From positions 5,635 through 69,634 of the forward strand of contig JAPLLR010000017.1 of NCBI GenBank assembly GCA_026387455.1: a stretch of 64,000 nt of DNA, read 5' to 3'. This document shows positions 1 through 64,000 of this stretch, piece after piece. Origin of the DNA: Candidatus Omnitrophota bacterium. Lineage in GTDB: Bacteria > Omnitrophota > Gorgyraeia > Gygaellales > Profunditerraquicolaceae. Position 1 is the first letter of the stretch. Each line of letters starts with the position of its first letter. A program made the position numbers and the translations under genes. The notes under the pieces were generated by a model. That model was not told the origin of the DNA. It saw only the letters and a list, made by a program, of their open reading frames with translations, and ran no database searches.

Positions 1-3000
1 GCTAGTAATTCCCCCTACCCCGGCAGTCAGAGTAACATTATTAGCACCATTATTGGCATTAAGCCTAGCGGTCGCGCCGGTGAAAACAATGGTACCCGTA
101 GTGATACTATCATTATTGGTAGTATTGACCAACCCGTTAAATGTAGTTGTCCCGCTACCGGCGACCTGATTTAAGGCCGTGGCAGTAATCGCTACTAAAT
201 TCGCGTTACCTGCGCTGTTAATAGTGATAGTGCCAAGTGGCGTACCACCGCCTACTATACCATTAAGATTTATGGTGCCAGTGCCGGCAGTGAGGCCAAG
301 GGTTTCTGTGTAGGCTGTAGTTGCGTCTATGGTGTTATTAAAGGTGATATCTCCAATACCTGCTCCTGTATTTAAGAGAACATTCCCGGTAAGAGTAACT
401 GCGGTAGCGAAGCTAATATCGTCATTAGTAGTAGTGATATCTCCGGCAGTAGATACTGCGCCTGCACCGTTCTGGGTGAAAGAGCCGTCGAGGGTCATGT
501 CACCGGCGCCTGCAATGGTCAATAATCCGGCATTAGTCACTTCAACAATGCCCCCGCCTGCTGTATTCACCGTATTATTAAAGGTAAAGGCATTACCGGT
601 AAGGTCAACTCCGCCTGCGGCATTGGTATCCAGTGCGCCATTAAATGTGGTGGTGCCTGTACCGGCGACTTGTGTTAGGGATGAAGCTCTGATTGCTGCA
701 GCAGTAACGTCAGTTGTGCTTGTTACGGTAACGGCCCCTAATCTAGTTCCGCCGCCCACCGCACCGGTAAAGGTAATATTTCCGGTACCGGCAGTCAGGC
801 CTAAAGTCTCTGTACCGGCTACAGTTCCGTTGAGGGTATTATTAAAGATGACATTGCCTATGCCCGCGCCAGTATTTAAGAGAACGTTCCCAGTGAGAGT
901 GACTGCGGTAGCAAAACTGATGTTGTCATTAGTAGTAGTGATATCTCCGGCAGTAGATACTGCGCCTGCACCGTTCTGGGTGAAAGAGCCGTCGAGGGTC
1001 ATGTCACCGGCGCCTGCAATGGTCAATAATCCGGCATTAGTCACTTCAACAATGCCGCCGCCTGCTGTATTCACCGTATTATTAAAGGTAAAGGCATTAC
1101 CGGTAAGGTCAACTCCGCCTGCGGCATTGGTATCCAGTGCGCCATTAAAGGTAGTTGTACCCGTGCCGCCAAGCTGGGTGATGGTTACACTGGAAATATC
1201 GGTTGCGGTTACATCATTTGCTCCTGTGATAGTAAGATTGCTTAATCTGGCTCCGCCGCCTACTATACCTCCAAAGACGATATCGCCTGTGCCGGAGTTA
1301 AGACCAAGATCAAATCCGCCGTTAACTGTGTTTGTAAAATTAATATTACCTATCCCGGCTACAGACTGGGTGCTAAGAAGGACATTCCCGGTTAAAGTAA
1401 CTGGAGTTAAAAAGCTGATAAGATCATTAGAAGTAGTAATGTCTCCAGCAGTGGAAGCCGCGCCTGCGCCGTTCTGGGTGAAGGCGCCGTCGAGAACCAT
1501 ATCACCGCTAGCAGCATCAATTGTTAGAAGACCTCCGTTGGTAAAGGTCACTTTTCCGCCTGCAGTAGTGGTAATAGCCGGGCCAGCGCCTACGCCTATA
1601 ACGTGGATAGCTCCGCCGGAAATGAATGTTAAATCTTTGTTCTGGGTTAGATTAACGTTTCCGACCGCTGCACCATTTGCGATTGTTATAGCACCGCTTG
1701 CTGCGTCGCCTATAGTCATAGGAATAGCGATAGAGTCGAGAAATAAATCAGTAATATTAAAACCTTTTGTGTTGTCTTCAACACCGATAAGCGTTCCTGG
1801 GGTGTACGGCGCTATAGTTATGGCAGAAGCTGTAATAAGGCCTACATTAAAGGTAAAGGCGTCAGAGACAAATCTAATAGCAAAGGCGCCTGCATTTATC
1901 GTAATAGCAGGACCCGGGTCGCCTAAGACCATTCCGGTTTTTGATCTTAAGTCTATGCCATAACCACCGACTGATCCGGTAGTGGTTATATTATCGGCAA
2001 ATGTTGTTATGCCCTGACTATCTGCTTGGTCAATATTTGTCGCTCTGACAGCACCGCTAAATGTAACATCGTTAGCCTGAATAATATTCAAAGCATTTAG
2101 AGGCCTGGTAGCGCCTACTGCGCCGGTAAGAGTAATATTACCGCCGGTGACCGCTATCGCGTCAAAACCCGCGTTAAGGGTCAGGCTCTTGGCTCCACCT
2201 AAAGTGCTGTCTGTTGTGCCTAAAATCGAAATATCTGCGCCGGCTTCTGAACCTACTGCCCCGGCAAAGGTTGTATCTAAGGTAACCAGGGCTGCGCCTA
2301 CTTCCACGCTATCTAAAATATTAATTGCAACCCGGTCAGTGATGATATCGGCGTTTAAGGTAGTGGTTGCGCCCGAGCCATCGAGAGTAAGTGTCCCGCT
2401 ACCATGGTCATCTTGAATCGTACCATTAACTATAATTGCTCCGACAAAGATACCGAAAACGACAGGTGACTGAATTGTCGCAGGATCATGGAAAGTAATC
2501 GCATTTATGGTGATAACACCACAACTATTGGTGCGGCCGATTGTAATAAGGGGGTGCCCATCGGCAATCTGTCCAAGTTCTGGGGCTGTCAGGTTTAAAG
2601 CACCTACCACGCCACCTGGACCAGCAATATCAATATCTCTAGTTACAGTTGAGGGTTGAAGCGTAATCGCGCCTGTGCCGTTGATAGCAGCGTTAAGCTC
2701 CATTTCATCAGCGGTCAGCGTAAATGTGTTTGTGGCGCCAGTCGTGATCCCATTAAGAGTAATCGTATTAGTTCCCGCATCAAGAGTAGTTGTGCCATCT
2801 AATGTCAGGGCACCTAAAGTCATAGCTGTGTTAGTGGTGTTTACTGTACCTCTTGTATGCGTGGCGCTTGGACCGGCGTCGGTCTGTAATCCTCCGGTAA
2901 AGGTAGAACTGTCAGTGTTGTCATTACCTAGGGTTACGGTACCAGTGTTTAAGAAATTCGTAGCTCCGGCAATAGTATTGGTGCCGCCGGTAAAAGAGAT

Positions 3001-6000
3001 ATTGTAAGCGTTGGCAGTGCCGGCTGCGGACATCCCGGCACTGGCCGTGGTATTATCCAGGAAGGCGACTGTGGAAGCCGCGGCAGAATCGCTGATGGTA
3101 ATGGTGTTGGCGGTAAAGGTATTGCCGAAGGTCGCTCCGCCGGAATTAGTGATAGTGACAACGCCGATATCAGTGCCCACAGTACCGGTGACAGAGACTG
3201 CTCCGGTAAGATTAAAGGTAACATTGGACGCTGGTAATCCGGCTGTGCCGGCGATACTGGTCACAGTTGCACCGCCCGAACCGCCGGTGCCTAAGGTCAA
3301 GGTAACGCCGTCGCTTAAAGTGGTATTACCCAGGGTGATCAGGCCGCTTCCCGCGGCCAGAGTGCTGGAGCCGGTTACCGAGGTAGTGTTGTTTAAGTTG
3401 ATCGGCGCGTTAGTAGAGGAGATATTGCCATCGATAGCGTTGATTCCGGCAGTGTGAGTTAGGCCGCCGGCAAAGGCCGAGGCATCGCCGCCGCCGTTAC
3501 CGAAGGTGACACTACCGGTATTAGCCAGTGTAGTCGCCCCGACCCCGGCAATAGTATTGGTGCCGCCGGTAAAAGAAATATTGTAAGCGTTGGCAGTGCC
3601 GGCTGCGGACATCCCGGTTAAGGCCGTGGTATTATCCAGGAAGGCGACTGTGGAAGCCGCGGCAGAATCGCTGATGGTAATGGTGTTAGCGGTCACTGAA
3701 TTACTAAACGTAGCGCCGTTACTGCTAATAATAGTTAATACATTTATAGGCGAAACTCCGCCTCCTGCGCCCACCGCACCAGTTAAACTTATAACTCCAG
3801 TAGTTCCTGCTCTTAAACTTAGATTCCGGTTTGCTCCTGAACTATCAGTAGTACCGGTAATGCCGATAGCCGCTCCTGTTACAGTTCCGCCGACATTGGT
3901 GGTATCAAGTAATATATTCGCACCGAGCAATACATTATCGCTGATGTTTATCGCCCTGCCTGCGGTAGTGATATTGGCATTAAGAGTAGTAGCTCCCCCT
4001 CCGTCAATAGTAACAGAAGCATCATCTGAACCTGTAACCAGACCATTAACTGTGATAGAACCGCTGGGTGATTGAATAGTCACCGGATCATAAAAAGTGA
4101 CATTACCAGCTAGTACGCTTACCGTGATAAGCCCTGATGTGTCTAAGCGACCGATGGTAATCGAGCTGAATCCATTCTTCAAAGCCAAAATGTCCGCTGC
4201 GGATAAGTCCAGTATACCCGCACCTCCAGCTATACCTATACTTGTAGCTGCGGCTGAGGGCTGAAGAAGAATGGTGCTAGAGCCGGTCACGGAATTCGCG
4301 CCGCCCAGTAAATCTATCTCATCGGCAGTAAGAATCAAAGCATTTGCTCCGGCAGCCAAATTATTATTCACCGTTACAGTCGCCGTTCCGGCGTTGATAG
4401 TGACAGGACCTCCTAAACTTACCGGAGTATTTGCAGCAAAGGTAATATTGTTGTTAGTAGTTGTCAGATCTCCGTTCAAGGTCACGGTTCCGCCTGAACC
4501 CGTGGTATAAGTCTGGGTATTGGTGGTACGCGTAGCCTGCATCCCTATAGTCCCATTAGTCCCGCCAGCTCCTCCGGTAGTAGTAATGCTTAAATCATCT
4601 ACATAAGAGCCACCAGCATTGCTTAAGGCCACGCTTGTTACATTGCCTCCGGCTGAGCCGGCATTAGTAGTCGCGGTATTTAATGTAAGGTCGCGATTTG
4701 CCGCGTTCGCCGATACACCTGTGCCTGCCAGAGTAATCCCGCCAGCAGAGGCATTATTATCCTGCTCAGTATCAATAGTTATACTTGCCCCTAATCGGAT
4801 ATCTCCGGTCAAACTCACACTGCTCAGATCGCCATTAGTATCCACTAAGATATTATTACCCAGAGTAATCGTTCCGTCTATAGCAGCATCGGTAGTTACG
4901 GAAAAATCATTAATATACTTATCCCCGCCAGCATTATTATCCACTAAACCGATGGTCACTGCTCCGCCTGAGGCATCGGCAAAACTGGTAGAAGCATCGA
5001 TATTAAAATCATAGCCTACAGCATTAGCATAAATATTGGAGGTCCCTAAATTAACTGCTCCGGCATTATTGTTATTTCCTGTTTCCGTATCTATGGTTAC
5101 GCCGTTAGCTCTGATATCGATATCCTTGCCGCCGCTTACCGTAACAGTTCCGTTATCCGTAGAAAGATTTGCTCCCATCCTAAGTGAAGACGGGTTTGTA
5201 AAAGATATCCCCCCGCCTGTTCCGCCGCTAGTATCAATGGCGTTGCCCACTGTCACTACGCCGGTATTATTAATGGTGACACTCCCGCCATTAGTAGTAA
5301 TTGTGCCACTGGTATTATTAAAGGTAGTGCCGCTGGATTGAAAAGCGCCTCCTCCAGTAGTCACAGCTAAACCTAGCGTTACTGCCCCACTATGATTTAG
5401 AGTTACGCCGCCGCCACCTCCACTTGTAGAAATCGTCCCGCTGGTAAGATTTTCGAATGTGGTTCCAGCAGAACTAAAAGTTCCGCCATTGGTGTTAATC
5501 TGATCTCTGATTTGCACACCCGTGGTGTGCGCGCTTAAGTCTACATTGCCGCCATTAGTAGTAATTGTTGCTCCAACCTGACTATCGAAAGATGTTCCGT
5601 CAGAAATAAAACTGCCTGTGCCTGTATTGATGGTATCTCTAATATTTACTGTTCCACTGTGGCCGGTCAAGTCTACATTGCCGCCATTAGTAGTAATTGT
5701 GCCGCCGGCAATAGTTTGAAAATTTGTTCCAGAAGAGCTAAAACTACCTACCCCGCTATTAACCGCCGCACGAATGCCCACCGCACCAGTATGTCCGGTA
5801 AGATTAACATTGCCGCCACTTGTGGTAATCGTACCAGAGGCATTACTGTCAAATGAGGTGCCGCTAGAAGTAAAATTACCACCGCCGGTGGTGATTGCTG
5901 AATTTACATCTACAGTTGTAATGGCAGCCAATGTAACGTTTAATTTACCCGTGCCTCCGGTGTTGGCAATCCCCTGGCTTAGTGTGATACTACCCTGGGC

Positions 6001-7518
6001 GTTTAGTATCAAATTAACGTCAATGTTCCCTGCTGATTTGTTAATAGCACCAGCGGCACCCTGAGTAATATTTCCCGCCTGCGCACCGCCGGCTGTATTA
6101 AGCGTGACGCTAGTGCCTGTATTCAAGTTAGTATTAATAGTACCTGCGTTTACCGTAGAATTAATCCCGGTAGAGCCCCATACTCCACCAGCCCAACCGC
6201 CATTAAAATCAGCGCCATTTATTGTTAGATTATATCCCGGGTCGATATAGAATGTGCCTGCTTTTCCGTTTGGAGCAGTTGCGTCTGCTTTACCATAAAC
6301 TTCAACATGTTCTCTTCCGGATACCTCTATAAAGCCACCATCGCCAGAAAGCGCGCCACCATTGGCATAAATTATTGCGCCCGACCAAAAAAGAGTCGTC
6401 TCAGGCGAATAAACAATTACTCTTCCCCCATTTCCGCTTAATTCAGAATTAGCCGTAGTTAAGCTATCGGAGTCTAATGCTAAAGTATCGCTGGCAAATA
6501 AATCAATATTTCCCCCATCGCCATTTACGCTATCGGCATGAATCTCTCCAAACTGCCCGACTTTTTCGCCGTTGATGGAGACATCACCGCCATCCGTATC
6601 ATCATCCACCGCGGATACACTTATTCCGCCGCTGTTTTGAATAATGCCGGAGCTGTTAGAAGTAAGAATTACCTCGCCGCCGCTATTAACCAATGAGCTG
6701 GCACGGACCGTCCCTTCCTGATTGATAAGATTATCAAATATGCCATCCACTGCTTCAGCCCGAATATTCACTAAGCCACCATCGGCAGTAATGGTGCCTG
6801 AGTTATTTACCCCGTCCTTGATATCCTGGCCGTCCGGCCCAGATACCGCATTCTTAACCTTATCATCCACTGCTGCCGAAATCAGACCACGGCTGTCTAA
6901 GTCCAAGGTCACCGCATCACCTGAGGCCAGATTCACGCTTCCCATGTGCGCCTGAATTACACCTTCATTTCTCACTGCCCCGCCCAGCAAAGAAATCCCC
7001 CCGCCGCTAGCAGCAATAAGCGAACCCTGATTAATAACGAAAGCACTGGTTAACCCCTGATTCTGAAAATGGTAGTTTCCGGATTTAAAATCATCGTTAT
7101 TCATATCCAGGGAAGAAGCCACTAAGCCCGCCACATTGACTGATGAGCCGGGGCCGAAAAGTATGCCGTTAGGATTAATCAGAAAGATATTTCCGTTAGC
7201 GTTAAGGAAGCCAAAAATCTCAGAGATATTGCCTCCTGTCACCCGGTTAAGAGCAACTGAAGACGCGCCAGGCTGCAGGAAATTAACCGTATTACCTGTG
7301 CCGATACTGAAACTATTGTAATTAATAATAGCCCGGTCAGAGGTAGAGATATTTAAAGCGTTGGCCTGCGAGCGGTCAAAGCTGGCATCCCCATAAACCA
7401 CCTGCTCGCCCTGAGGAAGCTCTCCGGCAAATGCCGGGCGAAAAGCGATTCCGCTGGCCATGGCTAAAACCAGGATCACCCGCAAATATTTGTCTAAAGT
7501 AAGTCTATATGTGCCCAT
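1..7518 (-). CDS. Giant TpsA-family exoprotein (filamentous-haemagglutinin-like adhesin or toxin), partial. The C-terminus lies beyond the window start, so at least 2,505 codons are visible. The N-terminus carries a two-partner-secretion (TPS) domain followed by a long beta-helical repeat region.
   Basis: Minus-strand frame (codons at 3k+1..3k+3) was hand-translated at 1-111, 2401-2460, 3001-3060, 5041-5100, 6241-6300 and 7000-7518, and was open every time. N-terminus reads MGTYRLTLDKYLRVILVLAMASGIAFRPAFAGELPQGEQVVYGDASFDRSQANALNISTSDRAIINYNSFSIGTGNTVNFLQPGASSVALNRVTGGNISEIFGFLNANGNIFLINPNGILFGPGSSVNVAGLVASSLDMNNDDFKSGNYHFQNQG, which matches the haemagglutination-activity/TPS domain consensus (NxxxxxxW-SFNIG..E.V.F.QP-S..LNRV...S.I.G.L.ANG.VFLINPNGI.FG). 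Downstream come Gly/Thr/Asn-rich beta-helix repeats (e.g. NVTLTAGVGGITS, DSITTGTIVFTGA). It is absent from the ORF track only because its stop codon lies outside the window. Confidence 0.8.
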   Translation of the reverse strand, partial: MGTYRLTLDKYLRVILVLAMASGIAFRPAFAGELPQGEQVVYGDASFDRSQANALNISTSDRAIINYNSFSIGTGNTVNFLQPGASSVALNRVTGGNISEIFGFLNANGNIFLINPNGILFGPGSSVNVAGLVASSLDMNNDDFKSGNYHFQNQGLTSAFVINQGSLIAASGGGISLLGGAVRNEGVIQAHMGSVNLASGDAVTLDLDSRGLISAAVDDKVKNAVSGPDGQDIKDGVNNSGTITADGGLVNIRAEAVDGIFDNLINQEGTVRASSLVNSGGEVILTSNSSGIIQNSGGISVSAVDDDTDGGDVSINGEKVGQFGEIHADSVNGDGGNIDLFASDTLALDSDSLTTANSELSGNGGRVIVYSPETTLFWSGAIIYANGGALSGDGGFIEVSGREHVEVYGKADATAPNGKAGTFYIDPGYNLTINGADFNGGWAGGVWGSTGINSTVNAGTINTNLNTGTSVTLNTAGGAQAGNITQGAAGAINKSAGNIDVNLILNAQGSITLSQGIANTGGTGKLNVTLAAITTVDVNSAITTGGGNFTSSGTSFDSNASGTITTSGGNVNLTGHTGAVGIRAAVNSGVGSFSSSGTNFQTIAGGTITTNGGNVDLTGHSGTVNIRDTINTGTGSFISDGTSFDSQVGATITTNGGNVDLSAHTTGVQIRDQINTNGGTFSSAGTTFENLTSGTISTSGGGGGVTLNHSGAVTLGLAVTTGGGAFQSSGTTFNNTSGTITTNGGSVTINNTGVVTVGNAIDTSGGTGGGISFTNPSSLRMGANLSTDNGTVTVSGGKDIDIRANGVTIDTETGNNNNAGAVNLGTSNIYANAVGYDFNIDASTSFADASGGAVTIGLVDNNAGGDKYINDFSVTTDAAIDGTITLGNNILVDTNGDLSSVSLTGDIRLGASITIDTEQDNNASAGGITLAGTGVSANAANRDLTLNTATTNAGSAGGNVTSVALSNAGGSYVDDLSITTTGGAGGTNGTIGMQATRTTNTQTYTTGSGGTVTLNGDLTTTNNNITFAANTPVSLGGPVTINAGTATVTVNNNLAAGANALILTADEIDLLGGANSVTGSSTILLQPSAAATSIGIAGGAGILDLSAADILALKNGFSSITIGRLDTSGLITVSVLAGNVTFYDPVTIQSPSGSITVNGLVTGSDDASVTIDGGGATTLNANITTAGRAINISDNVLLGANILLDTTNVGGTVTGAAIGITGTTDSSGANRNLSLRAGTTGVISLTGAVGAGGGVSPINVLTIISSNGATFSNSVTANTITISDSAAASTVAFLDNTTALTGMSAAGTANAYNISFTGGTNTIAGVGATTLANTGSVTFGNGGGDASAFAGGLTHTAGINAIDGNISSTNAPINLNNTTSVTGSSTLAAGSGLITLGNTTLSDGVTLTLGTGGSGGATVTSIAGTAGLPASNVTFNLTGAVSVTGTVGTDIGVVTITNSGGATFGNTFTANTITISDSAAASTVAFLDNTTASAGMSAAGTANAYNISFTGGTNTIAGATNFLNTGTVTLGNDNTDSSTFTGGLQTDAGPSATHTRGTVNTTNTAMTLGALTLDGTTTLDAGTNTITLNGITTGATNTFTLTADEMELNAAINGTGAITLQPSTVTRDIDIAGPGGVVGALNLTAPELGQIADGHPLITIGRTNSCGVITINAITFHDPATIQSPVVFGIFVGAIIVNGTIQDDHGSGTLTLDGSGATTTLNADIITDRVAINILDSVEVGAALVTLDTTFAGAVGSEAGADISILGTTDSTLGGAKSLTLNAGFDAIAVTGGNITLTGAVGATRPLNALNIIQANDVTFSGAVRATNIDQADSQGITTFADNITTTGSVGGYGIDLRSKTGMVLGDPGPAITINAGAFAIRFVSDAFTFNVGLITASAITIAPYTPGTLIGVEDNTKGFNITDLFLDSIAIPMTIGDAASGAITIANGAAVGNVNLTQNKDLTFISGGAIHVIGVGAGPAITTTAGGKVTFTNGGLLTIDAASGDMVLDGAFTQNGAGAASTAGDITTSNDLISFLTPVTLTGNVLLSTQSVAGIGNINFTNTVNGGFDLGLNSGTGDIVFGGIVGGGARLSNLTITGANDVTATDISSVTITQLGGTGTTTFNGALDTNAAGGVDLTGNAFTFNNTVNTAGGGIVEVTNAGLLTIAGAGDMTLDGSFTQNGAGAVSTAGDITTTNDNISFATAVTLTGNVLLNTGAGIGNVIFNNTLNGTVAGTETLGLTAGTGNITFTGAVGGGTRLGAVTVTSTTDVTAAAIRASSLTQVAGTGTTTFNGALDTNAAGGVDLTGNAFTFNNTVNTAGGGIVEVTNAGLLTIAGAGDMTLDGSFTQNGAGAVSTAGDITTTNDDISFATAVTLTGNVLLNTGAGIGDITFNNTIDATTAYTETLGLTAGTGTINLNGIVGGGTPLGTITINSAGNANLVAITATALNQVAGSGTTTFNGLVNTTNNDSITTGTIVFTGATARLNANNGANNVTLTAGVGGITS
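335..1180 (-). repeat. Near-identical tandem duplication (unit about 522 bp, roughly 174 aa) inside the TpsA coding region.
   Basis: Sequence 335-856 recurs almost base-for-base at 857-1180 (e.g. ggtgatatctcc...gtcaccggcgcctgcaatggtcaataatccggcattagtcacttcaacaatgcc). The antisense ORF 329..1963 shows the same peptide twice. Confidence 0.8.
2962..3719 (-). repeat. Pair of dispersed direct repeats of about 170 bp (2962-3132 and 3549-3719) inside TpsA.
   Basis: Both copies contain ggcaatagtattggtgccgccggtaaaaga[g/a]atattgtaagcgttggcagtgccggctgcggacatcccgg...gtggtattatccaggaaggcgactgtggaagccgcggcagaatcgctgatggtaatggtgtt. The antisense ORFs 3011..3457 and 3590..4075 share the N-terminal peptide MAVPAADIP... 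Confidence 0.8.
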
Positions 7519-9194
7519 AGATATACTGTGCTTTTGGAGTTATCCGAAGTCCGGGGATGCAAAGGAAAGCCCCAGTCAGCCTTCAGATAAAAATCTTTCC
7601 AGGGCTGGAACCGAATCCCCCAGCCCGCGCCCATCAAAGTGTCAGAACCGTGTTCTCCCACCAAAGGACTACGCAGCCAACCCTGGCCGTAATCCCAGAA
7701 CCAAACAAACTGGATCTTATCGCGCAATTTATTATTTTTAGGAATTAAGTACACCGGAGTGCGCCATTCAATATTTACGTTATAGCCGCAGTCTCCCATA
7801 AACTCAAGCTCAGGATACCCGCGCACTGTCTGGGCGCCACCAATATAATATTGTTCACCGGCTACCAGCTTGTCCCCCGAATATTGCCCGCGCGCCGAAA
7901 CCAGCAAAAATGAAGACAGCGGCAGGTTTAATCTCCTGCCCACACTAAGCACATACTTGGTAAACTCACCACCCGAACCTAAGCGGCTTGCGTCAGGATC
8001 GTCTTTACCCAAAGCCCCGGCAAAATCCGGAATGCCAAAATCAGTTTCAAAATTCGCATAGGTCGCGCCCCATGCATCAGAACCATCTAAACTAAAATTC
8101 AGCTTGGCCACGCTTACGTTATCACTTGAAGTAGTGGTGCCCAAAAGATAATTCTTACTGTGTTTGATATCTAAACCGAATCCGCCGTTACCGCGGATAT
8201 TCTCGCTATTAATAAAAGGATGCACCACGTATGTCCCAGCTACCCAGGCCCAGCCGTTGGCATCCAACACTTCAAACTCCCTCACCAGGTCAGTCTTGAC
8301 ATAACTGCCATAGCCCCCGATCCGTGTACCCAGATAATTCACCGGCACGTTATAATCCAGGCTTCCGCCGTTAAGCTTCTCGTTGCTTTTTTGGAACCTG
8401 ACGGTAAATATATCGTCAACGCCAAAGAGATTGTTATTGCTGTATCCAACGCCAAAGCGCTGCTTGCCGGTATATTTTGTTCCATAGGTATTATAGTCTA
8501 AGAAAAAGTGCTGTGGATTCTCGTCCGTAACCTTCAAGACCACATCTGTGGTGTCCTTACGCTCACCAGTCAAAAGCACGGCTTTGACTGTACGGTCGGG
8601 ATTGGTATTCAAGCGGCGCACACTCTTCATCAAGTCCTTGTAAAGTACGGTATCTCCTTCGCGGATATGTAATTTCCAACGCACGTATTCCTTATCAAAA
8701 TATTTCCCGCCTTCGATATTAATAGTCCCGATACAACCTTCGACGACTCGGATCTCTATTGTATTATCGATAATCTTTTGCACCGGCACATATACGTATG
8801 TGGTGATATAGCCTTTAGAGCGGTAGAATTTCTGGATAGCGCTGGCTAGCTCATTGAATTCTTTCAAACCCAGGCGCTTATCCTTATACTGGGCTAATAT
8901 AGGTAAAAAGTCCTCAGGAGTAAAAATAGTGACCCCGTTTAAAACAAACTTGACGACCTTCACCCCACCCTCGGTTTTTTCTTCCACCACCGCTTGAGCA
9001 GGCCGCTCATCCTTTACCTCGATCTTTACCTTTGGCTTGATAAGCCCGGACTTTTCCTCCTGCAGGCGCAGAGTATCTTCCATCTGCTGCTCAATAGCCC
9101 CGGCCTTGGTAGAAGCCGGTGCCTGGGCATAAGACGTGGCAACAACACCGAACAGAAACGCCAGAAATAAAATTGCGGTTATTCTTTTATCCAT
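7494..9194 (-). CDS. TpsB outer-membrane transporter of the two-partner secretion system (ShlB/FhaC/HecB family; POTRA domains plus a 16-strand beta-barrel).
   Basis: ORF 7494..9242; the likely start is M17 (MDKRITAILFLAFLFGVVATSYAQA, a signal peptide). It is about 566 aa, as is FhaC. It carries the conserved loop-6 motif YYIGGAQTVRGYPE of ShlB-type barrels. It sits immediately upstream of tpsA, and its stop overlaps the tpsA start by about 25 nt. Confidence 0.7.
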   Translation of the reverse strand: MDKRITAILFLAFLFGVVATSYAQAPASTKAGAIEQQMEDTLRLQEEKSGLIKPKVKIEVKDERPAQAVVEEKTEGGVKVVKFVLNGVTIFTPEDFLPILAQYKDKRLGLKEFNELASAIQKFYRSKGYITTYVYVPVQKIIDNTIEIRVVEGCIGTINIEGGKYFDKEYVRWKLHIREGDTVLYKDLMKSVRRLNTNPDRTVKAVLLTGERKDTTDVVLKVTDENPQHFFLDYNTYGTKYTGKQRFGVGYSNNNLFGVDDIFTVRFQKSNEKLNGGSLDYNVPVNYLGTRIGGYGSYVKTDLVREFEVLDANGWAWVAGTYVVHPFINSENIRGNGGFGLDIKHSKNYLLGTTTSSDNVSVAKLNFSLDGSDAWGATYANFETDFGIPDFAGALGKDDPDASRLGSGGEFTKYVLSVGRRLNLPLSSFLLVSARGQYSGDKLVAGEQYYIGGAQTVRGYPELEFMGDCGYNVNIEWRTPVYLIPKNNKLRDKIQFVWFWDYGQGWLRSPLVGEHGSDTLMGAGWGIRFQPWKDFYLKADWGFPLHPRTSDNSKSTVYLWAHIDLL

Positions 9195-11502
9195 TAGTGA
9201 TCTTAACCAGATAATCCCTAGCCACAGTCTCCTTAGGAGCAAGTATCAGGATCTTAGTAAAATAGTCCTGCGCACTCATATAATCGCCTTCTGAATAAGC
9301 GGCAAAAGCCCGTTGATAAAGATACCCCACCACCCCATCCTGCGTATATTCAGGAGCGCGCTTCTTGGCGGAAACGGATTTTGGCTCTTGTCTTACCGGC
9401 TTGGGCTTTTGCACGGAAATCTTTTTAATAGCGCCTGGTTGCTCTTTAGTATAAGGGGCCGGCTGAGAAGGTTTCTCGCTCCTGGCCATGAGCGCTGCCT
9501 CCTTTTGCTTTGCCTGTTCCCGCTGTTTTTCCATCTGTTCTTCCTGCTTAGCCAGCTGTAGGCGGGCAACTTCCTGCTGCTGAAGCTGCTGCTGACGCTG
9601 CTGCTTGACTACTTTATTCTTAACAACTTCCTGCTGCTTCTGCTGTTTAGCTGCCTGCTGACGGAACTTCTCCTGCCTGGTCAGCTGCTCCTGTTCTAAT
9701 TGCTGACGGTTGGATTCCTCCTGCCAACGCATTTCTTCCTGCTGAGCCAGACGCGCCTGAGACTCATCTTCCCTGACAAGCTTTAATTGATTGGGGATCT
9801 TTTCTTCAAGATAAAGGCGCGCCTGCTGCTGTTTGGAATCCATGCTAAGTATTTGATCGAAACATTCTATTGAAGACTGGTAATCCTGGATATCAAAAGC
9901 GGCCAAAGCCTGGCCGTAAAGGGCTTTGATGTTTTCTTCTCTTAAAGCCTGCGGGATCTTTGTCTGCACAAATTCCTGTGCCTCTAATTCGCCCGGAGAA
10001 AGCGCCAATATCTCTCTAAACTTAGCGTCGGCATAAACAAAATCCCGATTACTGAAATCTCCAAGCGCCTGACTATAAAGAACATTTATCTTTACCAGCT
10101 TGAGTTTCTCCGGAATTTTTACCTGCAGATATTCTTTCGCCTCCTCCTGCGAATTATCTAGCGCCAGAATATCCTTAAAAAGAACCTCTGCCTTGGGATA
10201 ATCCCCGACACTAAAAAACTCAACAGCGTCTTTATAAATATCCTTGATCTTAAGCTGCTTACGCACTTCGGGGATCTTGGCCTGGATGTACTGGATCGCC
10301 TCTGCCTGCGCCGGATCAAGCACCAAAGCCCTGTTGAATATTTCTTCGGCAGCATCATACTGCTGGTTATTGAAAGCTGCAGAGCCATCGTCCAGCAGGC
10401 CTTTTACTTTCTGATCCCTAATCAATCCAGGGATTTTGATTTCCACGTATTCCTTAGCCTCAGCCTGCTTAAGATCTAAAGACAAAATGTCATAGAATAT
10501 CTGCTTTGCCTTATCAAGCTCCTGGTTGTTAAAAGCGGTCAATGCGTCTTTATACAAAACCGCGATCCTCTGCTCTTTAAGCTTCTGCGGAATGCTGACC
10601 TCAAGGTATTCTTTGGCCTTAAACTGGTCCTGGTCAATGGCCAGGATCTCCCTGCAATAATTTGCCGCCTGATCGTAATTAGCGCCGTTAAAAGCCGTAG
10701 CTGCCTGCTGGAAAAGATTATCGATCTTTTCTTTCTTTACGATAAAAGCTATCTTGGCCTCAGCATCATCCCTAATCGCCTTCTGGTCAGGAAATATAGC
10801 CAGCACTTCATTAAACAACTTTACGGCTTTTCCATAATCGCCTATTTCGAAATATTCCAGCCCCTCCTTATAGAGCGACTTTACCTTCTGCTCCTTTACC
10901 AGCTGGGGTATCCGGTCCTGAAAATAATATTTGGCCTCTTTTTCTCCGGGGTCAATGGCCAGGATCGCCTTAAAGATCTCGCTGGCCTGTTCAAAGTTTT
11001 GGCCAAAGAATCGGCTATAGGCCTCCTTATATAGGTAAGCGACCTGATCCTTCTTCTGACGCTCCTTGATCTTATCGGCGCGCTTACTCTCTTTTTCGCC
11101 TTTCGGGCCGCCAATGCGCTCTGCTTTAGTCAGAATATCTATGATCTCCCGCGCCATATTAGCCCTACGCCTTAAATCCTTATCCTTAGTCTCCTGGGCG
11201 ACCTTATTATAAAGAATAAGGGCACTTTCGTACTCACCCAGCTGATAAAGATAATTGGCATCGGCAAACATCTGTTCCGGGGATTTATTCTTGATTTCAA
11301 TAAAGCTTGAGGCGTCCAGCTTGGGCTTGGGCTTAGCCTTGGGCTGCTCTTTGGCAGTGGCTTCAGTAGTAGCCTTTACTTCCGGTGCTTCAGCACAATG
11401 CCCCAAAAGGCACCAGCTAAAGATAAAAACCAGGAACAAAAATCCTAAAATCAGGTATTGGCTCTCTTGAGGATACATAAACGCGCTTGACTGTCTTCTC
11501 AT
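9187..11502 (-). CDS. Secreted repeat protein of about 770 aa. It has at least 7 tandem 53-aa TPR-like repeats, then a Gln/Glu/Lys-rich coiled-coil and basic segment, then a terminal TPR-like unit. It is co-oriented with tpsB and overlaps its start by 8 nt.
   Basis: ORF 9187..11553; the likely start is MRRQSS at 11502, with an AGGAAGG RBS upstream. The N-terminus is a signal peptide (YLILGFLFLVFIFSWCLLGHCAEA). Repeat consensus is xEAKEYLxxKIPxxLKxxKIxxLYxxALxxFxxxDYxxAxxxFxxILxLDxxQ. The C-terminal part contains ...QQEEMRWQEESNRQQLEQEQLTRQEKFRQQAAKQQKQQEVVKNKVVKQQRQQQLQQQ... Confidence 0.55.
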   Translation of the reverse strand: MRRQSSAFMYPQESQYLILGFLFLVFIFSWCLLGHCAEAPEVKATTEATAKEQPKAKPKPKLDASSFIEIKNKSPEQMFADANYLYQLGEYESALILYNKVAQETKDKDLRRRANMAREIIDILTKAERIGGPKGEKESKRADKIKERQKKDQVAYLYKEAYSRFFGQNFEQASEIFKAILAIDPGEKEAKYYFQDRIPQLVKEQKVKSLYKEGLEYFEIGDYGKAVKLFNEVLAIFPDQKAIRDDAEAKIAFIVKKEKIDNLFQQAATAFNGANYDQAANYCREILAIDQDQFKAKEYLEVSIPQKLKEQRIAVLYKDALTAFNNQELDKAKQIFYDILSLDLKQAEAKEYVEIKIPGLIRDQKVKGLLDDGSAAFNNQQYDAAEEIFNRALVLDPAQAEAIQYIQAKIPEVRKQLKIKDIYKDAVEFFSVGDYPKAEVLFKDILALDNSQEEAKEYLQVKIPEKLKLVKINVLYSQALGDFSNRDFVYADAKFREILALSPGELEAQEFVQTKIPQALREENIKALYGQALAAFDIQDYQSSIECFDQILSMDSKQQQARLYLEEKIPNQLKLVREDESQARLAQQEEMRWQEESNRQQLEQEQLTRQEKFRQQAAKQQKQQEVVKNKVVKQQRQQQLQQQEVARLQLAKQEEQMEKQREQAKQKEAALMARSEKPSQPAPYTKEQPGAIKKISVQKPKPVRQEPKSVSAKKRAPEYTQDGVVGYLYQRAFAAYSEGDYMSAQDYFTKILILAPKETVARDYLVKITNG

Positions 11503-11786
11503 ATGCCTTCCTTTTTTATTTATTGTCAACCAAATAATAAATTTAGTTGACAAATCACGACTATCCCTTTACAGGACAATCGTACGGTGACAAACCGCCT
11601 GTTGGATTATATACCAGATTTTACTATTTTGTCAATTGATATTTTTGTTCAAGGTAAGCTGGGTTGCAAGGGATTACGAAAGGAAAATTCTCTCGACGCA
11701 AAAGTGTTTTGAATAAATTATAAATAAGCTGAATTTGCATAATATTTTTAAAAAACTGGTAAAGCATGACATTAACTAGGAAGAAA

Positions 11787-12692
11787 TTAAAACTTATGCT
11801 GGACTAGATAGCGGAATGCGCTAAGGCAGGCTTTGGAGCCTTCCCCGGCAGCAATAATGATCTGTTTCTCCGGAACATCCGTGACATCGCCGGCGGCAAA
11901 TATCCCGGGAATATTAGTTTCGTTACGGCAATTTATAATTATTTCCTGCAGTTGATTTCTTGCTATGGCTTTGGCGAATTCCGAGTTGGGCAGAAGACCT
12001 ATCTCGACAAACACGCCTTGGACGGCAAGGGTTTCCTCTTTTCCTTGCCTCAAAATTTTAATCCCGCTTACAAACTTATCGCCGAGTATCCCGGTCACCT
12101 GAGCGCTGTTTAACACCGTGACCTTGCTATCCACTTCCACCTGCTCGCGCATCACCGCGTCACCACCCAGAGCGTCGGTAATATTAACTAGTGTTACACG
12201 CTTTGCGAACCTTCTCAGCTGCAATACCGCATCCAACGCAGAGTTTCCTCCTCCGATGACCGCTACATCTTTATTAGCGAATATCGGTCCGTCACAGGTA
12301 GCGCAGTAAGTCAGTCCATGGTTCTTGAATTCTTTCTCACCCGTCACGTTCAGCTCTTTGGTCCTTTTTCCGGAAGCGATAATCACAGACCTTGCTTCAT
12401 ATGAGGCCTTGTCAGTAGTAACAATAATGACCTCGCCCGTTTTGCTAATATCCCTGACCACCTCATCCGCCTTAAGCGGAATATCGTATTTACGCATATG
12501 CTCTTCAAACTTGGCAGCCAGCTCCGGGCCGGTAATAAACTGATACCCGGTATAATTCTCGATATCCCCGCTCCAGGCCGCCTGGCCGCCGATATCCTTA
12601 GAGATCACCAGGAATTCAATTTTCTTGCGCGCCGCATAAACTGAGGCAGTGATCCCGGCTGGACCGGCTCCGATAATAATCAAATCATACAT
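11787..12692 (-). CDS. trxB: Thioredoxin-disulfide reductase (pyridine nucleotide-disulfide oxidoreductase).
   Basis: 301 aa. N-terminal FAD motif IIGAGPAG, redox-active CATCDG motif, second GGGNSA dinucleotide-binding motif. Confidence 0.75.
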   Translation of the reverse strand: MYDLIIIGAGPAGITASVYAARKKIEFLVISKDIGGQAAWSGDIENYTGYQFITGPELAAKFEEHMRKYDIPLKADEVVRDISKTGEVIIVTTDKASYEARSVIIASGKRTKELNVTGEKEFKNHGLTYCATCDGPIFANKDVAVIGGGNSALDAVLQLRRFAKRVTLVNITDALGGDAVMREQVEVDSKVTVLNSAQVTGILGDKFVSGIKILRQGKEETLAVQGVFVEIGLLPNSEFAKAIARNQLQEIIINCRNETNIPGIFAAGDVTDVPEKQIIIAAGEGSKACLSAFRYLVQHKF

Positions 12693-12693
12693 T

Positions 12694-12930
12694 TTAAATC
12701 CCTAAAGCGTTCCTGATCTTGCTCACATCGTAACCAACGATAATCACTCCTTCGATATCCAGGACCGGCACGCCCATCTGCCCGGACTTAGCCACCATCT
12801 CTTCAGCAGCTTTTTCATCTTGCCCTACATCAATATCCTCAAAAACGATATTGTTATCTTTTAAAAACTGCTTTGTCCGAATACACCAGGGGCATGTTGG
12901 AGTGCTGTAAACTTTCACTGACTTTGACAT
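12694..12930 (-). CDS. Glutaredoxin-like protein (NrdH/YruB-type, CPWC active site).
   Basis: 78 aa; VKVYSTPTCPWCIRTKQFL...GVPVL thioredoxin-fold signature. Confidence 0.7.
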   Translation of the reverse strand: MSKSVKVYSTPTCPWCIRTKQFLKDNNIVFEDIDVGQDEKAAEEMVAKSGQMGVPVLDIEGVIIVGYDVSKIRNALGI

Positions 12931-12942
12931 CTTCTTCTCTCC

Positions 12943-13419
12943 TTAAGTTCTGGACTTTAAGTCAATAAGCTGTTTTAAATGATGCTGCTCCTGGCGGATC
13001 AATTCATCGATCACTTTTTGGTCATAATCAGGGACGATTTTTTTCATCCCCTCGTAGAAAACAATGGAATCTTCTTCAAACCCGATGCCTCTTTGTATCG
13101 CATCCTCCTTGGTCTTAATTGTCCTTGCGATCTCTTCACCCTTATTTTTCTGAGTAAAGATATGCTCTGCGGCCAGGCTTCTCATGTAAGCGCTGTATTC
13201 ATCAGCATCCAGGCCCTGCGGCTCATATTTTTCAACCTTGTCCAATATCCCCTGAAAAACCTTAACATGCTTCTCTTCTTCTATCGCTAAAAACTCAAAT
13301 ACTTGGCTTGCCGTAGTAGCTTTAAATTGCTTTGCCAACGTATTATAAAAGTCCCTGCCGTTTTTCTCGATCTGTATCCCCAGTTCCACCACTTCACTGG
13401 CAGAAAATATATTTCCCAT
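12943..13419 (-). CDS. Ferritin-like / rubrerythrin-like diiron protein.
   Basis: 158 aa with ExxH-type motifs (LAIEEEKH, LAAEHIF, RQEQHH) typical of rubrerythrin-type four-helix bundles. An AGGAGGG RBS lies immediately upstream. Confidence 0.5.
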   Translation of the reverse strand: MGNIFSASEVVELGIQIEKNGRDFYNTLAKQFKATTASQVFEFLAIEEEKHVKVFQGILDKVEKYEPQGLDADEYSAYMRSLAAEHIFTQKNKGEEIARTIKTKEDAIQRGIGFEEDSIVFYEGMKKIVPDYDQKVIDELIRQEQHHLKQLIDLKSRT

Positions 13420-13473
13420 ATACCCTCCTTGCGCAAAAAGCGCAACACTGGCCTATCCTTTAAGGCCAGGTGT
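13420..13473 (-). promoter_or_regulatory. Conserved structured 5' leader, copy 1. On the mRNA it forms two hairpins directly upstream of the GGAGGG RBS and ATG of the rubrerythrin-like gene.
   Basis: Plus-strand reads accctccttgcgcaaaaagcgcaacactggcctatcctttaaggccaggtgt. TTGCGC-AAAAA-GCGCAA is a perfect hairpin. cactggcc...ggccaggtg forms a second hairpin. The same 55-nt leader recurs at 17680-17734 with a compensatory change. Confidence 0.55.
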
Positions 13474-13507
13474 AGCAGAAAGCTGCACCCCAGCTAAAAG
13501 GTATGCT

Positions 13508-13536
13508 GGGTGCGTCCTTTTTAGGACGCAACACCC
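13508..13536 (-). terminator. Rho-independent terminator candidate after the PNPOx-like gene.
   Basis: gggtgcgtcc-ttttta-ggacgcaacaccc stem-loop, with a U-rich run following on the minus strand. Confidence 0.45.
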
Positions 13537-13559
13537 GCCAATCCTTTATGGCGAGGTAC

Positions 13560-14018
13560 TTACTTAATATTCTTCGGCGTTAAATCCACTATCTCTTCTA
13601 TGTCTATTTCGATCATATATTTAGGGTCAGGCAGAAGCGCTTCCGGATGGGCCTTGTGGCCTTTCTCCTCATGGATATTCCTTAAAAGCCGCTGCGCCAG
13701 CCTCCCGGCAATTTTATCTTCCCAGGCTTTGAGAATATCCGCGGTCAACTCTTCTTTAGACACCAGCCGGGCCTTACCTTTAAGACAGTAACCTGAGAAT
13801 TTATGTTCATTTACCGCGGTAATACTTACGTGGGGATTATGAACCAGATTCTTGTAGGTTTCGGCGTGGTAAACATCCAGAAGAAAGACCTTGCCTTCAA
13901 CTTTAACCTTGATTATATCCTTACAGGCACTGTGGGCATAGCCTTTAGCGTCGATGGTCGAAACGATCACAAACCCCTGATTTGTTAGAAAATTTATTAC
14001 GTCTTGCGAAATCTGCAT
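13560..14018 (-). CDS. Pyridoxamine 5'-phosphate oxidase family (FMN-binding split-barrel) protein.
   Basis: 152 aa; N-terminal pattern VINFLTNQGFVIVSTIDAKGYAH typical of PNPOx-like flavin proteins. Confidence 0.5.
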   Translation of the reverse strand: MQISQDVINFLTNQGFVIVSTIDAKGYAHSACKDIIKVKVEGKVFLLDVYHAETYKNLVHNPHVSITAVNEHKFSGYCLKGKARLVSKEELTADILKAWEDKIAGRLAQRLLRNIHEEKGHKAHPEALLPDPKYMIEIDIEEIVDLTPKNIK

Positions 14019-14022
14019 AGGG

Positions 14023-14202
14023 TTATTCTTTAGGAAGAGTTTTAATCAAATGTTGGAGAAACTCTTTATGCTTTATTTCTTCGGCGACCAGGAAATTAAA
14101 AGTCTCTCTGACCTCGGGAAGCTCGCTGGCAAACTGCTTGTATTTATCTATCGCCACCAGCTCCATGGATAACGCTAAGTTTAACGCCTCAACCGGTCTC
14201 AT
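14023..14202 (-). CDS. Unannotated 59-aa ferritin-like (single ExxH motif) small protein.
   Basis: Hand translation gives MRPVEALNLALSMELVAIDKYKQFASELPEVRETFNFLVAEEIKHKEFLQHLIKTLPKE. The start ATG overlaps the stop region of the flavodiiron gene (GGTTAATAATG). It is below the ORF-track length cutoff. Confidence 0.45.
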   Translation of the reverse strand: MRPVEALNLALSMELVAIDKYKQFASELPEVRETFNFLVAEEIKHKEFLQHLIKTLPKE

Positions 14203-14204
14203 TA

Positions 14205-15398
14205 TTAACCCCCTTTTATCTTTGCGGCAAACTCTTTGCCGAATTCATAGCAGCGTTTTGATTCTGCTTCATCCGGAACATACTTTATCCCAATCCCTGG
14301 CTGGGCCAGAGTCAAACCGGATCTATTAATCAACTCTTCAAGATCCTTTACTGCTCCGCCTGCCCACCCGAATGAACCAAATGCCGCAGCAATCCTGTTT
14401 TTAGGAGTTAACCCTCTGACAAATTCCAGAAACCCCGCCATAGAAGGAAGCATGCTGTTATCGTGCGTGGAAGAACCGAAAATAAACCCTTTGGAATCCA
14501 GCATCTCCTTAATTATCTCTGTGCGATCAGAAGTAGTTACGTCAAATATCTTAACGCTCACTCCGGATTCAAGGATACCATCAGCAATCTTACGCGCCAT
14601 CTTTTCAGTCGAGCCCCACATAGTTTCATAAGCGATCACTACTTTAGGCATGGCTGAATTCTTTGCCCAATAAACGTATTTTTCAACTATTTGCATGGGG
14701 TCCTTGCGCCAGATCACTCCGTGGCTGGGAGCAATTATTTTTATAGGTAGCCCCATTTTTTTGACCTCTTCGATCTTCTTCAAGATAATCACCCCTAATG
14801 GCCAAAGAATATTGCCGTAATATTTTGCCGCCTCATCCCAAAGCGAACACTGATCCACCTCATCAGCAAAACGCTCGGAGGTAGCGAAATGCTGACCAAA
14901 AGCGTCATTAGGCATGAGCAAGGCATCTTCCGGGCAATAAGTAAACATACTATCCGGCCAGTGGATCATGGGGACCTCAAGAAAACTTAAAGTTCTTTTG
15001 CCCAGCTTCAAGGTATCCCCGGTTTTTACTACCTGAAAATCCCAGTTTTCGTAATAGTTTTTAAACAAACCTTCTTTACATTTTTGTGTGCCCAGGACTT
15101 TTGCTTTCGAACAGAGCTTCATTAATTCCGGCAGCGCTCCGGAGTGATCCGTCTCTACGTGGTTAGCGATCACATAATCTATTTTTTCAGGCGGAATTAT
15201 CTGCTTTATATTCTCAATAAGTTCAGCGGAGAATGAGCCTAAAACCGTATCCACCAGAGCGATTTTTTCGTCTATTATCAAATAGGCATTATAGGTAGTG
15301 CCACGCTTAGTAGTATAGGTGTGGCCGTGAAAGGTGCGTACGTTCCAGTCGATCACACCGATAGAGTAGAGGTTATCTAAAATCTTAATTGCGGACAT
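14205..15398 (-). CDS. Flavodiiron protein (FprA / rubredoxin:oxygen oxidoreductase type; metallo-beta-lactamase-like domain plus flavodoxin domain).
   Basis: 397 aa. HxExDH-type diiron motif (ANHVETDHSGALP) in the N-terminal MBL-like domain; C-terminal flavodoxin-like domain (KVVIAYETMWGSTEKMA). Confidence 0.8.
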   Translation of the reverse strand: MSAIKILDNLYSIGVIDWNVRTFHGHTYTTKRGTTYNAYLIIDEKIALVDTVLGSFSAELIENIKQIIPPEKIDYVIANHVETDHSGALPELMKLCSKAKVLGTQKCKEGLFKNYYENWDFQVVKTGDTLKLGKRTLSFLEVPMIHWPDSMFTYCPEDALLMPNDAFGQHFATSERFADEVDQCSLWDEAAKYYGNILWPLGVIILKKIEEVKKMGLPIKIIAPSHGVIWRKDPMQIVEKYVYWAKNSAMPKVVIAYETMWGSTEKMARKIADGILESGVSVKIFDVTTSDRTEIIKEMLDSKGFIFGSSTHDNSMLPSMAGFLEFVRGLTPKNRIAAAFGSFGWAGGAVKDLEELINRSGLTLAQPGIGIKYVPDEAESKRCYEFGKEFAAKIKGG

Positions 15399-15409
15399 TG
15401 CATTCTCCT

Positions 15410-16117
15410 TTAATATCCTTGGAAGTTCTCAGTCACGATCTGCTCTTTAGGTAATAACAGCTCATCACTCAGCATCTTGCGCATAGCCTCTACCATCCCC
15501 GGAGGCCCGCAGAGGAAAAATTTGCGCTCCTTGTAATCAGAAACTTCATTTCTTATGATCGAAGCATTTATATATCCAACCGAGCATTTAAACCCCGGTT
15601 CTGTCTCGCACAATACATGCGCTACCCTCAGTTTAGGGTACATTTTTTGCATGGCGCTTAAGTCGTCCTTAAAGACAATATCCTTAACAGAGCGATTGGA
15701 ATATACCAGCACTATATCAACCCCCAGATTTCTATCCACCACATCCTTGGTGATACTACGTAGCGGAGTTATCCCGATACCTCCGGAAAGAAAGGCGATT
15801 TTTCCAGCAGGATTATCCTCCAACGTAAATTTGCCAAACGGATACTGAATCTGTAATTCGTCCCCCGGCTTCAACGCATCCATAGCTTTTGAAAAATCAC
15901 TCTGGCTTAATTTCTTAGTGAACTCCAGATGGCATTTCTCGGAAGGTGAGCTTGAAATGGATAGATAGTGCTTCAGCTGCGGATTATTTTGCAGGGTGAC
16001 CTGTAATAATTGGCCGGCCTTGAAATTTATGTCTTGAACCCGCTCAACGCGCACGCTTTTGACATTGTAGTTACGCTGGATAATCTCAATTACCTTCGTC
16101 GCTACTTCCGCCGGCAT
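15410..16117 (-). CDS. FNR-like FAD/NAD(P)-binding oxidoreductase, the probable NAD(P)H-dependent reductase partner of the rubredoxin/FDP/SOR chain.
   Basis: 235 aa. Ferredoxin-reductase-type module signatures: LSGGIGITP NAD-binding glycine motif and CGPPGM near the C-terminus. Confidence 0.6.
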   Translation of the reverse strand: MPAEVATKVIEIIQRNYNVKSVRVERVQDINFKAGQLLQVTLQNNPQLKHYLSISSSPSEKCHLEFTKKLSQSDFSKAMDALKPGDELQIQYPFGKFTLEDNPAGKIAFLSGGIGITPLRSITKDVVDRNLGVDIVLVYSNRSVKDIVFKDDLSAMQKMYPKLRVAHVLCETEPGFKCSVGYINASIIRNEVSDYKERKFFLCGPPGMVEAMRKMLSDELLLPKEQIVTENFQGY

Positions 16118-16119
16118 AT

Positions 16120-16971
16120 CTAGAATCCCAATTCATCGATTATTTTCGACATTATAAAATCATTTTCTGTAAGACCGCCTGCAACATGAGTAGTCAGGGT
16201 AATCCTCACCTTATTATAAATTATGGTAATGGTCGGATGATGTCCCTGTTCTTCGGCAATCACCGCAACCAGGTCCAGAAAATACTTGGCCTCTATAAAA
16301 TTCTTAAATTTGAATTCTTTGACCAGCTTTTTATCCTCAACCAACTCCCAGCCGCTGCGCTGGGCGAGAAGTTTCTCGATTTTATCTTTTGGTAAAGCTG
16401 CAACTGCGCCCTCACAAGGCTTGCATTTTACAGGAGAAGTTTCCTGCACAGCTATCGAGGGATTCTTTAAAACTTCTGCCAAACTCTTAAGCACATCATC
16501 GTAATCAGGGGATTTGGTTATTTCTGTAACCAGCTGAAAATAACGCACCACATCAGCCTTATCCACAATGATCACGCTGCGGCCCAGAAGATTCAGTTCC
16601 TTTATAAGCAACCCATAGTTAATCCCAAACGAAGTAGTCTGGTAGTCAGAAACTACCTGGACATTCTTAATACCGAATGTCTCACAAAAGCGCTTCTGGG
16701 CAAAAGGAAGATCCTTGCTGATTCCGACTATCACCACGTCAGAAAATAGGCCCGTAGCGCGCTTGTTGAATTCTTTAACCTGCAGGTCGCAAACCGGAGT
16801 ATCAATAGATGGGAAGGATGTGATGACCTTGATTTTACCTTTGAAATCCTCAAGGGTAATCGGCAAAAGGTCCTGTGAAACGACCCTGAATCCCGGAGCA
16901 CTAGCGCCGACCCTGACAGGCCTGCCCACCAGCGTCAGCGGATTTCCCTGAAAAGTTACTTTACCTGACAT
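16120..16971 (-). CDS. tpx: Fusion protein. N-terminal thiol peroxidase (Tpx, atypical 2-Cys peroxiredoxin) joined to a C-terminal pterin-4a-carbinolamine dehydratase (PCD/DCoH)-like domain.
   Basis: Residues 1-165 align along their length with E. coli Tpx (VTFQGNPLTL..., SFPSIDTPVCDLQ, DLPFAQKRFC, VTEITKSPDYDDVL). Residues about 200-283 carry the PCD signature (GW...FKFKNF..A..F...VA..AEEQGHHPTITIIYNKVRITLTTHVAGGLTENDF). Confidence 0.7.
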   Translation of the reverse strand: MSGKVTFQGNPLTLVGRPVRVGASAPGFRVVSQDLLPITLEDFKGKIKVITSFPSIDTPVCDLQVKEFNKRATGLFSDVVIVGISKDLPFAQKRFCETFGIKNVQVVSDYQTTSFGINYGLLIKELNLLGRSVIIVDKADVVRYFQLVTEITKSPDYDDVLKSLAEVLKNPSIAVQETSPVKCKPCEGAVAALPKDKIEKLLAQRSGWELVEDKKLVKEFKFKNFIEAKYFLDLVAVIAEEQGHHPTITIIYNKVRITLTTHVAGGLTENDFIMSKIIDELGF

Positions 16972-16980
16972 AGCCGCTTC

Positions 16981-17139
16981 CTATAGTTTCCCGAACATAT
17001 CTTTGCCCACTCCGCAATCAGGGCAGACCCATGTGTCCGGCAATGCCGCAAAGCTTGTTCCGGGCTTTATGCCTTGAGTATCATCTCCTACAGCAGGGTC
17101 ATAGATATATCCGCATACAGTGCACTTATATTTATCCAT
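16981..17139 (-). CDS. rub: Rubredoxin (52 aa), not in the ORF track.
   Basis: Hand translation gives [52 protein letters not shown]. It has the two CxxCG knuckles and the rubredoxin aromatic core. Confidence 0.85.
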
Positions 17140-17157
17140 GATATCTCCTTCCTTCGC

Positions 17158-17553
17158 TTACGCTATTTCAATTTTTTTAGAGCTTTGCCAGAGTCCGTGA
17201 ATATTACAATATGAAACAGCTAGAAGTGTACCGCTCTTCTCGGTCTTAAAGACACAGATAGCCTCAGGGTTAGTGTAAATAGTGCTGGTGCTTGGGCCCT
17301 GAGTCGACTCCCCGTGCGCGCCAAACTCAAATCTACCTATCTGGTATGGAAACTTCTCTCCGTCAGCCTGAAAATAAAGCGCTGCCCAGCTGATATGATG
17401 CTCGGTGGTATTGGGATGAGCTATCTCTTTACCGATAGTAACAACTATCTTAACCGCATCGCCTTTTTTTATTTTATCAGGGGCGTCGATCACCGGAACA
17501 TGTTTTTCGGTTTTCCAGTCCGCCGTCTGCAAAAGATCTTTTAATTCTGACAT
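17158..17553 (-). CDS. sor: Superoxide reductase (desulfoferrodoxin / neelaredoxin family).
   Basis: 131 aa. EKHVPVI motif and His/Cys ligands (HPNTTEHHISW, YCNIHGLW) of the SOR iron-binding domain. Confidence 0.75.
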   Translation of the reverse strand: MSELKDLLQTADWKTEKHVPVIDAPDKIKKGDAVKIVVTIGKEIAHPNTTEHHISWAALYFQADGEKFPYQIGRFEFGAHGESTQGPSTSTIYTNPEAICVFKTEKSGTLLAVSYCNIHGLWQSSKKIEIA

Positions 17554-17610
17554 GATTGCCTCCTAAAAATGCGTCCGGGCACAGCCTAAAAGCCATGCCC
17601 GGACATAAGC

Positions 17611-17679
17611 TTATTTCTTCTTTTTCTTTGCCTTTTTCTTGGGTTTCTTAGCCTTGCATCCGCAGCTTCCACAAGCCAT
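17611..17679 (-). CDS. Candidate 22-aa Cys-rich, Lys-rich microprotein.
   Basis: ATG preceded by GGAGGG and by leader copy 2. Translation is MACGSCGCKAKKPKKKAKKKKK. Confidence 0.3.
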   Translation of the reverse strand: MACGSCGCKAKKPKKKAKKKKK

Positions 17680-17734
17680 ACGACCCTCCTTGCGCAGAAA
17701 GCGCAACACTGGCTTATCCTATAAAGCCAGGTGT
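17680..17734 (-). promoter_or_regulatory. Conserved structured 5' leader, copy 2, upstream of the Cys-rich microORF and the sor-rub-tpx-FDP gene string.
   Basis: acgaccctccttgcgcagaaagcgcaacactggcttatcctataaagccaggtgt. The GCGCAA hairpin is retained. The first hairpin changes from ggcc/ggcc to ggct/agcc, a compensatory C:G to U:A change. Confidence 0.55.
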
Positions 17735-17761
17735 TTCACCCTTTACAGCCCCATTATACCC

Positions 17762-19138
17762 CTATTTTAAAATATCTGCCATGTCTTTTTCCGCAGTGGT
17801 AATAAGCTTAAGATCAAAGTTATCCTGCAGCACCTTAAACACATTCGGCGAAATAAACGCCGGAGGTGTCGGGCCTACGCGGATACCCTTAATGCCTAAA
17901 TGCAAAAGGGTCAACAGAATAGCCACTGCCTTTTGCTCAAACCAGGATAACACCAGAGTAAGCGGAAGGTCATTCACCCCGCAATTAAACACCTTGGATA
18001 AAGCCAGCGCCACCTGGATAGCGGAATAAGCGTTATTACACTGTCCGATATCAATTAAACGCGGAATCCCTTCGATCTCACCGAAATCAAGCTTGTTAAA
18101 GCGATACTTTCCACAAGCCAGAGTAAAGATCACGCAATCTTTGGGCACTCTCTCAGCAAGCTCAGTGTAGTAATTTCTTCCCGGCTTTGCTCCATCGCAT
18201 CCACCGATAAGGAAGAAGTGCTTGATCTTTCCGGCCTTGACCAGCCCGACGACCTTATCCGCTAACCCCACAGGGGTAGCCCTTCCTGTACCTTTTAACC
18301 CCACAGGGGTAGCCCTTCCTGTACCTTTTAAGGAAGGGGCTAAGGAAGGGGCTAACCCCAGAATTGCTGTATGATGAAAACCAGTAAGAATCTTTTTTCC
18401 GAGAGTCTCAGGTAAAGAAACCAGAGATTTAGCCTTAGCAATCAGCTCTTTAAAATCCCTATTTTTCAGATGCTTTGCCCCTGTCACTCCGGTGATCCCA
18501 ATAGTGAACAGTTTGTCTAAATAAGAATTATCCGGAGGAATCAATACGCAGTTGGTAGTAGCTAATATAGCTCCGCCAAAAACACTAAACTCTTTCTTCT
18601 GCTCCTGCCAGGCGCCACCATAATTACCCACCAGGTGCTTAAATTTCTTTAATTCCGGATACGCATGCGCCGGAAGCATTTCGCTATGCGTATAAACATT
18701 AACCCCCGTCCCTTCAGTCTGTTTCAATAATTCATACAGGTCCAAAAGATCATGTCCGGTAACTAAAATTCCAGGGCCGGCTTTGGTTCCGGTATCAACC
18801 GCAGTCGGCACAGGATTACCAAACTTAACCGTATGCGCCTTATCCAATAGCTCCATAGTACGTAAGTTCATCTCTCCGCACTTAAGGACTTCTTGAATAT
18901 AATCGTTAAGGTCAAAACTGACGTTAGTTACGGTCTTAAAGAGCGCCTCGTGCATAAAACCATCCACCACTTCATCCTTAGCCCCTAATTCGCGCGCATG
19001 ATAAGCGTATGCCGCGATACCCTTTAATCCAAAAAGTAAAATATCCTGCAAGCTCTGAATATCAGGGTCTTTGCCGCAAACACCTATCTTTGTGCAACCG
19101 CTTCCACCTGCTGTTTGTTCGCATTGATAACAAAACAT
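17762..19138 (-). CDS. hcp: Hybrid cluster protein (hydroxylamine reductase, Hcp) carrying an in-frame insertion of about 30 aa.
   Basis: N-terminal MFCYQCEQTAGGSGCTKIGVCGK cysteine motif. ADKVVGLVKAGKIKHFFLIGGCDGAKPGRNYYTE and the C-terminal region match Hcp. The segment LAPSLAPSLKGTGRATPVGLKGTGRATPVGL interrupts the conserved block. Confidence 0.8.
   Translation of the reverse strand: MFCYQCEQTAGGSGCTKIGVCGKDPDIQSLQDILLFGLKGIAAYAYHARELGAKDEVVDGFMHEALFKTVTNVSFDLNDYIQEVLKCGEMNLRTMELLDKAHTVKFGNPVPTAVDTGTKAGPGILVTGHDLLDLYELLKQTEGTGVNVYTHSEMLPAHAYPELKKFKHLVGNYGGAWQEQKKEFSVFGGAILATTNCVLIPPDNSYLDKLFTIGITGVTGAKHLKNRDFKELIAKAKSLVSLPETLGKKILTGFHHTAILGLAPSLAPSLKGTGRATPVGLKGTGRATPVGLADKVVGLVKAGKIKHFFLIGGCDGAKPGRNYYTELAERVPKDCVIFTLACGKYRFNKLDFGEIEGIPRLIDIGQCNNAYSAIQVALALSKVFNCGVNDLPLTLVLSWFEQKAVAILLTLLHLGIKGIRVGPTPPAFISPNVFKVLQDNFDLKLITTAEKDMADILK
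18261..18354. repeat. Palindromic repeat element inserted in-frame inside hcp: two tandem 32-nt units, then two 12-nt inverted units, flanked by the direct repeat gctaacccca.
   Basis: ccccacaggggtagcccttcctgtacctttta occurs twice (18266-18297 and 18299-18330), then aggaaggggcta occurs twice (18331-18354). gctaacccca is present at 18261-18270 and again at 18351-18360. A related copy, ccccacaggggtaggccttcc...aggaagagcc, lies at 51961-52000. Confidence 0.7.
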
Positions 19139-19151
19139 AATTTTTCCCCTT

Positions 19152-19222
19152 TAATTTGCCCTCGTTTCCTTCGAGGCAAATTACCCCGAAGCGTATCCCG
19201 AAAATATCGAAGAGATTTTCGG
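19152..19222. repeat. Composite hairpin element of the conserved-loop family: hairpin A (aatttgccctcg...cgaggcaaatt) followed by hairpin B (cccgaaaat-ATCGAAGAG-attttcggg).
   Basis: Perfect inverted repeats read directly from the sequence. The element lies between the 4Fe-4S/zinc-ribbon genes and the hcp start. Confidence 0.6.
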
Positions 19223-19243
19223 GATGATTACGCGAGGGGTTAA

Positions 19244-19474
19244 TTATTTCTTCCCCTTCAACTCTTTCCACTTCTTTTCGCCGATACACTCTTTTGCTGC
19301 TTTACACCAGTCCACGCAGGAAGGTAACCTTTCCCTGCAGATCAAGCCCTTACACTTAGGGCATTTTACTTTTATCTCGTCAGAAAAAATCTCCGCCTGA
19401 TACCCGCAATCCGGGCATTTAATAATTTCAGATTTAATATTTCGATCATCCTGGCCGGGGCATTTCTGGATCAC
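19244..19474 (-). CDS. Small Cys-rich zinc-ribbon protein.
   Basis: 76 aa with multiple CxxC pairs (CPDCGYQ...CPKCKGLIC...CVDWC). Confidence 0.4.
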   Translation of the reverse strand: MIQKCPGQDDRNIKSEIIKCPDCGYQAEIFSDEIKVKCPKCKGLICRERLPSCVDWCKAAKECIGEKKWKELKGKK

Positions 19475-20202
19475 TTTAATCTATCTCCTTTAATACTGAT
19501 AATCACGTCACAAAAAGACACAATCTTTCCCGAAGCGCTTATGGCCTGCTGAATAACCGGCATCAATCCAAAGCAGCAGGGCACCTCCATATGCGCGTAG
19601 GTGATGGATTTAATATTGTTGTGCTCAATAATCTGTGTAATTTTTTGCGTATACAACCCGATATCGTCGAATTTAGGGCAACCCACCAGTAGTACCTTAC
19701 CTTTCAACAAATCCTGGTGAAAGTTAGCATAGGCAAAAGGCACGCAATCCGCAGCGATCAGAATATCCGCATTATCCAGAAACGGTACGAACACCGGAAC
19801 CAACATCAGCTGTATCGGCCATTGACCTAATTGCGACTCTTGAGCCCCTGCCACAGGCGCATGAGCAGTAAATGGTTCTTCCTTTTTAAACTCCATAACC
19901 TTGGCCCCCGGGCATTCGGCATGGCCATGAGCATGATGCGCAATAATCGTATTCTTGCCCTGCTTAACAATATTCTCCATCACACGGCACTCATCATACT
20001 TCTCGGCTTCCCGCTCTTCGATAGTGATCGCTGCCTGCGGACAGTAACCAATACAAGCGCCAAGTCCATCGCAGAACAAATCACTGATCAAACGCGCCTT
20101 ATTGTCAACGATCTGGATCGCGCCCTCAGGACAATTGGGGATACACTGACCGCAACCGTTACACTTAGCCTCATCAATCTTAATAATCTTTCTTTTCGCC
20201 AT
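19471..20202 (-). CDS. 4Fe-4S dicluster ferredoxin-domain protein with a Cys-rich C-terminal domain.
   Basis: CNGCGQCIPNCP and CDGLGACIGYCP 4Fe-4S motifs at the N-terminus; 243 aa. Confidence 0.6.
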   Translation of the reverse strand: MAKRKIIKIDEAKCNGCGQCIPNCPEGAIQIVDNKARLISDLFCDGLGACIGYCPQAAITIEEREAEKYDECRVMENIVKQGKNTIIAHHAHGHAECPGAKVMEFKKEEPFTAHAPVAGAQESQLGQWPIQLMLVPVFVPFLDNADILIAADCVPFAYANFHQDLLKGKVLLVGCPKFDDIGLYTQKITQIIEHNNIKSITYAHMEVPCCFGLMPVIQQAISASGKIVSFCDVIISIKGDRLK

Positions 20203-20216
20203 GATAATCTCCTTAT

Positions 20217-20672
20217 CTAAAACAATGAAGCAATGGTAACCAGCCTTAACTCCTTAAGTACATACTGTTCTATTTTATCGATTTTCTTCTTAAGCGCGCA
20301 TCTTTTTATGTTAGGACAGACTACTTTTTTAAAAAGACATTCATTCAAACGAAATTTCCCCTGAAAGATCTCCATCAGTCCCAATAAGGAAATGCTCTCT
20401 GCGGACCTAGCCAACAGAAATCCTCCCCCCCTACCTTTATAGGCCACAAGCACACCTTCTTTATGCAATATCTGAAGGATCTTTCTTAAAAATGGTTTGG
20501 GGATTTTAAGCTCTTTAACTAAATCCCCTACATTGACGATCTCGTTTTTTCTACCCAGCATAAAACATAAAGCCCTTAACGCGTAATCCGTATCTCTGGT
20601 GATTAATTTCACCCCGCCCTTCCTTTCTAAAGACCCTCGCCCTACTTTAGGAAGGGCGGGGTTCATTCTCAC
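20217..20672 (-). CDS. Rrf2-family transcriptional regulator (NsrR/IscR-like), probably Fe-S cluster-binding. The true start is probably internal to the listed ORF.
   Basis: KLITRDTDYALRALCFML winged-helix N-terminus. Three clustered Cys (ECLFKKVVCPNIKRC) as in NsrR/IscR. It lies adjacent to hcp, the classical NsrR target. Confidence 0.7.
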   Translation of the reverse strand: MRMNPALPKVGRGSLERKGGVKLITRDTDYALRALCFMLGRKNEIVNVGDLVKELKIPKPFLRKILQILHKEGVLVAYKGRGGGFLLARSAESISLLGLMEIFQGKFRLNECLFKKVVCPNIKRCALKKKIDKIEQYVLKELRLVTIASLF

Positions 20673-20797
20673 AAAAAAATGCTACTGGGCAGTTTTACGT
20701 CTTACCCAGGACAAAATACTACAACCCTCTTTGCAGTGGGCGACCGGGCGCAGCATATACTTAACAGTAATATCCATGGCAGAGCTCCTTTCAGAGT

Positions 20798-20820
20798 AAT
20801 GATACCACATCAGTATCATT
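20798..20820. promoter_or_regulatory. Candidate operator: perfect dyad AATGATAC-n7-GTATCATT upstream of the Rrf2 regulator gene.
   Basis: aatgataccacatcagtatcatt, with 8-bp arms that are exact reverse complements. Confidence 0.35.
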
Positions 20821-20857
20821 TGTCAAGAAAAAAATCCTCTATTCTTTAAATATCCTA

Positions 20858-21205
20858 TTACTGTGCTTTAATCTCTTTCATTAGTTTGCCGCTAATACTG
20901 CAGTAGGCTTCCACTGAGAGCAAATCTCCAGACTTAATATCGGGGGAAGTGTAGGTAACGGTCTGGGAAAAGTAGCTATCCTGCTTTTTAAACTTTAGCT
21001 CCGCTATTTCTTTTCCGTTTAATCCGATGTCAACTTTATTTATATAATGCTGAGTGGGATTGCTTACGTTATGCTTTATCACGGCAGTCAAGGTCTTGGT
21101 AGCGGCATCATATGTGATGATGATATCTGACGGAGGATGGGCGTATGCCACAGAAGCGCTCAGCAGAGAAACCAACAATAGGATAGATACAACTATACTT
21201 CTCAT
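20858..21205 (-). CDS. Small secreted protein of unknown function.
   Basis: Signal peptide MRSIVVSILLLVSLLSASVAYA; about 115 aa. Confidence 0.4.
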   Translation of the reverse strand: MRSIVVSILLLVSLLSASVAYAHPPSDIIITYDAATKTLTAVIKHNVSNPTQHYINKVDIGLNGKEIAELKFKKQDSYFSQTVTYTSPDIKSGDLLSVEAYCSISGKLMKEIKAQ

Positions 21206-21951
21206 GCTATCCTCCTTTGCGGAATATGGTTTAACATCGGGGTAAGTGCATTCAAAATCAAAAGGCTGCAAAGCTCCACATCAAATCTAACGCCCATCTC
21301 AGTCAGAACAAAAATAAATACTGCGGTACCCGCGCCGAAGATAACCTTGCCAACCTGTTTTGAAGGGGTAGTCTTTGGCTCGATAAGCATAATAAACAAA
21401 TAGAAATAATTAAGGTACCCTAAAATATTCCATATGGGGCCCTTGCGGATAAATACCTGTATCCCGAAAAGAACGAAGAAAACCAAAACAAAGCCCGCTA
21501 GTATCTCAAGCTTCTGAATTTTATAAACAAAATAAATCCCGAAAGGAACCAAAATATACCAAAGATACACCCCTCTCCACTGCGTAAAAGCTCCGAGGAG
21601 GATTATTGACAGGAAGATTCCGAAGGCCGCAGGATTAAAAACATGCTTTGAGTTTATGCGTAGCAGGTGCTTTGAAGCGATGGCGAATACTGCCGCAAGC
21701 ACGATCACCCACCAGCGGTTATCTGCGGAAAGTACGGTTCCAACAATCAAACCGCTGATAAGAGAACTCTGCGTCACCTGAAACTTTTTGCTTCTAAAAT
21801 ACAAGAGCAAAGATTCCGTGCCTGAGGCCGCGGCAACCGAAAGGCACAGCGTAAAGATAAAAGCCGATTGCTTATCTATTAAATATGAATATGCGGCAAA
21901 GCATGCCAAAAAAATAATCAACTGAATTTTAATTGATTTAAAATCGGCCAT
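21202..21951 (-). CDS. Polytopic integral membrane protein of unknown function.
   Basis: 249 aa, multiple hydrophobic helices. Confidence 0.4.
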   Translation of the reverse strand: MADFKSIKIQLIIFLACFAAYSYLIDKQSAFIFTLCLSVAAASGTESLLLYFRSKKFQVTQSSLISGLIVGTVLSADNRWWVIVLAAVFAIASKHLLRINSKHVFNPAAFGIFLSIILLGAFTQWRGVYLWYILVPFGIYFVYKIQKLEILAGFVLVFFVLFGIQVFIRKGPIWNILGYLNYFYLFIMLIEPKTTPSKQVGKVIFGAGTAVFIFVLTEMGVRFDVELCSLLILNALTPMLNHIPQRRIA

Positions 21952-21960
21952 TTAACAAAT

Positions 21961-23232
21961 CTACCTACTCCAGATAAACCAGATAAATAGATACGCGGCA
22001 GTAACAGCGGCAAAGGTGAAAGGAATACCGATCTTCATAAAATCTTTGAATTTAACATCAATACCCTCTTTTTTCAGCAGACTGCAGGCGACAATATTAG
22101 CTGAAGCGCCTATAGGAGTGATATTACCACCCAGGCTTGCCCCGATAAGCAGCCCGAAAAGAAACAACGAAGGGTTTATTTGCAGCTTATCCGACATGGA
22201 GATGGCAACCGGAAGCATGGCTGCCAGAAACGGGACATTATCAATAAAAGCGGAAAGAATAACCGACATGAAAACGATCAGGGTATAACCTAAGAAGATA
22301 TTCTCTCCCACGATCCCAGAGAGAAAATTAGCCGTCACCTCAATCCACCCGGTAAGCGCAATGCTCCCTACTAGAATAAAAATGCCCATAAGAAAAAATG
22401 TAGTTTCCCAATCTAGAGATTTTATCCCTTTGGCAACAGAGCCTTTGTTTGCCAGCTTATCCCAGACAAAAGAAATTACAGCAGCTGCCATACATAAAAT
22501 ACCTGCCATATAGGAAAAACCAGTGTCGAAAAATGACGATAGTGCCAAAACGAGGATCAGACTAACCAGGATAACAGTCGGAACCCAGGACTTAACTTTT
22601 TCAGCCGGAACAAGCCTCATCTTCTCTTTATGACGCCTAAAAATGAAGTAGAGCACGAAAAATGAAACCAAAGCGCCCAACTCAACAGCAAAGAAAATAC
22701 TGGGCCGGCCCTTATAGAAAAAGAAATCGCCAAAATTCATCTTGGCAAAACCACCCAGTAGCATACTCGGAGGATCACCAATCAAAGTAGCAGTGCCCTG
22801 AAGATTACTGGATACGGCAATAGCAATCATCATCTTCATAGGGTTTATCTTAAGTTTCTTAGCCAAGGCTAAAGCGATAGGAGCAACGATCAAAACCGTA
22901 GCCACATTCTCTACAAAAGCGGATATAAAACCAGTCAACAAGCAAATAAGAAGAATAGCCCAAGTAGTGTTCTTTGCCTTATCCACGATTACCTCAGCGA
23001 TATAGGCAGGCACCCGGCTATCCATGAAGATACCCGCGACCACCAATGTCCCAACAAATATCCCCATAACATTCCAGTTTATAGCAAAGAATGCATCTTT
23101 AGGGGAGATAGTTCCGGTAAGAATCAACAACAAGCTTCCCACAACTGCAATGTGGGTGCGTTTATTCGGCAGGAAGATAAAAAGAATATAAGCGAGAATA
23201 AATATAATTAGTGAAATTAGGCTATGGCTCAT
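21961..23232 (-). CDS. ArsB/NhaD-superfamily (SLC13/CitMHS-like) anion permease.
   Basis: 423 aa polytopic membrane protein with the typical duplicated half-transporter layout and Gly/Ser-rich hairpin motifs (GSIALTGW, GGNITPIGASANIV). Confidence 0.5.
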   Translation of the reverse strand: MSHSLISLIIFILAYILFIFLPNKRTHIAVVGSLLLILTGTISPKDAFFAINWNVMGIFVGTLVVAGIFMDSRVPAYIAEVIVDKAKNTTWAILLICLLTGFISAFVENVATVLIVAPIALALAKKLKINPMKMMIAIAVSSNLQGTATLIGDPPSMLLGGFAKMNFGDFFFYKGRPSIFFAVELGALVSFFVLYFIFRRHKEKMRLVPAEKVKSWVPTVILVSLILVLALSSFFDTGFSYMAGILCMAAAVISFVWDKLANKGSVAKGIKSLDWETTFFLMGIFILVGSIALTGWIEVTANFLSGIVGENIFLGYTLIVFMSVILSAFIDNVPFLAAMLPVAISMSDKLQINPSLFLFGLLIGASLGGNITPIGASANIVACSLLKKEGIDVKFKDFMKIGIPFTFAAVTAAYLFIWFIWSR

Positions 23233-23244
23233 AGGTTTATACTA

Positions 23245-23865
23245 TTATCTGCAGCCAGATGTGTCAACAAAAGCTTTGCGAAACTTTAATATTTCTCCAT
23301 ATACATCTAACTTGCTTAACACCGCAGAAATTGCGCAGATGCTGTCAGCCCCGGACTTAATGACTTTCTTAGCGTTCTTTAAGTTAATACCCCCCAGGGC
23401 CACGATCGGGATCCTAACTCGTTTGCTTATTTCTTTTAGTTTATCGATCCCGATAGGCTTGCCAGCATCTAATTTTGTGCCGGTTGAAAATATCGGTGAA
23501 ACTCCCAGATAATCCGCGCCCTGCTTTTGAGCAATAAGGGCTTCTTTTAAATTGTGCACGGTGACACCGATTATTTTCTTCCCACCCAGCAATTTTCTTA
23601 CCACAGGAAGAGACAAATCATATTGACCTAAATGCACTCCGTCAGCGCCGCAAGCCAAAGTGATATCTATGCGATCATTAACCAGAAAAGTTATGTTCTT
23701 ACAGATGCGGCGCAGGACCTTTGCCTCCCTAAACATCTCGCGGCTAGACTTATTTTTCTCCCGATACTGCACAACTTTTACCCCGGCTTTGACCGCATTC
23801 CTTACGTCACTAGAAATCCCATTACGGCTAAGCCTAGAATCAGTAATAAAATAAAATCCCTTCAT
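23245..23865 (-). CDS. thiE: Thiamine-phosphate synthase.
   Basis: 206 aa. Full-length colinearity with ThiE (YFITD..., VQYREK, GADGVHLGQ, GVSPIFST, ALGGI). Confidence 0.8.
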   Translation of the reverse strand: MKGFYFITDSRLSRNGISSDVRNAVKAGVKVVQYREKNKSSREMFREAKVLRRICKNITFLVNDRIDITLACGADGVHLGQYDLSLPVVRKLLGGKKIIGVTVHNLKEALIAQKQGADYLGVSPIFSTGTKLDAGKPIGIDKLKEISKRVRIPIVALGGINLKNAKKVIKSGADSICAISAVLSKLDVYGEILKFRKAFVDTSGCR

Positions 23866-24668
23866 AGCCTCTCTACTTTTTGCTTATTGTTGATGGTCAA
23901 CTTATCCAGGTTTGCCAAACAGTCAAAAATGCCTTCCTTAAACGATCCCGGGCCTTTTGCCTTTTTCGCGGCGCACTCAGCAGCAAGCTCGAAACACACC
24001 AGCGCGCTAGCCGAAGCTAAAGCATAATCATTCTCTACCGCAGCAAATGCGCCGATAACTGAGGCTACCATGCAACCGCTGCCCACAATCTCAGTCAGCT
24101 TAGGAGTACCGTTTTTTACTATATATGTATTTATCCCGTCGCTAATGATATCTTCCTTACCGGTTACAACCACCGTAGCCTTACGTATTTGCGCAAGCTC
24201 TCGGGCGATTTCCTTTAAATTTGCGCTTACATGAGCAGCATCTACTCCTTTAGTGCGTACTTCCTCTCCGTTGATCCTAGCGATCTCAGAGGCATTGCCT
24301 TTGATTATATCTATTTTTACCTCATGCAGCAATTCCACGCATTTCTCATCGCGCAGCCGCGTTGCCCCGGCCCCACAGACATCCAAGATTACCGGTATGC
24401 CTTTTTCATTTGCGCTAATTGCCGCGATCTTCATCGCCTCCACAAAATCAACGGTGAGCGTTCCGATATTTAACACTAAGCTGGAAGCAATTTTCGCCAT
24501 CTCAGCTACCTCTTCTTTGGCATGAGCCATTACCGGAGAACCACCCATTACTTTGACTATCTGGGCACAGTCATAAATAGTCACCCAGTTAGTCAGATGG
24601 TGCACCACCGGCTTTTTTTCTCTGATCTTCTCCAACAGCTCCGCTGCCTCAATCTTTATTTTTTTCAT
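23862..24668 (-). CDS. thiM: Hydroxyethylthiazole kinase.
   Basis: 268 aa. ThiM-like motifs (HHLTNWVT..., GSPVMAH, IKGNASEI, GSGCM). Confidence 0.75.
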   Translation of the reverse strand: MKKIKIEAAELLEKIREKKPVVHHLTNWVTIYDCAQIVKVMGGSPVMAHAKEEVAEMAKIASSLVLNIGTLTVDFVEAMKIAAISANEKGIPVILDVCGAGATRLRDEKCVELLHEVKIDIIKGNASEIARINGEEVRTKGVDAAHVSANLKEIARELAQIRKATVVVTGKEDIISDGINTYIVKNGTPKLTEIVGSGCMVASVIGAFAAVENDYALASASALVCFELAAECAAKKAKGPGSFKEGIFDCLANLDKLTINNKQKVERL

Positions 24669-24696
24669 TTTCTTCCCTCAGTAATTATTTGATTCT

Positions 24697-25707
24697 TCAA
24701 GAAAACACTCCCGGAATGACAGCCTTACAGAATACGCACTTTCCTTCCTGTATATTATTTTCTAAAACGCTGAAAACTTCTCTTCTTACCAAAAGCTTAT
24801 TGCAGCTTGAGCAATAGGTATCATTGCCAAAACCGTAAACATTACCTATATATATGTAATTAAGCCCTACCTTACGCCCCAAATCGTATGCGCGCTTTAA
24901 AGTCTCCTCGGGAGTCGCCTGATGATCGGAAAATTTATAATCAGGATGGAATCTGGAAATATGCCAGGGGATACTTTTGTCCACTCCGGCAATAAACCCG
25001 GCAATATCCTTAATCTCTTCTTTAGAGTCATTTTCACCCGGAACGATCAGAGTGGTCACTTCCACCCAAATGCCCAGCTCATGCATTAGGCGGATAGAAT
25101 CCAAAACCGGCTGCAGACTTCCAGAGCACACCTTGCGATAAGATGCATCACGAAAGAATTTTAAATCCACATTCGCCGCATCTAGATTCGGCCGGATCAT
25201 TTCCAGACATTCACTAGTCATATAACCGTTAGTGACAAAATTATTATACAGCCCCCTAGCCTTAGCCAACTTTGCCGTCTCTAAAGCGTATTCAAAAAAT
25301 ATCGTAGGTTCAGTATAGGTGTAAGAAATACTTTTACAGCCATTATCCAGCGCCGCTTTTACGATTTCTTCGGGTGAAAAAGGCTCGCCTGCGGGATCTT
25401 TATCGCTAAAGAACCGCTGAGAGATCTGCCAGTTCTGACAAAAGCTACAACGGAAGTTACACCCAATAGTGGCGATAGAAAAAGATTTAGAACTAGGCAG
25501 GAAATGATACAGCGGCTTTTTCTCAATAGAATCTACATGCGCGGCAATTACCTTGCCATAAGCATGGGTATACAAAACACCCCCGATATTCTCTCTCACC
25601 CCACAGAAGCCGAATTTTCCCTCGGCTATCTTACACTGATGCGCGCATAAATAGCAATGCACCCCTTTATTCTCTAACTTTTTATAAAGAAGAGCTTCTT
25701 TTTTCAT
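24697..25707 (-). CDS. Radical SAM enzyme of the AmmeMemoRadiSam-system type (AmrS-like).
   Basis: N-terminal CYLCAHQC Cys motif, then GFCGVREN...IEKKPLYHF...GCNFRCSFCQNW radical-SAM CxxxCxxC motif, as in AmrS / PFL-activase-related enzymes. Confidence 0.55.
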   Translation of the reverse strand: MKKEALLYKKLENKGVHCYLCAHQCKIAEGKFGFCGVRENIGGVLYTHAYGKVIAAHVDSIEKKPLYHFLPSSKSFSIATIGCNFRCSFCQNWQISQRFFSDKDPAGEPFSPEEIVKAALDNGCKSISYTYTEPTIFFEYALETAKLAKARGLYNNFVTNGYMTSECLEMIRPNLDAANVDLKFFRDASYRKVCSGSLQPVLDSIRLMHELGIWVEVTTLIVPGENDSKEEIKDIAGFIAGVDKSIPWHISRFHPDYKFSDHQATPEETLKRAYDLGRKVGLNYIYIGNVYGFGNDTYCSSCNKLLVRREVFSVLENNIQEGKCVFCKAVIPGVFS

Positions 25708-26693
25708 ATCCGTATTTTCTCTAGCTCCACGTCATCCAAAGGAAAAACTTCCAGAATTTTCTCTTCTTTATCTTGAGCCGTCCGGTATGATATCTTTACA
25801 TTCGCTCCTGCCGGCTTATCGCAATACCTGGCAATAATACTGCAGGAAAGCTTGATCAGACTTTGGGTAAAATTTCCCCTACCTAAGGCGGTTGAGCCGG
25901 CAGTTTCCGGAGGCATAAACACATAATCTCCTGCCTGCGCAAGATCAGCTAATTGATTATCTTCTTCTTCATCGCGGCCCACTACCAACTTTGTATTAGG
26001 ACTCAGACGAAAATGCCTGCCGAATTTCAACAGCCCCACTTCCCGCGCATTCAGCTCTTTGTGCTCAATCAATTCTTTAAGCCTGCGGGAAAATCCCGGA
26101 TCAGTCAAAAGACATCCCCCCGAAGGCCAAGCATAATCTTTAATCTGTAATTCTTTAGCTAAATCAACTTGGGGATTTCGCCTGCGGCCGTTAAAATTCA
26201 GTAGCCCATCACGCCTGACCCACCCTTTGATTTCCGGGATTGTTTCGGCAAGCACCCGTGCGCAAAGTGGCCTGACCACTAAACCTTCCAGACCTGCCCG
26301 GCGAGGGATAAGAAAAAGCGCCTGTTTATGCTGTGACATCGGCCGCTGGCCCAAAACTTCACCGGTGACCACGAAATCAGCGCCCAACTCCTGCATCAGA
26401 CCCTTAGCCTTAGAAAGCATGAGAATCTTGCAATCTATGCAGGGGTTCATGTTCGAACCGAACCCATAGCGGGGATTCTTAAGCACATCGAGGAACTCCT
26501 GCTCCAGATCAACCTTGATCAGGTCCAGGCCAAGATTTTCCTTAACCAGCACCGACTGCCGGGAAGAATCTTTTACCTTATGACAAAAAGGGATCTTGAA
26601 ATGCAGTGGTATGACTTCAACCCCCTGTCCCTGGATGACCTTCGCCGCCAAGATACTGTCTAAACCTCCAGAAATCAACGCAATTGCCTTCAT
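25704..26693 (-). CDS. PP-loop superfamily ATP pyrophosphatase (ThiI/MnmA/LarE-like sulfur-transfer or adenylating enzyme).
   Basis: N-terminal SGGLDS PP-loop (KAIALISGGLDSILAAKV); 329 aa. Confidence 0.55.
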   Translation of the reverse strand: MKAIALISGGLDSILAAKVIQGQGVEVIPLHFKIPFCHKVKDSSRQSVLVKENLGLDLIKVDLEQEFLDVLKNPRYGFGSNMNPCIDCKILMLSKAKGLMQELGADFVVTGEVLGQRPMSQHKQALFLIPRRAGLEGLVVRPLCARVLAETIPEIKGWVRRDGLLNFNGRRRNPQVDLAKELQIKDYAWPSGGCLLTDPGFSRRLKELIEHKELNAREVGLLKFGRHFRLSPNTKLVVGRDEEEDNQLADLAQAGDYVFMPPETAGSTALGRGNFTQSLIKLSCSIIARYCDKPAGANVKISYRTAQDKEEKILEVFPLDDVELEKIRI

Positions 26694-26949
26694 TATGACT
26701 TATTCTATCCTAGGCTTAAAGTTTAATCAAGGGCTAGTATCTGGCGGTAGGAGTGCTGGATGAAGGTTTTTTAGAAGCCGCTACCCTGGCGGGTATGCGA
26801 AATAAAAGACATGTTTACCAACGCTATAAGTGGAGCACTGGGAATCGCTGTCTTTTGTGCGGGAACTAAACTCAAGCCTAACCTAAATTAGGCTTTCTTC
26901 CCTTATTAGCGCGTTTAGAGCGCCAATTCAATTTTCCTCTGCGTTTACG

Positions 26950-27060
26950 TTTTCCCATAGAATTTGCCCTCGTTTAAGTTGTTTGCAAATTCATCCCGAA
27001 GCCTTGGCCAAAATTATGGAACAGAATTTTGGCCAGTTTAGGCGAGGGACGAGTGAGTCC
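26950..27060. repeat. Composite hairpin element (family member) with a 10-bp perfect stem ggccaaaatt-ATGGAACAG-aattttggcc.
   Basis: Its flanks (gcaaattcatcccgaagcc, gagggacgagtg) are shared with the copies at 19150-19250 and 29130-29215. Confidence 0.55.
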
Positions 27061-27064
27061 TTTT

Positions 27065-27802
27065 TTAGTATTTATAGTAATTCGCCGGTATCACCTGCGC
27101 TATATAGCGCACTGCCTCAATAATACAGATACGTATGGCTTTTTCCATCGGCGTGTTAGAGTAGGCACCCAGCCCTGCGCCCAATCCCCAGCTACCCATG
27201 AACCCGGCCATAAATCCTCCGGCAACATCCGATGCCTGCCCCTGAACACGAGTAGAAGCTAAGACTTCCGAGGTGGAGGTATCCACAATGCGAATATCTA
27301 TGGCCATGTGCGACTTGTTCATCGCCGCACCTAGCAAGCCTCCTAAGACTCCGCTAGCCACACCGCCGCCGCCACCAATTCCCGCTGCACCACCTGAAAC
27401 CGCAGGCTCAAATTCCGTAACTGCCGCGGTAACGATAATATCTGCAGTCTTGATCTTTCCTCTTTGAGTGCCACCCGTTCCCTGCTGGGCAGCACCGGAA
27501 ACAGCCAGCTCCTGCTCCTGCATGACCGCGTCTAACTGCTGGCGTTCCAGCACGCTGAAACGATTGCTGTTTACCATGGCAGTGACTAACATTTCTCTTA
27601 ATCCTGTACCTATTTCTCCGGTCGCCTTGGCAGCCTTAACATCAAAATCCGCCACCGCTATACGCGCCTTTGGCCCGCTGTATGGCGGCAAAACCAAAGC
27701 TCCGGCATTATTATCCACCTGCGCGGTCGGCTGAGGCGAGGCGCATCCGATAAACCCAAAAATAATGAACAAATAACCAATGATTACAAGTACTCTTTTC
27801 AT
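27065..27802 (-). CDS. CsgG-family lipoprotein (curli-type secretion channel homologue).
   Basis: Lipobox FIGC after the signal peptide. ARIAVADFDV...GTGLREMLVTAMVNSNRFSVLERQQLDAVMQEQ matches the CsgG N-terminal core. No csgA/E/F genes are visible nearby. Confidence 0.6.
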   Translation of the reverse strand: MKRVLVIIGYLFIIFGFIGCASPQPTAQVDNNAGALVLPPYSGPKARIAVADFDVKAAKATGEIGTGLREMLVTAMVNSNRFSVLERQQLDAVMQEQELAVSGAAQQGTGGTQRGKIKTADIIVTAAVTEFEPAVSGGAAGIGGGGGVASGVLGGLLGAAMNKSHMAIDIRIVDTSTSEVLASTRVQGQASDVAGGFMAGFMGSWGLGAGLGAYSNTPMEKAIRICIIEAVRYIAQVIPANYYKY

Positions 27803-27851
27803 ATTAATATTCTCTCCTGTTTATTCTAATATATACAAAATACCGTCAGTG

Positions 27852-28493
27852 TCAAGACAAAAGGGCCGCTAGGCCAGCAATGCTTTTAATAATATAAGAA
27901 GGCTTTTCTTTCTTAAGCTCTAAAAACTCACTTGAGCCTGTAGCTACCGCAACAGTCAAAACATGCGCCCGGCGGCCAGCCTGAATATCAATAACCATAT
28001 CCCCGACATAAAGTGTTTCGCTAGCCCCGGCCTTTAGCCTTTTACGTATAGCATTAAGGATCTGAGGATGAGGCTTGCCTTGTTTAAGCTTATCCGCGCA
28101 AAGCACGTAATCAAAATATTTATCGATCTTTAAATGCCTGATCAGTATGCGCGAAAACCTGGTCGGCCGATTACTGGCTACCGCAAGCTTGTAGCCTTTT
28201 GCCCTTAGATGCTTTAAGAGTCTTTCTGATCCGGGAAAAAGATGCGAGTGCCGGATCAGTGAATGCTTATGGTGACTGCGATATATCTTCAAGGCCATTT
28301 TTAAAACATCCTCATCCACAAAAGGCCTTAAAAGATTTTTGTCACCCCAGCCCACTGCCCTGCGGATAGTCAGGGAATCGCGCTTAGGACAACCGACTTT
28401 ACGCATGGCGTAATTAAAACTCTCGATTATCGCGCCATACGCATCCAACAACGTGCCGTCTAAATCAAAGATAATAAGCCTGATATTCTTCAT
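27852..28493 (-). CDS. HAD-superfamily hydrolase (phosphoglycolate-phosphatase-like).
   Basis: IIFDLDGTLLD motif I; 213 aa. Confidence 0.65.
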   Translation of the reverse strand: MKNIRLIIFDLDGTLLDAYGAIIESFNYAMRKVGCPKRDSLTIRRAVGWGDKNLLRPFVDEDVLKMALKIYRSHHKHSLIRHSHLFPGSERLLKHLRAKGYKLAVASNRPTRFSRILIRHLKIDKYFDYVLCADKLKQGKPHPQILNAIRKRLKAGASETLYVGDMVIDIQAGRRAHVLTVAVATGSSEFLELKKEKPSYIIKSIAGLAALLS

Positions 28494-28503
28494 ATAAGAT
28501 TAA

Positions 28504-28528
28504 GGGCAGGAAAATAATTTCCTGCCCT
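28504..28528. terminator. Bidirectional Rho-independent terminator candidate.
   Basis: gggcaggaaa-ataat-ttcctgccc followed by ttttaattttt. Confidence 0.5.
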
Positions 28529-28555
28529 TTTAATTTTTAAGTTAAGCAAAAATAA

Positions 28556-29098
28556 TTACTGCTGAGCCGCCTGAGCTGCTGCTGTTTCCGCAGCCTGCAA
28601 GGGAATAATATCCGCCGAAGTCGCTGCCGGAACGTTTTCTGCGCCGGTAGCCGGAGCTGCCTGCACCGCACCTTCTATCCCCGTATCCTGCGCCTTCTCG
28701 ACGCTGATATTCTTGGCAGTATTCTTTCCGTCAGCTGTAACCTTGTAATCTATGCTTAAAGTATCCTGGGACTGGATCTGAGCCAAAGACCGGACATTCT
28801 CAAAACCGGTCTTATCATTGGCCGCGATAGTCATCTCTTTTTCTTCGTCAGTATCGTAATCCTGATACCTTACCAGGATCTCTTTCTTCTCGGCATCCAC
28901 GGTAACCGCCTCTCCCCAAAGCCACTGCATTTCCGAATCAGCCGGACTAACTGCAGACATAGCCGTAGCTGTAGCCGCAAACTCAGCCGACGTAGCTGCC
29001 TGCCCCGCATCGGGGATAGCTGCATCCTGGGCAAAAGAAGCGCTAACAATACTTAAAGAAATTATAATACCTAAAGCAAAAACGGTTTTACGTGCCAT
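28556..29098 (-). CDS. Secreted Ala/Thr/Gln-rich protein of unknown function.
   Basis: Signal peptide MARKTVFALGIIISLSIVSASFAQ. Confidence 0.35.
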   Translation of the reverse strand: MARKTVFALGIIISLSIVSASFAQDAAIPDAGQAATSAEFAATATAMSAVSPADSEMQWLWGEAVTVDAEKKEILVRYQDYDTDEEKEMTIAANDKTGFENVRSLAQIQSQDTLSIDYKVTADGKNTAKNISVEKAQDTGIEGAVQAAPATGAENVPAATSADIIPLQAAETAAAQAAQQ

Positions 29099-29129
29099 GT
29101 AACACCTCCTTATTGAGCCTTAATTTTAC

Positions 29130-29215
29130 TTGCTGGCGAAATACCCGAAGCCTACGATGTCCCCTGTTATTCCAATTGAGAGGGACGAGTGCCTAGGCAA
29201 GGGGTTAATTAGCCA
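29130..29215. repeat. Partial member of the composite repeat family. It shares the flanks (acccgaagcc, gagagggacgagtg, ggggttaatt) but carries a different internal hairpin (gtccc...gggac).
   Basis: Direct comparison with 26971-27060 and 19175-19250. Confidence 0.4.
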
Positions 29216-29253
29216 ACAATTTACCACAAACCCGCCCACTTGTCAAGACAGCT

Positions 29254-30741
29254 CTATCGGTATAAAGGCAGGCTGACCAATGCCAACCAGATGACGCAGG
29301 TAGTGAGTACTCCAACGGTAAGCCCGATCCCGAACCAACGCAGGAAAGTCATGCGGATATTTTTTTCTTTTTCCAAAATACCTAAAGCCACTATATTTGC
29401 CGTCGAGCCGATAAGCGTAATATTACCCCCGAAGCAGCCGCCAAAAAGCAGCGCCCACCATAAAGGCTCAAGCTTGACATGCAAAGCCCCAAACCCCTGA
29501 ATTACCGGAATAAAAGCGGCGACAAGCACCACATTATCCAGGATGCTCGAGCCTATAGCGCTGATCCATAATATTGAAGAGGTCAGAAGAAAAGGATTGT
29601 TTCCGGTGAGACCGATTATCTTCTCGGCGATAAAAACAGTGGTACCGGTATATTTAAGCGTTCCCGCCTGTACAAAAAGCAGCAGGAAAAAAAGCAAAGT
29701 CCACCACTCCACGTCCTTTTCGATATACTTACGCGCCCGCTTATGCTTCCAGATCATCACGCATCCGGCGCCCCCCAGCGGGACCACCAGAAGCACGGTA
29801 TTAGCCACCAGTCCCCAAGCCACCTCCAGGCGGTGATGCAAAGAAATAAAGAAAAGCACCACCACAAAAAACCCCATACTCACCTTTAAGTGCCGTTCCG
29901 CCGGAATTGAGATAAGCTTGATCAGTATATCGTTTGCTCCCAACTCTCTTATATTCTCATCAAGCTTCTTTAGCGAAGAACGGTACCAAAAAATCACCAC
30001 CAATATGGTCAGGCCCAAACAGGCCATGGCCAGCGGAAAAGCCTTGAGAATAAAATCTTCGAAAGTAAGCCCAGACTTGGAAGCGATAAGGATCCCGATG
30101 GGGTTTCCTAACACCGTGCCGGCTGAGCCGATATTAGTAGCCAGCACCGAGATAATTATGTAAGGAACAGGGTTGACTTCAAAATAATCGCAAAACTCCA
30201 GCACTGCCGCGACCATAAAAATGATTGAGGTCACCTCGTCTACAGCGCAGGACATCAACGCGGAAAGCACGCAAATAAGTAAGACGAATTTCTTTGCGCT
30301 AAGGTTCTTGGTGCGCAGGATCCGGCTCATGATCCAGGCAAAAAATCCGGCTTCCCTTAAAAAGCCGATGATCACCATCATCCCCACTAGAAAAAGGATC
30401 ACCTCAAGAGAAGAGAATTCTAAAACATGATCCAAGTCGATTGTCTTGGTAACTAACAGAATAGATGTGCCGATAAATGCAAAACTAAGACGGAAATCCC
30501 AGAAGAATAAAGTACCCAGGATAGACGCGAAAAATATGGCGAGGGAAAGAGACTGCTTCGGGGACATGCCAATAAGTCGAGAGGAAATGCCCAGTAAGCA
30601 GGAAATCAAAACCAGGGTTATCAGCTTCAAGACTATTTTCTTCAATTCTTTAAGCAGACTCCCCTTTCTGTTCTTATTGCAAAGATTAAAAAACTTTTTT
30701 GGCGCGGTCCGAGAGCCTCTGGTAGACGACAGTCGCGGCAA
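29254..30741 (-). CDS. Second ArsB/NhaD-superfamily anion permease; start codon uncertain.
   Basis: About 480 aa polytopic protein with GGNITLIGSTANIV hairpin motif, paralogous in architecture to the 21961..23232 gene. Confidence 0.5.
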   Translation of the reverse strand: MPRLSSTRGSRTAPKKFFNLCNKNRKGSLLKELKKIVLKLITLVLISCLLGISSRLIGMSPKQSLSLAIFFASILGTLFFWDFRLSFAFIGTSILLVTKTIDLDHVLEFSSLEVILFLVGMMVIIGFLREAGFFAWIMSRILRTKNLSAKKFVLLICVLSALMSCAVDEVTSIIFMVAAVLEFCDYFEVNPVPYIIISVLATNIGSAGTVLGNPIGILIASKSGLTFEDFILKAFPLAMACLGLTILVVIFWYRSSLKKLDENIRELGANDILIKLISIPAERHLKVSMGFFVVVLFFISLHHRLEVAWGLVANTVLLVVPLGGAGCVMIWKHKRARKYIEKDVEWWTLLFFLLLFVQAGTLKYTGTTVFIAEKIIGLTGNNPFLLTSSILWISAIGSSILDNVVLVAAFIPVIQGFGALHVKLEPLWWALLFGGCFGGNITLIGSTANIVALGILEKEKNIRMTFLRWFGIGLTVGVLTTCVIWLALVSLPLYR

Positions 30742-31210
30742 AGGCCTTAAGGATATCGCCGGGTATAAACGGCACCACCCCCATCATCAAAAGCTGGGAG
30801 AATGAATAGCTAAAACATAATTTCAGCCAGAGCGTACCACAAAGCAGCAAAGCCAAGTCCGCCAGGCAAAATATCCCGAAAGTAAGAAAGAAATTTTTGC
30901 CGGTATACCTGACCAGGCTCCCGGTAAAAAAAGCCGCTACCACAAAGCCGATGAAATATCCGCTGGTGAGCCCGAACCCGGCAACACTTAAAAACAGATA
31001 AATTCCCTGCGCCAGCATGCCTAGATTACGGCCCAAGAATGCGCCGGCCAAAAGCACGAAAAATGTTTGCAGCGTGATGGGCACCGGAGTAAAAGGCAAA
31101 GGAATGCGTACAAATCCGCCTAAAGCTGTAAGCAAAATAAAGACAACCACGCCGAAGACGCGGCATGCGGTTTTATTAACTATGATTTCCCTGCGTAAAA
31201 TAGCTTCCAT
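30686..31210 (-). CDS. bioY: Biotin transporter BioY (ECF S-component).
   Basis: 174 aa; ITLQTFFVLLAGAFLG core motif of BioY. Confidence 0.7.
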   Translation of the reverse strand: MEAILRREIIVNKTACRVFGVVVFILLTALGGFVRIPLPFTPVPITLQTFFVLLAGAFLGRNLGMLAQGIYLFLSVAGFGLTSGYFIGFVVAAFFTGSLVRYTGKNFFLTFGIFCLADLALLLCGTLWLKLCFSYSFSQLLMMGVVPFIPGDILKAFAATVVYQRLSDRAKKVF

Positions 31211-31301
31211 AATAGATCCCCCCGTTTTCTTTAATTTGTTTTAAATTTAAACTTAATCTATAATACCACAAAATAAATAAATGTAAATAAAGCCGATAAA
31301 A

Positions 31302-31353
31302 ATCAAGGGCCGATCCCAAGCATTTATTCCAATGCCCATGATCAGCCCTTGAT
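31302..31353 (-). terminator. Rho-independent terminator candidate after the small membrane protein gene.
   Basis: atcaagggc...gcccttgat 9-bp stem. On the minus strand it is followed by TTTTTATCGGCTTT. Confidence 0.45.
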
Positions 31354-31377
31354 CGATAATACTTGTTACAACCTATC

Positions 31378-31599
31378 TTATTCTTTGGCGATAGCTAAGG
31401 TGATAAGACCAGCTAAGACCAAGAACGGACCGGCGCAGCCTTTGATGAGAGGAAGAGTAAAATCACCCCACCAACGCAGGTTATATAATAAATACACGGC
31501 CAGCCCTAAGAAAACCAGACCTAATACCACTTTCAAGAGCGTAGATAACGCTTTTTTAGCGCCGGCTCCCTTTTCCTCTTTCTTGACTTCATCTGCCAT
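31378..31599 (-). CDS. Small (73 aa) membrane protein.
   Basis: Charged N-terminus plus two hydrophobic helices. Confidence 0.35.
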   Translation of the reverse strand: MADEVKKEEKGAGAKKALSTLLKVVLGLVFLGLAVYLLYNLRWWGDFTLPLIKGCAGPFLVLAGLITLAIAKE

Positions 31600-31613
31600 A
31601 GTGTACCCTCCTT

Positions 31614-32525
31614 TTAATTCGGTTTACTTTTCCATCTGCGGTGGACCCATCCCCATTCCGCAGGATATTTTCTTATATACGATTCTATGATATTTGTCAA
31701 GCGCTGAATATTTATAGAGATAGTCTCTTCGGCGCCTTTACCCTCGATCAATTCCAGTTGCGGCTCAAAGATTATGCGGTGCGAATCATCCGTCTGCCTG
31801 ACTATAAAGCAGGGAAGCAATGCCGCTTTGGTACGCTGTGCCAAGACCACCGGTCCGGTTGCTGTCGCCGCCTTCCTCCCGAAGAAATCTACGAACACGC
31901 CGCCCGTCCCGAAATTCTGATCCATAGGTATAAAAACAACTTCATTACCGCGCAACGAGACAATAGTGCTGTTTACACAGGTCGTACGCGGCAGGAAATA
32001 TATAGTTTTTATACCCAGCTTTGTGCGTTTGGCTAAAAACTTTTTCTCAACCCGCACATCGCGCATCTGACGCATGATCCCTGCGACCTTATACCCCTCA
32101 AGGCTTAGCTTTGCCATAAGTAAAGGAAAGTTCCCAAAATGGGCGCTAACCAGGATCACTCCTTTATCGCGCGCCAAAGCCTCATCCAAATACTTTTTAC
32201 CTACAAACTCCACACGCTTTCTTAAAAGCGCCGGCCGGTCCATGAGAAAAAGTAGTTCTATTGCCCCCTTAGACATCAAAGTAAATGAGTCTTTAGCGAT
32301 CTTTTGGATTTCGGCCTTTGATTTTGCATCGCCAAAGGCGATCTGCAGGTTGTCCAGCGCCACCTTTCTTTGTTTTGCCACCAAAAGATACCCTAAAGAG
32401 GAAAGGTTGCAGGCAAAACTATACAGATAGCGCGCCGGAATCACTTTCACTATCAAAGAACATATGGTTAAACCCAGCCAGCTGACCAGGTAACTTAGGC
32501 TTTTGCGAATCTTCTTAGAATCCAT
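31614..32525 (-). CDS. lpxL: Lipid A biosynthesis lauroyl/myristoyl acyltransferase (LpxL/HtrB family).
   Basis: 303 aa. LpxL-type layout: N-terminal membrane anchor, VILVSAHFGNF acyltransferase HX4D-like region, C-terminal YPAEWGWVHRRWK. Confidence 0.65.
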   Translation of the reverse strand: MDSKKIRKSLSYLVSWLGLTICSLIVKVIPARYLYSFACNLSSLGYLLVAKQRKVALDNLQIAFGDAKSKAEIQKIAKDSFTLMSKGAIELLFLMDRPALLRKRVEFVGKKYLDEALARDKGVILVSAHFGNFPLLMAKLSLEGYKVAGIMRQMRDVRVEKKFLAKRTKLGIKTIYFLPRTTCVNSTIVSLRGNEVVFIPMDQNFGTGGVFVDFFGRKAATATGPVVLAQRTKAALLPCFIVRQTDDSHRIIFEPQLELIEGKGAEETISINIQRLTNIIESYIRKYPAEWGWVHRRWKSKPN

Positions 32526-32576
32526 CAGATTGTATTATATGAATTATAGCAAAAGACGGTCAAATTGCAAGCGTAA

Positions 32577-33077
32577 TTATAGTTTATATCCGATCTTGCG
32601 CAGTAATTCCTTGCGCCAGGTAATATCTGTTGTATCCTCTATCCCTTTTGGCTTTGCCCCATCAATCACCCCTAATACCCCCCGCGCGCCTTCGCTATTC
32701 TCAGCCACGATCACCTCCACAGAATTAGCAGAGGCGCAATATATGGTGCATACCTCCGGAATGTTCTTAATAGCATTTAAGACGTTGATGGGATAGGCGT
32801 TTTTAAGCAGAATAATAAAGCTGTGGCCTGCGCCGATTTCAAGGGCATTCTCGGCTGCCAAGGATTTTAACTCCTGGTCAGTGCCCTCAGAACGTACCTT
32901 GCACGCACCGCTTGACTCCACGAAGCCCAAGCCAAATTTTATACCAGGAACATTGTTTACCAAAACTTCATAAATATCCTCCACCGTCTTAATAAAATGG
33001 CTCTGCCCAAAGATCACATTGATGTCATCGGATTTACGGATCTTAACTGTCTTTATTTCTACCATACTAACCTCCAT
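32577..33077 (-). CDS. Conserved hypothetical protein (possibly an adenosine-specific-kinase-like fold).
   Basis: 166 aa soluble protein; no diagnostic motif recognised with certainty. Confidence 0.25.
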   Translation of the reverse strand: MEVSMVEIKTVKIRKSDDINVIFGQSHFIKTVEDIYEVLVNNVPGIKFGLGFVESSGACKVRSEGTDQELKSLAAENALEIGAGHSFIILLKNAYPINVLNAIKNIPEVCTIYCASANSVEVIVAENSEGARGVLGVIDGAKPKGIEDTTDITWRKELLRKIGYKL

Positions 33078-34494
33078 TCTTTATCTTTATCATCCGGAAT
33101 CCCGTAGCGTCCACCTCAAGCGCTCCACCATATGCCTTCATCGAGGTAAATACAAGATCAGGATCTCCAAGAAAAGATAACGGCACTTTCAAGGTTATAA
33201 CTTTGGCCTTACGCTCAAGCAAGACCCCCTCAAATACCACTGGCTTTATCCCGTCATAAATCTTGATTTTCTTGTTTTTTACAAAAATACGGATCTTGGG
33301 CATCTGGGAAAAAGACGTTTTAACGTTATAACCAAAAAGATAAAGTACAAAAGAGAATTTCCCAGTAAAGTTTTTATTTTTATCTACCCGAATAAACAGA
33401 TCACCTCCGGAATAAGCGAAGCTAACCTGCCCCTCTTTTATTTCCTGCTCACCCGATGTATCTTCCTCAGCATCATCAATCCCATCGTAAAGGTCGGAAA
33501 ATCCAGAAAACTTCAGAATATCCCCTTTTGATATATCCTGAGATGTTAATTGTGCCTCGGGGTAATCCGAAAACAACTCATTCTTACGAATAAACGATAA
33601 TAAATAAAAAGCACTGGACGCTGTCTGACTCTTGTGCATTAAAATAGCCTTGTATTTATTCTCCACCCGGTCTTTTGTAAGGGATAAGCTGGACCAGTCT
33701 AAATCCGATTCCAGAAATTTCCCAGCGGGAGTAAGTTCAAGTTCAGGATGATAATGTCTGGGTAAAGGCCAGCCCACGCAATGCACCAGATACGGATACA
33801 CCGCTGGCTTAGAACCATCCTTAGCCAGGTCAAGAAGGGCGACCTTCAGAAAAAGATACAATGCCCGATGGTCGCCGTTTACGTCTGCCGGGTGAGAGAC
33901 AAATATTTTATTCGGCTTGTAACTAGTAAACACCTTCTTTAGATCATTGAGAATACTCTCTCCCACGTAAGGGGCGCCAAAAGACAGGTTGTTTTTGTAG
34001 GGAACTTTGGAAATCCTGGTTAGAATAGTCTTGTAGGGCCTGTCTGTCTCCCAGTAGCGGGAAAATATGGTAAACGTCCCGAAATCCGGATAGCCCAGGA
34101 AGATAAGATCGCTTTCCTTAAGGCCCAGGAGCTTCGCCGATTTCTCTGACTCGCTGCGACGAACTTCACCCAGGTTGATAAATTCCTTCTGCTGTAGTGG
34201 AATCTTTTTCTTAAAGACGATAAAAGCTAACTCGTTATGTTCTCCGTTGGTCAAAAAAGCCACGCGCACCTCAGCCCCGGCCTTAAGCGCTGCCTGGATC
34301 ACCCCAGCGCAGCCGAGAACTTCGTCATCCGGGTGCGGAGCAAGGATCAAAATTCTATCGCCTTTTACAATCGGCTCAAGAGGCTTTATGTCCGCTGACT
34401 GCTGCGACGCAGGTGCGGCTACGGCCGCGGCCACGACCCCGACTGTGGACAACAAAATGTACGAAAGAAGAATAAGAAGAATTTTTCCTTGCAT
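33067..34494 (-). CDS. PIG-L/LmbE-family N-acetylglucosaminyl deacetylase with a C-terminal extension, exported or membrane-anchored.
   Basis: ILILAPHPDDEVLGCAG motif after an N-terminal hydrophobic segment. Confidence 0.6.
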   Translation of the reverse strand: MQGKILLILLSYILLSTVGVVAAAVAAPASQQSADIKPLEPIVKGDRILILAPHPDDEVLGCAGVIQAALKAGAEVRVAFLTNGEHNELAFIVFKKKIPLQQKEFINLGEVRRSESEKSAKLLGLKESDLIFLGYPDFGTFTIFSRYWETDRPYKTILTRISKVPYKNNLSFGAPYVGESILNDLKKVFTSYKPNKIFVSHPADVNGDHRALYLFLKVALLDLAKDGSKPAVYPYLVHCVGWPLPRHYHPELELTPAGKFLESDLDWSSLSLTKDRVENKYKAILMHKSQTASSAFYLLSFIRKNELFSDYPEAQLTSQDISKGDILKFSGFSDLYDGIDDAEEDTSGEQEIKEGQVSFAYSGGDLFIRVDKNKNFTGKFSFVLYLFGYNVKTSFSQMPKIRIFVKNKKIKIYDGIKPVVFEGVLLERKAKVITLKVPLSFLGDPDLVFTSMKAYGGALEVDATGFRMIKIKNGG

Positions 34495-34558
34495 AGTGGC
34501 TTGATTGTAACATACAAAATGTTTGAAATAAAGGCTAAATCAGATATAATAATCATTT

Positions 34559-35449
34559 ATGGACTCTCCAATACAGGCCCACTACTCCAAGATCAGGCGC
34601 GTGCTGGTGATCGTGCTGATCTTAAACTGGCTAGTGGCCGCGGCAAAGATCATTTACGGCCTCATTACCCACTGCTCAAGTATGACCGCAGACGGCTTCC
34701 ACTCCCTTGCCGACGGCACCTCTAATGTCATCGGCCTGGTAGGGATACATCTAGCCGGACAGCCTACGGATGAAGATCATCCTTACGGACACAAGAAATA
34801 CGAAACATTATTTTCACTGATCATAGCCGCCCTGCTTTTCCTGGTTGCCTTCAACCTCGGCAAAGAGGGCGTGATGCGCCTGCATCATCCGGCAATGCCA
34901 GTGATCGATATCGCCAGCTTCGCGATCATGTTGCTGACCCTTTCCGTAAACATTGCTGTGATGACCTATGAACAAAGAAAAGGAAAATCATTAAAAAGCG
35001 ATATTCTGGTATCTGACGCCATGCACACCCGCGCGGATATTATGACCTCATTATCGGTAATCGCCGCGCTCATCTTTATGAAAATGGGCTTTGCGATACT
35101 CGACCCGATCGTGACCATACTAATCTCGCTATTCATCGCTTATGCCGGATTCCAGATCCTGAAAGAAAGTTCGAATGTGTTGGTAGACTCAGCGGCGATC
35201 CTGAATACAAAACGCATTGAGGATATCGTCTTTAAGATCAAGGGGGTAAAAAACTGCCACAAGATTAGGACACGGGGAAGACCGGACGATATCCACATTG
35301 ACCTACACGTACAGGTCAGCGGCCAAATGCATGTGGATAACGCGCATAAGATCTGTTACGCTATTGAAGAGGCGATCAAAAAAGGTATTCCTGAAGTGAC
35401 GGATGTGGTCGTGCACATTGAGCCAAGAGAAGATTGCGCAGGAGACTAA
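34559..35449 (+). CDS. Cation diffusion facilitator (CDF) family metal efflux transporter.
   Basis: 296 aa. HSLADG motif in TM2 and C-terminal cytoplasmic domain typical of FieF/CzcD. Confidence 0.7.
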   Translation: MDSPIQAHYSKIRRVLVIVLILNWLVAAAKIIYGLITHCSSMTADGFHSLADGTSNVIGLVGIHLAGQPTDEDHPYGHKKYETLFSLIIAALLFLVAFNLGKEGVMRLHHPAMPVIDIASFAIMLLTLSVNIAVMTYEQRKGKSLKSDILVSDAMHTRADIMTSLSVIAALIFMKMGFAILDPIVTILISLFIAYAGFQILKESSNVLVDSAAILNTKRIEDIVFKIKGVKNCHKIRTRGRPDDIHIDLHVQVSGQMHVDNAHKICYAIEEAIKKGIPEVTDVVVHIEPREDCAGD

Positions 35450-36591
35450 AGATCTTTCAGGATAAACCAAAATCCGACACTTGCCAATAAGCCCATAATA
35501 GCCCCGAAGTAAAAAGCCGCCTGAGGCCCGAGAAATTTCCAAAGCAGTCCCGCCAATATTGACGCCGGTAGTAATCCGATACCCACTAAAGTAGCATGCA
35601 AACCAATAGCGGTTGCCCTTAGCTTAACCGGCGCGATATCCACCACAAGAGCCTTTTCTACTCCCTCGGTAAAACCAATATACAAACCGTACATTCCGAA
35701 CAAAACCCAAAGATTTTGCAAAGAGTGATTTAAGGCAAAACCCAGATATACCACCCCATAGAAAAAATATCCCGCAACCAAAAGTTTTTTCCTGCCGATT
35801 TTATCTGAAAGCCACGCTGCCGGATAAGCCGCTAGACAATAGACAACATTGTAAGCCAGGTAAAACAGGATCACCTGCGCTACCGATCCACCCAGGCCAT
35901 TAGCCCGCAAAAGCAGAAACTGGTTAGAGGAATTTCCCAGGGTAAAAATAAAAGTAAAGATAAGAAAAAGTTTCAGGCGCTTATCCAGGCTATACCACTT
36001 AAACTGAAGCTTTTCTTTTTTTAACTGCTGTGGGGCCCTTGGTCTTTCTCTGACAAAAAATAATATCAAAACTCCTAAGACAGCCGGGACCAAAGAAAAC
36101 AAAAATATATTTCGCAGATTTCCGTTATGGCGAGTGACCAGAAAATAAGCTGCGGCGACACCAATAACGGCGCCCAAAGTATCCATTGCCCGGTGCAAAC
36201 CAAACGCCGCTCCCCGTCTGCCATCTTTTGCGCTTTCCGCGATAAGGGCGTCCCGGGGCGCGGTGCGCACGCCCTTGCCGAAGCGGTCCACCACCCTAGC
36301 CAGCAGAACCACCGGCCAGCTAGCAGCCATAAACAGAAGAAACCTTCCTAACGTAGAGCCGGTGTAACCGAATATGGCAAAAGGTTTTCTTTTTTCTATT
36401 TTATCCGACCAGTAGCCGGAGAATACTTTCAGCAGGCTGGCTAGACTTTCCGCGATCCCTTCGATCAATCCCAGTATCGCCGGGCTTGCACCAAGAGTAG
36501 TCACCAGGAATACCGGCAAAATAGGATAGACCATCTCAGATGAGATGTCAGTGAGTAAACTCGTGATACCAAGTAGAATTATATTAAACAT
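35446..36591 (-). CDS. MFS transporter.
   Basis: 381 aa, 12-TM pattern. Confidence 0.55.
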   Translation of the reverse strand: MFNIILLGITSLLTDISSEMVYPILPVFLVTTLGASPAILGLIEGIAESLASLLKVFSGYWSDKIEKRKPFAIFGYTGSTLGRFLLFMAASWPVVLLARVVDRFGKGVRTAPRDALIAESAKDGRRGAAFGLHRAMDTLGAVIGVAAAYFLVTRHNGNLRNIFLFSLVPAVLGVLILFFVRERPRAPQQLKKEKLQFKWYSLDKRLKLFLIFTFIFTLGNSSNQFLLLRANGLGGSVAQVILFYLAYNVVYCLAAYPAAWLSDKIGRKKLLVAGYFFYGVVYLGFALNHSLQNLWVLFGMYGLYIGFTEGVEKALVVDIAPVKLRATAIGLHATLVGIGLLPASILAGLLWKFLGPQAAFYFGAIMGLLASVGFWFILKDL

Positions 36592-36615
36592 ATGTTTTGT
36601 TTAGGTTGTTAACGA

Positions 36616-37110
36616 CTAATCTAAATAATACAACGGATCCTGCAGAACCCTGTTCTTGCGCAGTTCAAAATGCACGTGAGGGAGGATGTTACGGTAATTT
36701 GCGTTTCCAGTCTTGCCCACTAGGCCAATAATATGACCTTGGAAGACGATCTGACCCTTGTGCACGTATATCGCCGAAAGGTGCCCATAGAGGGTAGTGT
36801 AGCCGCCCAAGTGTTTGATCACAACATATTTACCCATACCGCGGATTTGCTTTGCCGAGGTGACAATCCCTGAGCGACTGGCAAGAATGGGTGTCCCGAT
36901 TTCAGCCAGAAGATCCACGCCTTGATGCGTCCTTCGACCGCTACGATGCGTGCCAAAATAGCCGCTGCCGCGGCCGTCATTACGGATGATCAGGTCTTCC
37001 TGATAGACAATGGGAGAAATAAATCTCTCTTTGAACAGAAAAAGGACTCCCGTAGAAACAAAAACAATCGCAATTATTAATAAAAATAGTAGAATTTTCT
37101 TCATGACCAT
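36616..37110 (-). CDS. M23-family (LytM-domain) peptidase.
   Basis: HQGVDL...YGHL...HVHFE metal-ligand motifs. Confidence 0.7.
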   Translation of the reverse strand: MVMKKILLFLLIIAIVFVSTGVLFLFKERFISPIVYQEDLIIRNDGRGSGYFGTHRSGRRTHQGVDLLAEIGTPILASRSGIVTSAKQIRGMGKYVVIKHLGGYTTLYGHLSAIYVHKGQIVFQGHIIGLVGKTGNANYRNILPHVHFELRKNRVLQDPLYYLD

Positions 37111-38591
37111 GATTTTACGCGGCGTATCAGACCATAAAGCACATTAATCAGACAAACAAGTATAAACCAATCTCCGTAACGGGTGTAGATCCCCGGCTTT
37201 GCGCTCAAAACGCCTATAGTCTGTGTATCAATGCCATCGACAAAAATATTCCGGCCGGAACCGTCACCGGCAAGCGAGATTATTTTACCGCTTGGAGCGA
37301 TAAATCCGGATACGCCGGTATTGGCTGAGCGCACCAGATATCTGCGATTCTCAACCGCCCTGAACACCGAAGCCTGCAAGTGCTGATAAGGAGCTGTTGT
37401 TAATTTGTACCAAGCGTCGTTAGTAATATTCACCAAGAACCCTGCCCCGCGCTTTGTAAACTCTCGCGATAATTCCGGAAAAAGATCCTCAAAACAAATC
37501 AGCACTGCGAATTTACCTTTGGCATTAAATATATAATGGCTTCTCCCCTTTTCAATATCTCCGATAGGAACAACCGTCTCCAAAAACGGCAGGTATTTCT
37601 TGAGGGGGATGTATTCGCCAAAAGGCACCAGATGCAATTTATCATAGCGGCCGGCAATCTGCCCATTTTGGCCAATCAGCAGCGCACTATTAAAAAATAT
37701 GTCTTTTGAACGGGTGACCGCACCCAGAAGAATAGGCATCTTTATTCTTTTGGCCAGCGCGTAAAAAGAGTCAAAAATATCGTCGTCCTGGCCGAACAGC
37801 CCGGGACTGGCTGCCTCAGGCCAGACGATCAGATCCGGCCTCTCCTTCGCAGCTTGCTCAGTCATACGAGAATACTTATTCACGATGTAGCCCATTGCCC
37901 GCTCATCCCACTTCAGTTCTTGCGAAATATTGCCCTGGATCACAGAAACTTTCAGTAGTAAATCGTAAGTGGTAGATCGTAAGTTATAAATTCGAAAATA
38001 TCCGTAAGAAAATACTACGGTCAGCACCGAAACCAATATAATAATAACGGCTTTTAATCTCGGCCACATACCTTCTCTTACCGCCCATATAATTTCAACC
38101 GTAGCAACATTAACCAAAACCAGTAAATACGATACTCCCCAGGTTCCGGTAATGTCTGCCATTTGAATCACCGGAAGATTAAGGTACTGGGAGTACCCCA
38201 GGAGTGCCCAGGGAAAACCCGTTAGCAAGTAGCTACGCGCATATTCCAATAAAACCCAGACTGAGGGAATGAATAACAGACTAAAGACCGTGGAGTTTCT
38301 TGTGAAGGGACGAATAATCAAGCCGAACGCGGCAAAATATAAGGCTAAATACAAAATCAGTACGATCGTACCGGCTAAAGTAACATGCGCCAGCCAATAA
38401 ATAACCCCCGACCAATAGACGAACCCGGTAATAAAGAATATCAAAGAAGCTAATCTTTTAGATGTGTTTTTTAGCGCAAAAAATGCGGGCACAAAACCAA
38501 ACCAGGCAAGAAAACTAAAAATAGAGGAGAAAAAAGGCAGGACGAGTAAAACCGCAGACAATAAAAAAAGCGGGATTATTTTCCGCAGCAT
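37101..38591 (-). CDS. lnt: Apolipoprotein N-acyltransferase.
   Basis: 496 aa: N-terminal multi-TM region plus C-terminal CN-hydrolase domain (VWPEAA, LICFE catalytic Cys). Confidence 0.7.
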   Translation of the reverse strand: MLRKIIPLFLLSAVLLVLPFFSSIFSFLAWFGFVPAFFALKNTSKRLASLIFFITGFVYWSGVIYWLAHVTLAGTIVLILYLALYFAAFGLIIRPFTRNSTVFSLLFIPSVWVLLEYARSYLLTGFPWALLGYSQYLNLPVIQMADITGTWGVSYLLVLVNVATVEIIWAVREGMWPRLKAVIIILVSVLTVVFSYGYFRIYNLRSTTYDLLLKVSVIQGNISQELKWDERAMGYIVNKYSRMTEQAAKERPDLIVWPEAASPGLFGQDDDIFDSFYALAKRIKMPILLGAVTRSKDIFFNSALLIGQNGQIAGRYDKLHLVPFGEYIPLKKYLPFLETVVPIGDIEKGRSHYIFNAKGKFAVLICFEDLFPELSREFTKRGAGFLVNITNDAWYKLTTAPYQHLQASVFRAVENRRYLVRSANTGVSGFIAPSGKIISLAGDGSGRNIFVDGIDTQTIGVLSAKPGIYTRYGDWFILVCLINVLYGLIRRVKSWS

Positions 38592-41500
38592 TTCTTATAT
38601 TTTTTCCCGGAGCCGCAGGGGCAGGGCTCATTACGCCCGACTTTAGGATGAGTAGATTGAACGGACTTGCTTTCAGCGCTTTCTGCGGTAAAGCCCTCAG
38701 CTGCAGGTGACTCAAATTTCGCCGCTTCCGGATGCACCATCTGCTGAGTAACAGAACTGAATACCCCCCGGAATCTTTCTTCCTTGGCCGGCTGCAGCTT
38801 AAAAACTGTTTCCACCGCCTCTTCTTTAATGGAACCACACATCTCGGTGAACATCTGAAAAGCTTCGCGCTTATATTCGATCAGGGGATCGCGCTGGGCA
38901 TAGGCGCGCAGGCGTATACCCTCGCGCAATTTATCCATGGTATAGAGATGATCCTTCCATTTAGAATCAATGATCTGTAGAAACACCATGCGCTCAAGAT
39001 GACGTAGCAACCCTTCACCAACAGCCTGCTCTTTATCCAGGTAATATTTGTTAAGACCAGCCGATAAAGCAACGCGTATCGAGTGGCTGTCCATATTCTG
39101 CAGTTGCGAAGGCGCAATATCAATATTAAATTTCAGTTTCAAGGAACTAGAGATTGTCACGGCGTCAGGCTCACCTGCCTGTCCTGCCTCACCCGCATAA
39201 GTTGCTAATATTCCGTCTACAGCATCATCAATTGAACCGATAATCTCTTCTTTAAGAGAAACACCCTCAAGTATTTCTTTGCGCTGGCCGTAAATGATCT
39301 CGCGCTGCTTGTTCATTACTGTATCATATTCCAAAAGTTGTTTTCTGATTTCATAGTTCTGCTGCTCCACGCGGTGCTGGGCGGTTTCAATAGACTTGGA
39401 GAACATGCCAGCCATGTGGCCTTCTTTGGCAGTGAGAGACTCTCCCTGTGTATCCAAGCCATTAAGCCACTTGATGATCCAGTCCGGAGCGAATAGCCGC
39501 ATCAGGTCATCGCCGAATGATACGTAAAAGCGCGATGAGCCGGGATCCCCCTGACGGCCACAGCGTCCACGCAGCTGGTTGTCGATTCTGCGCGCCTCAT
39601 GGCGCTCAGTGGCCAGCACATGCAGTCCGCCCACCGCGACAACTTTCTCATGCTCAAGCATAGTTTCCTGTTTATATTTTTCAAAGATAGCCTTATACTC
39701 TTCGTGATAATTCGGATCATCGGCATTTAATTTCTGCTTAGCTACATTCCGAGCCATAAATTCCGGATTCCCGCCCAACAGAATATCCGTACCGCGCCCG
39801 GCCATATTGGTAGCGATAGTCACTGCTTTATAGCGGCCGGCCTGAGCCACGATCTGCGCCTCCAACTCATGATATTTAGCGTTTAAGACTTGGTGGGTAA
39901 CCCCCCGACGCTTTAAAAGCTCCGAAAGATGCTCGGATTTATCGATAGAGATGGTGCCGACTAGAACCGGCTGACCATTGTTGTTATGCTCGACAATCTC
40001 CTCCACCACCGCGTTAAATTTCTCCTCTTCAGCTTTAAATACCAAATCCGGATAATTGGTCCGGATAAGCTTTCGGTTAGTAGGAATGACCACCACGTCC
40101 AACTGATAAATTCCCTCAAACTCATTGGCTTCGGTAAAAGCTGTCCCGGTCATACCAGCGAGTTTTTCATACATGCGAAAATAATTCTGGAAAGTAATTG
40201 TTGCCAGGGTCTGGTTCTCCCGCTCGATACGCATCCCCTCTTTTGCCTCAACCGCCTGATGCAAGCCGTCTGACCAGCGCCTTCCGGGCATCATCCTGCC
40301 GGTAAATTCATCGACGATAATCACCTGTCCATCTTTGACCACATAATCCACGTCCCGCTTGTAAAGATTATGCGCGTAGAGCGCCTGGATCACGTGATGG
40401 CGCCACTCCATGGTCTCAATATCGTGCAGGTTATCAATCTTTAGGATCGAACAGACCTTGGCCTCGCCCTCTTCGGTAAGGTAAGCGGTATGCGCCTTTT
40501 CATCAACAATGTATTCATATCCTTTTGCCAGATCCTCACCCTTATGTTTGGCGTCGATCTCTTCTCTTTCCAGGATCATCTTGCCTTTCAAGCGCGGGAC
40601 GATATTATTGATAGTGTAATATTTGTCGGTAGATTCCTCGGCGGGACCTGAAATAATCAGGGGAGTGCGCGCCTCATCCACCAGAATAGAATCAACTTCA
40701 TCGACTATAGCGTAAAAAAACTGCCTCTGTACCAGCTCGTCGATAGAGTACTTCATGTTGTCGCGCAAATAATCAAAGCCAAACTCATTATTCGTTCCGT
40801 AAGTGATGTCGCAGGCATACGCGACTTTACGCTCGTCATCAGACATCTCATGCTGGATCACCCCGATACTTAATCCTAAAAACTCATAGACCGGACCCAT
40901 CCATTCCCGATCGCGCCGGGCAAGGTAATCATTGACTGTCACCACATGCACACCCTTACCTAAAAGGGCGTTGGTGTAAGCGGAAAGTGTCGCCACAAGA
41001 GTCTTTCCTTCACCGGTAGCCATTTCCGCGATCCTACCCTCGTGCAAAACAAAACCTCCGGCAATCTGGGTATCAAAGTGTCGCAGTCCTATGGTGCGCG
41101 AGGCTGCCTCCCGCACTACCGCAAAAGCCTCCGGCAAGATCTCTTCAAAAATATGGTTACGGGTGAGCTTTATCTTACTTTTAAGTTTTTCTTTATCCTC
41201 GGGGATAGCTATGGCAGACATCGCCTCCTGCAATTCCTTGATCTCAGGCTCAATTTCAGCGTTTTTACGGGTTAGCAGATCCTTAAATTCCCGGGTCTTG
41301 GCCTGCAGGGCACTGTCAGTAAGCCCACTGATCTTGGGCTCAAGCTTATTCACTTGATCCACAAAACGGGCCACATCCACCATCTTATTCATAGAAGGCT
41401 GCGGCATCTCGGAATGCAAAATGATCTGCACATCCGGATACCGCTTGCTGATCGCGGCCTGTTTATGTTTAAGCATGCTTTCTTTGATAAACCTTAACAT
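38576..41500 (-). CDS. secA: Preprotein translocase ATPase SecA.
   Basis: 974 aa. Walker A MATGEGKTLVATL. C-terminal zinc-binding tail KVGRNEPCPCGSGKKYKKCCGK. AAGGA RBS 6 nt before the ATG. Confidence 0.9.
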   Translation of the reverse strand: MLRFIKESMLKHKQAAISKRYPDVQIILHSEMPQPSMNKMVDVARFVDQVNKLEPKISGLTDSALQAKTREFKDLLTRKNAEIEPEIKELQEAMSAIAIPEDKEKLKSKIKLTRNHIFEEILPEAFAVVREAASRTIGLRHFDTQIAGGFVLHEGRIAEMATGEGKTLVATLSAYTNALLGKGVHVVTVNDYLARRDREWMGPVYEFLGLSIGVIQHEMSDDERKVAYACDITYGTNNEFGFDYLRDNMKYSIDELVQRQFFYAIVDEVDSILVDEARTPLIISGPAEESTDKYYTINNIVPRLKGKMILEREEIDAKHKGEDLAKGYEYIVDEKAHTAYLTEEGEAKVCSILKIDNLHDIETMEWRHHVIQALYAHNLYKRDVDYVVKDGQVIIVDEFTGRMMPGRRWSDGLHQAVEAKEGMRIERENQTLATITFQNYFRMYEKLAGMTGTAFTEANEFEGIYQLDVVVIPTNRKLIRTNYPDLVFKAEEEKFNAVVEEIVEHNNNGQPVLVGTISIDKSEHLSELLKRRGVTHQVLNAKYHELEAQIVAQAGRYKAVTIATNMAGRGTDILLGGNPEFMARNVAKQKLNADDPNYHEEYKAIFEKYKQETMLEHEKVVAVGGLHVLATERHEARRIDNQLRGRCGRQGDPGSSRFYVSFGDDLMRLFAPDWIIKWLNGLDTQGESLTAKEGHMAGMFSKSIETAQHRVEQQNYEIRKQLLEYDTVMNKQREIIYGQRKEILEGVSLKEEIIGSIDDAVDGILATYAGEAGQAGEPDAVTISSSLKLKFNIDIAPSQLQNMDSHSIRVALSAGLNKYYLDKEQAVGEGLLRHLERMVFLQIIDSKWKDHLYTMDKLREGIRLRAYAQRDPLIEYKREAFQMFTEMCGSIKEEAVETVFKLQPAKEERFRGVFSSVTQQMVHPEAAKFESPAAEGFTAESAESKSVQSTHPKVGRNEPCPCGSGKKYKKCCGK

Positions 41501-41502
41501 GA

Positions 41503-42610
41503 TTATCCTTTGATTTCAGCGCTCAATCTTAAAAACGCTTCGATGAATTCATCTATCCCGCCATCCAGCACCTTTGCGGTATCTCCAGTCTCAATATCAG
41601 TGCGATGGTCCTTGGCCAGGTTGTAAGGATGCAATACATAAGAGCGTATCTGGCTGCCCCATTCGATCTTTTTCTTCTCTACGCCGTATTGCTTTAATAA
41701 TTCCTTCTCCTTTTTCTCCTGCTCAAATTCAAACAGGCGCCCCTTTAAAATCTTTAAAGCGGTTTGCTTGTTCTGATGCTGCGAGCGCTCATTCTGACAC
41801 TGCGCCACTATACCCGTCGGAATATGGGTGATGCGCACTGCGGAATCCGTGGTGTTGACGCTCTGGCCGCCTGCGCCCTTGGAACGGTATACATCTATGC
41901 GTAGATCTTTCTCTTCTATTTCTATGTCCGCATCTTCAGTGATCTCCGGGATCACATCCACCGAAGCAAAAGATGTGTGCCTGCGCTTGTTGGAATCAAA
42001 GGGGGAGATACGCACCAGCCGGTGCACACCCCGCTCCGCTTTCAAATATCCGTAGGCGTATTCACCCTCGATGAGAATAGTAGCGTTCTTGATTCCCGCC
42101 TCTTCTCCGGGAAGCATATCAATGGATTTGACCTCGTAGCCATGGCGCTGTGCCCAGCGGTTATACATGCGAAAGAGCATGCTTACCCAATCGCAGGATT
42201 CCGTGCCTCCGGCTCCGGCATTTACACTTAAAATCGCGCTGTTGCGGTCAAACTGTCCACCCAATAAACTCTTAAACTCCAGCCTCTCCGTCTCCTGGGT
42301 GAGAATAGCTAGATTACGGTTTAGTTCCGCAGCTAATTCTGTTTCAAGGGGGGTGGTGATACCGGAGAGCTCATGCAATTCCTGATATTTGTTGCGAGCA
42401 ACCTCCCATAGCTCAACGCTGGACTTAAGACTCTTAAGCTCTCTTACTACCTTGGTAGATTGCTCGGAATTATCCCAGAATCCGGCCACAGACATCTGCG
42501 CGGAAAGTTCGGCAATGAGTTTCTTTTTGGCATCGATGTCAAAGATACCCCCTGAGCTGCTGGAGCCGAATATCGATCAATGCGAGTTTCGATTGGATAT
42601 CCTCTAACAT
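41503..42610 (-). CDS. prfB: Peptide chain release factor 2, with the programmed +1 ribosomal frameshift. Frame 0 runs 42610-42539 and the main frame runs from 42540 onward.
   Basis: Hand translation of frame 0 gives MLEDIQSKLALIDIRLQQLRGYL, then the in-frame TGA within AGGGGG TAT CTT TGA C. This is the classical SD-like element plus CUU UGA C shift site. Downstream frame contains SPF and GGQ (GGQSVN) motifs. Confidence 0.85.
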
Positions 42611-42662
42611 AAATTTTCCTTTGCCCTTCCTTTATAGGTACAGGAAGGCCTGCCCTTGTGGG

Positions 42663-43736
42663 CTAAGCTCTGCGAATTCCTTTTAAGGTCAACACAAACT
42701 CATCGCGGTTATCGGCAAAATTCCCAGCCTCTTCTTCGCTGATCTTGCCTGCTTTGACCAGTTTAACCAAGGACTGGTCAAATGAACACATCCCGAACAG
42801 CTCGCCATCCTCGATATACTGCTGCATATCCTGAACCTTACCCTCGCGGATCAGACGGCTGATAGTAGGAGTCAAAAGCATAGACTCATAAGCTGGCACT
42901 CTTCCGTTTGCATTGTGCGCCGGGACCAGACGCAAAGATATGACCCCTTTTAAAATAGTGGCCAGCTGATTCCTGGTCTCCTGATGTTGATGCGGCGGGA
43001 AGAAATTAATGATCCTCTCTACACTTTGGCTAGCGTTGACGGTATGCAGAGTGCTCAAAACCAGTACCCCGGTCTCCGCAGCGGTGATCGCCGCCTGCAT
43101 GGTATCATAATCACGGATATTCCCGATGAAAATAACATCCGGACTTTGAAGCGTAAATGCTTTTAAGGCAGCCGCATAGGACTGCACATCCAGGCCCAAT
43201 TCGCGCTGATTGATCAGGGATTTATTATCCTTAAAAGTGAATTCAATGGGCTCTTCGACGGTAAGAATATGTTTATTGCAATTGCTATTAATATATTCAA
43301 TCATGCTGGCGATTGTGGTAGACTTGCCGCTGCCCATAGTGCCGGTCAGCAAAACCAGGCCTCTTTTTTCCAGGGAGAGCTTTTTTAGCACGTCCGCCGG
43401 CAACATCAGGTCCTCAAAGTTCTGAACTACGTTTTGTATGCTCCTGATGACAATGGAAGGCCAGTTGCGCTGCATGAAAATGCTTATCCTGAACCTGCGG
43501 TCAAGACCTTCAAAGTAATAGGCAAAGTCAATATCCATATTCTCTTTAAAGAGAGCGCGCTGTCTGGGGTTCATCAGCTCTTCGGTGGCCGCCATCACGT
43601 CGTCGACGCTTAAGACAATATCCGACATCTGCACCACCTGGCCGTCTATCCTTAAACGCGGGGTGCCGCCGGCGCGAAAGAAAAGGTCTGAAGCGCTCTT
43701 TGCCACCATCTCTTTAAGCAAATCTTTGATTTTCAT
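42663..43736 (-). CDS. pilT: Type IV pilus retraction ATPase PilT.
   Basis: 357 aa; Walker A GTMGSGKST; PilT-type N-terminus and Asp/His boxes. Confidence 0.75.
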   Translation of the reverse strand: MKIKDLLKEMVAKSASDLFFRAGGTPRLRIDGQVVQMSDIVLSVDDVMAATEELMNPRQRALFKENMDIDFAYYFEGLDRRFRISIFMQRNWPSIVIRSIQNVVQNFEDLMLPADVLKKLSLEKRGLVLLTGTMGSGKSTTIASMIEYINSNCNKHILTVEEPIEFTFKDNKSLINQRELGLDVQSYAAALKAFTLQSPDVIFIGNIRDYDTMQAAITAAETGVLVLSTLHTVNASQSVERIINFFPPHQHQETRNQLATILKGVISLRLVPAHNANGRVPAYESMLLTPTISRLIREGKVQDMQQYIEDGELFGMCSFDQSLVKLVKAGKISEEEAGNFADNRDEFVLTLKGIRRA

Positions 43737-43789
43737 AATGTCCTCCGCTTATATCCTAATATCCGGGAAAAAACACAATTGAATATGTA

Positions 43790-44074
43790 TTATATCACTA
43801 ATCTTGCCGTCAGGAACTCTTTTATTTTCCGCTCCCGGCTCAAAAGCAAAACCTTCTTCTTTACCCCAAAGACATAGCCTCCCAAATCGTTACCGCACTT
43901 TACTACCCGGTGGCAGGGGATAATAACCGGCCAAGGATTCTTGTTTAAAATATTCCCCACTGCGCGGTAAGCATTAGGCCTGCCGGATTTCTTAGCCACC
44001 CACTTGTAGCTACGCGTTTCGCCTAACGGAATCGTTGAAACAACCCGAAAAACTCTTCTGGCAAACTCTGTCAT
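43790..44074 (-). CDS. MGMT-family (methylated-DNA-protein-cysteine methyltransferase DNA-binding domain) protein.
   Basis: 94 aa with PCHRVV active-site-type motif. Confidence 0.6.
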   Translation of the reverse strand: MTEFARRVFRVVSTIPLGETRSYKWVAKKSGRPNAYRAVGNILNKNPWPVIIPCHRVVKCGNDLGGYVFGVKKKVLLLSRERKIKEFLTARLVI

Positions 44075-44101
44075 TGGTTTATTTCGTTACCAACCTAATA
44101 A

Positions 44102-45334
44102 TTACCTGCCTATCACTTTCTTGCGATGCAATAAGTGATGATACGCCTGAGCGAATCGATGCGCCTCATCGCGCACCCGGCGGATGAGATTTAACGCAGG
44201 AGTATCAGATTTCAATTGTATGGGATTAACTTTACCCAGCAGATAAATATTTTCTTCTTCTTTGGCGATACTGGCTAAAGGTATAGGCAAACCAAAATCC
44301 AAAAGCACTTTCGCCGCGGTCATCAAATGTCCTTTGCCCCCGTCAATAAGGATAAGATCAGGCTTGGGCAGCTTTTGCTCAATAACCCGGGCATAACGCC
44401 TTCTCACCACTTCCTGCATCATGGCGTAATCATCGATTGCGTTGACCGCCTTAATTTTAAAACGGCGATAATTATTTTTATCCGGTTTGCCCTTGTGAAA
44501 ACTGACCATCGACCCCGTCGCCTCTTTGCCACAGATATTAGCGATATCAAAACATTCAATACGCTCCGGAATCTTCGACAGCTTCAATAAATTTTTCAGA
44601 TCCTGCATCTCATCGCTACTGCTGAATCCCGGGCGTATCGAGGAAAGCGCGCTTATGGCGCTGATCTGATCGCGCGCTGCCGCAGCCTGCTCAAATTCTT
44701 TATTTTCGGAAAACCGCTTCATTTCAATACTCAGCTTATTAATAAGAGTGTCAGTCTTACCTTCCAGAATTAAACTAATATTCTCAATAGCTAAAGCGTA
44801 ATCTTTTTTACTGATCTTGCCGATACACGGGCCTGGACATAAATTCACCCGGTAATAAAGACAAGCCTTGTCCGGCAGATTCCTGCAGGAGCGTATGGGA
44901 AAACTGCGGCGGATTATCTTTAACGCCTCGCGTAAAAGATTCGCGCTGGTGTAAGGCCCAAGATACCTGCTACCATCATCTTCTTTCTTACGTGTAACAT
45001 AAATCGCAGGAAAATCTTCCTTGGTGATCTTGATCAAAGGAAAGCTTTTGTCATCCCGAAGCGAAATGTTATATTTCGGCATATGCTTATGGATGAGCGC
45101 AGCTTCTAGCAGAAGAGCCAAAGCTTCAGTCGGACACAACTGAACCTGGATATCCGCGACACTGCGCATCTGAATCAGCGTCTTAGTCGCCAGGTCCCTG
45201 CCCAGATAAGTCATCAGCCGCTTTCTTAGCGACTTAGCCTTGCCCACATAAATTATCTTGCCGGCAGAGTCCTTCATTAAATACACGCCCGGCGAATCCG
45301 GCATCTTGGCTATTTTTTCTCGTAAACTGCTCAT
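44102..45334 (-). CDS. uvrC: Short UvrC-type excinuclease subunit: GIY-YIG, UVR and RNase-H-like endonuclease domains, but no C-terminal (HhH)2 domain.
   Basis: 410 aa. GVYLMKD...IYVGKAKSLRKR GIY-YIG motif; EFEQAAAARDQI UVR motif. It ends about 190 aa short of canonical UvrC. Confidence 0.6.
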   Translation of the reverse strand: MSSLREKIAKMPDSPGVYLMKDSAGKIIYVGKAKSLRKRLMTYLGRDLATKTLIQMRSVADIQVQLCPTEALALLLEAALIHKHMPKYNISLRDDKSFPLIKITKEDFPAIYVTRKKEDDGSRYLGPYTSANLLREALKIIRRSFPIRSCRNLPDKACLYYRVNLCPGPCIGKISKKDYALAIENISLILEGKTDTLINKLSIEMKRFSENKEFEQAAAARDQISAISALSSIRPGFSSSDEMQDLKNLLKLSKIPERIECFDIANICGKEATGSMVSFHKGKPDKNNYRRFKIKAVNAIDDYAMMQEVVRRRYARVIEQKLPKPDLILIDGGKGHLMTAAKVLLDFGLPIPLASIAKEEENIYLLGKVNPIQLKSDTPALNLIRRVRDEAHRFAQAYHHLLHRKKVIGR

Positions 45335-45384
45335 AATCTACTATTAACTGTCCCTGACTATGCTTTCACTAAACACTAACTTAT

Positions 45385-45700
45385 GCTATTGTTTAGCGGG
45401 TCCTGCCTTGGCTTGTCCTGCGCGCGGCTTATCGCCGTGCTCGGATCAAACCAAGTCACCCGCTAAACTTACTATTAACTTGCGATCTCGCCAGGTGCAT
45501 TTCTTCATCTGACGGGAGGCTTGGCTTGGTTTCGAGCGGGGCGTCCGAGGAACCGAGCGGGCATGGCGGGCGCCATGCCCGCCTTCGGCGTGCAGACGAG
45601 GTCCGCAGGCCGAGCGAAGTTTTGCCTCGCAGGGGCAAAACAAGCGCCCCCGCGAAAACCAAGACAAGCCCACCCGCCACGAAGCGGAGCGCTCAGTGTT
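45385..45700 (+). repeat. GC-rich modular structured repeat element, copy 1 (module 1 is a long hairpin of about 85 nt; module 2 is a stem-closed multi-hairpin domain of about 170 nt).
   Basis: Local GC is far above the genome average. gtttagcgggt...acccgctaaac closes module 1. ggcttggcttggttt...aaaccaagacaagccc closes module 2. Internal perfect palindromes include gggcatggcgGGcgccatgccc and gttttgcc-tcgcagg-ggcaaaac. Confidence 0.6.
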
Positions 45701-47240
45701 ACCTTTTGCGCCCAGTCACCCAATTCCAAAGCTCCCGCACTTCCGAAACTCCAAAAATAAAACAGAACAAAGCGTACACCGCCACGCCGGCAAAAGTCTC
45801 TAATCCCAGCAGGGCAAATTTATTCATTCCGGCGAGATTGCGCGAAATCAGATAGCACACGCCACCCATACATAAACTCGCCATAAATATACGCACGCAA
45901 GAAATTATAACCTGTTTGTTACCAAAATCTCCGATCTTCTTCTCCAGAAGTACGAACAACACAAAAAACGATATTATCCCGGAGACGGAAGTCGCCAAAG
46001 CAATACCTGCGATCTTAAGAGGAAACATAAGGCTCGCGCAAAAAACAATATTCATAATCAAAGCCAGCGCTGAAACCTTAGTAGGCGTAACCGTATCTTT
46101 AAGCGAAAAAAAACAGGATTGCAGGATACGCGTTCCCCCGTATGCGAATAAGCCCACGCTATAAAAAAACAATGCGCTGGCAGTAAGCCGGGCAGAGTAA
46201 GCGTCAAACTTTCCTCCCCCGAAAAGCGTAGTCACTATGGGATTGCTCAAAACCATAAACGCTACTGTTGCCGGAATCATTACAAAAAACGTGGCGCGCA
46301 GGCCCCAGGAAAGCGTATGTTTTAAATTTGCGTGATTATCTTCCAGCGCCTGGGTCGAGAATGTCGGCAGTATTGCCTGGGAGAGTGCGGTGCTGAAAAG
46401 GCCCAGAGGAAACTGGATCAGCCGATAAGAAAAATATAAAACCGCTACACCACCGTCGCCTACGATAAAAGCCAATGAACCAAAAATAGAATCAACAAAA
46501 TTATTCAGCTGATAAATGCTGGTGCTTAAGACCCGCGGTAGCATCAGCTTACCAATAGTCCTGGCCCCGGGATGATTAAAAGTCTTAGGGATTTTAAAAC
46601 GGAAACCCTTTTGATACAAAACAGGCACCTGTACCGCCAACTGCAAAACCCCGCCCACTAAAACGCCTAATGCCAATCCCTTTATTCCCTCTCCAAACAA
46701 AAGCGCAAAGACAATAATAGAAATATTTAAAAGACAGGGCGCGAATGCCGGGGCGGCAAAATGCTTAAGGGAGTTCAGGATCCCCATACAATAAGCGGCG
46801 AGGCTGATCAAGAGGATATAGGGAAAGATATAGCGGTTAAGCTCAACCGTAGCCCAGAACTTATCCGGCGACTCCACAAATCCCGGAGCGATCAGACGCA
46901 CGATAACCGGAGAGAAAATCACACCCAAAAGAGTAATCAGGGAAAGCACCACCAAGAGCAGATTAAGCACTACATTAGCCAGCTCCCAAAACTCTTCCTT
47001 AGTGCGCCTATGCTGATATTCGCTGAACACCGGGACAAAAGCGGCGTTGGTCGCACCTTCGCCCACAAAATCGCGCAAAAGATTGGGAATACGAAAAGCA
47101 ATGACAAAAGCCTGAGCTATGGTGTAAACTCCGAAAAGCCGGGCAATGACCACATCCCGGATAAATCCGAGGATTCGCGAGATAAGGGTGGCAAAACTGA
47201 TAAGGGTGGCGGATCTGGCTACGGATTTGTTTGTTGACAT
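45699..47240 (-). CDS. murJ: Lipid II flippase MurJ (MOP superfamily).
   Basis: 513 aa. N-terminus ...LISRILGFIRDVVIARLFG and 14-TM layout typical of MurJ/MviN. Confidence 0.75.
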   Translation of the reverse strand: MSTNKSVARSATLISFATLISRILGFIRDVVIARLFGVYTIAQAFVIAFRIPNLLRDFVGEGATNAAFVPVFSEYQHRRTKEEFWELANVVLNLLLVVLSLITLLGVIFSPVIVRLIAPGFVESPDKFWATVELNRYIFPYILLISLAAYCMGILNSLKHFAAPAFAPCLLNISIIVFALLFGEGIKGLALGVLVGGVLQLAVQVPVLYQKGFRFKIPKTFNHPGARTIGKLMLPRVLSTSIYQLNNFVDSIFGSLAFIVGDGGVAVLYFSYRLIQFPLGLFSTALSQAILPTFSTQALEDNHANLKHTLSWGLRATFFVMIPATVAFMVLSNPIVTTLFGGGKFDAYSARLTASALFFYSVGLFAYGGTRILQSCFFSLKDTVTPTKVSALALIMNIVFCASLMFPLKIAGIALATSVSGIISFFVLFVLLEKKIGDFGNKQVIISCVRIFMASLCMGGVCYLISRNLAGMNKFALLGLETFAGVAVYALFCFIFGVSEVRELWNWVTGRKR

Positions 47241-47312
47241 AGGGGGTTAATTATGGTAACTTATGAAACATAAATCGCCAGAAGGAAAATCTGGCTCATT
47301 AAGGAGTCTATT

Positions 47313-47576
47313 ATGCCAAGACGCAGAACATCAATCAAAAAGACCCGCGCAGACAATAAAAAGCATTTGCGCAACTACAAAATCAAACAGCAGCTGAAAA
47401 AAACTATCAAGAAATTCCAGCAACTAACCAGCGCCAAAAAGCTGGATGAAGCCAAAGCCCTACTTCAGAAGGCATTCTCAGAATTGGATAAGGCAGCAAA
47501 AAAGCAGGTCATCCATCCGGCTACAGCAAACCGCAAAAAATCCCGCTTAGCCAAGCAGCTATCTAAGCCCGCATAG
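47313..47576 (+). CDS. rpsT: 30S ribosomal protein S20.
   Basis: 87 aa; MPRRRTSIKKTRADNKKHLRNYKIK...NRKKSRLAKQ. Confidence 0.85.
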   Translation: MPRRRTSIKKTRADNKKHLRNYKIKQQLKKTIKKFQQLTSAKKLDEAKALLQKAFSELDKAAKKQVIHPATANRKKSRLAKQLSKPA

Positions 47577-48197
47577 ACTGATCACCAGCTTCTCAAGAGC
47601 AAATAAAGGCTTAAGTTTTCCTGTTTTAATGTCGATATCGCATGCAAGCAGGTACTTAAGCCTTTTTCTTTTCTCAAGAGGATGTGCGGCATTCTTCTCC
47701 CAGACATAACGCAAACCACCGAGAATACGCTCCGGCCTCTCCCCATCCTTTAAAAGCCCGCTTAATATGCGCAAGGCGCTGTCCGCCCTCTTCAAATCTA
47801 TTGAGCGGCCCAAAGCAAAAGTATCCTGATGCACTGTTTCCTTAAAACGCACCGGCTTGACAAAACGGGCAATATTCTTGATAAAACTATCCGTCTTGTC
47901 CAAGTGGTTTAAATCCATAGCCAAGACCACCTGCGGATAAGGCTTCCTGACGTATTTTTCCAGAAATTCTTTAACCTCATCTTTCAAGTCTTCGATGTTT
48001 TTTATAATAATCAGTCTCTTGGGATTCTTTACTGGAAGGGATAAAAGCTTTTCCTGCAGCGCTTTTTGGGTCAGCTCACGAGCATAGAGAGTATCGAGGT
48101 TGAATTGTTCGGTGCCTTTGGAGAGGACGTAATCTTTAAGTTTCTTAAGCTGGATGTCTTTGGCAAGATTATCGCTGCCGATAAAAAGATAAATCAT
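47559..48197 (-). CDS. holA: DNA polymerase III delta subunit (HolA), short form.
   Basis: N-terminus MIYLFIGSDNLAKD... resembles the delta N-terminus. It sits downstream of lptE, the same order as leuS-lptE-holA in E. coli. It is only 212 aa. Confidence 0.45.
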   Translation of the reverse strand: MIYLFIGSDNLAKDIQLKKLKDYVLSKGTEQFNLDTLYARELTQKALQEKLLSLPVKNPKRLIIIKNIEDLKDEVKEFLEKYVRKPYPQVVLAMDLNHLDKTDSFIKNIARFVKPVRFKETVHQDTFALGRSIDLKRADSALRILSGLLKDGERPERILGGLRYVWEKNAAHPLEKRKRLKYLLACDIDIKTGKLKPLFALEKLVISLCGLR

Positions 48198-48200
48198 TAT

Positions 48201-48755
48201 CTACCACTGTTCAACAGTGCGTTCGACTACTCGTCGGGCTAGATCAATTATGGAATTCTGCACTGCCTGATCCTCGCTTATCGCCTGAGTGCCGGTGACA
48301 AAATAGCTGGTCTCTCCAGTAAACCCGGGCTCGCTCCAAAGCAGCTTCTTTTCCGGTCCCGTTTTATCCCACATCTCTAGGTTCACCACAATATTCACCC
48401 GGTACTCGGTAACATCGTCGCTGTTATCGGCATAACGCAGGGGGTCTTTGCGGAATTGCACCAGCTGGCCGACCAAGATCATATCCGCCGAAGCCTCTTT
48501 AACCGGTTTGAGGTTGCCATCAAATAAATAGCGGTTGCTCACTGCCTTGGTCACCTCAGTCTCAGTAAGCGGCCGGTTAAGCTGGTATTTATCTCCGGAG
48601 TCGCCTTCTCTGGTGATGTCGATGGTATTGACGAACGGAGTAATATAAATAGTCTTATACTGATCGGAGATCATGGAGCGGGTAGTGTAACCGCAGCTAC
48701 TAAGCCCGAGAACAAAAGAACTTAAGAACACAAGAGCCAAAATTCTCTTCATCAT
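48201..48755 (-). CDS. lptE: LptE-like LPS-assembly lipoprotein.
   Basis: Lipobox LGLSSCGY. 184 aa. Positioned just upstream of holA. Confidence 0.45.
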   Translation of the reverse strand: MMKRILALVFLSSFVLGLSSCGYTTRSMISDQYKTIYITPFVNTIDITREGDSGDKYQLNRPLTETEVTKAVSNRYLFDGNLKPVKEASADMILVGQLVQFRKDPLRYADNSDDVTEYRVNIVVNLEMWDKTGPEKKLLWSEPGFTGETSYFVTGTQAISEDQAVQNSIIDLARRVVERTVEQW

Positions 48756-49705
48756 TTCTTCTTCTCCAATTTCTCAAGGAGCGGCAATTTATCCTGCGCC
48801 TTTTTTGCCCACGGGCTTTCGGGATATTTCTCTATGACAGCATTATAATAAATACGAGCCGCAGGATATGCTTTTTGCTTCTCATAGAAAACCGCGATGT
48901 TGTAGCTACTGGCCGCCTCTTTTTCCTTTAACTTATCGATATTCTCCTCTGCCTCCCGGGAAAGCACGGCATCCGGATGGTCCTTGAGGAAATCTTCGAA
49001 TTTCTGCTTAGCCTCGTTAGCTGCTCCAGAATCATAATCCGGCCCACGGGACAAGGCTGCGCGGCAGGAGGCGATCTGGAACTTGGCCGGCTCTACCCAC
49101 TCGCTCTCCGGATAATTGGTAACTACCTTATTAAAAGCCTCTTCCGCCTCATCAAAACGCACTAGACCTTTTAATACCAAACCAAGCTTATACTGTGCCT
49201 TCGGCGCTATCGGGCCGTAGGTGGAATTTTCAACCACCTTGGTGAATATCTCTATGGAGGGATTCTCAACGGGAAGCGGAACGCCCAGGGCTTTACGCTT
49301 CTCCCCGGACATGAATATTTCTCCGATCTTATACTCCCGCTCGATAATCTCCTTAATCCTTTCGGAAAAAGGATACTTATCCACCACCTTCTGGTAAGCA
49401 AGGAAAGCTTCATAGAGATTGTTCTTTTCTTCTTCAGAGCGGCCCATGTAATATTGGCTTTCAGAAGCCTCGTAGGACTTAGGGTAAGCCTTGAGAAGTT
49501 TCTTAAACTCACGGATTGCATCATCGTATTTTTTAAGATTATAGAACTCTATGGCATAGTCATATTGCTCCTTAGGGGTGGGTTTGACCATAGTCTTAGG
49601 GTTCACCCACTTGCCAGTCTTGGGAGTCCAAATCCAGTAAGCATAAGCAGGGCTTACAGATACAGCCCAAATACAAGCTAAAATCAACAAAATCACTCTA
49701 CGCAT
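48752..49705 (-). CDS. Exported TPR-repeat protein, BamD(YfiO)-like.
   Basis: Signal peptide; TPR-like helical repeats (YYMGRSEEEKNNLYEAFLAYQKVVDKYP...). Confidence 0.4.
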   Translation of the reverse strand: MRRVILLILACIWAVSVSPAYAYWIWTPKTGKWVNPKTMVKPTPKEQYDYAIEFYNLKKYDDAIREFKKLLKAYPKSYEASESQYYMGRSEEEKNNLYEAFLAYQKVVDKYPFSERIKEIIEREYKIGEIFMSGEKRKALGVPLPVENPSIEIFTKVVENSTYGPIAPKAQYKLGLVLKGLVRFDEAEEAFNKVVTNYPESEWVEPAKFQIASCRAALSRGPDYDSGAANEAKQKFEDFLKDHPDAVLSREAEENIDKLKEKEAASSYNIAVFYEKQKAYPAARIYYNAVIEKYPESPWAKKAQDKLPLLEKLEKKK

Positions 49706-49754
49706 AATAGTAAAATGGTAGCATAGGGGCTCGGCTTTGTCAATTCAAATAGGC

Positions 49755-50070
49755 GACATGGCATAGCGTCTGCCTCATGGCGGGTGGGCTTGTCTTGTTT
49801 CTCGCAGGGACGTTTGTTTTGCCCCGGCGTGGCAAAACTGCACTCATTTCCAGCCCCTCGCTCTCGCTTGATATGTGATAGCGGGCGAACCATGCCCGCT
49901 CGGGGCTTTCATGCCCTGCTCGAAACCAAGCCAAGCCTCCCGCCAGCTGAAGAGATTCGCTTGATAATTTATAATGGCCGATAGGTTTAGCGGGTGACTT
50001 GGCTTGATCCGAGCACGGCCATAAGCCGCGCGCAGGACAAGCCAAGGCAGGACCCGCTAAACAATAGCAC
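49755..50070 (-). repeat. GC-rich modular structured repeat element, copy 2, inverted relative to copy 1.
   Basis: The reverse complement of 49981-50070 matches 45385-45470 almost base-for-base. The reverse complement of 49790-49920 matches module 2, with covarying changes (gttttgcc-acgccgg-ggcaaaac). Confidence 0.6.
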
Positions 50071-50095
50071 TTAGTGGAAAAATAACCAAGGGCAA

Positions 50096-51502
50096 CTAAA
50101 TATTGAAGGAGGCGCCGGGGAGGGCACTTAAGAAAAGGTTCATCCTGACCAAAAGAGTAACTGCCAGTTCGCTAGTAGAAGCAAAATAGGGAGCAACCGG
50201 AGGCAGTATTAACCCGGAAAAAACCAGACATATACCGCACAGGGTAATAAAGGTAGCCAAAGGCACGATAAATATATTCGCCAAAATAGTAACCGGCGAA
50301 ACTAGTTTAAAATAATAGGCGATAAAGCCGCTGGTGCCCAGCCACGCAGAAAGAGAGACCACGCCTCCTTCGGCCAGAAACCTAAGGGATTTGATTTTTA
50401 AATCATCCAACCTAAAAAGTGTTTTAAGCCGGGGATACAGGTAAATAATGGATATAACGCTGGCAAAAGAAAGCTGAAACCCGATATTAAACAGCTGACC
50501 GGGGTCGATAAGCAGAATAAATAGAGCAGCCAGACTTAAGGAGTTATAAATATCCGGCTCCCGCCTTATAAGATACGCCACTAAAAAGAAGATACCCATT
50601 ACTGTTGCCCGGACCACCGGATTAGATGCCCCGGTCAACAGACAATAGATGATCAAACACGGGATAATTATGACAAAGCGCGCCTTGCGCGGTACGCGGA
50701 TAAGCTTTAGAAATAGCGCGACTATAAAAATTATTATTCCCACATTAAAACCACTGACAACCAGGATATGCACGGTGCCGGCTTTTACCATAGAGTCATA
50801 TATGATCCGGGGAATGTCTTTTTTCTCTCCCAGCACCATCGCCTCCAACACACTTGCGGGTAACTTCGGAACATAAAAGGAGATTATTTTCTGCATCTTA
50901 GATTTCAACCAGAAAGCAAATCCTTTCAAGGAAAAACCACGAGTTTTTTGAAAACTAACTGCCAGATCCTGCGACTCCACACGCATAATGCAATATATTC
51001 CCTGCTGCAATAAATAATTCTTTTTTTGCTGCTGAAAGCTGGGCACCGGATACATATAACCCTTAAGTATCAGCCCCTGACCGTAATACAAGCCGCTGCC
51101 TCGAGCCACCTGTACCTTTATCTTACCGCTGGAGCGGTAACTTAATTTTCCAAAATGTAATTCCCTTATATTGAAAATAAAAACCGTTTCCTCACCGCTC
51201 TTTTCCGGAACACTTACGATATTGCCTTTAACGCTATAAAATTTCTCACTTTTATAATAAACAAAATTAGAGACATGGGACTGTGGCAAAACCTGTGAAT
51301 TAATCAAGATCAGCGCGCCGGATAAAGCGAAAATCACCAGAAGGATAACCGTGGATACTAAAACCTTACCAATAAAGAATATACAGAAAACCAAAAACAT
51401 AACCGCAATGGAAAGAATAATCCAGAAATTCATCACGATTGAATTTGCCAGGATTATTCCGATGCATAGAGATACAGTTACCCAGACAAGCGGCCGTAAC
51501 AT
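50096..51502 (-). CDS. comEC: ComEC/Rec2-family DNA-uptake channel protein (membrane domains only; no C-terminal metallo-beta-lactamase domain).
   Basis: 468 aa polytopic protein with the ComEC competence-domain layout. It is adjacent to comEA. Confidence 0.55.
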   Translation of the reverse strand: MLRPLVWVTVSLCIGIILANSIVMNFWIILSIAVMFLVFCIFFIGKVLVSTVILLVIFALSGALILINSQVLPQSHVSNFVYYKSEKFYSVKGNIVSVPEKSGEETVFIFNIRELHFGKLSYRSSGKIKVQVARGSGLYYGQGLILKGYMYPVPSFQQQKKNYLLQQGIYCIMRVESQDLAVSFQKTRGFSLKGFAFWLKSKMQKIISFYVPKLPASVLEAMVLGEKKDIPRIIYDSMVKAGTVHILVVSGFNVGIIIFIVALFLKLIRVPRKARFVIIIPCLIIYCLLTGASNPVVRATVMGIFFLVAYLIRREPDIYNSLSLAALFILLIDPGQLFNIGFQLSFASVISIIYLYPRLKTLFRLDDLKIKSLRFLAEGGVVSLSAWLGTSGFIAYYFKLVSPVTILANIFIVPLATFITLCGICLVFSGLILPPVAPYFASTSELAVTLLVRMNLFLSALPGASFNI

Positions 51503-51831
51503 CAGCGCACCACCAGGTAATTCTTTATTTTATCGAACTTGCCGGCGGTTAGGCCTTTGATTTCCTTGATCTGCTCAATATCGCTTAGGCCGGCCAACTC
51601 ATTTCTAAGCGCGATGATCCGCTGAGCCAGCTTTTCTCCTATACCCGGAACGCTCTTAAGCGTATCCTTATCCGCGGAATTCAAGTCAACCTTGCCAAAA
51701 TCACTCTCTAGCCGCGCAATACGCTCTACCGGAACAAATACCTTTGCCGCATAGCTCACCCCCACACCCATCAAAACCACAGCCAACAGAAAAATTAGAA
51801 CTTTACGCTCTTCCGTAGTCAAGTTTGACAT
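51502..51831 (-). CDS. comEA: ComEA DNA-binding competence protein (helix-hairpin-helix).
   Basis: 109 aa: N-terminal anchor plus DLNSADKDTLKSVPGIGEKLAQRII (HhH)2 motif. Confidence 0.7.
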   Translation of the reverse strand: MSNLTTEERKVLIFLLAVVLMGVGVSYAAKVFVPVERIARLESDFGKVDLNSADKDTLKSVPGIGEKLAQRIIALRNELAGLSDIEQIKEIKGLTAGKFDKIKNYLVVR

Positions 51832-51960
51832 AGTTCCACCTCCCTCTACTTATCCCTACAGTTGTACACTTCGGAAATTTCTTTGAAATTTCCTTGTAAC
51901 TGCAGGGATTAAGTTCGGGCATATAAGTTATGTCGTCCATCCATTGGACTCCATAACTTA

Positions 51961-52000
51961 CCCCACAGGGGTAGGCCTTCCCATCCTATAAAGGAAGAGC
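51961..52000. repeat. Intergenic copy of the hairpin element that is inserted in hcp.
   Basis: ccccacaggggtaggccttcc-catcctataa-aggaagagcc. Confidence 0.5.
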
Positions 52001-52070
52001 CTTATGCCCTCACTTAAATAGACGTAAAGGAAGGCAAAATCTAACAGAAAATCTTAGGATATTTGCGACT

Positions 52071-52220
52071 GGCTTAGTTTTGTTTTGAGTAGGGCATGGA
52101 AGCCCCGAGCGGGCATGGCGCACGCCTTTGGCGTGCAGGCGAGGGGCTGGAAATGAGTGCAGTTTTGTCACGCCGGGACAAAACAAACGCCCCTGCGAGA
52201 AACAAAACAAGACAGGCGCG
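52071..52220 (+). repeat. GC-rich structured repeat element, copy 3 (module 2 only).
   Basis: gggcatggaagccccgagcgggcatggcgcacgcc...gaggggctggaaatgagtgcagttttgtcacgccgggacaaaacaaacgcccctgcgagaaacaa. It aligns with copy 2 in reverse complement. Hairpin gttttgtc-acgccgg-gacaaaac carries a compensatory C-G to U-A change. Confidence 0.55.
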
Positions 52221-52224
52221 AAAA

Positions 52225-54624
52225 TTAAACTACGATGTTAACCAGCTTCTTGGGGACGATAACGAAATTGCGGATGGACTTACCCTCTATCCAGGGTTTA
52301 AGCCTCTCCTCGGAGAGGACTAATTCTTTCAACTTATCTTGCGCTATATCTGCGGGTACATCGAGCTTTGTACGCAGCTTTCCATTAACCTGCACGACGA
52401 TCGTTATCACATCTTCAACCAGCATCTTCGGATCAAACTCCGGCCACTTAGCTTTACATATACTTTCCTTATTTCCCAATATCTGCCACAGCTCCTCGGC
52501 AAAATGCGGCGCAATAGGACTGATCATCAATACCAGATTCGCAAATACTTCCTTATCCGCGCCTGATTGATAAATAGCATTGGTCAGCTCCATCAGGCTA
52601 GCGATAGCGGTATTAAACTTAAACTCCGCGTAGTCAACGCTTACCTTCTTAATAACCCTGTGCATGGTACGTAGCAAAACATCATCAGCCTTAGGTAAAA
52701 GGTTCTCCTGTACGCGCCAGACGCGGTTTAAAAACTTATTCGCGCCCTCAATACCGCGATCATCCCACTCCAGCTCGGTTTCAGGCGGCGCGGCAAACAA
52801 AATAAAAAGCCTTAATGTATCCGCTCCGTAATTCTTAATGATAGAGTCAGGGTCCACGATGTTGCCTCTAGATTTAGACATCACCTCCCCGTCTTTTAAA
52901 ACCATGCCCTGAGTAAGCAGGCGCTTAAATGGCTCCTTGAAATCGATCATTCCCAGATCCTGAAAGAACTTGGTAAAGAAACGCGAGTACAATAAATGCA
53001 GGATAGCATGCTCGATGCCTCCGATATACTGGTCCACCGGCATCCAGTACTTAGCGTCTAAAACATTAAAAGGGGCATTGTCGAGTTTTGGTGAGCAGAA
53101 ACGCAGGAAATACCAGGAAGAATCAAAGAATGTGGCCATGGTATCGGTTTCCCGACGAGCAGAACCAATACACTTGGGGCATTTTACCTCAACAAATTCC
53201 TTAACCTTACCTAAGGGACTCCCTCCTTCTCCGGTAATGGGCGCATCTTTAGGTAACTCCACCGGCAACTGAGCATAAGGCACAGGCACTATACCGCACT
53301 TTGAGCAATAAATAATGGGAATAGGCGTGCCCCAGTATCTCTGACGAGATATCAACCAATCGCGCAACCGCCAATGCGTCTGAATCTTGCCGATCTTGGT
53401 TTGCTCCATCCACTCAGCGATTTTTATTTTAGCTTCCTGATTAGTAAAGCCGTCGAATTGCGCGGAATTCACTTGAATACCATCGTCTTCAAAAGCCTCT
53501 ATCATCGCTTCGATAGTTGTTGGTCTATGGTCTATGGTCTGAATAACTATGCGCATCGGCAGCTCATGCTCTTTAGCGAACAAAAAGTCGCGCTGGTCAT
53601 GAGTCGGCACAGCCATAATCGCGCCAGTGCCGTATTCCATTAATACATAATCCGCGATCCAGATCGGGATGGTTTCATTGTTCACCGGATTAACCGCATA
53701 GCTTCCCGTGAACACCCCTTCTTTTTTAACATCCGAGGACGTCCGTACCACTTTGGTTTCCTTGGACACCTTCTCGATGAACTTCAGCGCCTCTTTTTCC
53801 TGAAGTCTACCCTTGATTAAATCTAAAACCTGCGGATGCTCCGGAGCCAAGACAATATAAGTGGCGCCAAATATAGTATCCGCGCGAGTAGTAAAAACCG
53901 GGATCACTGTCGCCAAATCTTTAAGCTTAAAGTATATCTCTACGCCTGAGCTTTTTCCGATCCAGTTATTCTGCATGCTGATGACCCGCTCAGGCCAATC
54001 ACCTAGCTGATTCAGATCCTCTAAAAGTCTTTCTTTATAATCAGTGATCTTCAGATACCATTGCTCAAGGTCTTTTTGTTCAACCTTAGTCTTACAGCGC
54101 CAACAACCACCCTCGATCACCTCTTCATTAGCCAACGTTGTTTCACAAGAAGAGCACCAGTTGACATCAGAACCCTTCTTATAGGCAAGCCCGCGCTCAT
54201 ACATCTTCAAAAAGATCCATTGGTTCCATTTATAGTAATCGCTGTCACAGGTAGAAACCTCGCGGCCCCAGTCATAAGAAAAACCCATGCGCTTAAGCTC
54301 CGCCTTCATCCAGTCAATGCACTTATGCGTCCAGATATCCGGCTTAGTGTTATTTTTAATGGCGGCGTTTTCCGCGGGCTGGCCAAAAGCGTCAAACCCC
54401 ATGGGATGCATCACCTGAAACCCCTGCATCAGCTTAAAACGCGCGGCCACATCGCCGATAGTATAATTACGAACATGGCCCATATGAATCTTGCCCGAAG
54501 GATACTGGAACATCTCCAGGAGATAATACTTCTTGCGCTCCTGGTCAGGTTGGACGGAGAAGATCTTCTTATCATGCCAAATTTTTTGCCATTTTTCTTC
54601 TATCTCTTTAAACGAATAACTCAT
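52225..54624 (-). CDS. leuS: Leucyl-tRNA synthetase.
   Basis: 799 aa; HMGHVRNY (HIGH) and KMSKS motifs; editing domain. Confidence 0.9.
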   Translation of the reverse strand: MSYSFKEIEEKWQKIWHDKKIFSVQPDQERKKYYLLEMFQYPSGKIHMGHVRNYTIGDVAARFKLMQGFQVMHPMGFDAFGQPAENAAIKNNTKPDIWTHKCIDWMKAELKRMGFSYDWGREVSTCDSDYYKWNQWIFLKMYERGLAYKKGSDVNWCSSCETTLANEEVIEGGCWRCKTKVEQKDLEQWYLKITDYKERLLEDLNQLGDWPERVISMQNNWIGKSSGVEIYFKLKDLATVIPVFTTRADTIFGATYIVLAPEHPQVLDLIKGRLQEKEALKFIEKVSKETKVVRTSSDVKKEGVFTGSYAVNPVNNETIPIWIADYVLMEYGTGAIMAVPTHDQRDFLFAKEHELPMRIVIQTIDHRPTTIEAMIEAFEDDGIQVNSAQFDGFTNQEAKIKIAEWMEQTKIGKIQTHWRLRDWLISRQRYWGTPIPIIYCSKCGIVPVPYAQLPVELPKDAPITGEGGSPLGKVKEFVEVKCPKCIGSARRETDTMATFFDSSWYFLRFCSPKLDNAPFNVLDAKYWMPVDQYIGGIEHAILHLLYSRFFTKFFQDLGMIDFKEPFKRLLTQGMVLKDGEVMSKSRGNIVDPDSIIKNYGADTLRLFILFAAPPETELEWDDRGIEGANKFLNRVWRVQENLLPKADDVLLRTMHRVIKKVSVDYAEFKFNTAIASLMELTNAIYQSGADKEVFANLVLMISPIAPHFAEELWQILGNKESICKAKWPEFDPKMLVEDVITIVVQVNGKLRTKLDVPADIAQDKLKELVLSEERLKPWIEGKSIRNFVIVPKKLVNIVV

Positions 54625-55019
54625 TCCTCATCCCATTTCTTACGTAAAGGCATCAGTGAAATCATGGTCTGCAGACCGCTTAGAATATGCTGGACATCTA
54701 CCGGCTTAGTCAAATAATGGTCTGCTTCCATATCATAACTTTTCTTGACTGCCTTTAGCTCAGTATTACCGCTAACAATGATCACCGGAATCCATTTGTC
54801 CCGGTTTTTGACACGGATTGCCTGAAGCACTTCAAAACCGCTTAGCTTAGGCATAATCAGATCCAAAATGACGATATCCGGATTTTCCGAATCTACTTTT
54901 TGCAGAGCCTCTTCTCCGTCATAAGCCTCGACTACTTCATAACCCTCGCGCAGCAGCAATTTCCTGTAGAAATCCATGCTCTGCTTTTCGTCATCCACCA
55001 CCAGGATCTTGTAGGCCAT
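54621..55019 (-). CDS. Single-domain response regulator (CheY-like receiver).
   Basis: ILVVDDE...phospho-acceptor D in ILDLIMP...KP motif; 132 aa. Confidence 0.65.
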   Translation of the reverse strand: MAYKILVVDDEKQSMDFYRKLLLREGYEVVEAYDGEEALQKVDSENPDIVILDLIMPKLSGFEVLQAIRVKNRDKWIPVIIVSGNTELKAVKKSYDMEADHYLTKPVDVQHILSGLQTMISLMPLRKKWDEE

Positions 55020-55033
55020 AAATGCCTTCCGCC

Positions 55034-55876
55034 TTAATTCTTAAGCTTCCTAACTAAAGCCAGATTTATTTTATCTGAATTTTCCGTTTCCTTAGGGGTC
55101 TCCAGGATCATCGGTATATTCCTTAATTTAGAATGGTTAATGATCCTTTTCATCCCACTCAGCCCAATATGACCCTTGCCAATATGGTCATGACGGTCAT
55201 GGTGCGAGCCCAGCTCTCCCTTAGCATCATTCAAATGGATAAGCTTAATCATGTCTGTGCCGCAAAGCTCTTCTATCTCATCCAGCATATCTTCAAGGCC
55301 GTCTTTGGTAGAGATGTCATAGCCGGCTAGATAAGCATGCGCCGTATCCAAACAAAGGCCGACGCGTTTTAAATCAATCATTGCGGCAAGCACCTCATTC
55401 TGGTGAATAAATTTGTAACCCAGCCAGGAGCCTGAGCCAGAGGTGTTTTCCAGCAGGATTCCGACTTTAGTATGCTTAGTTTTGTCCAGAATCCGGTTAA
55501 GTGCCTGGATCAGGCGCTTAACACCCGCTTCCTCCGAAGTCTCCTTATGACTACCCATGTGTGTTACGATATAATCGGCGTGCAGCAAATCTGCTTCCAG
55601 AATATCCTCTATATACGCCTCAATGGAAGCCCCATACAGCTTCGGATTAGGAGAAGCTAAGTTGATCAAGTACGGTATATGGATAAAGAACGGCTTAACT
55701 TTAAGCTTTTCCTGGCGCTTATTAAACTCCTCAATATCTTCAACCGCAAGCTGAGCATCCCGCCAGCGCTGGGGGCTGCGCGAGAAAATCTGCATAGTGT
55801 TACAGCCTAACTCCTTGGCTACAGTCAACGCCTGGTAGATCTTTCCCGCACCCGAAACATGCACCCCTAAGATCAT
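55034..55876 (-). CDS. nfo: Endonuclease IV (deoxyribonuclease IV, AP endonuclease).
   Basis: MILGVHVSGAGK start aligns with Nfo MKYIGAHVSAAGG. TIM-barrel His/Asp/Glu ligand pattern (HMGSH, LENTSG, HLNDAK). Confidence 0.75.
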   Translation of the reverse strand: MILGVHVSGAGKIYQALTVAKELGCNTMQIFSRSPQRWRDAQLAVEDIEEFNKRQEKLKVKPFFIHIPYLINLASPNPKLYGASIEAYIEDILEADLLHADYIVTHMGSHKETSEEAGVKRLIQALNRILDKTKHTKVGILLENTSGSGSWLGYKFIHQNEVLAAMIDLKRVGLCLDTAHAYLAGYDISTKDGLEDMLDEIEELCGTDMIKLIHLNDAKGELGSHHDRHDHIGKGHIGLSGMKRIINHSKLRNIPMILETPKETENSDKINLALVRKLKN

Positions 55877-55956
55877 AATAGTCAAGATTATACCGCAGTT
55901 AGAATTGACCGTCAAGCCATGTTGCCAACCAACGAATAATATGTTATGCTTATTTG

Positions 55957-56190
55957 TTGCGCTTTCTGCTACACCCAACTTTATAGCACCTTGGCATATA
56001 GGGTTGCCAAGTGCATCCCCTGCGGGATGGAAAAGTTGGTGTTACACTTTCTGCTTTACACCCGGCCTTAGCCCCTTCCTTAAAAGGTATAGGAAGGGCT
56101 ACCCCTCTGGGGTTATAGGATAGGCCGGTGTGCCGCTTTCTGCTACACCCAACTTTATAGGAAAAGTTGGTGTTCCGCTTTCTGCGTAAG
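55957..56190. repeat. Iteron-like array: four copies of c[ga]ctttctgc[t][a]acaccc, two of them arranged as an inverted pair (acacccaacttt/aaagttggtgt).
   Basis: Copies at about 55965, 56046, 56136 and 56175. It lies immediately upstream of the RBS of the RHH-like gene. Confidence 0.5.
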
Positions 56191-56200
56191 GAGGATTAAA

Positions 56201-56518
56201 ATGCTGCTGAGACAACAGGTGCTGATTGAAGACTGGCTAGTAGAATACTTAAAATTTCTGTCTGAAAAATACGATTTAAGCTATTCCGAAGTCATCAGGC
56301 TGGGATTATGCGCCCAATTCGATGAGATGATCACCTTGGCCTATCCCGACATCAAATCCAAGATAGATAAAAAGAAGTTCCTGCAATTACTGCATAAATC
56401 AGAGAATATCAAAGAATCGCGCGAAGAGCTATTAAAAGCGATTTCCGCGGTATATTTTGAAGCCCGCAAGACCATCGAAGCCCGCATGGCCAAAGAGAAA
56501 AAAGCAAAACACAGGTAA
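56201..56518 (+). CDS. Ribbon-helix-helix (CopG/Arc/MetJ-like) DNA-binding protein, 105 aa.
   Basis: Strong RBS TAAGGAGG. N-terminus QQVLIEDWLVEYLKFLSEKYDLSYSEVIRLGL fits the beta-strand plus two-helix RHH pattern. Confidence 0.45.
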   Translation: MLLRQQVLIEDWLVEYLKFLSEKYDLSYSEVIRLGLCAQFDEMITLAYPDIKSKIDKKKFLQLLHKSENIKESREELLKAISAVYFEARKTIEARMAKEKKAKHR

Positions 56519-56540
56519 GTTTCGATAGCCAAGCAATCAG

Positions 56541-56569
56541 TTGACAAGGCTGCGGGTGGATGTTATATT
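56541..56569 (+). promoter_or_regulatory. Sigma-70-type promoter candidate for the tRNA cluster (TTGACA-17 nt-TATATT).
   Basis: ttgacaaggctgcgggtggatgttatatt. Confidence 0.45.
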
Positions 56570-56574
56570 TAGGA

Positions 56575-56712
56575 AATCTTTCGGGGTATGTCGGGGCTGT
56601 CCGAGAGAAGTAAAATTAGTGGGCGCCCCAACTAGAAGCATAATTATCTTGGGGCTGTCCCCTGTCCGGAAAATGACTTGGGACGCCCCTCGCCTGAAGT
56701 AAATTTCATCTT
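56575..56712 (+). repeat. Two tandem repeats of about 63 nt, each beginning with a mimic of the tRNA-Ala 5' end (tcggggctgtcc, cttggggctgtcccc), immediately upstream of the genuine tRNA.
   Basis: Unit 1 is gtcggggctgtccgagagaagtaaaattagtgggcgccccaactagaagcataattatc. Unit 2 is ttggggctgtcccctgtccggaaaatgacttgggacgcccctcgcctgaagtaaatttcatc. The tRNA then begins ttggggctgtagctcag. Confidence 0.5.
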
Positions 56713-56785
56713 GGGGCTGTAGCTCAGCTGGGAGAGCACCTGCATGGCATGCAGGGGGTCAGGGGTTCAAATCCCCTCAGCTCCA
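56713..56785 (+). tRNA. tRNA-Ala (anticodon GGC).
   Basis: Cloverleaf folded by hand. G3:U70 Ala identity pair; anticodon stem cctgc/gcagg; loop aUGGCAu; T-loop GGTTCAAAT. Confidence 0.85.
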
Positions 56786-56829
56786 CATTTACTTTAATTT
56801 TCCTCATCAGCAAATGTGTCCCGTAGCTT

Positions 56830-56860
56830 GTGCCGAAAATATCGAAGAAATTTTCGGCAC
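56830..56860. repeat. Hairpin of the conserved-loop family, between the two tRNAs: gtgccgaaaat-ATCGAAGAA-attttcggcac.
   Basis: 11-bp perfect stem. The stem differs from the 19196 copy (cccgaaaat/attttcggg) by a compensatory C/G swap. It may double as a tRNA terminator. Confidence 0.55.
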
Positions 56861-56908
56861 GTTTAAGCAAGAGACACCAAAAATACTTTCCTCCCCATAA
56901 CCCTTCGC

Positions 56909-56991
56909 GCCGAAGTGGTGGAATGGCATACACGTCGGTCTCAAAAACCGATGAGCGCAAGCTCGTAAGGGTTCAACTCCCTTCTTCGGCA
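56909..56991 (+). tRNA. tRNA-Leu (anticodon CAA), class II with a long variable arm.
   Basis: Acceptor gccgaag/cttcggc; D-stem gtg/cac; anticodon stem tcggt/accga with loop cUCAAaa; variable hairpin gagcg-caa-gctc; T-arm aaggg-TTCAACT-ccctt. Confidence 0.75.
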
Positions 56992-57027
56992 TAAGATTTT
57001 GTCATAAATTACTTCCCACAAAATCTA

Positions 57028-57178
57028 CATCGAATCCTGGCGAGACAAATTTCGAAGAAATTTGGCCGCCGTTTAGGATTCGATGCAAGAAGCGATTACG
57101 CAAGGGATAAATTTTCGATCGCCCTAAGCAAATTACCCCAGCGAGTGCATCAAAATTATCGAAGAGAATTTTGGGATG
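57028..57178. repeat. Two further hairpin-family elements downstream of tRNA-Leu. The first (57028-57087) is a nested hairpin, and the second (57148-57178) has loop ATCGAAGAG.
   Basis: Nested: acatcgaatcc[...gacaaattt-cgaag-aaatttggc...]ggattcgatg. Second: catcaaaatt-ATCGAAGAG-aattttgggatg. Preceded by gcaaattacccc as at 19175. Confidence 0.5.
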
Positions 57179-57926
57179 TTTTGGCAAGGGGCAACCTCTT
57201 AATCACCAACTTACTCCACAAAGCCGGCATTTCCAGCTTAAGCGGCACCCTTTTTTCTTTATCCAGCTCCAGTACAATCCTTTTAGGAGTAACCTCGCAA
57301 ACATAAAACTCTTTCTCACCCTGGCTAGTCTGCGCTTTGCGTAGTTCCTTTACCTTGATCTTCACTTTCTCTAAAGGCAAATTAAAATCAAGCTCTGCCC
57401 CAATTTTATTCTCTAAAGCTAATGGATAAATAAAAAACAGGCTGTGGGAATTGTGAATAGGGGGCGCCTGAGGAATGATCCGGCTTTTAGTCTTTCCGCC
57501 TTTTTCCTGGATAACGTTTACCCAACCGTCTTTCTGGTTATACTCCTCGATTATATGCTCAGCCTTACCGAAGAACACCACATCCCTCTCCACCCTTTGC
57601 GGAAGGCAGGTAGCGGCGTCTATATACACTGAATCCTTGCTGTTAATCTGGAATATATTCAGGACATTAATTTTGGTGGTTACTACCACCAAATCCACAT
57701 TGTCCTTACGGCTGAGGTATTCAAAGTCGATTGTCCCGGATTTAAGGCCGTTAAAAGTCACCTCGTAAGAAAGTTTCTCTCCCGGGCTGATAGGAAGCTG
57801 CTGCGCAGAAGTAGCCATGACCGAAGAATTATTTGTCTTAAAACCGCGGGGGGCACAAAATAATGCTCCGCTCAGGACCGCGGCGCACAAAATAAAAAAA
57901 GCCAGCGTAATCAATCTTTGCCGCAA
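57156..57926 (-). CDS. Exported protein of unknown function.
   Basis: Signal peptide MRQRLITLAFFILCAAVLSGALFC; 256 aa. Confidence 0.35.
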   Translation of the reverse strand: MRQRLITLAFFILCAAVLSGALFCAPRGFKTNNSSVMATSAQQLPISPGEKLSYEVTFNGLKSGTIDFEYLSRKDNVDLVVVTTKINVLNIFQINSKDSVYIDAATCLPQRVERDVVFFGKAEHIIEEYNQKDGWVNVIQEKGGKTKSRIIPQAPPIHNSHSLFFIYPLALENKIGAELDFNLPLEKVKIKVKELRKAQTSQGEKEFYVCEVTPKRIVLELDKEKRVPLKLEMPALWSKLVIKRLPLAKTSQNSLR

Positions 57927-57929
57927 ATC

Positions 57930-58571
57930 TTACTCCTTATTTTCTTTAAGGTATGGCTTTATGGCATTATAAATCCTGCCGGCAACAATCGTATAGCCGC
58001 TGCCGTTAGGATGCAAAAAGTCGCTTTTCATGGAAGGGTTAGTAAGGATTCCATTAAGAATTGCCGGGACAAATATCGCGCCTTCTTCCCGGGCCAGCTT
58101 CTTATAGGCATGGCGGTAGTCTCTTAAAAAGAATCCGGCGCTGATATCCACCAGCGCCACTATCGCCCCCTTTTCCTGGCTCTTACGGATAATCTGGCGC
58201 AGGTTACGAATGGTAGTTTCCTGCGGAATCTTCTGTATGAAATCGTTTCCACAGAATTCGACAATCACCAGGTAGGGGTCCTTATTTAACACCTCGACCT
58301 GAAAACGCCTTAAGGCGTGTATTGTAGTATCTCCGTCCACTCCGGAATTGATCACCGGCATACGCACGTATTTCTTAAGAGCAGTAGGATAGTCTTCCGC
58401 CGGCCCTGCGCCATAGCCAAAAGTCAGGCTGTCGCCGAAGCAGATTATCTCTTTACCCAAGGCTCTGCCGGCGTTTTTAATTTCCTGTTTTGCGCATCCG
58501 AATAATAATATAGCCCCTAGGAAAAAAGTAACTGCAGCTTGACACCTTGACACCCGCTTATCTTTTATCAT
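57930..58571 (-). CDS. SGNH/GDSL-family hydrolase, lipoprotein.
   Basis: Lipobox LFGCAK. ICFGDSLTFGYG block I. Catalytic DxxH-type C-terminal block (DFLHPN). Confidence 0.65.
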   Translation of the reverse strand: MIKDKRVSRCQAAVTFFLGAILLFGCAKQEIKNAGRALGKEIICFGDSLTFGYGAGPAEDYPTALKKYVRMPVINSGVDGDTTIHALRRFQVEVLNKDPYLVIVEFCGNDFIQKIPQETTIRNLRQIIRKSQEKGAIVALVDISAGFFLRDYRHAYKKLAREEGAIFVPAILNGILTNPSMKSDFLHPNGSGYTIVAGRIYNAIKPYLKENKE

Positions 58572-59583
58572 ATTTAAGCCTCAGCTGCCCACACGCAGCG
58601 TCGATATCCTGGCCGCGGGACTTACGCAAAGTAACCTGAATTCCCTGCTTGATCAGATAATCCTTAAAATACAAGACCTCCAACTTGCCCGGAGGCTGGA
58701 CATTCATCTCTTTGATGGGATTGGAAGGAATAAGGTTTACCTTGGCCAAACGTAACGGCTTTAATATTTTAGCCAAATCCTTGACGCTTTGCAAATCCGA
58801 ATTTAATCCTTTGATCAAAACATACTCAAAAGTGATCTGGCGGTCAGTCTTTTTGATATAATCCTGACAGGCGGCCATCAGCGCTTTAAGCGGATACTTC
58901 TTGTTCACCGGCATGATCTGAGAGCGAATTAAATCATCCGCGGCATGCAGGGAAATGGATAGCTCTATCTGCAATTTTTCCTGCGCCAGCTTACCAATTG
59001 CGGGAATCACCCCGCATGTGGATATAGTAATCCGGCGCGCGCCTATCCCAATTCCGTCAGGAGAATTAATCGCCCTGATCGCCCTCAGGACTTCATCATA
59101 ATTATCCAGTGGCTCACCTATACCCATAAAAACTATATGCGTAATCTTTTTTCCGGAATTCAGGAGTAATATCTCTTCTAGGATCTCTGTGCTAGTCAGG
59201 TTACGCTTAAGCCCTGACTGTCCGCTGGCGCAAAAAGTACAGGCGTACTTACACCCCACCTGGCTGGATATACAACCGGTCACCCTACCTTCTGCCGGAA
59301 TAACCACTGCCTCAATAAGACTTGCGTCATGCAGCCGGATAAGAAATTTCTGAGTCCCGTCGACAGAGTCCTGTTGCTCGGCAATACCTGAGCCCAAAAT
59401 AAAAAAATTCTCTTCCAGGCGAATACGTAACCCTGCAGAAAGATCGCTCATCGCAGAGAAATCCCGCGCGCCTAATTTATAAATCCAGTTGAATACTTGC
59501 TTGGCGTGATATACAGACGCGCCCCAGCCTTTTAGGATGTTTTGCAGTTCAATAACGGTGAGTTTTTTGATGTCCTGCTGCAT
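58558..59583 (-). CDS. rlmN: 23S rRNA (adenine2503-C2)-methyltransferase RlmN (radical SAM).
   Basis: CKYACTFCASGQSG radical-SAM motif; RlmN/Cfr N-terminal domain. Confidence 0.8.
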   Translation of the reverse strand: MQQDIKKLTVIELQNILKGWGASVYHAKQVFNWIYKLGARDFSAMSDLSAGLRIRLEENFFILGSGIAEQQDSVDGTQKFLIRLHDASLIEAVVIPAEGRVTGCISSQVGCKYACTFCASGQSGLKRNLTSTEILEEILLLNSGKKITHIVFMGIGEPLDNYDEVLRAIRAINSPDGIGIGARRITISTCGVIPAIGKLAQEKLQIELSISLHAADDLIRSQIMPVNKKYPLKALMAACQDYIKKTDRQITFEYVLIKGLNSDLQSVKDLAKILKPLRLAKVNLIPSNPIKEMNVQPPGKLEVLYFKDYLIKQGIQVTLRKSRGQDIDAACGQLRLKYDKR

Positions 59584-59610
59584 GATTATCCTAAGGACTA
59601 CTGCGAAGGG

Positions 59611-61152
59611 TCAGGAAACCGCGACTTTCAGCTTCTCTTTATCTATCTTTCCAACCCGGTTTTTGGGAAGGATCTTGGTAAACTCAAAATGATGGGGAAT
59701 CTTAAAATGGGCCAGATGCTGGCGCAGGAATTCACGCAGCTCCTCCTTTTCCAGCGCTTCGCCATCCTTTAACACAATAAAAGCCTTGGGCACTTCTCCG
59801 CGCATGGTATCCGCGATGCCAATAACCGCCACTTCGCTTATCTTAGGATGGCGGTGGATGACTTCTTCTACCTCAGAGGCAAAGACTATTTCACCGGACA
59901 CCTTGATCATATCCTTGATCCTGCCGACGATAGAGCACCTGCCGCGCCTGTCAAAACGCGCCACATCTCCGGTCCTTAGCCATCCATCACCGGTGATGGT
60001 CTGCTTAGTAAGCTCCGGCTCCTTATAGTATCCGACCATCACGCACTTACCTTTGATCCACAATTCTCCATCTTCCTCAGGGCCAAGGATATTGCCGCTC
60101 TCGTCCACTGTCTTTGCCTGGCTTTGAGGAGCAAATTCTCCGGTATGTGGGATCTCTCGGGTATTAGTGCCGGTAGCAAAAAAGGCGTTTGGCGCGGCAG
60201 TCTCGGTCATACCCCAGCCGTTTAATAAATAGGCATTTGGACACTGTTTATGAAAACGCTCCAATAACACCGGCGAAGAAGGCGCGCCGAAAACTACGGC
60301 GTAACGTAATGACGATAGGTCGAACTTATCGTATTCTTTCAAGGATAAAACCGCCACATACATCGAAGGGACAATGACAAAAATACTGATCTTATGTTTT
60401 TCAATGGTCTTTAAGAATTCATATGGCTGGAAGCGCTCCATCAGCACCATGGTCATGCCAGAATTTAACATCAAAAGCACATGGTCCAGGCCTCCCAGAT
60501 GAGAAAATGGGATTGCCGCACATAAAAGCACGTCTTTATCGTTTAAGGAAATGAAATATTCAAACGTATCGAGGGGGTTCTTCAGGTGCCCGTAGTTAAG
60601 CAGTACACCCTTGGGGTGCCCCGTAGATCCGGAGGTGTAAAAAATCGAGGAGTGGTCCAGCTCACTAATGTTCTTTTCATAAGCCCCGGGATTAGTAGCT
60701 TTAGCGCTGAATTCCTTATCCCAGAATAAAAAGTCCCGCTCATTAAGATTCTGGGCCTCCCCCACTTCGAACAAAATGACCTCTTTTAAGGATGGGCATT
60801 TATTCTTTACGTTCATCAGGTCAATGCTCTTTTTCTCCTGGGCAATGAGGATCGAGCTCTCGCTGTGATTGATAAAGTTAATCACTTCCTCCTCGGTGAG
60901 CATGAAATCCAGCGGAACCGCTATGCCGCGTAGGAGGAAGATTCCCAGGAAGCTATAAATATATTCGGGGATGTTGGGGAGGAAGATAGCCACTTTATCG
61001 GATCTTTTAGCTCCGAGTGAAGATAAACCGCTGGCTACGGAAAGAACCTGCTCCTTAAGCGCCTTAAAGGTGATTGTGGAGTCGCGAAAAAGTATGGCCG
61101 GCTTATCGCTATACTTACCGGACTGTTTTTCTAAAAGCCCGCGGAAGTCCAT
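59611..61152 (-). CDS. AMP-dependent acyl-CoA synthetase (long-chain fatty-acid-CoA ligase family).
   Basis: YTSGSTGHPKGV AMP-binding motif; 513 aa. Confidence 0.75.
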   Translation of the reverse strand: MDFRGLLEKQSGKYSDKPAILFRDSTITFKALKEQVLSVASGLSSLGAKRSDKVAIFLPNIPEYIYSFLGIFLLRGIAVPLDFMLTEEEVINFINHSESSILIAQEKKSIDLMNVKNKCPSLKEVILFEVGEAQNLNERDFLFWDKEFSAKATNPGAYEKNISELDHSSIFYTSGSTGHPKGVLLNYGHLKNPLDTFEYFISLNDKDVLLCAAIPFSHLGGLDHVLLMLNSGMTMVLMERFQPYEFLKTIEKHKISIFVIVPSMYVAVLSLKEYDKFDLSSLRYAVVFGAPSSPVLLERFHKQCPNAYLLNGWGMTETAAPNAFFATGTNTREIPHTGEFAPQSQAKTVDESGNILGPEEDGELWIKGKCVMVGYYKEPELTKQTITGDGWLRTGDVARFDRRGRCSIVGRIKDMIKVSGEIVFASEVEEVIHRHPKISEVAVIGIADTMRGEVPKAFIVLKDGEALEKEELREFLRQHLAHFKIPHHFEFTKILPKNRVGKIDKEKLKVAVS

Positions 61153-61207
61153 AGGTTAAATTCTACTAGCCTTTAAAGGGAGTGTCAAGGGGTTTGAAGC
61201 GGAAGAA

Positions 61208-61705
61208 TTACTGTGCTTTAACGAACCTGGTATAACGCATATCTTTATCCGTATAGATAATAGTTTCCAGATCCGGGTAATACTTTTTGATAGCCTGGCG
61301 GACATCAGGCTCTGCAGTTTGATACAATTTCTGATTAGAAATAAAACTGACATTTCCGGCGGCATTCTTCCAAATACAAACGGCGTGTAACACGTTCAGG
61401 CCCTTGAATTTGATGATCACGACATCGCTTTTTATGCCCATGTTCTTTAAAACAACCTGCGCCAGGGAAGCGAAATCGTCGCAGTCACCCTTTTTGAGAG
61501 CGCACGTCTCTTCGGGTGTCTGACAAATATTGGTCAACTTTAACTCATAGCGGAAATCCCTCGTAAACCAGCCTACCAGCGCCTCAGGAGTCTTGATAGA
61601 GAAGGTCGCTTTCGCTATAGAGGAACCCTGGGCAAAGCTTGTGCCTTGCATAATCAGGACCAGAATGATACACAGAAATATTATTTGGATAGCCCGCTGT
61701 CTCAA
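61208..61705 (-). CDS. Secreted transglutaminase-like cysteine peptidase (BTLCP-type) domain protein.
   Basis: Signal peptide. TPEETCALKKGDCDDFASLAQ...LHAVC: Cys/His/Asp arrangement of the bacterial transglutaminase-like cysteine proteinase family. Confidence 0.45.
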   Translation of the reverse strand: MRQRAIQIIFLCIILVLIMQGTSFAQGSSIAKATFSIKTPEALVGWFTRDFRYELKLTNICQTPEETCALKKGDCDDFASLAQVVLKNMGIKSDVVIIKFKGLNVLHAVCIWKNAAGNVSFISNQKLYQTAEPDVRQAIKKYYPDLETIIYTDKDMRYTRFVKAQ

Positions 61706-61815
61706 TTTTTCCTTATGCGTTGGCTATCCTTCGGCAACCCGGCTGTCCTTTTTTAGGACCCGTGGTTTTGCGTCTCCTGCTTACGCGGGATTTGCTCTTT
61801 CGGGATAACAAAAAA

Positions 61816-61855
61816 GCCACGAATAAAAGAGTAAACTCGACTCTTTTTCCGTGGC
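61816..61855 (-). terminator. Rho-independent terminator candidate downstream of the aldehyde dehydrogenase gene.
   Basis: gccacg-aat-aaaagagt-aaactcg-actctttt-c-cgtggc extended hairpin, followed on the minus strand by TTTTTTGTTATCCCG. Confidence 0.5.
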
Positions 61856-61969
61856 CTAAAAACCTACCCGATTAACTGAACTTGCCTAAAGCCCTTCCTC
61901 CAAAGGAAGCAAATTCAACTTAATTATACACTATTTTCGGCCGGATTTCAAGGCGGGGAAAAAGATTTT

Positions 61970-63460
61970 TTAGAATCCGTACCAGTAATTAACCAAAGGC
62001 TTTGCTTCTTTGGTTTTATCGACGATAACGTCTTTAAGGCGGGTATACTCCAGAAAGCCTTCTTTACCTAATTCCTTGCCAAAACCGCTCTGTTTAAAAC
62101 CTCCGTAAGGCAGCTCATTGAAAAACATCCCGTAGGTGTTAACCCAGATAGTTCCGGCATTAAGTTGCCCGGAAATCTCCGCGGCTTTTGCCTCATCCTT
62201 ACTCCAGACGCAGGCAGCCAAAGCAAAATCTGCCTGGTTTGCCAAGGATATTGCTTCATCTAACTTTACAAACTTGCTGATGCAAACCACCGGTCCGAAA
62301 ACCTCCTCTTTAAATATGTCAGATTGTGGCTTAACCTCTGTAATCACTGTCGGCTCAAAAAAGAATCCGTTCTTAAACTCTTCTGCCGCGGGAATTTTAC
62401 CTCCGCAGATAATCCTGGCGTCATCTTTCTTGGCCTGCTCAATACAAGCTATAACCCGCTTACGTTGGGCTTCAGAAATCAACGGCCCCATCTGAGTTTC
62501 AAAATCTCCTCCTACCCCAAGCTTTATTCTCTGGGCCTTATTGACAAAATCATTAACGAACTGATCATAAATATCTGCCTCTACCAATATACGCGACATG
62601 GCTGTGCACATCTGGCCCTGATTAAGGAATATCGAACAGAGAGAGCTATTTACCGCGGACTCTAAATCCGCGTCATTACAGATGATGCTTGCGGATTTTC
62701 CGCCTAGCTCCATGATTAGCTTCTTAACGTTTTCAGATGAGTATTCCAAGATTCTTTTACCCACTTCATTACTTCCGGTAAAGGATATCATATCCACCCG
62801 CTTATCCGAGCAAAGGGCCTTGCCGATCTTCTCGCCGCTCCCCACGATCACATTGACCACGCCATTAGGAAGGCCAGCATCTTTGACAATCTGAGCTAAT
62901 TCCAGAACGCTTAAAGGTGTCAGGCTCGATGGCTTAAGCACAATCGTATTTCCTGCAGCTAAAGCCTGGGCCAATTTCCAGCAGGCGATCAATAAAGGAT
63001 AATTCCAGGGAACAATCAGTACAGCTACGCCTAAAGGCTCGCGCAGAAGATTCGCTTGGACATGGGCGATTTGCGTCGAAACATTCTTGATCTCTGGCTT
63101 AAGAAATTTCTCTAAATTCTCCCCGAAGTAGCGGAAAGTCTCAGCAGCCGAGGGGATATCCATAAAAGTAGATTCTTTGATCGGCTTTCCGGTATTCAAA
63201 GTTTCCAGATTTGCCAGTTCTCCGGCTTTATCCAGAATGCCTTGCGATATCTTTAAAAGGAAACCTTTGCGCTGAGCGAGACTTAAACCAGTCCAGTCCT
63301 TATGATCAAAGGCAATGCGCGCAGCGCTCACCGCAGAAAGCACATCGTATTCCGAAGCCAAAGAAACTTCGGCAATCACTTCTCCCGTAGATGGGTTGAT
63401 CACCTTCTGCAGTTCATCACTATCCTTAAATTCCCCGTTTATGAATAATTGAGTATTCAC
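61970..63460 (-). CDS. NAD(P)-dependent aldehyde dehydrogenase.
   Basis: 496 aa. ELGGKSA and catalytic Cys region (QGQMCTA) of the ALDH superfamily. Confidence 0.85.
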   Translation of the reverse strand: MNTQLFINGEFKDSDELQKVINPSTGEVIAEVSLASEYDVLSAVSAARIAFDHKDWTGLSLAQRKGFLLKISQGILDKAGELANLETLNTGKPIKESTFMDIPSAAETFRYFGENLEKFLKPEIKNVSTQIAHVQANLLREPLGVAVLIVPWNYPLLIACWKLAQALAAGNTIVLKPSSLTPLSVLELAQIVKDAGLPNGVVNVIVGSGEKIGKALCSDKRVDMISFTGSNEVGKRILEYSSENVKKLIMELGGKSASIICNDADLESAVNSSLCSIFLNQGQMCTAMSRILVEADIYDQFVNDFVNKAQRIKLGVGGDFETQMGPLISEAQRKRVIACIEQAKKDDARIICGGKIPAAEEFKNGFFFEPTVITEVKPQSDIFKEEVFGPVVCISKFVKLDEAISLANQADFALAACVWSKDEAKAAEISGQLNAGTIWVNTYGMFFNELPYGGFKQSGFGKELGKEGFLEYTRLKDVIVDKTKEAKPLVNYWYGF

Positions 63461-63526
63461 CCCGCCCTTCCTTCTTTATTCATCCCCTTACCCATTCCAA
63501 ATCTAAACATTTTAGGAAAGGCGGGC

Positions 63527-63994
63527 TCATTTAAATTTCACCTGCTTAAATATGCTAAACAACCTGGTAAAGGGAACATACCACTTGGAAAGCTGGCCTA
63601 GCTGGCCCTGCAGTTTCATTTTTCCCTGAGTCACTGCCACAAAAGAATCCAATTTACCTAAAAACACCTGTTCCCATACATCTTTGGGCCCGGAAATGAT
63701 AAAAGGCGCGTCCGCGTCATTATCTAATCTTACAATTCTTCCCTGCTCAAAATTAAATTTGTAAGCGGCATCAGAGCCGTCCATTTTTATGGCAAGTTTT
63801 AAGGTCAGATCCAGCTCTTTACCTTTTTGTGCGATAAACTCATCCTTATTCACCTGATCCACGATAGCCTGAATATGCTCGCGGGAAAACATTGGATACT
63901 CCACATCGATTTGAGTTAAATTGTCCTTTAACGCCTGGTCAAGGTCATCAAGAATATCTTTATTAAACAGCCGAGCCACTGCTGCTACCCGCAC
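63527..63994 (-). CDS. SCP2 sterol-carrier-like domain protein. The N-terminus is at the window edge, so the protein may be longer.
   Basis: C-terminal pattern ...VAVTQGKMKLQGQLGQLSKW... typical of SCP2 domains. Confidence 0.35.
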   Translation of the reverse strand: MRVAAVARLFNKDILDDLDQALKDNLTQIDVEYPMFSREHIQAIVDQVNKDEFIAQKGKELDLTLKLAIKMDGSDAAYKFNFEQGRIVRLDNDADAPFIISGPKDVWEQVFLGKLDSFVAVTQGKMKLQGQLGQLSKWYVPFTRLFSIFKQVKFK

Positions 63995-64000
63995 TGCTTC

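Follow-up and report, generated by a model that had tools for sequence, protein, structure and literature searches.

Positions 1..11502 of the minus strand of the window, the whole 64,000-nt stretch of DNA analysed, probably carry a chromosomal three-gene type Vb (two-partner) secretion operon of Candidatus Omnitrophota, in which an adhesin-fibre exoprotein (TpsA) is encoded together with its transporter (TpsB) and an accessory TPR protein. The system is of a fairly ordinary, known kind, and the conserved third gene, encoding the TPR protein, is its sole unusual feature; the conserved TPR-TpsB-TpsA synteny is the most interesting point of the locus. GenBank already lists all three proteins (MCX5704806-808), deposited from a MAG of Candidatus Omnitrophota. 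The locus contains the following features:

11606..11635, minus strand: promoter of sigma-70 type ahead of the TPR gene, TTGACA-18 nt-TATAAT, matching the consensus at 12/12 positions
11523..11553, minus strand: inverted repeat TTGTCAAC-N15-GTTGACAA in the 5' leader, read from the sequence
9187..11502, minus strand: TPR-repeat/coiled-coil protein of 771 aa matching Pfam TPR families, candidate third partner
7494..9194, minus strand: TpsB outer-membrane transporter of 566 aa, with signal peptide, POTRA region and ShlB-type Omp85 barrel
1..7518, minus strand: TpsA exoprotein, residues 1-2,506 of the 3,020 deposited, with its ATG at 7518
7426..7518, minus strand: Sec signal peptide of TpsA (aa 1-31, MGTYRLTLDKYLRVILVLAMASGIAFRPAFA followed by GE), read from the translation
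6619..7356, minus strand: TPS secretion domain, TpsA aa 55-300, with an NPNGI motif inside
1..6230, minus strand: repeat-rich, G/T/A/N-rich shaft, TpsA aa ~430-2506, with nested internal duplications

The genes are arranged in the order TPR, TpsB and TpsA, and all three overlap. Pfam matches for all three products bear out the two-partner secretion locus of the original prediction, and its single operon is now very probable. Within ATGGATAA, the end of the TPR gene (stop codon 9189..9187) and the start of TpsB (ATG at 9194) share 8 nt, and the TpsB stop codon (7496..7494) overlaps the TpsA ATG (7518) by 25 nt, an overlap of identical length in the related loci L002, L004, L006 and L007. The genes are therefore probably translationally coupled. 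The promoter is the only perfect site within 7300..12000, and both of its hexamers are kept in L006 and L007 despite diverged flanks; from its sequence, 11635..11606 is the probable operon promoter. The inverted repeat, which is kept in L006 and missing in L007, could serve as an operator or form a hairpin in the leader. The locus had been predicted to end at 11553, which is only a mechanical ORF start at a TTG inside this repeat; the TPR gene probably starts at ATG 11502, which follows GGAAGG and is also the start used in GenBank. The remaining genes of the window are housekeeping genes (SecA, LeuRS, Lnt, MurJ and UvrC). An identical copy of a neighbouring gene occurs in SRR20698647.

The TPR protein is identical to MCX5704808.1. 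Several Pfam TPR families match it, the best being TPR_2 (1e-25), with TPR_1 at 3e-19. Its N-terminus consists of a hydrophobic signal or anchor, with no canonical lipobox in the sequence, and a conserved head, FIxIKNKSPEQMFxDANYLYQLGEYE. Next come some eight repeats of 53 aa that contain TPRs and carry a KIP motif at exactly this spacing, and after them a coiled coil rich in Q, E, K and R (aa ~575-680), a P/K linker and one more TPR unit at the end. Matches to TIGR03302 (BamD, 3.3e-07) and TIGR02552 (LcrH/SycD, 4.2e-15, 55.7 bits against a cut-off of 104.8) are sub-threshold, and membership of either family was rejected as generic TPR similarity.

TPR-TpsB-TpsA synteny is found in six diverged loci including the window, with TpsB 51-94% and the TPR protein 28-88% identical. 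Identities to the window proteins in the other five are given below in the order TPR/TpsB/TpsA N-terminus:

L006: 87/94/74%
L007: 45/65/62%
L008: 38/55/48%
L004: 40/51/50-54%
L002: 28/53/52%

The TPR orthologues lie directly upstream of TpsB in all five, and the flanking genes differ between loci. This retention of gene order amid different flanks suggests that the TPR protein is a clade-specific third partner of the secretion system. It is possible, though rather unlikely, that the TPR gene is merely a conserved, co-transcribed neighbour unrelated to secretion, the system being a plain two-gene one. The matches of the TPR protein are generic, and the six loci all come from one clade, so that shared ancestry contributes to the conservation. 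TpsB-TpsA loci further removed within the protein family (L009, L030 and L031) also lack the gene, and neither 'TPR' nor 'tetratricopeptide' occurs in a 2017 review of two-partner secretion (PMC5422565). Against a mere neighbour, however, the gene keeps its place immediately before TpsB, with an overlap or a gap of at most 18 nt, at identities down to 28%, while the flanking genes change completely, and the only strong promoter sits upstream of the TPR gene. In Ca. Gorgyraea (L029), moreover, a charged coiled-coil ORF likewise overlaps the TpsB start.

TpsB is identified in GenBank only as a 'hypothetical protein' (MCX5704807.1). Its POTRA region (matched aa ~80-153) matches PF08479 POTRA_2 (E = 1.8e-18), and its barrel (aa 215-529) matches PF03865 ShlB (E = 1.1e-30) and PF01103 Omp85 (E = 1.9e-06). 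The loop-6 VRGY and FWDYG barrel motifs can be read from the translation, and the best solved-structure match is the CdiB 6wim (2.5e-14).

The minus-strand frame of TpsA is stop-free for 2,513 codons from 7539 to the window edge at 1, as had been predicted together with the ATG at 7518; taking about 3 stops per 64 codons, the chance of such a run would be about e^-120. The ORF track lacks the gene because the ORF lister omits ORFs running off the window end. The plus-strand ORFs 329..1963, 3011..3457 and 3590..4075 have no Pfam match. The gene to which they are antisense has a 100% match in the database: the fragment is 100% identical, over 100% of its length, to MCX5704806.1 (P0001; 3,020 aa), which is encoded on a 73,678-nt contig. 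Only 514 aa therefore fall outside the window, the gene running ~1,545 nt past position 1. The term megaprotein, proposed when the frame seemed open-ended, is fair at ~3,000 aa, but the protein has a defined end.

Signal-peptide cleavage is predicted after aa 31, and the N-terminus is conserved among orthologues (MGTFRFNLKVK..., MGTYRPALDKS...). The predicted N-terminal TPS domain was recovered by PF05860 (E = 5.6e-30 over aa 55-300; score 105.5 bits, cut-off 33.5) and by TIGR01901 (E = 1.9e-22). Similarity to EtpA (8vba, E = 4.9e-60), the best solved-structure match, spans aa 17-635 (5614..7470), and HMW1 (2odl, 5.7e-32) and HxuA (4rm6, 4.7e-24) are further solved relatives of the TPS region. 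No FHA, CdiA, ShlA or HpmA chain was matched among solved structures in the sequence search (E<=0.01). Of the proposed FHA/CdiA/HMW1 class, the TPS region resembles HMW1; assignment to FHA or CdiA, of which neither chain nor domain was matched, is not supported.

The shaft is built of duplications. Protein self-comparison detected 168-aa tandem units at 1..1731 with identity up to 78%, a ~193-aa pair and a ~540-aa duplication, and the gene contains DNA repeats with periods of 504 at 134-1507 (identity up to 93%) and 579 at 2966-3718. TpsA is composed of 15.6% G, 14.9% T, 11.5% A and 9.3% N, with 0.6% K and 0.1% C (2 Cys in 3,020 aa). No Pfam repeat family matched the shaft in scans of 600-aa pieces. 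For aa 2003-2506, single-sequence AlphaFold modelling reached a mean pLDDT of only 43, which counts against a firm assignment of the shaft fold. The model of the relative P0122, whose identity to the aligned end of the deposited TpsA is 83%, contains a confident beta-helix of ~140 residues (pLDDT 75-93) and fades from about residue 200 (pLDDT <50; <35 over the last ~115 aa). Foldseek with this model gave no significant match, the weak matches being mostly beta-solenoids. The shaft is predicted to adopt a beta-helix or beta-solenoid fold.

The end of the deposited TpsA is abnormal. P0001 terminates in ...VILRDLESPMICS-stop, whereas P0121, P0122 and P0123, at 67-83% identity, have ...VILRDLEYRAGR... 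here and run on for another ~215 aa; P0017 and P0026 likewise reach ~210 aa beyond it. The deposited ORF thus appears to lack the conserved C-terminal module of its closest relatives, and the copy may therefore be defective or misassembled; the early stop could be caused by a frameshift, a deletion or misassembly. That TpsA is a pseudogene or defective allele in a decaying locus is a possible but rather unlikely alternative. A search with the module returned no separate ORF from the 73,678-nt contig, but this word-index search is insensitive and also missed P0001 with a P0001-derived query. The 3,013 codons before the stop region are intact, which argues against long-standing decay, and repeat-rich genes such as this one, with its 504-nt repeats, are error-prone in MAG assemblies. 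When DNA of the relatives was translated out of frame, the aberrant tail did not appear, so that a simple one-base frameshift is not demonstrated.

TpsA is most likely an adhesin fibre and not a toxin, since the characterized proteins nearest to it, EtpA and HMW1, are adhesins and it carries no enzymatic or toxin domain. EtpA consists of a TPS domain followed by four large imperfect 228-aa repeats forming beta-helical turns (PMC10284417). TpsA shares with it the plan of Sec signal, TPS domain and imperfect tandem repeats, here 168-aa units, but is about twice as long and has unrelated shaft repeats, with no match past aa 635. Both this locus and EtpBAC of enterotoxigenic E. coli have a transporter gene and a third gene in the same operon, although the order here is accessory-B-A. 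EtpC is a glycosyltransferase, whereas the third gene here encodes an exported TPR/coiled-coil protein, and NxS/T sequons are not enriched in TpsA (64 observed against 62 +/- 6.6). HMW1 of Haemophilus influenzae is described in PMC3983070 as a high-molecular-weight adhesin with a third partner, and the HMW1C family, to which EtpC is related, as glycosyltransferases. The TPS-domain subtype of HMW1A matches that of TpsA; HMW1C, however, is cytoplasmic, and this locus contains no glycosyltransferase domain, nor was a glycosyltransferase, the third gene of EtpA/HMW1 systems, found among the scanned neighbour genes. The HMW1 tether is a short C-terminal disulphide loop, whereas TpsA, so poor in cysteine, belongs to a family with a different conserved C-terminal module.

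A cytolysin (ShlA/HpmA/ExlA type) or a nutrient-capture protein (HxuA type) is an improbable identity for TpsA. The solved relatives of the TPS region do include HxuA, and the TPS domain alone does not fix function (PMC5422565). ShlA and HpmA, however, gave no match at E<=0.01, TpsA exceeds those classes in length 2- to 3-fold and consists of adhesin-like tandem repeats, and the scanned neighbours included no TonB-dependent receptor gene equivalent to HxuC.

FhaB/FhaC of Bordetella and CdiA/CdiB share the secretion logic (TPS domain and Omp85 TpsB) and a similar size class with this locus. The suggestion of a polymorphic toxin in the missing C-terminus is not supported: neither Fil_haemagg, Fil_haemagg_2, DUF637 and PT-VENN nor any toxin domain matched any 600-aa piece of TpsA, and the C-terminal 514 aa gave no Pfam domain match and align with non-terminal, non-toxin regions of related TpsAs. 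The close relatives P0121-P0124 terminate in a conserved, not variable, module, present in only 10 representative clusters that include full-length TpsAs. The anticipated small immunity ORF was not found directly after TpsA in four related loci, where an 880-aa TPR protein, a CsoR-like repressor or an Rrf2 regulator follows. CdiA-like contact-dependent inhibition, in which TpsA would carry a polymorphic C-terminal toxin into neighbouring cells and an immunity gene would lie downstream, is thus very improbable, although the B-then-A gene order, the very large TpsA and the CdiB match of TpsB are compatible with it, the 3' end of TpsA and the downstream DNA of this genome fall outside the window, and the abnormal end of the ORF leaves room for a further C-terminal segment.

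For the adhesin operon with a third partner, the following mechanism is proposed. The single consensus promoter would drive all three overlapping genes, and the products, each with a putative N-terminal export signal, would be exported. TpsB, which combines an Omp85-family barrel with a POTRA region, would recognize the TPS domain of TpsA in the periplasm and thread the unfolded chain through the outer membrane; secretion of TpsA via TpsB is predicted from their domains. Once outside, TpsA would form a long beta-solenoid fibre made up of repeats. The TPR protein may act as a periplasmic accessory to TpsA and TpsB, as its synteny suggests, either as a holdase for the very long unfolded TpsA or by docking on TpsB, as the TPR protein BamD does with BamA. 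The resemblance to BamA-BamD, where a TPR protein works with an Omp85-family barrel, and to LcrH/SycD, the TPR class II type III secretion chaperones that hold extended substrates, is one of analogy only; the TPR protein differs from both in its length of 771 aa, its 53-aa repeats and its long coiled coil. As a surface or released adhesin fibre, TpsA would attach to surfaces or other cells, a reading that fits the attachment and proposed epibiotic lifestyle of Omnitrophota (PMC10066038).

Three consecutive long frames on the minus strand occupy the first 11.5 kb of the window. These frames and the associated features are as follows.

11787..20672, minus strand: oxidative-stress cluster, directly upstream of the TPS operon
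11635..11606, minus strand: sigma-70 consensus promoter (TTGACA-18-TATAAT)
11523..11553, minus strand: inverted repeat TTGTCAAC-N15-GTTGACAA in the leader of the TPR gene
11502, minus strand: likely ATG start of the TPR gene, which encodes a protein of 771 aa (MCX5704808.1)
9194..7494, minus strand: tpsB, which encodes TpsB (566 aa, MCX5704807.1)
7539 to 1, minus strand: tpsA frame, 2,513 codons without a stop, continuing past the window end; the first ATG of this frame is at 7518

The frames of the TPR gene and tpsB overlap by 8 nt (junction ATGGATAA), and the tpsA ATG is located 25 nt before the tpsB stop. These overlaps, the three frames and the domain matches of their products bear out the original prediction of overlapping TPR, TpsB and TpsA genes on the minus strand. 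The upstream end at 11553 that was proposed with it has to be moved, as this position merely marks the first TTG that follows a stop codon; the likely TPR start at 11502 is preceded by GGAAGG and is also the start used in GenBank. A search for stop codons within the tpsA frame found none. The absence of TpsA from the ORF track, which had been pointed out before, is explained by the ORF listing, which excludes ORFs that run off the window ends, so that only plus-strand shadows (e.g., 329..1963) are reported over tpsA. These shadow ORFs have no family match in Pfam.

The promoter is the sole perfect sigma-70 consensus in 7300..12000 and lies about 100 nt further upstream of the TPR ATG. A sigma-70-type promoter upstream of the TPR gene is kept in two related loci despite diverged flanks. 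The scan of 7300..12000 revealed no comparable promoter between the three genes, and no convincing terminator was found there. The 25-nt overlap and the single strong upstream promoter indicate that the adjacent genes tpsB and tpsA are likely to be co-expressed. The inverted repeat in the leader is kept in the related locus L006. Its TTGACAA/TTGTCAA word is also found as the -35 box and again immediately past the -10 box. This repeat may be an operator. In two other related loci (L002 and L004), a MerR gene is present upstream.

TpsB matches the Pfam families POTRA_2 (PF08479, 1.8e-18), ShlB/FhaC/HecB (PF03865, 1.1e-30) and PF01103 (1.9e-06), as well as the CdiB structure 6wim (2.5e-14). Pfam matched only one POTRA stretch; a second is assumed. 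The VRGY (loop-6) and FWDYG motifs are present in the translation, and all NCBIfam matches are far under their cut-offs. These features point to an Omp85-family TpsB with POTRA and a ShlB-type barrel, as is typical of type Vb secretion. The protein is labelled just 'hypothetical protein' in GenBank despite ShlB and POTRA_2 matches above the Pfam cut-offs.

The translated N-terminus of TpsA contains a typical signal peptide (MGTYRLTLDKYLRVILVLAMASGIAFRPAFA/GE) and an NPNGI motif. The TPS domain extends over aa 55-300 (PF05860, E=5.6e-30, 105.5 bits against a cut-off of 33.5; TIGR01901, E=1.9e-22), in agreement with the haemagglutination-activity domain expected from the sequence. TpsA thus carries a Sec signal followed by a TPS domain, which is the type Vb arrangement. 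The TPS domain was the only family matched when TpsA was scanned against Pfam in 600-aa pieces. Scanning of the full-length deposited protein (P0001, 3,020 aa) with hmmscan returned zero families, whereas the 2,506-aa and 600-aa fragments returned the TPS domain at about 1e-30. The empty full-length result is presumably due to the composition-bias filter of HMMER, which probably also explains the empty precomputed Pfam field of P0001 and several other homologues.

The proposed membership of TpsA in the FHA/CdiA class could not be upheld. No match to Fil_haemagg, Fil_haemagg_2, DUF637 (PF05594, PF13332, PF04830), VENN or toxin families was found in the 600-aa pieces at E<=1. In a sequence search of the PDB, aa 17-635 matched EtpA best (8vba, 4.9e-60), followed by 8cpk (3.2e-47) and HMW1 (2odl, 5.7e-32), and HxuA was also matched; no FHA, CdiA, ShlA or HpmA chain was found at E<=0.01. 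The TPS region is of the same EtpA/HMW1/HxuA subtype as that of the EtpA and HMW1 adhesins. A CdiA/CdiB/CdiI system is disfavoured by the absence of a pre-toxin junction, a variable toxin domain, FHA-type shaft repeats and DUF637. A Bordetella FhaB-type haemagglutinin is likewise disfavoured by the absent Fil_haemagg match and the lack of an FHA chain among the PDB matches. An ShlA/HpmA-type cytolysin is unlikely on the same PDB search and on the absence of any match to the haemolysin-specific Pfam families. By its sequence, TpsA is classed as an adhesin-type TpsA similar to EtpA and HMW1, with shaft repeats of a family outside Pfam coverage, and not as a CdiA. It is likely to function in adhesion, given its relationship to EtpA/HMW1, its repeat architecture and the dependence on attachment that has been proposed for the lifestyle of Omnitrophota (PMC10066038).

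The shaft beyond aa ~430 is rich in G, T, A and N and almost free of lysine and cysteine. It consists of nested duplications, including 168-aa units that are up to 78% identical (DNA period of 504 at window positions 134-1507), a 193-aa pair and a ~540-aa duplication. Tandem Repeats Finder did not report these repeats because their periods (504 and 579 nt) exceed the limit of the program. EtpA is similarly built: four repeats of 228 residues, which form beta-helical turns, come after its TPS domain (PMC10284417). The tandem repeats themselves are clear in TpsA; a confident beta-helix fold was obtained solely for the C-terminal region of P0122, a close relative that has 83% identity to the end of P0001 across the aligned region. 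The AlphaFold model of P0122 shows a confident beta-helix to about residue 140 (pLDDT 75-93) and lower-confidence strands to about residue 228, and the last ~115 residues are unmodelled (pLDDT <35). A Foldseek search with this model gave no significant match, and the weak matches were mostly beta-solenoids. A single-sequence model of the window TpsA shaft was of poor quality (pLDDT 43) and contained short strands only.

The deposited TpsA (MCX5704806.1, from a 73,678-nt contig) is named 'filamentous hemagglutinin N-terminal domain-containing protein' in GenBank. A database search showed that it is identical to the window protein across the whole 2,506-aa fragment, so only 514 residues are located outside the window. 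These last 514 aa have no Pfam match at E<=0.2 and align to internal or pre-terminal parts of two related TpsA proteins, P0017 (1877-2203 of 2,411) and P0026 (2042-2454 of 2,670). The closest relatives of the segment are four proteins, P0121 to P0124 (49-83% identity), which read ...FYEV(D/N)DVILRDLEYRAGR... and run on for about 215 residues via a PGLVLYNYRLMGG motif to an aromatic-rich tail. At the point where these proteins continue, P0001 reads ...VILRDLESPMICS and then stops. Its residues 3007-3020 include the divergence, which occurs right after ...VILRDLE, with the stop 7 residues on. A related motif, PPGLV(I/L)FNNxLMGGG, occurs in 27 of the 120 best homologues, at a distance of 80-125 residues from the C-terminus. 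The specific C-terminal module of the clade is present in 10 representative clusters of 1.84 billion, including the full-length TpsA proteins P0026 and P0068.

As its stop falls about 215 aa before the conserved module of the relatives, the deposited ORF looks truncated. This may be due to a frameshift, a deletion or misassembly of the MAG. No separate ORF for the missing remainder was found on the same contig by a word-index search, which is insensitive. The aberrant tail 'SPMICS' was also considered as an out-of-frame reading of the relatives' DNA, but such readings did not reproduce it. The suggestion that the C-terminus might be a polymorphic toxin finds no support, as no PT-VENN or toxin family is present in the last 514 aa of this abnormally ending ORF and the close relatives share a conserved C-terminus. 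Where a CdiA system would have a small immunity gene, related loci have a gene for a TPR protein (~880 aa), a CsoR-like repressor (93 aa) or an Rrf2 regulator (146 aa), separated from tpsA by 134-664 nt. One JGI contig (L031, 1..18272) contains two giant TpsA genes in tandem (4,294 and 3,423 aa); by inspection of their sequences, the last ~500 residues of the two are almost the same.

The product of the first gene matches many TPR families in Pfam (TPR_2 best, at 1e-25) and shows sub-threshold TPR similarities in NCBIfam. The TPR-TpsB-TpsA order was identified in five other loci, and the 25-nt tpsB/tpsA overlap is kept in four of them. The identities of the TPR protein, TpsB and the TpsA N-terminus to the window proteins are as follows.

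L006: 87, 94 and 74%
L007: 45, 65 and 62%
L008 (Omnitrophota MAG from Lake Tanganyika): 38, 55 and 48%
L004: 40, 51 and 50-54%
L002: 28, 53 and 52%

The flanks of L006 and L007 have redox genes in common. In L002 and L004, the cassette has the MerR gene upstream and is flanked by aromatic amino-acid biosynthesis genes on one side and by a second TPR gene on the other, and the flanks of L008 differ again. The closest cassette copies, in L006 and L007, lie in the same neighbourhood of redox genes and belong to MAGs labelled 'uncultured Planctomycetales bacterium'; these labels are probably inconsistent with that of the window proteins (Candidatus Omnitrophota). The TPR gene is absent beside more distant TpsB-TpsA pairs (Nitrospiraceae L009, L030 and L031). 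A contig-end-cut ORF of Ca. Gorgyraea atricola (L029, 1..404) overlaps the TpsB start and encodes a K/R/E/Q-rich coiled coil reminiscent of the coiled-coil part of the window TPR protein. A metagenome scan with the TPR alignment yielded three loci, none of which was informative about linkage.

The TPR proteins share a hydrophobic N-terminus, a conserved head, a Q/E/K/R coiled coil and a terminal TPR unit, together with a variable number of TPR-containing repeats of exactly 53 residues each. A lipoprotein reading of the window protein was dropped on inspection by eye, as a canonical lipobox is absent. The second exported TPR protein after TpsA (~880 aa; L002, 17819..20476; L004, 18678..21323) is weakly similar to the upstream one (23-28% identity).

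The oxidative-stress cluster upstream of the operon encodes a thioredoxin-reductase-like protein, rubrerythrin, a PNPOx-like protein, a flavodiiron protein, a hybrid-cluster protein, ferredoxin and an Rrf2 regulator. It also includes an FAD/NAD-binding oxidoreductase (FAD_binding_6 and NAD_binding_1) and a peroxiredoxin fused to a pterin-4a-carbinolamine dehydratase domain; a glutaredoxin of this cluster is seen in locus L001. A 3.4-kb Logan contig with an identical neighbouring gene ends inside the TPR gene. The remaining window contains housekeeping genes (SecA, LeuRS, Lnt, MurJ, ComEC and UvrC). These redox and housekeeping surroundings indicate that the TPS locus is chromosomal and lies on no obvious mobile element.

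Several other features of the window were recorded. A c-di-GMP-I-UAU riboswitch (RF03168, 61729..61805, minus strand; 67.7 bits against a gathering score of 65.9) is located just upstream of an ORF (61208..61705, minus strand) for a 165-aa transglutaminase-like protein (DUF553 and Transglut_core). Beyond 11.5 kb, only four of the ORFs of 150 aa or more are not on the minus strand; these include 34559..35449, 46761..47237 and 54061..54717, the last two of which overlap longer minus-strand ORFs. The cumulative GC skew falls monotonically across the window; positions 1-4000 in the TpsA region have a skew of opposite sign because of the Gly/Thr/Ala/Asn codon content of TpsA. The only tRNAs are Ala-ggc and Leu-caa, both on the plus strand.

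The core of the locus is a standard type Vb system that is already in GenBank with automatic annotation. The EtpA and HMW1 operons contain an HMW1C/EtpC-like glycosyltransferase, whereas the third gene here encodes a TPR protein with TPR matches only. No such glycosyltransferase was found among 26 neighbouring ORFs scanned (part of the window ORFs). The lead towards glycosylation was therefore dropped, as NxS/T sequons in TpsA are also at chance level and not enriched.

All three products of the operon carry export signals and would be exported by Sec. The POTRA domains of TpsB would then recognize the TPS domain of TpsA, which would be threaded through the TpsB barrel and fold extracellularly into a long beta-solenoid. 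The TPR protein may act as a periplasmic accessory, by serving the long unfolded TpsA chain as a holdase or by partnering the Omp85 barrel in a BamD-like manner; synteny and the sub-threshold TPR similarities are the two grounds for this proposal. Periplasmic protection of unfolded TpsA has been little studied, with very few systems investigated, and the terms 'TPR' and 'tetratricopeptide' do not occur in the 2017 review of TPS systems (PMC5422565).

It is conceivable, if rather doubtful, that type Vb secretion in this Omnitrophota clade has three components. The exported 53-aa-repeat TPR/coiled-coil protein would serve TpsB as a BamD-like docking partner or act as a periplasmic holdase, helping to export and anchor beta-solenoid fibres of >3,000 residues with a clade-specific C-terminal module, and ultra-small, host-dependent bacteria would use these fibres as attachment organelles. 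With its conserved TPR partner and the clade-specific C-terminal module, the locus is a modest variant that deserves a note but would not surprise a specialist. If the TPR protein is truly part of the machine, it would add a third structural or chaperone partner to a pathway defined by needing only two, and would bear on how unfolded chains of >3,000 residues survive in the periplasm. Apart from this, the locus is an ordinary TPS system that has already been deposited with automatic annotation; its value lies mainly in the correct gene call missed by the window-bound ORF listing. For Omnitrophota, of which there are no isolates, a life attached to other cells has been proposed (PMC10066038). 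A tractable operon that is conserved and encodes a putative adhesin would offer a more practical handle on this lifestyle than the giant ORFs of 20-40 kb found in these bacteria.

What the first reader, a model, noticed from the sequence alone, without database searches (positions are those of the whole stretch)
9187..11502. Unusual 53-aa TPR-like repeat / coiled-coil protein as a possible third component of the TPS system
Canonical TPS systems consist of TpsB and TpsA only. Here a secreted protein with at least 7 highly regular 53-aa repeats (xEAKEYLxxKIPxxLKxxKIxxLYxxALxxFxxxDYxxAxxxF) sits upstream of tpsB with an 8-nt overlap. It also has a roughly 100-aa Q/E/K-rich coiled-coil and basic low-complexity tract. 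It could be a periplasmic chaperone or tether for the megaprotein, or a peptidoglycan or outer-membrane spanning accessory. Four TTGTCAA/TTGACAA half-sites in the upstream 230-bp intergenic region (11520-11640) look like operator sites for this operon.
Basis: inference. Interest (0 to 1): 0.55.

Follow-up and report, generated by a model that had tools for sequence, protein, structure and literature searches.

The report
Helical-repeat third partner of two-partner secretion
A secreted, rod-like helical repeat protein is encoded directly in front of nearly every member of one lineage of bacterial "two-partner" secretion systems, so it is probably an undescribed third partner that helps export very large surface proteins.

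Summary
Window 9187-11502 (minus strand) encodes a 771-aa protein with a signal peptide. It has eight gap-free 53-aa TPR-like units plus a ninth at the C-terminus, an ~80-aa Q/E/K-rich helix and a basic, proline-rich disordered tract. Its stop overlaps the tpsB start by 8 nt, and tpsB overlaps a >2,500-aa tpsA by 25 nt.

The window is from a Candidatus Omnitrophota genome. Ten of 11 informative loci encoding a relative have tpsB immediately downstream, in several different upstream contexts. Conversely, 25 of 46 metagenomic tpsB relatives have a gene with the same ~88-aa N-terminal module directly upstream, and 8 more have a truncated copy at a contig end.

That module marks the family. The rest is either a rod of 53-aa units (6-16) or a highly charged K/E/R/Q/A-rich helical rod.

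No curated family, solved structure or paper searched describes it.

The "third component" idea is well supported. The mechanism, a periplasmic scaffold or holdase docked on TpsB, is inferred.

The "operator half-sites" are not supported. One is the -35 box of a conserved consensus promoter. Two are the arms of a 5'-leader hairpin.

This is a new variant of a known system, of moderate interest.

The parts
11606..11635 (-). Sigma-70-type promoter: TTGACA (11635-11630), 18-nt spacer, TATAAT (11611-11606).
   Evidence: A 12/12 consensus match, the best in the 7300-12000 scan. TTGACAAA...TG(G/T)TATATAATCC is conserved in L008, L009 and the more distant L001.
11523..11598 (-). Structured 5' leader of about 96 nt with three predicted hairpins, at about 11598-11584, 11583-11557 and 11553-11523. 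The third hairpin has the TTGTCAAC/GTTGACAA arms.
   Evidence: The 13-nt inverted repeat is 92% complementary. RNAalifold on three close relatives gives -27.2 kcal/mol. In L009, A-to-G changes on one arm leave G-U pairs. The region is absent from the more distant L001.
9187..11502 (-). Accessory gene: a 771-aa secreted all-alpha repeat protein, first gene of the operon.
   Evidence: It is 100% identical to a protein annotated only as 'tetratricopeptide repeat protein' from a Candidatus Omnitrophica MAG.
11392..11502 (-). Signal peptide (aa 1-37): two Arg, a hydrophobic core, then ...GHCA|EAP.
   Evidence: Read from the sequence. Relatives have classic FSYA|AD and FSFA|LD sites, and the Cys is not conserved. 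AlphaFold2 predicts a helix at 14-34 followed by a disordered linker.
11053..11316 (-). N-module (aa 63-150), the family marker. Core motif: s-D-F-I-x-I-K-x-x-x-P...D-A-x-x-L-x-x-x-G-x-Y-E-x-A-L-x-x-Y-N...D...D-K.
   Evidence: It is the most conserved block in alignment A1. Exactly one copy per protein is found in both accessory subtypes, at E = 1e-20 to 1e-38. Only 22 hits at E <= 1e-3 were found among 1.84 billion representative proteins. Its only relatives in the PDB are generic TPR proteins.
9775..11046 (-). Eight tandem 53-aa TPR-like units (aa 153-576). Each is a short helix (~14 aa) plus a long helix (~32 aa) carrying the invariant 'K-I-P' kink.
   Evidence: pLDDT mostly above 90; TPR_2 88 bits.
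9580..9774 (-). Q/E/K-rich long helix (aa 577-641), continuous with the last repeat.
   Evidence: AlphaFold2 predicts one helix over aa 559-641, with pLDDT falling from about 80 to 50. Its length varies and it is replaced by other charged sequence in relatives.
9343..9579 (-). Basic, proline-rich, low-complexity linker (aa 642-720).
   Evidence: pLDDT is below 50. Net charge over aa 576-720 is +10 and pI is 9.9.
9190..9342 (-). Conserved C-terminal TPR-like unit (aa 721-771): P-D-Y-P-K-D-G-V-I-G-Y-L-Y...G-D-Y...A...Y-F-x-K-I-L...P...A...Y-L.
   Evidence: Invariant columns Y729, Y736, G739, A744, F748, P756, A761 and Y764. pLDDT is 87-94. It matches the unit HMM.
7494..9194 (-). tpsB: an Omp85-type transporter of 566 aa. 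Its start overlaps the accessory stop by 8 nt.
   Evidence: ShlB 107.6 bits and POTRA_2 66.5 bits. Junction read.
1..7518 (-). tpsA (partial, more than 2,506 aa). Its start overlaps the tpsB stop by 25 nt. It is strongly acidic and rich in Gly, Thr, Asn and Ala.
   Evidence: TPS domain 107.3 bits. Translation. pI 4.05 and net charge -116. Junction read.

Best explanation
The gene encodes a Sec-exported, elongated all-alpha protein that is a dedicated, co-inherited accessory of one clade of two-partner (type Vb) secretion systems in Candidatus Omnitrophota.

Shown by the data: it is the first gene of an accessory-tpsB-tpsA unit with overlapping reading frames behind one conserved promoter. A family-specific ~88-aa N-module is kept wherever the gene occurs. 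The rest of the protein is a variable helical rod, made either of 53-aa TPR-like units or of highly charged K/E/R/Q/A-rich helix.

Inferred: after export it stays in the periplasm. The conserved N-module docks it to the conserved partner, which is the periplasmic POTRA or N-terminal region of TpsB, or the TPS domain of TpsA. The rod then provides a long multivalent surface that holds or guides the unfolded, very long, acidic TpsA chain between the Sec translocon and the TpsB pore.

This would be comparable in logic to BamD on BamA, to the TPR domain of Slam, or to the TPR scaffolds of BcsC, PgaA and AlgK in front of outer-membrane pores.
For: Synteny, accessory to tpsB. The window, L001, L002, L004, L005, L006, L008, L011, L013 and L014 all have the accessory abutting or overlapping tpsB, followed by tpsA where the contig reaches. 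Four different upstream contexts occur among these ten loci. A generic TPR hit lacking the N-module (P0017, L007) is not next to TPS genes.

Synteny, tpsB to accessory. Of 46 metagenomic tpsB relatives, 25 have an N-module ORF directly upstream. Eight more have a truncated TPR-type or charged ORF abutting tpsB at a contig end.

Co-divergence. Accessory identity tracks TpsB identity: 87 vs 94%, 45 vs 65%, 38 vs 55%, and N-module only vs 38%.

Translational coupling. The overlaps are 8 nt and 25 nt. There is one conserved 12/12 promoter and no convincing internal terminator.

Export. Signal peptides with A-x-A-type sites occur across the family.

Shape. AlphaFold2 gives alternating helices of about 32 and 14 aa at pLDDT above 90. 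pTM is 0.34, and Foldseek TM-scores to superhelical TPR proteins are at most 0.10. I read this as an extended, non-superhelical shape.

Substitution by a fused domain. A sister subclade has no separate accessory. There TpsB itself carries a ~470-aa N-terminal periplasmic extension, which suggests the accessory acts on the periplasmic side of TpsB.

Precedent for the repeat type. Distantly similar single-TPR-plus-helix arrays are fused to a secretin fragment (P0021); an N-terminal region of P0019 that looks beta-rich by eye carries a similar array.

Knowledge gap. A TPS review names no dedicated periplasmic chaperone beyond DegP.
Against: There is no direct evidence of localisation, binding or effect on secretion.

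One family member with the full architecture (P0032, L015) is followed by a SurA_N-like gene, not tpsB. The sequence upstream of it is missing.

The window protein is nearly neutral (pI 7.6, net +1), so a simple electrostatic holdase for the acidic TpsA is not supported for this subtype.

In most relatives the rod is charged helix rather than a TPR groove. That weakens a classical model in which peptide binds in a TPR groove.

All loci come from one lineage, so part of the synteny reflects vertical inheritance.
Confidence: 0.55

Rival explanations
1. Envelope anchor or spacer. The protein does not handle the substrate. It ties or positions TpsB relative to the peptidoglycan or inner membrane, acting as a structural strut, in the way TolA domain II or CpoB-type helical proteins work in the periplasm.
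For: In the sister subclade, TpsB is fused to three repeats that I read by eye as SH3b-like, a domain type usually associated with cell-wall binding. These are joined by P/A/V/K-rich linkers, and there is no separate accessory. The charged-rod subtype (63-77% K/E/R/Q/A) resembles periplasm-spanning helices. The window protein also has Lys/Pro-rich linkers.
Against: Family members range from 310 to about 1,100 aa, which is hard to reconcile with a fixed-distance strut. No peptidoglycan-binding, TolA or OmpA-like domain is detected. There is no membrane anchor, and the signal peptides look cleavable.
Confidence: 0.2
2. Gatekeeper or retention factor. The protein binds TpsB or the periplasmic portion of TpsA to hold the giant protein on the cell surface, or to delay its release until a signal such as prey or host contact. 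This is analogous in logic to the periplasmic retention of the FhaB prodomain or the CdiA C-terminal half.
For: Its position as first gene, translationally coupled to tpsB, suggests TpsB-like stoichiometry rather than chaperone excess. The conserved docking-type N-module is paired with a variable rod. Omnitrophota are proposed to use very large surface proteins for cell-cell attachment.
Against: Nothing in the sequence specifically indicates signal sensing or regulated release. This reading is not distinguishable from the scaffold model with the data available.
Confidence: 0.12
3. Co-secreted surface component. The repeat protein is itself exported across the outer membrane and forms part of the extracellular fibre or coat together with TpsA.
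For: It has a signal peptide and a rod-like repetitive architecture typical of surface proteins. Its repeat number varies strongly between relatives.
Against: It has no TPS secretion domain, which TpsB transporters require. It is all-alpha, whereas known TpsB substrates are beta-helical and fold outside the cell. The conserved N-module looks like a docking element, not a secretion domain.
Confidence: 0.08
4. Unrelated housekeeping TPR protein that merely happens to lie next to the TPS genes.
For: Databases call it only 'tetratricopeptide repeat protein'. One relative (L015) is not followed by tpsB.
Against: Gene order is conserved in 10 of 11 and in at least 25 of 46 loci, across TpsB identities of 33-94% and across different flanking genes. 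The genes overlap. The N-module is extremely rare outside this context.
Confidence: 0.03

Closest known systems
Two-partner secretion (type Vb) systems with an extra gene: HMW1C/EtpC glycosyltransferases, BcpO in Burkholderia bcpAIOB, CdiI immunity proteins
   Same: An additional gene is co-encoded with tpsB and tpsA and is needed for or linked to the system.
   Different: Those partners are cytoplasmic enzymes, a small lipoprotein or cytoplasmic protein, or immunity proteins. This one is a 310-1,100-aa secreted helical repeat rod with its own conserved module. It is encoded first in the operon and overlaps tpsB.
BamD (YfiO), the TPR lipoprotein partner of the Omp85 protein BamA
   Same: A TPR-type periplasmic protein working with an Omp85-family barrel that has POTRA domains. 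There is weak local sequence similarity (TIGR03302, E = 3e-7).
   Different: The score is far below the family cut-off (30 vs 81.4 bits). There is no lipobox. BamD has five canonical TPRs in a compact domain, whereas this protein has a 53-aa period and an extended shape.
TPR scaffolds placed before outer-membrane pores: the Slam N-terminal TPR domain, BcsC, PgaA, PelB, AlgK
   Same: The logic is the same: a periplasmic helical-repeat array placed in front of an outer-membrane channel that exports an unfolded polymer. This comparison rests on my knowledge of those systems. The TPR_Slam match is faint (E = 0.018).
   Different: Those arrays are fused to the barrel or are lipoproteins, and they are superhelical 34-aa TPR arrays. 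Here the protein is separate and soluble, has a different repeat geometry, and has a charged-helix alternative.
Periplasmic helper proteins of type V secretion: DegP, SurA, Skp
   Same: The proposed role is the same: keeping an unfolded secretion intermediate competent in the periplasm.
   Different: Those are general chaperones encoded elsewhere in the genome. This one is system-specific, co-encoded with the transporter, and unrelated in sequence.
TolA domain II and CpoB (YbgF)
   Same: Long K/E/A-rich periplasmic helices, and a coiled coil combined with TPR. The resemblance is compositional and is strongest in the charged-rod subtype. The comparison rests on my knowledge of those proteins.
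   Different: There is no TolA-type membrane anchor and no TolA or CpoB domain match. No tol or pal genes are among the genes called immediately around the accessory in the fetched loci.

Membership tests
Two-partner secretion system (type Vb) | A TpsB transporter with ShlB-type POTRA domains and an Omp85/ShlB barrel | tested here: met
   POTRA_2 scores 66.5 bits (cut-off 24) and ShlB 107.6 bits (cut-off 22.7) for window 7494-9242.
Two-partner secretion system (type Vb) | A TpsA substrate with an N-terminal TPS domain, encoded next to tpsB | tested here: met
   The TPS domain scores 107.3 bits (cut-off 33.5). The NPNGILF motif is present. The gene starts at 7518 and overlaps tpsB.
Two-partner secretion system (type Vb) | Only two dedicated components | tested here: not met
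   A third gene is conserved immediately upstream in this clade.
TPR superfamily (Pfam TPR_1/TPR_2 clan) | A sequence match to the 34-aa TPR motif above the curated threshold | tested here: met
   TPR_2 scores 88 bits (cut-off 27) in four stretches, and TPR_1 scores 68.3 bits.
TPR superfamily (Pfam TPR_1/TPR_2 clan) | Contiguous 34-aa repeats that pack into a right-handed superhelix | tested here: not met
   The period is exactly 53 aa. The model alternates helices of about 32 and 14 aa. Foldseek TM-scores to consensus-TPR, OGT, APC and Tom70 structures are 0.05-0.10, with rmsd of roughly 40-70 A.
BamD / YfiO | A match to TIGR03302 above its cut-off, plus a lipoprotein signal (lipobox Cys) | tested here: not met
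   The score is 30 bits against a cut-off of 81.4. The Cys near the cleavage site is not conserved, and relatives have A-x-A-type sites.
SycD/LcrH class II type III secretion chaperones | A match to TIGR02552 above its cut-off, in a small cytoplasmic protein of three TPRs | tested here: not met
   The score is 55.7 bits against a cut-off of 104.8, and no single stretch passes. The protein is 771 aa and has a signal peptide.
Slam (surface lipoprotein assembly modulator) | An N-terminal TPR_Slam domain fused to a DUF560 barrel | tested here: not met
   PF24575 scores 15.9 bits against a cut-off of 35.2. There is no barrel domain in the protein.
HMW1C/EtpC-type third partner of TPS | A glycosyltransferase domain | tested here: not met
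   Only TPR-type Pfam and NCBIfam matches were found, with no enzyme domain.
BcpO | A small accessory protein encoded between bcpI and bcpB | not tested
   No reference sequence was compared. Size, gene order and architecture differ from the description.
New family proposed here (N-module accessory of TpsB) | A signal peptide, one copy of the ~88-aa N-module, and a variable helical rod, encoded immediately 5' of tpsB | tested here: met
   The window protein has the N-module at aa 63-150 and nine units. Thirty-four distinct ORFs share the module.

The most novel reading that the evidence does not exclude
These operons may define a three-component form of type V secretion. In it, a periplasmic helical rod is docked on TpsB through the N-module and physically bridges the Sec translocon and the outer-membrane pore. 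Proteins of several thousand residues would then be threaded across the envelope without a free periplasmic intermediate. That would make this a trans-envelope conduit rather than the textbook two-step, chaperone-free pathway. The fused periplasmic extension on TpsB in the sister subclade would be an alternative solution to the same problem.
Probability: 0.12. Interest if true: 0.8.

Novelty: new variant of a known kind. Interest (0 to 1): 0.55.

Why it matters
Two-partner secretion is taught as the minimal secretion pathway, with one transporter and one substrate. How very long unfolded substrates survive the periplasm is an acknowledged gap.

A system-specific, non-enzymatic periplasmic partner that is conserved across a whole clade would be a concrete candidate for that missing function. 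It would also give a simple three-gene cassette to test in a heterologous host.

The result provides a specific sequence marker, the N-module, for finding such systems. It also adds a repeat architecture that does not behave like a classical TPR superhelix: 53-aa units of one long kinked helix and one short helix.

Finally, it points to a secretion route for large adhesin-like proteins in Omnitrophota. This is an uncultured phylum of very small cells thought to attach to other cells.

Tried and rejected
- **Co-folding.** I tried to co-fold the N-module with TpsB as a linker-joined chimera, using a paired 14-row alignment (A4).
- **Profile search.** A profile search of the 5.8-billion-protein set with the N-module alignment returned a single 82-aa fragment and missed even the seed proteins. 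I treat this as a failure of candidate retrieval, not as a measure of family size.
- **HMM drift.** Unrestricted iteration of the N-module HMM drifted onto the 53-aa units. I replaced it with an iteration that required at least 75% model coverage. That gave exactly one hit per protein and none in the generic TPR control L007.
- **DNA-level repeats.** A tandem-repeat search in the gene found only short CTG and GCTTGG runs.
- **Electrostatic holdase idea.** TpsA is very acidic, but the window accessory is about neutral. The idea is not supported for this subtype.
- **TolA/TonB-like energiser idea.** I rejected it because family members have cleavable-looking signal peptides rather than anchors, no exbBD or tolQR gene is among those called next to the accessory in the fetched loci, and there is no TolA domain.
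- **Lipoprotein idea.** I rejected it because the Cys is not conserved.
- **Operator reading of TTGTCAA.** I rejected it.
- **Literature.** Searches for TPS in Omnitrophota or a TPR accessory of TpsB found nothing relevant. 'TpsC' in Neisseria refers to silent tpsA cassettes, not to an accessory protein.

Full report
**What is in the window**

On the minus strand there is a compact three-gene unit. The first gene (9187-11502) encodes a 771-aa protein. The ORF extends upstream to a TTG at 11553. However, the ATG at 11502, preceded by AAGGAAGG, is the start that is conserved in close relatives.

The second gene (7494-9194) is a TpsB transporter, with POTRA_2 at 66.5 bits and ShlB at 107.6 bits. 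The third gene starts at 7518 and runs off the left end of the window after more than 2,506 codons. It has a TPS secretion domain at 107.3 bits and the NPNGILF motif.

The accessory stop overlaps the tpsB start in ATGGATAA, an 8-nt overlap. The tpsB stop overlaps the tpsA start by 25 nt. An identical protein is deposited as 'tetratricopeptide repeat protein' from a Candidatus Omnitrophica MAG.

**Checking the observation**

The repeats are real and very regular. Eight 53-aa units follow one another without a single indel (aa 153-576), and a ninth unit forms the C-terminus (aa 725-771).

The BLOSUM62 autocorrelation is 1.46 at lag 53 and 1.55 at lag 106. The maximum over all lags in 300 shuffles was -0.24. 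The units are only 33% identical to each other on average, and there is no tandem repeat at the DNA level. They are therefore ancient and maintained by selection.

AlphaFold2, using a 16-sequence alignment, gave a mean pLDDT of 79 and values above 90 over most of aa 150-560. It predicts each unit as a short helix of about 14 residues plus a long helix of about 32 residues. The long helix contains the invariant Ile-Pro. After the repeats come one continuous helix (aa 559-641) through the Q/E/K-rich tract, a disordered basic and proline-rich segment, and a confident three-helix C-terminal unit.

Pfam recognises TPR motifs (TPR_2 at 88 bits). Foldseek, however, finds only local matches to superhelical TPR proteins, with TM-scores of 0.05-0.10. 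I read the protein as a string of single TPR-like units joined by continuous helices, forming an extended rod rather than a classical TPR superhelix. That shape is an inference from the helix pattern, the low pTM (0.34) and the poor superpositions.

**Family and neighbourhood: does tpsB follow the accessory?**

A search of 5.8 billion proteins found 16 clear relatives (E <= 1e-80). After a sharp gap, the remaining hits are generic TPR proteins.

In the alignment, the most conserved part is not the repeats. It is an N-terminal block (aa ~63-150) plus the C-terminal unit. Repeat number and the charged tract vary freely. Signal-peptide cleavage sites of the A-x-A type are common, and the Cys in the window protein is not conserved. 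This indicates a soluble exported protein rather than a lipoprotein.

I fetched the loci of relatives. The window, L001, L002, L004, L005, L006, L008, L011, L013 and L014 all have tpsB abutting or overlapping the accessory gene, followed by tpsA where the contig allows.

Among these ten loci there are four different upstream contexts: oxidative-stress genes, amino-acid biosynthesis with a MerR gene, an Mrp/hydrogenase cluster, and secA-lnt. Other loci have ABC transporters or transposases upstream.

One member with the full architecture (P0032, L015) is instead followed by a SurA_N-like gene. The sequence upstream of it is missing. A generic TPR hit without the N-terminal block (P0017) is nowhere near TPS genes. 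The tally is therefore 10 of 11 informative loci.

**The N-module and a second subtype**

L013 was decisive. Its 742-aa upstream protein has no Pfam domain and is mostly K/E/A/Q-rich helical repeat. Even so, it retains the N-terminal block at 40% identity and overlaps tpsB by 4 nt.

An exhaustive phmmer search of 1.84 billion representative proteins with the 91-aa block found only 22 hits at E <= 1e-3. The module is therefore rare and specific.

I built an HMM of the module and iterated it, accepting only hits that covered at least 75% of the model. This gave exactly one hit per protein and none in the generic TPR control. The conserved core reads s-D-F-I-x-I-K-x-x-x-P...D-A-x-x-L-x-x-x-G-x-Y-E-x-A-L-x-x-Y-N...D...D-K. 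Its only relatives among solved structures are generic TPR hairpins. No NCBIfam or Pfam family reaches its cut-off.

**Family and neighbourhood: does the accessory precede tpsB?**

I scanned metagenome contigs with an alignment of the TpsB proteins. This returned 46 loci at 33-77% identity to the window TpsB. They divide as follows.

| Group | Loci |
|---|---|
| N-module ORF directly upstream of tpsB | 25 |
| TPR-type or K/E/R/Q/A-rich ORF abutting tpsB, cut by the contig end | 8 (L018, L019, L038, L039, L041, L042, L044, L049) |
| No separate accessory; TpsB fused to a ~470-aa N-terminal extension | 6 (L026, L030, L032, L034, L035, L036) |
| PagL-like barrel gene upstream | 1 (L031) |
| Upstream region disrupted by what looks like a transposase gene | 1 (L051) |
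| Too little upstream sequence | remainder |

By eye, the fused extension consists of three SH3b-like repeats separated by P/A/V/K-rich linkers.

The accessories fall into two subtypes.

| Subtype | Composition | Identity of the partner TpsB to the window TpsB |
|---|---|---|
| TPR rod | 6-16 units of 53 aa | >= 51% |
| Charged rod | 63-77% K/E/R/Q/A, 0-2 TPR-like units | 33-42% |

Lengths range from 310 to about 1,100 aa.

**What this implies**

The gene is a conserved component of this clade of TPS operons.

Three observations point to a physical partnership on the periplasmic side of TpsB. First, one small module is conserved while the rest is a helical rod of variable length and chemistry. 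Second, the gene is translationally coupled to tpsB. Third, in a sister subclade a fused periplasmic extension on TpsB takes its place.

My preferred mechanism is as follows. The N-module docks to TpsB or to the TPS domain. The rod acts as a multivalent scaffold or holdase for the unfolded TpsA, which is very long and very acidic (pI 4.05, net charge -116 over 2,506 aa).

This is inference. The window accessory is about neutral, so simple charge attraction is not the explanation for this subtype. The wide range of lengths argues against a fixed-length strut. On the other hand, the apparently SH3b-like domains in the fused variant keep a cell-wall anchor reading alive. A gatekeeper role or a co-secreted surface role cannot be excluded, although the lack of a TPS domain argues against export through TpsB.

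**Upstream region**

The intergenic region contains a perfect sigma-70-type promoter: TTGACA, 18 nt, TATAAT (11635-11606). It is the best match in the region scanned. It is conserved in L008, L009 and the more distant L001.

There are three exact TTGTCAA/TTGACAA heptamers, not four, and the motif is not enriched in the window. One heptamer is the -35 box. The near-match TTTGTCAC sits in a small conserved hairpin at about +1. The other two are the arms of a 13-nt inverted repeat in the ~96-nt leader.

In L009, two A-to-G changes on one arm keep G-U pairs in RNA but break the DNA palindrome. The element is absent from L001. With only three close sequences this is weak evidence, but it favours a leader RNA hairpin over an operator.

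No convincing terminator or strong promoter separates the three genes. The single terminator-like hit lies inside the accessory ORF, and fewer hits were found than chance predicts.

**Comparison with what is known**

Known third partners of TPS systems are glycosyltransferases (HMW1C, EtpC), immunity proteins, or BcpO. The only periplasmic helper discussed for TpsA proteins in the TPS review is the general protease-chaperone DegP. None of these resembles this protein.

BamD, SycD/LcrH and Slam give only sub-threshold, generic TPR similarity. The closest functional analogies are TPR proteins that work with Omp85 barrels or sit in front of outer-membrane export pores.

Papers on Omnitrophota describe giant ORFs and adhesin-like proteins, but not TPS systems or this accessory.

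I therefore class this as a new variant of a known kind of system. The evidence that it is a dedicated component is strong. The evidence for how it works is weak.

Noticed in passing
L036 4603-7650 (also L026, L030, L032, L034, L035): A subclade of TpsB transporters carries a ~470-aa N-terminal extension in the same reading frame. By eye it consists of three SH3b-like repeats (RTGP...V/LCRV...G..VK.L...G.WYKVKIG.CEGWV) separated by Pro/Ala/Val/Lys-rich linkers. There is no separate accessory gene upstream. I did not run a domain search on this extension.
   Followed up: partly
L013 5918-8146; L043, L045, L047, L048, L053-L058, L061 (genes upstream of tpsB): These accessory proteins consist almost entirely of K/E/R/Q/A-rich helical repeats (63-77%) around a single N-module. 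Their partner TpsB proteins begin with a ~40-aa heptad-like amphipathic helix (for example VNSLRTKVNQLEKTVAGQAELIAQQKKILEKI) before POTRA1. That helix could pair with the accessory.
   Followed up: partly
L015 313-3177 and 3443-4297: This is the only full-architecture family member not followed by tpsB. The next gene encodes a SurA_N-like periplasmic chaperone domain protein, followed by a HAMP protein and MurB. The contig ends 313 bp upstream.
   Followed up: no
window 134-1507 and 2966-3718: tpsA contains direct repeats with a period of 498-504 nt that are 69-93% identical at the DNA level. A second pair, 579 nt apart, is 91% identical. These correspond to repeated ~168-aa and ~193-aa modules of the predicted beta-helical protein.
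   Followed up: partly
window 11787-19138 (minus strand): Directly upstream of the TPS operon, in the same orientation, lies a block of oxygen-stress genes. The order from the neighbouring thioredoxin-reductase-like gene onward is glutaredoxin, rubrerythrin, PNPOx-like, flavodiiron-type, FAD/NAD-binding reductase, AhpC/TSA and prismane-type proteins. The same block precedes the operon in L008, L009 and L001. Domain names for most of these come from gene calls in the syntenic loci.
   Followed up: partly
window 37101-41500; L013 1382-5753: secA and lnt are adjacent in both genomes. In L013 they lie immediately upstream of the accessory-tpsB-tpsA unit. In the window they lie about 26 kb away.
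   Followed up: no
P0021 and P0019 (distant TPR hits): Arrays of single TPR-like units separated by K/E-rich helices occur C-terminal to a secretin fragment (P0021). A similar array follows an N-terminal region of P0019 that looks beta-rich by eye. This suggests that this repeat style is often attached to outer-membrane channel proteins.
   Followed up: no
L051 141-1460 (minus strand): A 440-aa ORF that looks like a transposase gene sits directly upstream of a tpsB whose 5' end appears truncated. The accessory may have been lost through an insertion. I did not run a domain search on this ORF.
   Followed up: no

Follow-up and report, generated by a model that had tools for sequence, protein, structure and literature searches.

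The window, i.e., the whole 64,000-nt stretch of Candidatus Omnitrophota DNA analysed here, carries a rubrerythrin-like gene and a micro-ORF/sor unit, each of which is directly preceded by a short structured element. Copy A, on the minus (gene) strand at 13473-13420, reads ACACCTGGCCTTAAAGGATAGGCCAGTGTTGCGCTTTTTGCGCAAGGAGGGTAT and then ATG, and copy B, on the minus strand at 17734-17680, reads ACACCTGGCTTTATAGGATAAGCCAGTGTTGCGCTTTCTGCGCAAGGAGGGTCGT and then ATG. As the initial annotation had proposed, the two are the same element, sharing 92% identity over 52 nt, and they were the sole such pair detected by the repeat finder in the window (family D14). Hairpin 1 contains CTGGCC/GGCCAG in copy A and CTGGCT/AGCCAG in copy B, a single C-G to U-A exchange; its full stem in copy A, ACA(C)CTGGCCT...AGGCCAGTGT, comprises 10 bp with a bulged C, and the loops of the two copies (TTAAAGGATA in A, TTATAGGATA in B) are one base apart. 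Hairpin 2 had been described as identical in both copies, which holds for the stem (TTGCGC/GCGCAA) but not for the loop (TTTTT in A versus TTTCT in B, again one base apart). In both copies AAGGAGGGT comes next. The features around the two copies, with the evidence for each, are as follows.

13445..13473, minus strand: copy A hairpin 1, ACA-C-CTGGCCT / loop TAAAGGAT / AGGCCAG-TGT (covariance-model match of 45.9 bits, E 5e-11; formed in the fold)
13429..13444, minus strand: copy A spacer hairpin, TGCGC-TTTTT-GCGCA-A, adjoining the Shine-Dalgarno (SD) sequence AAGGAGG (sequence and fold)
13424-13430, minus strand: SD AAGGAGG of the rubrerythrin-like gene (ATG at 13419)
17706..17734, minus strand: copy B hairpin 1, stem CTGGCTT/AAGCCAG (covariance-model match of 45.0 bits)
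17690..17705, minus strand: copy B spacer hairpin, TGCGC-TTTCT-GCGCA-A, adjoining the SD at 17685-17691 (sequence and fold)
17611-17679, minus strand: conserved micro-ORF 3' of copy B (SD at 17685-17691)
17753-17758, minus strand: TATAAT, a -10-like box following closely on the hcp stop codon (ATGGCA-18-TATAAT, 10/12 matches)

Copy B is probably transcribed as a leader, as had been suggested, because the TATAAT box at 17753-17758 is conserved in relatives (GGGTATAAT at this box is kept in L119, L120 and L122), placing the copy within a putative 5' UTR. In the predicted folds of single copies the SD is left unpaired in both A and B; the minimum-free-energy fold of the full 148-nt spacer at site A pairs a CCUUUU loop of an inverted unit with the SD.

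That inverted unit is one of two more copies, overlooked previously, in the ~140-nt spacer at site A; an array at 55959-56193 had likewise escaped notice. The following features belong to these copies, to the array and to a second repeat type (type II) in the window.

13475..13486, minus strand: spacer motif GCAGCTTTCTGC, separating copy A from the inverted unit (motif match at 13486)
13485..13515, plus strand: inverted hairpin 1, 'CCCAGC' stem subfamily, with loop TAAAAGGTAT as read on the plus strand (model match of 36.8 bits)
13511..13528, minus strand: central spacer hairpin GCGTCC-TAAAAA-GGACGC, common to copy C and the inverted unit (sequence)
13529..13559, minus strand: copy C hairpin 1, stem CTCGCCA/TGGCGGG, differing from that of A (model match of 39.4 bits)
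55959..56193, plus strand: array of type-I units upstream of the ORF at 56201-56518, ending in CCGCTTTCTGCGT-AAGGAGG (model matches and sequence)
56145-56174, plus strand: intact hairpin 1 within this array (sequence)
55987..56029, plus strand: type-I unit of 43 nt (hairpin 1 plus spacer), nested in the loop of another hairpin 1 at TATAG^GA (outer halves at 55971-55986 and 56030-56043)
56071..56115, plus strand: type-II element GCCCCTTCC-TTAAAAGGTATA-GGAAGGGC-TA-CCCC-TCT-GGGG-T, plus TA, in a hairpin 1 loop (outer halves at 56058-56070 and 56116-56131)
42623..42664, plus strand: intergenic type-II copy (model search)
51962..52002, minus strand: intergenic type-II copy downstream of leuS, family D12 (repeat finder/model search)
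18269..18358 (approximate to a few bases), minus strand: 90-nt in-frame type-II insert inside hcp, family D12 (alignment and DNA boundaries)

Copy C follows directly on the PNPOx-like gene, whose stop codon is at 13560. The 'CCCAGC' stem subfamily is widespread, being found also in L119, L122 and L125 and at 20 metagenome loci (the metagenome loci were picked via one stem subfamily), and CCGTCCTAAAAAGGACGC, the spacer of the central hairpin, occurs in at least nine other arrays with its polarity unchanged. Further, the stem variant of copy B lies also upstream of carA in L131, and the junction of the copy A spacer with AAGGAG recurs at many further loci. The insert in hcp contains a 33-nt tandem duplication, and its junction has TGGGGTTA in common with the element end. 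It is unique to this genome among the relatives compared: Hcp is 458 aa long here but 428-430 aa in every relative, with a 30-aa gap in the alignment.

The repeat unit of ~43 nt consists of a 29-nt bulged hairpin and a ~14-nt spacer, the latter usually being a small GC hairpin of the type GC.GCTTTCTGC.. or GTCCTAAAAAGGAC. The 29-nt hairpin keeps the flanks ACAC-C ... GGTGT, which form part of the stem together with the bulged C, and a conserved, asymmetric loop TAWAGGAW, while the stem can be of almost any sequence. Units are arranged in arrays with a period of 42-44 nt and conserved spacers, in patterns including +-, -+- and +-+; a common composite is a sense hairpin, spacer, inverted 'CCCAGC' hairpin, spacer and SD. 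At E<0.01, covariance model R1 gave 8 matches in the 64-kb window, which had not been selected, and 73 when related Omnitrophota DNA was included (235 kb in all). Among them are 50 distinct sequences with at least 21 different stems, the window by itself holding six. Over the 50 distinct copies, hairpin 1 is 95% paired (a figure inflated by the fitting of the underlying alignment, A3, to the model) and double changes are seen at 9 of 10 pairs, matched by 0 of 500 shuffles; the pair cells comprise 437 Watson-Crick, 8 G.T and 4 A.C. The family is sparser in more distant Omnitrophota: L147 has one strong copy, L146 only weak ones and L148 none. Rfam returned nothing for 12900-18200 at E<=10 except an irrelevant snoRNA, and a full-text literature search found no account of short interspersed palindromic repeats in Omnitrophota. 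The covariance search that had been proposed thus yielded the further copies and the covariation expected, yet what it uncovered is a repeat family and not a dedicated regulator. Similarly, the exchange between A and B does preserve pairing, but it did not arise in place as a compensatory change, as both stem variants are subfamilies present at other loci and in other genomes. We therefore regard it as likely, with good confidence, that A and B belong to a family of short palindromic repeats, modular in build, that is found in one Candidatus Omnitrophota clade.

Except for the hcp insert, all clusters in the window and the relatives are intergenic. The genes 3' of copies include frr, carA, an acyl-CoA dehydrogenase gene, an aconitase-family gene, a VWA gene, tRNA-Gly and a DUF1622 gene, i.e., varied housekeeping genes and tRNAs, so the element is not specific to two stress transcription units. 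In 17 of 26 arrays, the distance from the array end to a start codon with an SD is 14-27 nt (in most cases 24-25 nt), where random placement between genes would give 16% (p=2e-8), and AAGGAG is present at 17/20 element-associated starts versus 19/86 background starts (p=3e-7). The spacer motif was in sense orientation in 38 cases and antisense in 2. Of 18 arrays, 16 had a sense 5'-most hairpin, and in the SD-proximal position the two orientations were equally common (9 sense, 9 antisense). The arrays have a fixed polarity and register, ending ~25 nt from the start codon and directly 5' of a strong AAGGAG.

The orthologous sites of close relatives present a different picture from that of a leader conserved with its genes. 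At site A, L119 carries another stem subfamily (one unit there has arms that no longer pair, a sign of decay), L120 another repeat type and L122 none; at site B, L119, L120 and L122 carry other repeat types and L125 none. The SD and genes are retained where the element is replaced or missing. On the other hand, the hairpin of micro-ORF/sor is conserved in place. An 88-nt block of two units precedes sor in L120 only, exactly between GCATTTT and the pre-existing TAGGAGG, and the strains L122 and L126, with identical flanks, differ by 2x44 nt and 2x42 nt, these indels being flanked by GGGTGCCG repeats. Removal of the 43 nt at 55987..56029 gives exactly the intact copy at 56145-56174; such base-for-base restoration of an intact copy known elsewhere was found in two independent cases with different outer stems, and a third nested insert, of 44 nt, occupies the same loop position. 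In two different stem subfamilies (the second in L129), type-II elements occupy one and the same loop position. The nested type-I inserts of exactly 43 nt have neither a target-site duplication nor terminal inverted repeats beyond the palindrome itself, whereas the nested type-II insert adds 45 nt (43 plus TA), an ambiguous figure that a TA duplication could produce. The repeats come and go as whole units, insert precisely at one point in the loops of other copies and turn over among close relatives.

Judging from these sequence comparisons, the family is apparently mobile. The repeats would be non-autonomous mobile DNA whose spread depends on an enzyme acting in trans, which reads the loop, bulge and flanks of the folded hairpin; this would account for conserved pairing in stems whose sequence is free to vary. 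The units would insert, or be tolerated only, directly 5' of AGGA/GGAG-type motifs, among them the SD-like loops of related repeat copies. A search of ~270 kb for a transposase or other mobilising gene found none, a weak test because a RAYT gene is usually single-copy. Template switching or recombination at microhomology could be the source of some insertion events. On the mRNA the units would fold into stable hairpins without engaging the SD, and the host-level effect is therefore most likely a generic one, on 5'-end stability or the insulation of translation initiation, rather than redox-specific control.

The initial annotation had suggested for the pair a dedicated cis-regulatory RNA leader, controlling translation or mRNA stability of the rubrerythrin-like and micro-ORF/sor units. 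Both copies indeed adjoin an SD, copy B is probably in a 5' UTR, and the hairpins fold as predicted with pairing preserved by the double change. Nevertheless, such a leader is highly improbable given that the element is absent or exchanged in close relatives in which genes and SD persist, that unrelated housekeeping genes and a tRNA are preceded by the same element, that the single-copy folds leave the SD unpaired, that Rfam offers no match at E<=10 (the snoRNA aside), and that the stem variants are subfamilies running across the whole family. The other role put forward, a DNA dyad operator for the neighbouring Rrf2-family or another redox regulator, draws on the 6-5-6 palindrome of hairpin 2, the Rrf2 gene in the same cluster and the repeats lying also between a small upstream ORF and Rrf2 in relatives. 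We find it barely credible, however: the best Rrf2-operator candidate is another, conserved palindrome in the Rrf2 promoter itself, TGATAC-N6-GGTATCA, which overlaps TTGACA-16-TATCAT in all relatives and occurs once in the window (20800-20818), with nothing similar near A or B, while the spacer sequences of the repeat vary, the element lies downstream of promoter-like sites and many non-redox genes follow it.

Two other readings bear on the family as a whole. The units may be a functional, modular 5'-UTR element for a global RNA-binding protein (CsrA/Rsm-like or other), with mobility secondary or absent. The conserved loop TAWAGGAW amid varying stems, which presents A(N)GGA ~30 nt upstream of the SD in the sense hairpin, speaks for this reading, as do the sense bias of first hairpins (16/18) and spacers (38:2), the fixed register to a strong SD and the loop-SD pairing in the 148-nt fold. 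We still hold it to be quite unlikely, since half of the arrays have an antisense SD-proximal hairpin, G.U is nearly absent (8/449 cells) although the orthologous micro-ORF/sor hairpin has G.U, and copies decay and turn over between close relatives and lie also upstream of tRNA genes; a search of the examined sequence for a CsrA homologue, itself a weak test, found none. Alternatively, mobility may have played no part, the arrays having arisen only by tandem duplication in place, by slippage and by gene conversion from one palindrome to another. Strain differences that are exact unit multiples bounded by short direct repeats, together with the 33-nt duplication in hcp, are as expected from such processes, and quasi-palindrome correction could maintain arm complementarity with Watson-Crick pairs only. 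Identical units at unlinked loci and in different genomes, the unit of one subfamily inside the loop of another at a constant position in independent cases, and the two-unit block of L120 at a previously empty SD-proximal site make this very unlikely.

Returning to mobile repeats, the polarity, SD register and sense first hairpin could equally result from selection for an RNA-level function. A speculative and unlikely reading makes the composite, in which a sense hairpin and spacer are followed in some cases by an inverted hairpin and then by the CTTTCT spacer hairpin and AAGGAG, a portable translation-initiation cassette. This mobile element of one polarity would home to AGGA/GGAG motifs, whether in the SDs of genes or in the SD-like loops of other copies of itself. 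In housekeeping genes of an Omnitrophota clade it would thereby rewrite both the 5' UTR and the ribosome-binding region, possibly while also being the platform to which a global RNA-binding regulator binds. The present data extend to the register, polarity, enrichment of perfect SDs and self-nesting.

For annotation, these hairpins should not be taken for stress-specific riboswitches or operators, and leaders that look "compensatory" in these genomes can be copies of different subfamilies of one repeat. Three traits are unusual, namely a free stem with fixed loop and flanks, the insertion of whole units at one point of each other's loops, and arrays in fixed polarity and register against strong SD sequences. 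If the register reflects targeting or function, mobile DNA would be tied directly to the make-up of translation-initiation regions. The fast gain and loss of units could also act as a strain marker in metagenomes.

Several known systems invite comparison. Leaders bound by CsrA/Rsm have A(N)GGA in a hairpin loop plus GGA in the SD, which the sense loop A(A/U)AGGA ~30 nt upstream of the SD resembles, a resemblance only; unlike such leaders, half of the SD-proximal hairpins here are inverted and copies lie beside tRNA genes. The type-II insert in hcp recalls the Rickettsia palindromic elements (RPE), which Ogata et al. are said to have described in Science in 2000 as palindromic repeats tolerated in frame in a protein-coding gene, but the in-frame case is single here, the repeats being otherwise intergenic, and the sequences are unrelated. 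MITEs of the Correia/ERIC type that lie in transcribed leaders are co-transcribed with adjacent genes and can alter mRNA processing or stability. Correia elements share an apparent TA duplication with type II, whereas type I lacks the MITE hallmark of terminal inverted repeats and target-site duplication and has far shorter units in arrays. Background on small non-autonomous repeats is given in PMC3049150.

The closest known relatives are the REP/BIME and BOX-type repeats. REP/BIME and REPINs of Proteobacteria are short imperfect palindromes mobilised by RAYT (Y1/HUH) transposases; they form alternating clusters with linker motifs, are often co-transcribed, show complementary changes and have loops that are targets of IS insertion (PMC2817692, PMC3337134, PMC3333891, PMC1525189). 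The Omnitrophota repeat likewise is a short asymmetric imperfect palindrome (a 29-nt hairpin as against 20-40 nt), almost only intergenic, in regularly spaced alternating clusters with linker motifs, probably often co-transcribed and with its pairing maintained by double changes. REP copies number >100 per genome; here, 8 lie in the 64-kb window and 73 in 235 kb. The REP head GT(A/G)G is absent, the flanks being (T)ACAC-C and GGTGT instead; GTAG occurs on the opposite strand only, at the 3' side, and in some units only. While REPs of one genome are near-identical, the present repeat has at least 21 stems around a conserved loop and flanks, and the hairpins of a doublet carry different stems and therefore do not form the single long hairpin of a REPIN. 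RAYTs are known with REPs of Proteobacteria, to which the Omnitrophota do not belong, their genes lying between two inverted REPs, and none was found in the ~270 kb; conversely, no fixed register or polarity relative to the SD is described for REP. BOX elements of Streptococcus pneumoniae (boxA-boxB(n)-boxC) vary in module number between strains, are predicted to fold if transcribed, have no transposase of their own and can affect co-transcribed genes (PMC3049150), features that the present repeat would share. The likeness to BOX is one of organisation only, i.e., a modular composite whose module number varies between strains: there is no sequence similarity, the modules here are far smaller (43 nt) with the hairpin in either orientation, and the Omnitrophota arrays, unlike BOX, keep a fixed register to the SD.

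Copies A and B are, as the initial annotation held, one and the same element placed before two cistrons; they lie on the gene (minus) strand at 13473-13420 and 17734-17680, measure 52-55 nt, and were recovered by a repeat finder (family D14) as a pair of 52 nt and 92% identity, the sole one of its kind in the window. The element starts with ACACC; a stem of 6-7 bp then encloses the loop T(A/T)AAGGAT, and its complementary arm is followed by GTGT, TTGCGC-TTT(T/C)T-GCGCAA and GGAGGGT, with the ATG 4-5 nt on. The paired change reported for the first hairpin (hairpin 1) is real as well (CTGGCC/GGCCAG versus CTGGCT/AGCCAG). Downstream of copy A is a rubrerythrin-family gene (12943-13419), and downstream of copy B are a 22-codon Cys/Lys-rich micro-ORF and then the superoxide reductase gene (sor), as identified from the Pfam annotation of syntenic loci in relatives. 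The gene cluster, which comprises Rrf2, a Fer4 protein, hcp, sor, rubredoxin, Tpx, flavodiiron, PNPOx-like and rubrerythrin-like proteins, glutaredoxin and thioredoxin reductase, is a typical oxidative-stress island of anaerobes. Relatives carry a 118-125-aa gene without a Pfam match between sor and rubredoxin (11998-12354 in L119, 4016-4372 in L120 and 11967-12344 in L122; L numbers denote retrieved loci of relatives and metagenomes). As a 52-aa rubredoxin-size ORF comes almost directly after sor in the window (region 16972-17157), this gene seems to be missing there.

Besides copy A, the spacer between the PNPOx-like and rubrerythrin-family genes (site A, 140 nt) holds two more units separated by conserved short spacers, and an array of units was found elsewhere:

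13529-13559, minus strand: extra unit directly after the upstream stop codon, with a different, fully paired stem
13485-13515, plus strand: extra unit, inverted relative to copy A
55959-56193, plus strand: unit array before an unrelated 105-codon ORF

When ten hand-picked copies of hairpin 1 were aligned gap-free, the flanks and loop were invariant and the stem columns varied freely yet remained paired (99% paired, double changes at 7/10 pairs). A covariance model built on the 31-nt hairpin core gave eight matches in the window at E < 0.01, six of them to this type-I unit (hairpin 1 plus a short spacer hairpin, ~43 nt) and two to a related type-II form, CCCTTCC-TTAAAAGGTAYA-GGAAGGG followed by CTA-CCCC-TNT-GGGG. 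A 27-mer specific to one stem subfamily matched 20 metagenome loci, two of which are on contigs of 838 kb and 676 kb. Across 235 kb, made up of the window, four syntenic loci and these 20 metagenome loci, which were picked via that one stem subfamily, the model detected 73 hairpin copies, 50 of them distinct. The distinct copies were 95% paired in an alignment (A3) that was itself fitted to the covariance model, with double changes at 9/10 pairs, and shuffled and slid controls came nowhere near these values. At least 21 different stems were present, and identical stems recurred at unlinked loci and across genomes. With the loop-closing pair excluded, the pair cells comprised 437 Watson-Crick, 8 G.T and 4 A.C, and those of hairpin 1 displayed no strand asymmetry. 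Because wobble pairs are nearly absent and strand asymmetry is lacking, a DNA palindrome, or a hairpin that has to form whichever strand is read, fits the pattern better than an RNA helix of the usual kind.

The family was sparser at the hcp loci of three less closely related Omnitrophota, which carried one strong copy, a few weak copies and none, respectively. The specific 27-mer had no match in viral contigs, and a 16-base pattern yielded only scattered single matches in genome contigs, for which we estimated ~280 by chance; its matches in Kuenenia and Scalindua were checked and judged to be chance. Rfam models found nothing at the element, either at gathering thresholds or at E ≤ 10.

Several observations indicate that whole units move. 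At 55971-56043, a 43-nt type-I unit (hairpin and spacer) lies within a second hairpin, whose loop it splits at TATAG^GA, and removal of the 43 nt yields exactly the intact copy at 56145-56174. Likewise, in L129 the hairpin split at this point by a type-I unit belongs to another stem subfamily, and removal of the unit restores exactly an intact copy found in L136, and L147 provides a third type-I-in-type-I case (44 nt, equivalent loop point). Type-II elements add 45 nt (43 + TA) to type-I hairpins of two subfamilies, always at the position TTA^TAWAGGA. The loci L122 and L126, identical in their flanks, differ by 2 x 44 nt upstream of DUF1622 and by 2 x 42 nt upstream of Rrf2, and L120 alone carries an 88-nt block of two units precisely between GCATTTT and TAGGAGG of sor, where the window, L119 and L122 have the empty site. 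One insertion lies within a coding sequence:

~18269-18358, minus strand: in-frame type-II insert of 90 nt/30 aa with a 33-nt tandem duplication, within hcp (17762-19138)

This insert (GLAPSLAPSLKGTGRATPVGLKGTGRATPV), which recalls the palindromic elements of Rickettsia, is missing in all 119 other Hcp homologues among the matches listed (428-441 aa), and TGGGGTTA is common to its junction and the element end. The element is one member of a dispersed family of modular, evidently mobile hairpin repeats. No transposase gene was found adjoining an array or elsewhere in the DNA examined, and tblastn of all retrieved DNA with approximate IS200 TnpA and CsrA queries, a weak test, returned nothing. 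A RAYT-like gene considered between two arrays of L145 was rejected, as the stretch contains frr and tRNA genes instead. Some unit junctions display microhomology, and the mechanism by which the units spread is inferred. Type-I insertion between the G's of the Shine-Dalgarno sequence (SD), leaving 'AAG' at the 5' edge of the array, was likewise not supported: although it agrees with the 3' junctions (..AG|GA..), array flanks on the 5' side are simply A/T-rich.

The Hcp encoded in the window has a 100% match on a 73.7-kb contig of a Candidatus Omnitrophota MAG, which identifies the source; an exact query with the LeuRS of the window matched no record. Syntenic loci came from relatives with 82-89% identical Hcp (L119, L120, L122-L124 and L125), and orthologous sites were compared among them. 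The site-A spacer holds three units in the window; that of L119 (93 nt) has one decayed unit and one unit of a wholly different stem subfamily, that of L120 (103 nt) another repeat type, and that of L122 (10 nt) no repeat. The L119 stem (CCAACTT/AAGTTGG) is identical to that of the window copy at 56145. Where the window has copy B, between hcp and the micro-ORF, L119, L120 and L122 have other repeat types and L125 has none. The same turnover was seen between a small upstream ORF and Rrf2, where L122 carries four to five inverted units in tandem and L120 has type-II copies nested inside a type-I loop. This ORF (MDITVKYMLRPVAHCKEGCSILSW..., ~20700-20790, minus strand) is conserved, contains Cys and lies 5' of Rrf2 in all relatives, and the spacer behind it is a hot spot for repeats. 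The SD is conserved in every case, as are the micro-ORF and the genes. The SD, unchanged with other repeats or no repeat upstream, is therefore the gene's own, at least at site A and sor. Since the same stems occur at unlinked loci and in other genomes, the double change in hairpin 1, which had been taken as compensatory, divides two family-wide subfamilies; it does keep the pairing, but it is no local substitution. The initial observation stands, and its interpretation as a structured leader or operator shared by two stress transcription units is largely superseded by that of a repeat family.

Control of translation by occlusion of the ribosome-binding site, one of the roles originally proposed, is not seen in the predicted folds of single copies: in copies A and B and the copy at 56145, both hairpin 1 and the spacer hairpin form and the SD is left free. 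The SD is paired only in the minimum-free-energy fold of the full 148-nt site-A spacer, where its partner is the inverted unit's CCUUUU loop, and this modelled pairing is not, in our view, evidence for occlusion. The other proposal, a dyad operator for a redox regulator, is at odds with the position of the candidate Rrf2 palindrome, which has a single match in the window, not near copies A and B:

20826-20799, minus strand: Rrf2 promoter, TTGACA-16-TATCAT, with the embedded palindrome TGATAC-N6-GGTATCA (20800-20818) kept in all relatives

This palindrome likely serves as an autoregulatory operator. As for transcription, copy B is ~20 nt 3' of a conserved TATAAT and is thus probably in the 5' UTR; no promoter-like site was found in the site-A spacer, and copy A is intercistronic. 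The loop TAWAGGAT as a -10 box and a pseudoknot between the CUUUCU spacer loop and the SD were both rejected by reasoning alone, on spacing and geometry.

A better case of a structured leader with compensatory changes than copies A and B is the 13-bp hairpin at 17572-17605 (minus strand), between the micro-ORF (17611-17679, minus strand; MACGSCGCKAKKPKKKAKKKKK) and the SD of sor. It occupies the same place in all five relatives and is 100% paired, with double changes at 6/13 pairs and G.U present; GCAUUUUU follows it, and the hairpin was scored terminator-like. Together with the micro-ORF, which is A-rich and encodes poly-Lys, the hairpin seems a genuine candidate for a leader-peptide/attenuator of sor.

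All clusters of the repeat are intergenic, hcp being the sole true exception, and the few ORFs that seem to span copies do so because their start codons were called too far upstream. Within arrays, the start of one hairpin is 42-44 nt from that of the next, and orientations are mixed. A typical array has a promoter-like TTGACA/TATAAT on one side and the SD of the following gene on the other. The genes that follow (frr, carA, those for an acyl-CoA dehydrogenase, an aconitase-family protein, a VWA protein and DUF1622, and tRNA-Gly) are not related to redox stress. The distance from the end of the outermost hairpin to an SD-preceded start codon is 14-27 nt (mostly 24-25) in 17/26 arrays, against 16% for random intergenic placement (P = 2e-8); two of the nine arrays out of register are so for technical reasons (a micro-ORF under the 60-aa cut-off and a gene running off the contig). 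AAGGAG precedes 17/20 element-associated starts versus 19/86 other called genes at the same loci (P = 3e-7). The composite has a polarity that its hairpins lack, as spacer motifs are sense in 38 cases and antisense in 2 and the 5'-most hairpin is sense in 16/18 arrays, while the SD-adjacent hairpin is sense in nine and antisense in nine. The register may reflect either targeting of AGGA/GGAG motifs or selection for the hairpin-plus-SD arrangement; the former would also account for same-polarity self-nesting into SD-like loops.

Other elements were noticed in the window. A third repeat family (D6) of ~64-80 nt forms long hairpins (e.g., ACCCCGC...GCGGGGT with an inner A/T-rich hairpin):

19176-19239, 26986-27049, 56811-56874 and 57128-57191: third-family copies, also found in the hcp-sor spacers of L119, L120 and L122

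One copy follows each of two tRNA genes (56713 and 56909), and in relatives such copies fill sites held by type-I units in the window. A long perfect hairpin, CCCCGCCCTTCCT...AGGAAGGGCGGGG (20575-20640, minus strand), lies immediately before the start of Rrf2, in the position of type-I or type-II units in relatives, and appears to be another palindromic element type. A c-di-GMP-I-UAU riboswitch aptamer lies at 61729-61805 (minus strand; 67.7 bits, E = 1.6e-12, above the Rfam gathering threshold). The long coding sequence at 1-9240 is internally repetitive, with a period of 504 nt and numerous degenerate repeats of 25-40 nt, and probably encodes a giant repeat or adhesin-like protein.

Our full-text literature search returned no description of such repeats in Omnitrophota. 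Unusual traits of the element are that its stem is free and its loop fixed, that whole units nest in one another, and that polarity and register are fixed at strong SDs. The element resembles REP/BIME sequences in being a short, bulged, extragenic palindrome with regular spacing, alternating orientation and conserved linkers, the palindromy of which is kept by complementary changes, as described for REP/BIME organisation (PMC2817692, PMC3337134, PMC3333891); IS elements are also known to insert into REP loops (PMC1525189). The variation in module number is similar to that of BOX elements (PMC3049150). Nevertheless, the Omnitrophota copies have neither the GT(A/G)G head nor one common palindrome sequence, both of which define REPs. 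For this reason we do not assign the element to the RAYT-REP family and file it, by analogy, as one that would work like an interspersed palindromic repeat of the REP/BIME type.
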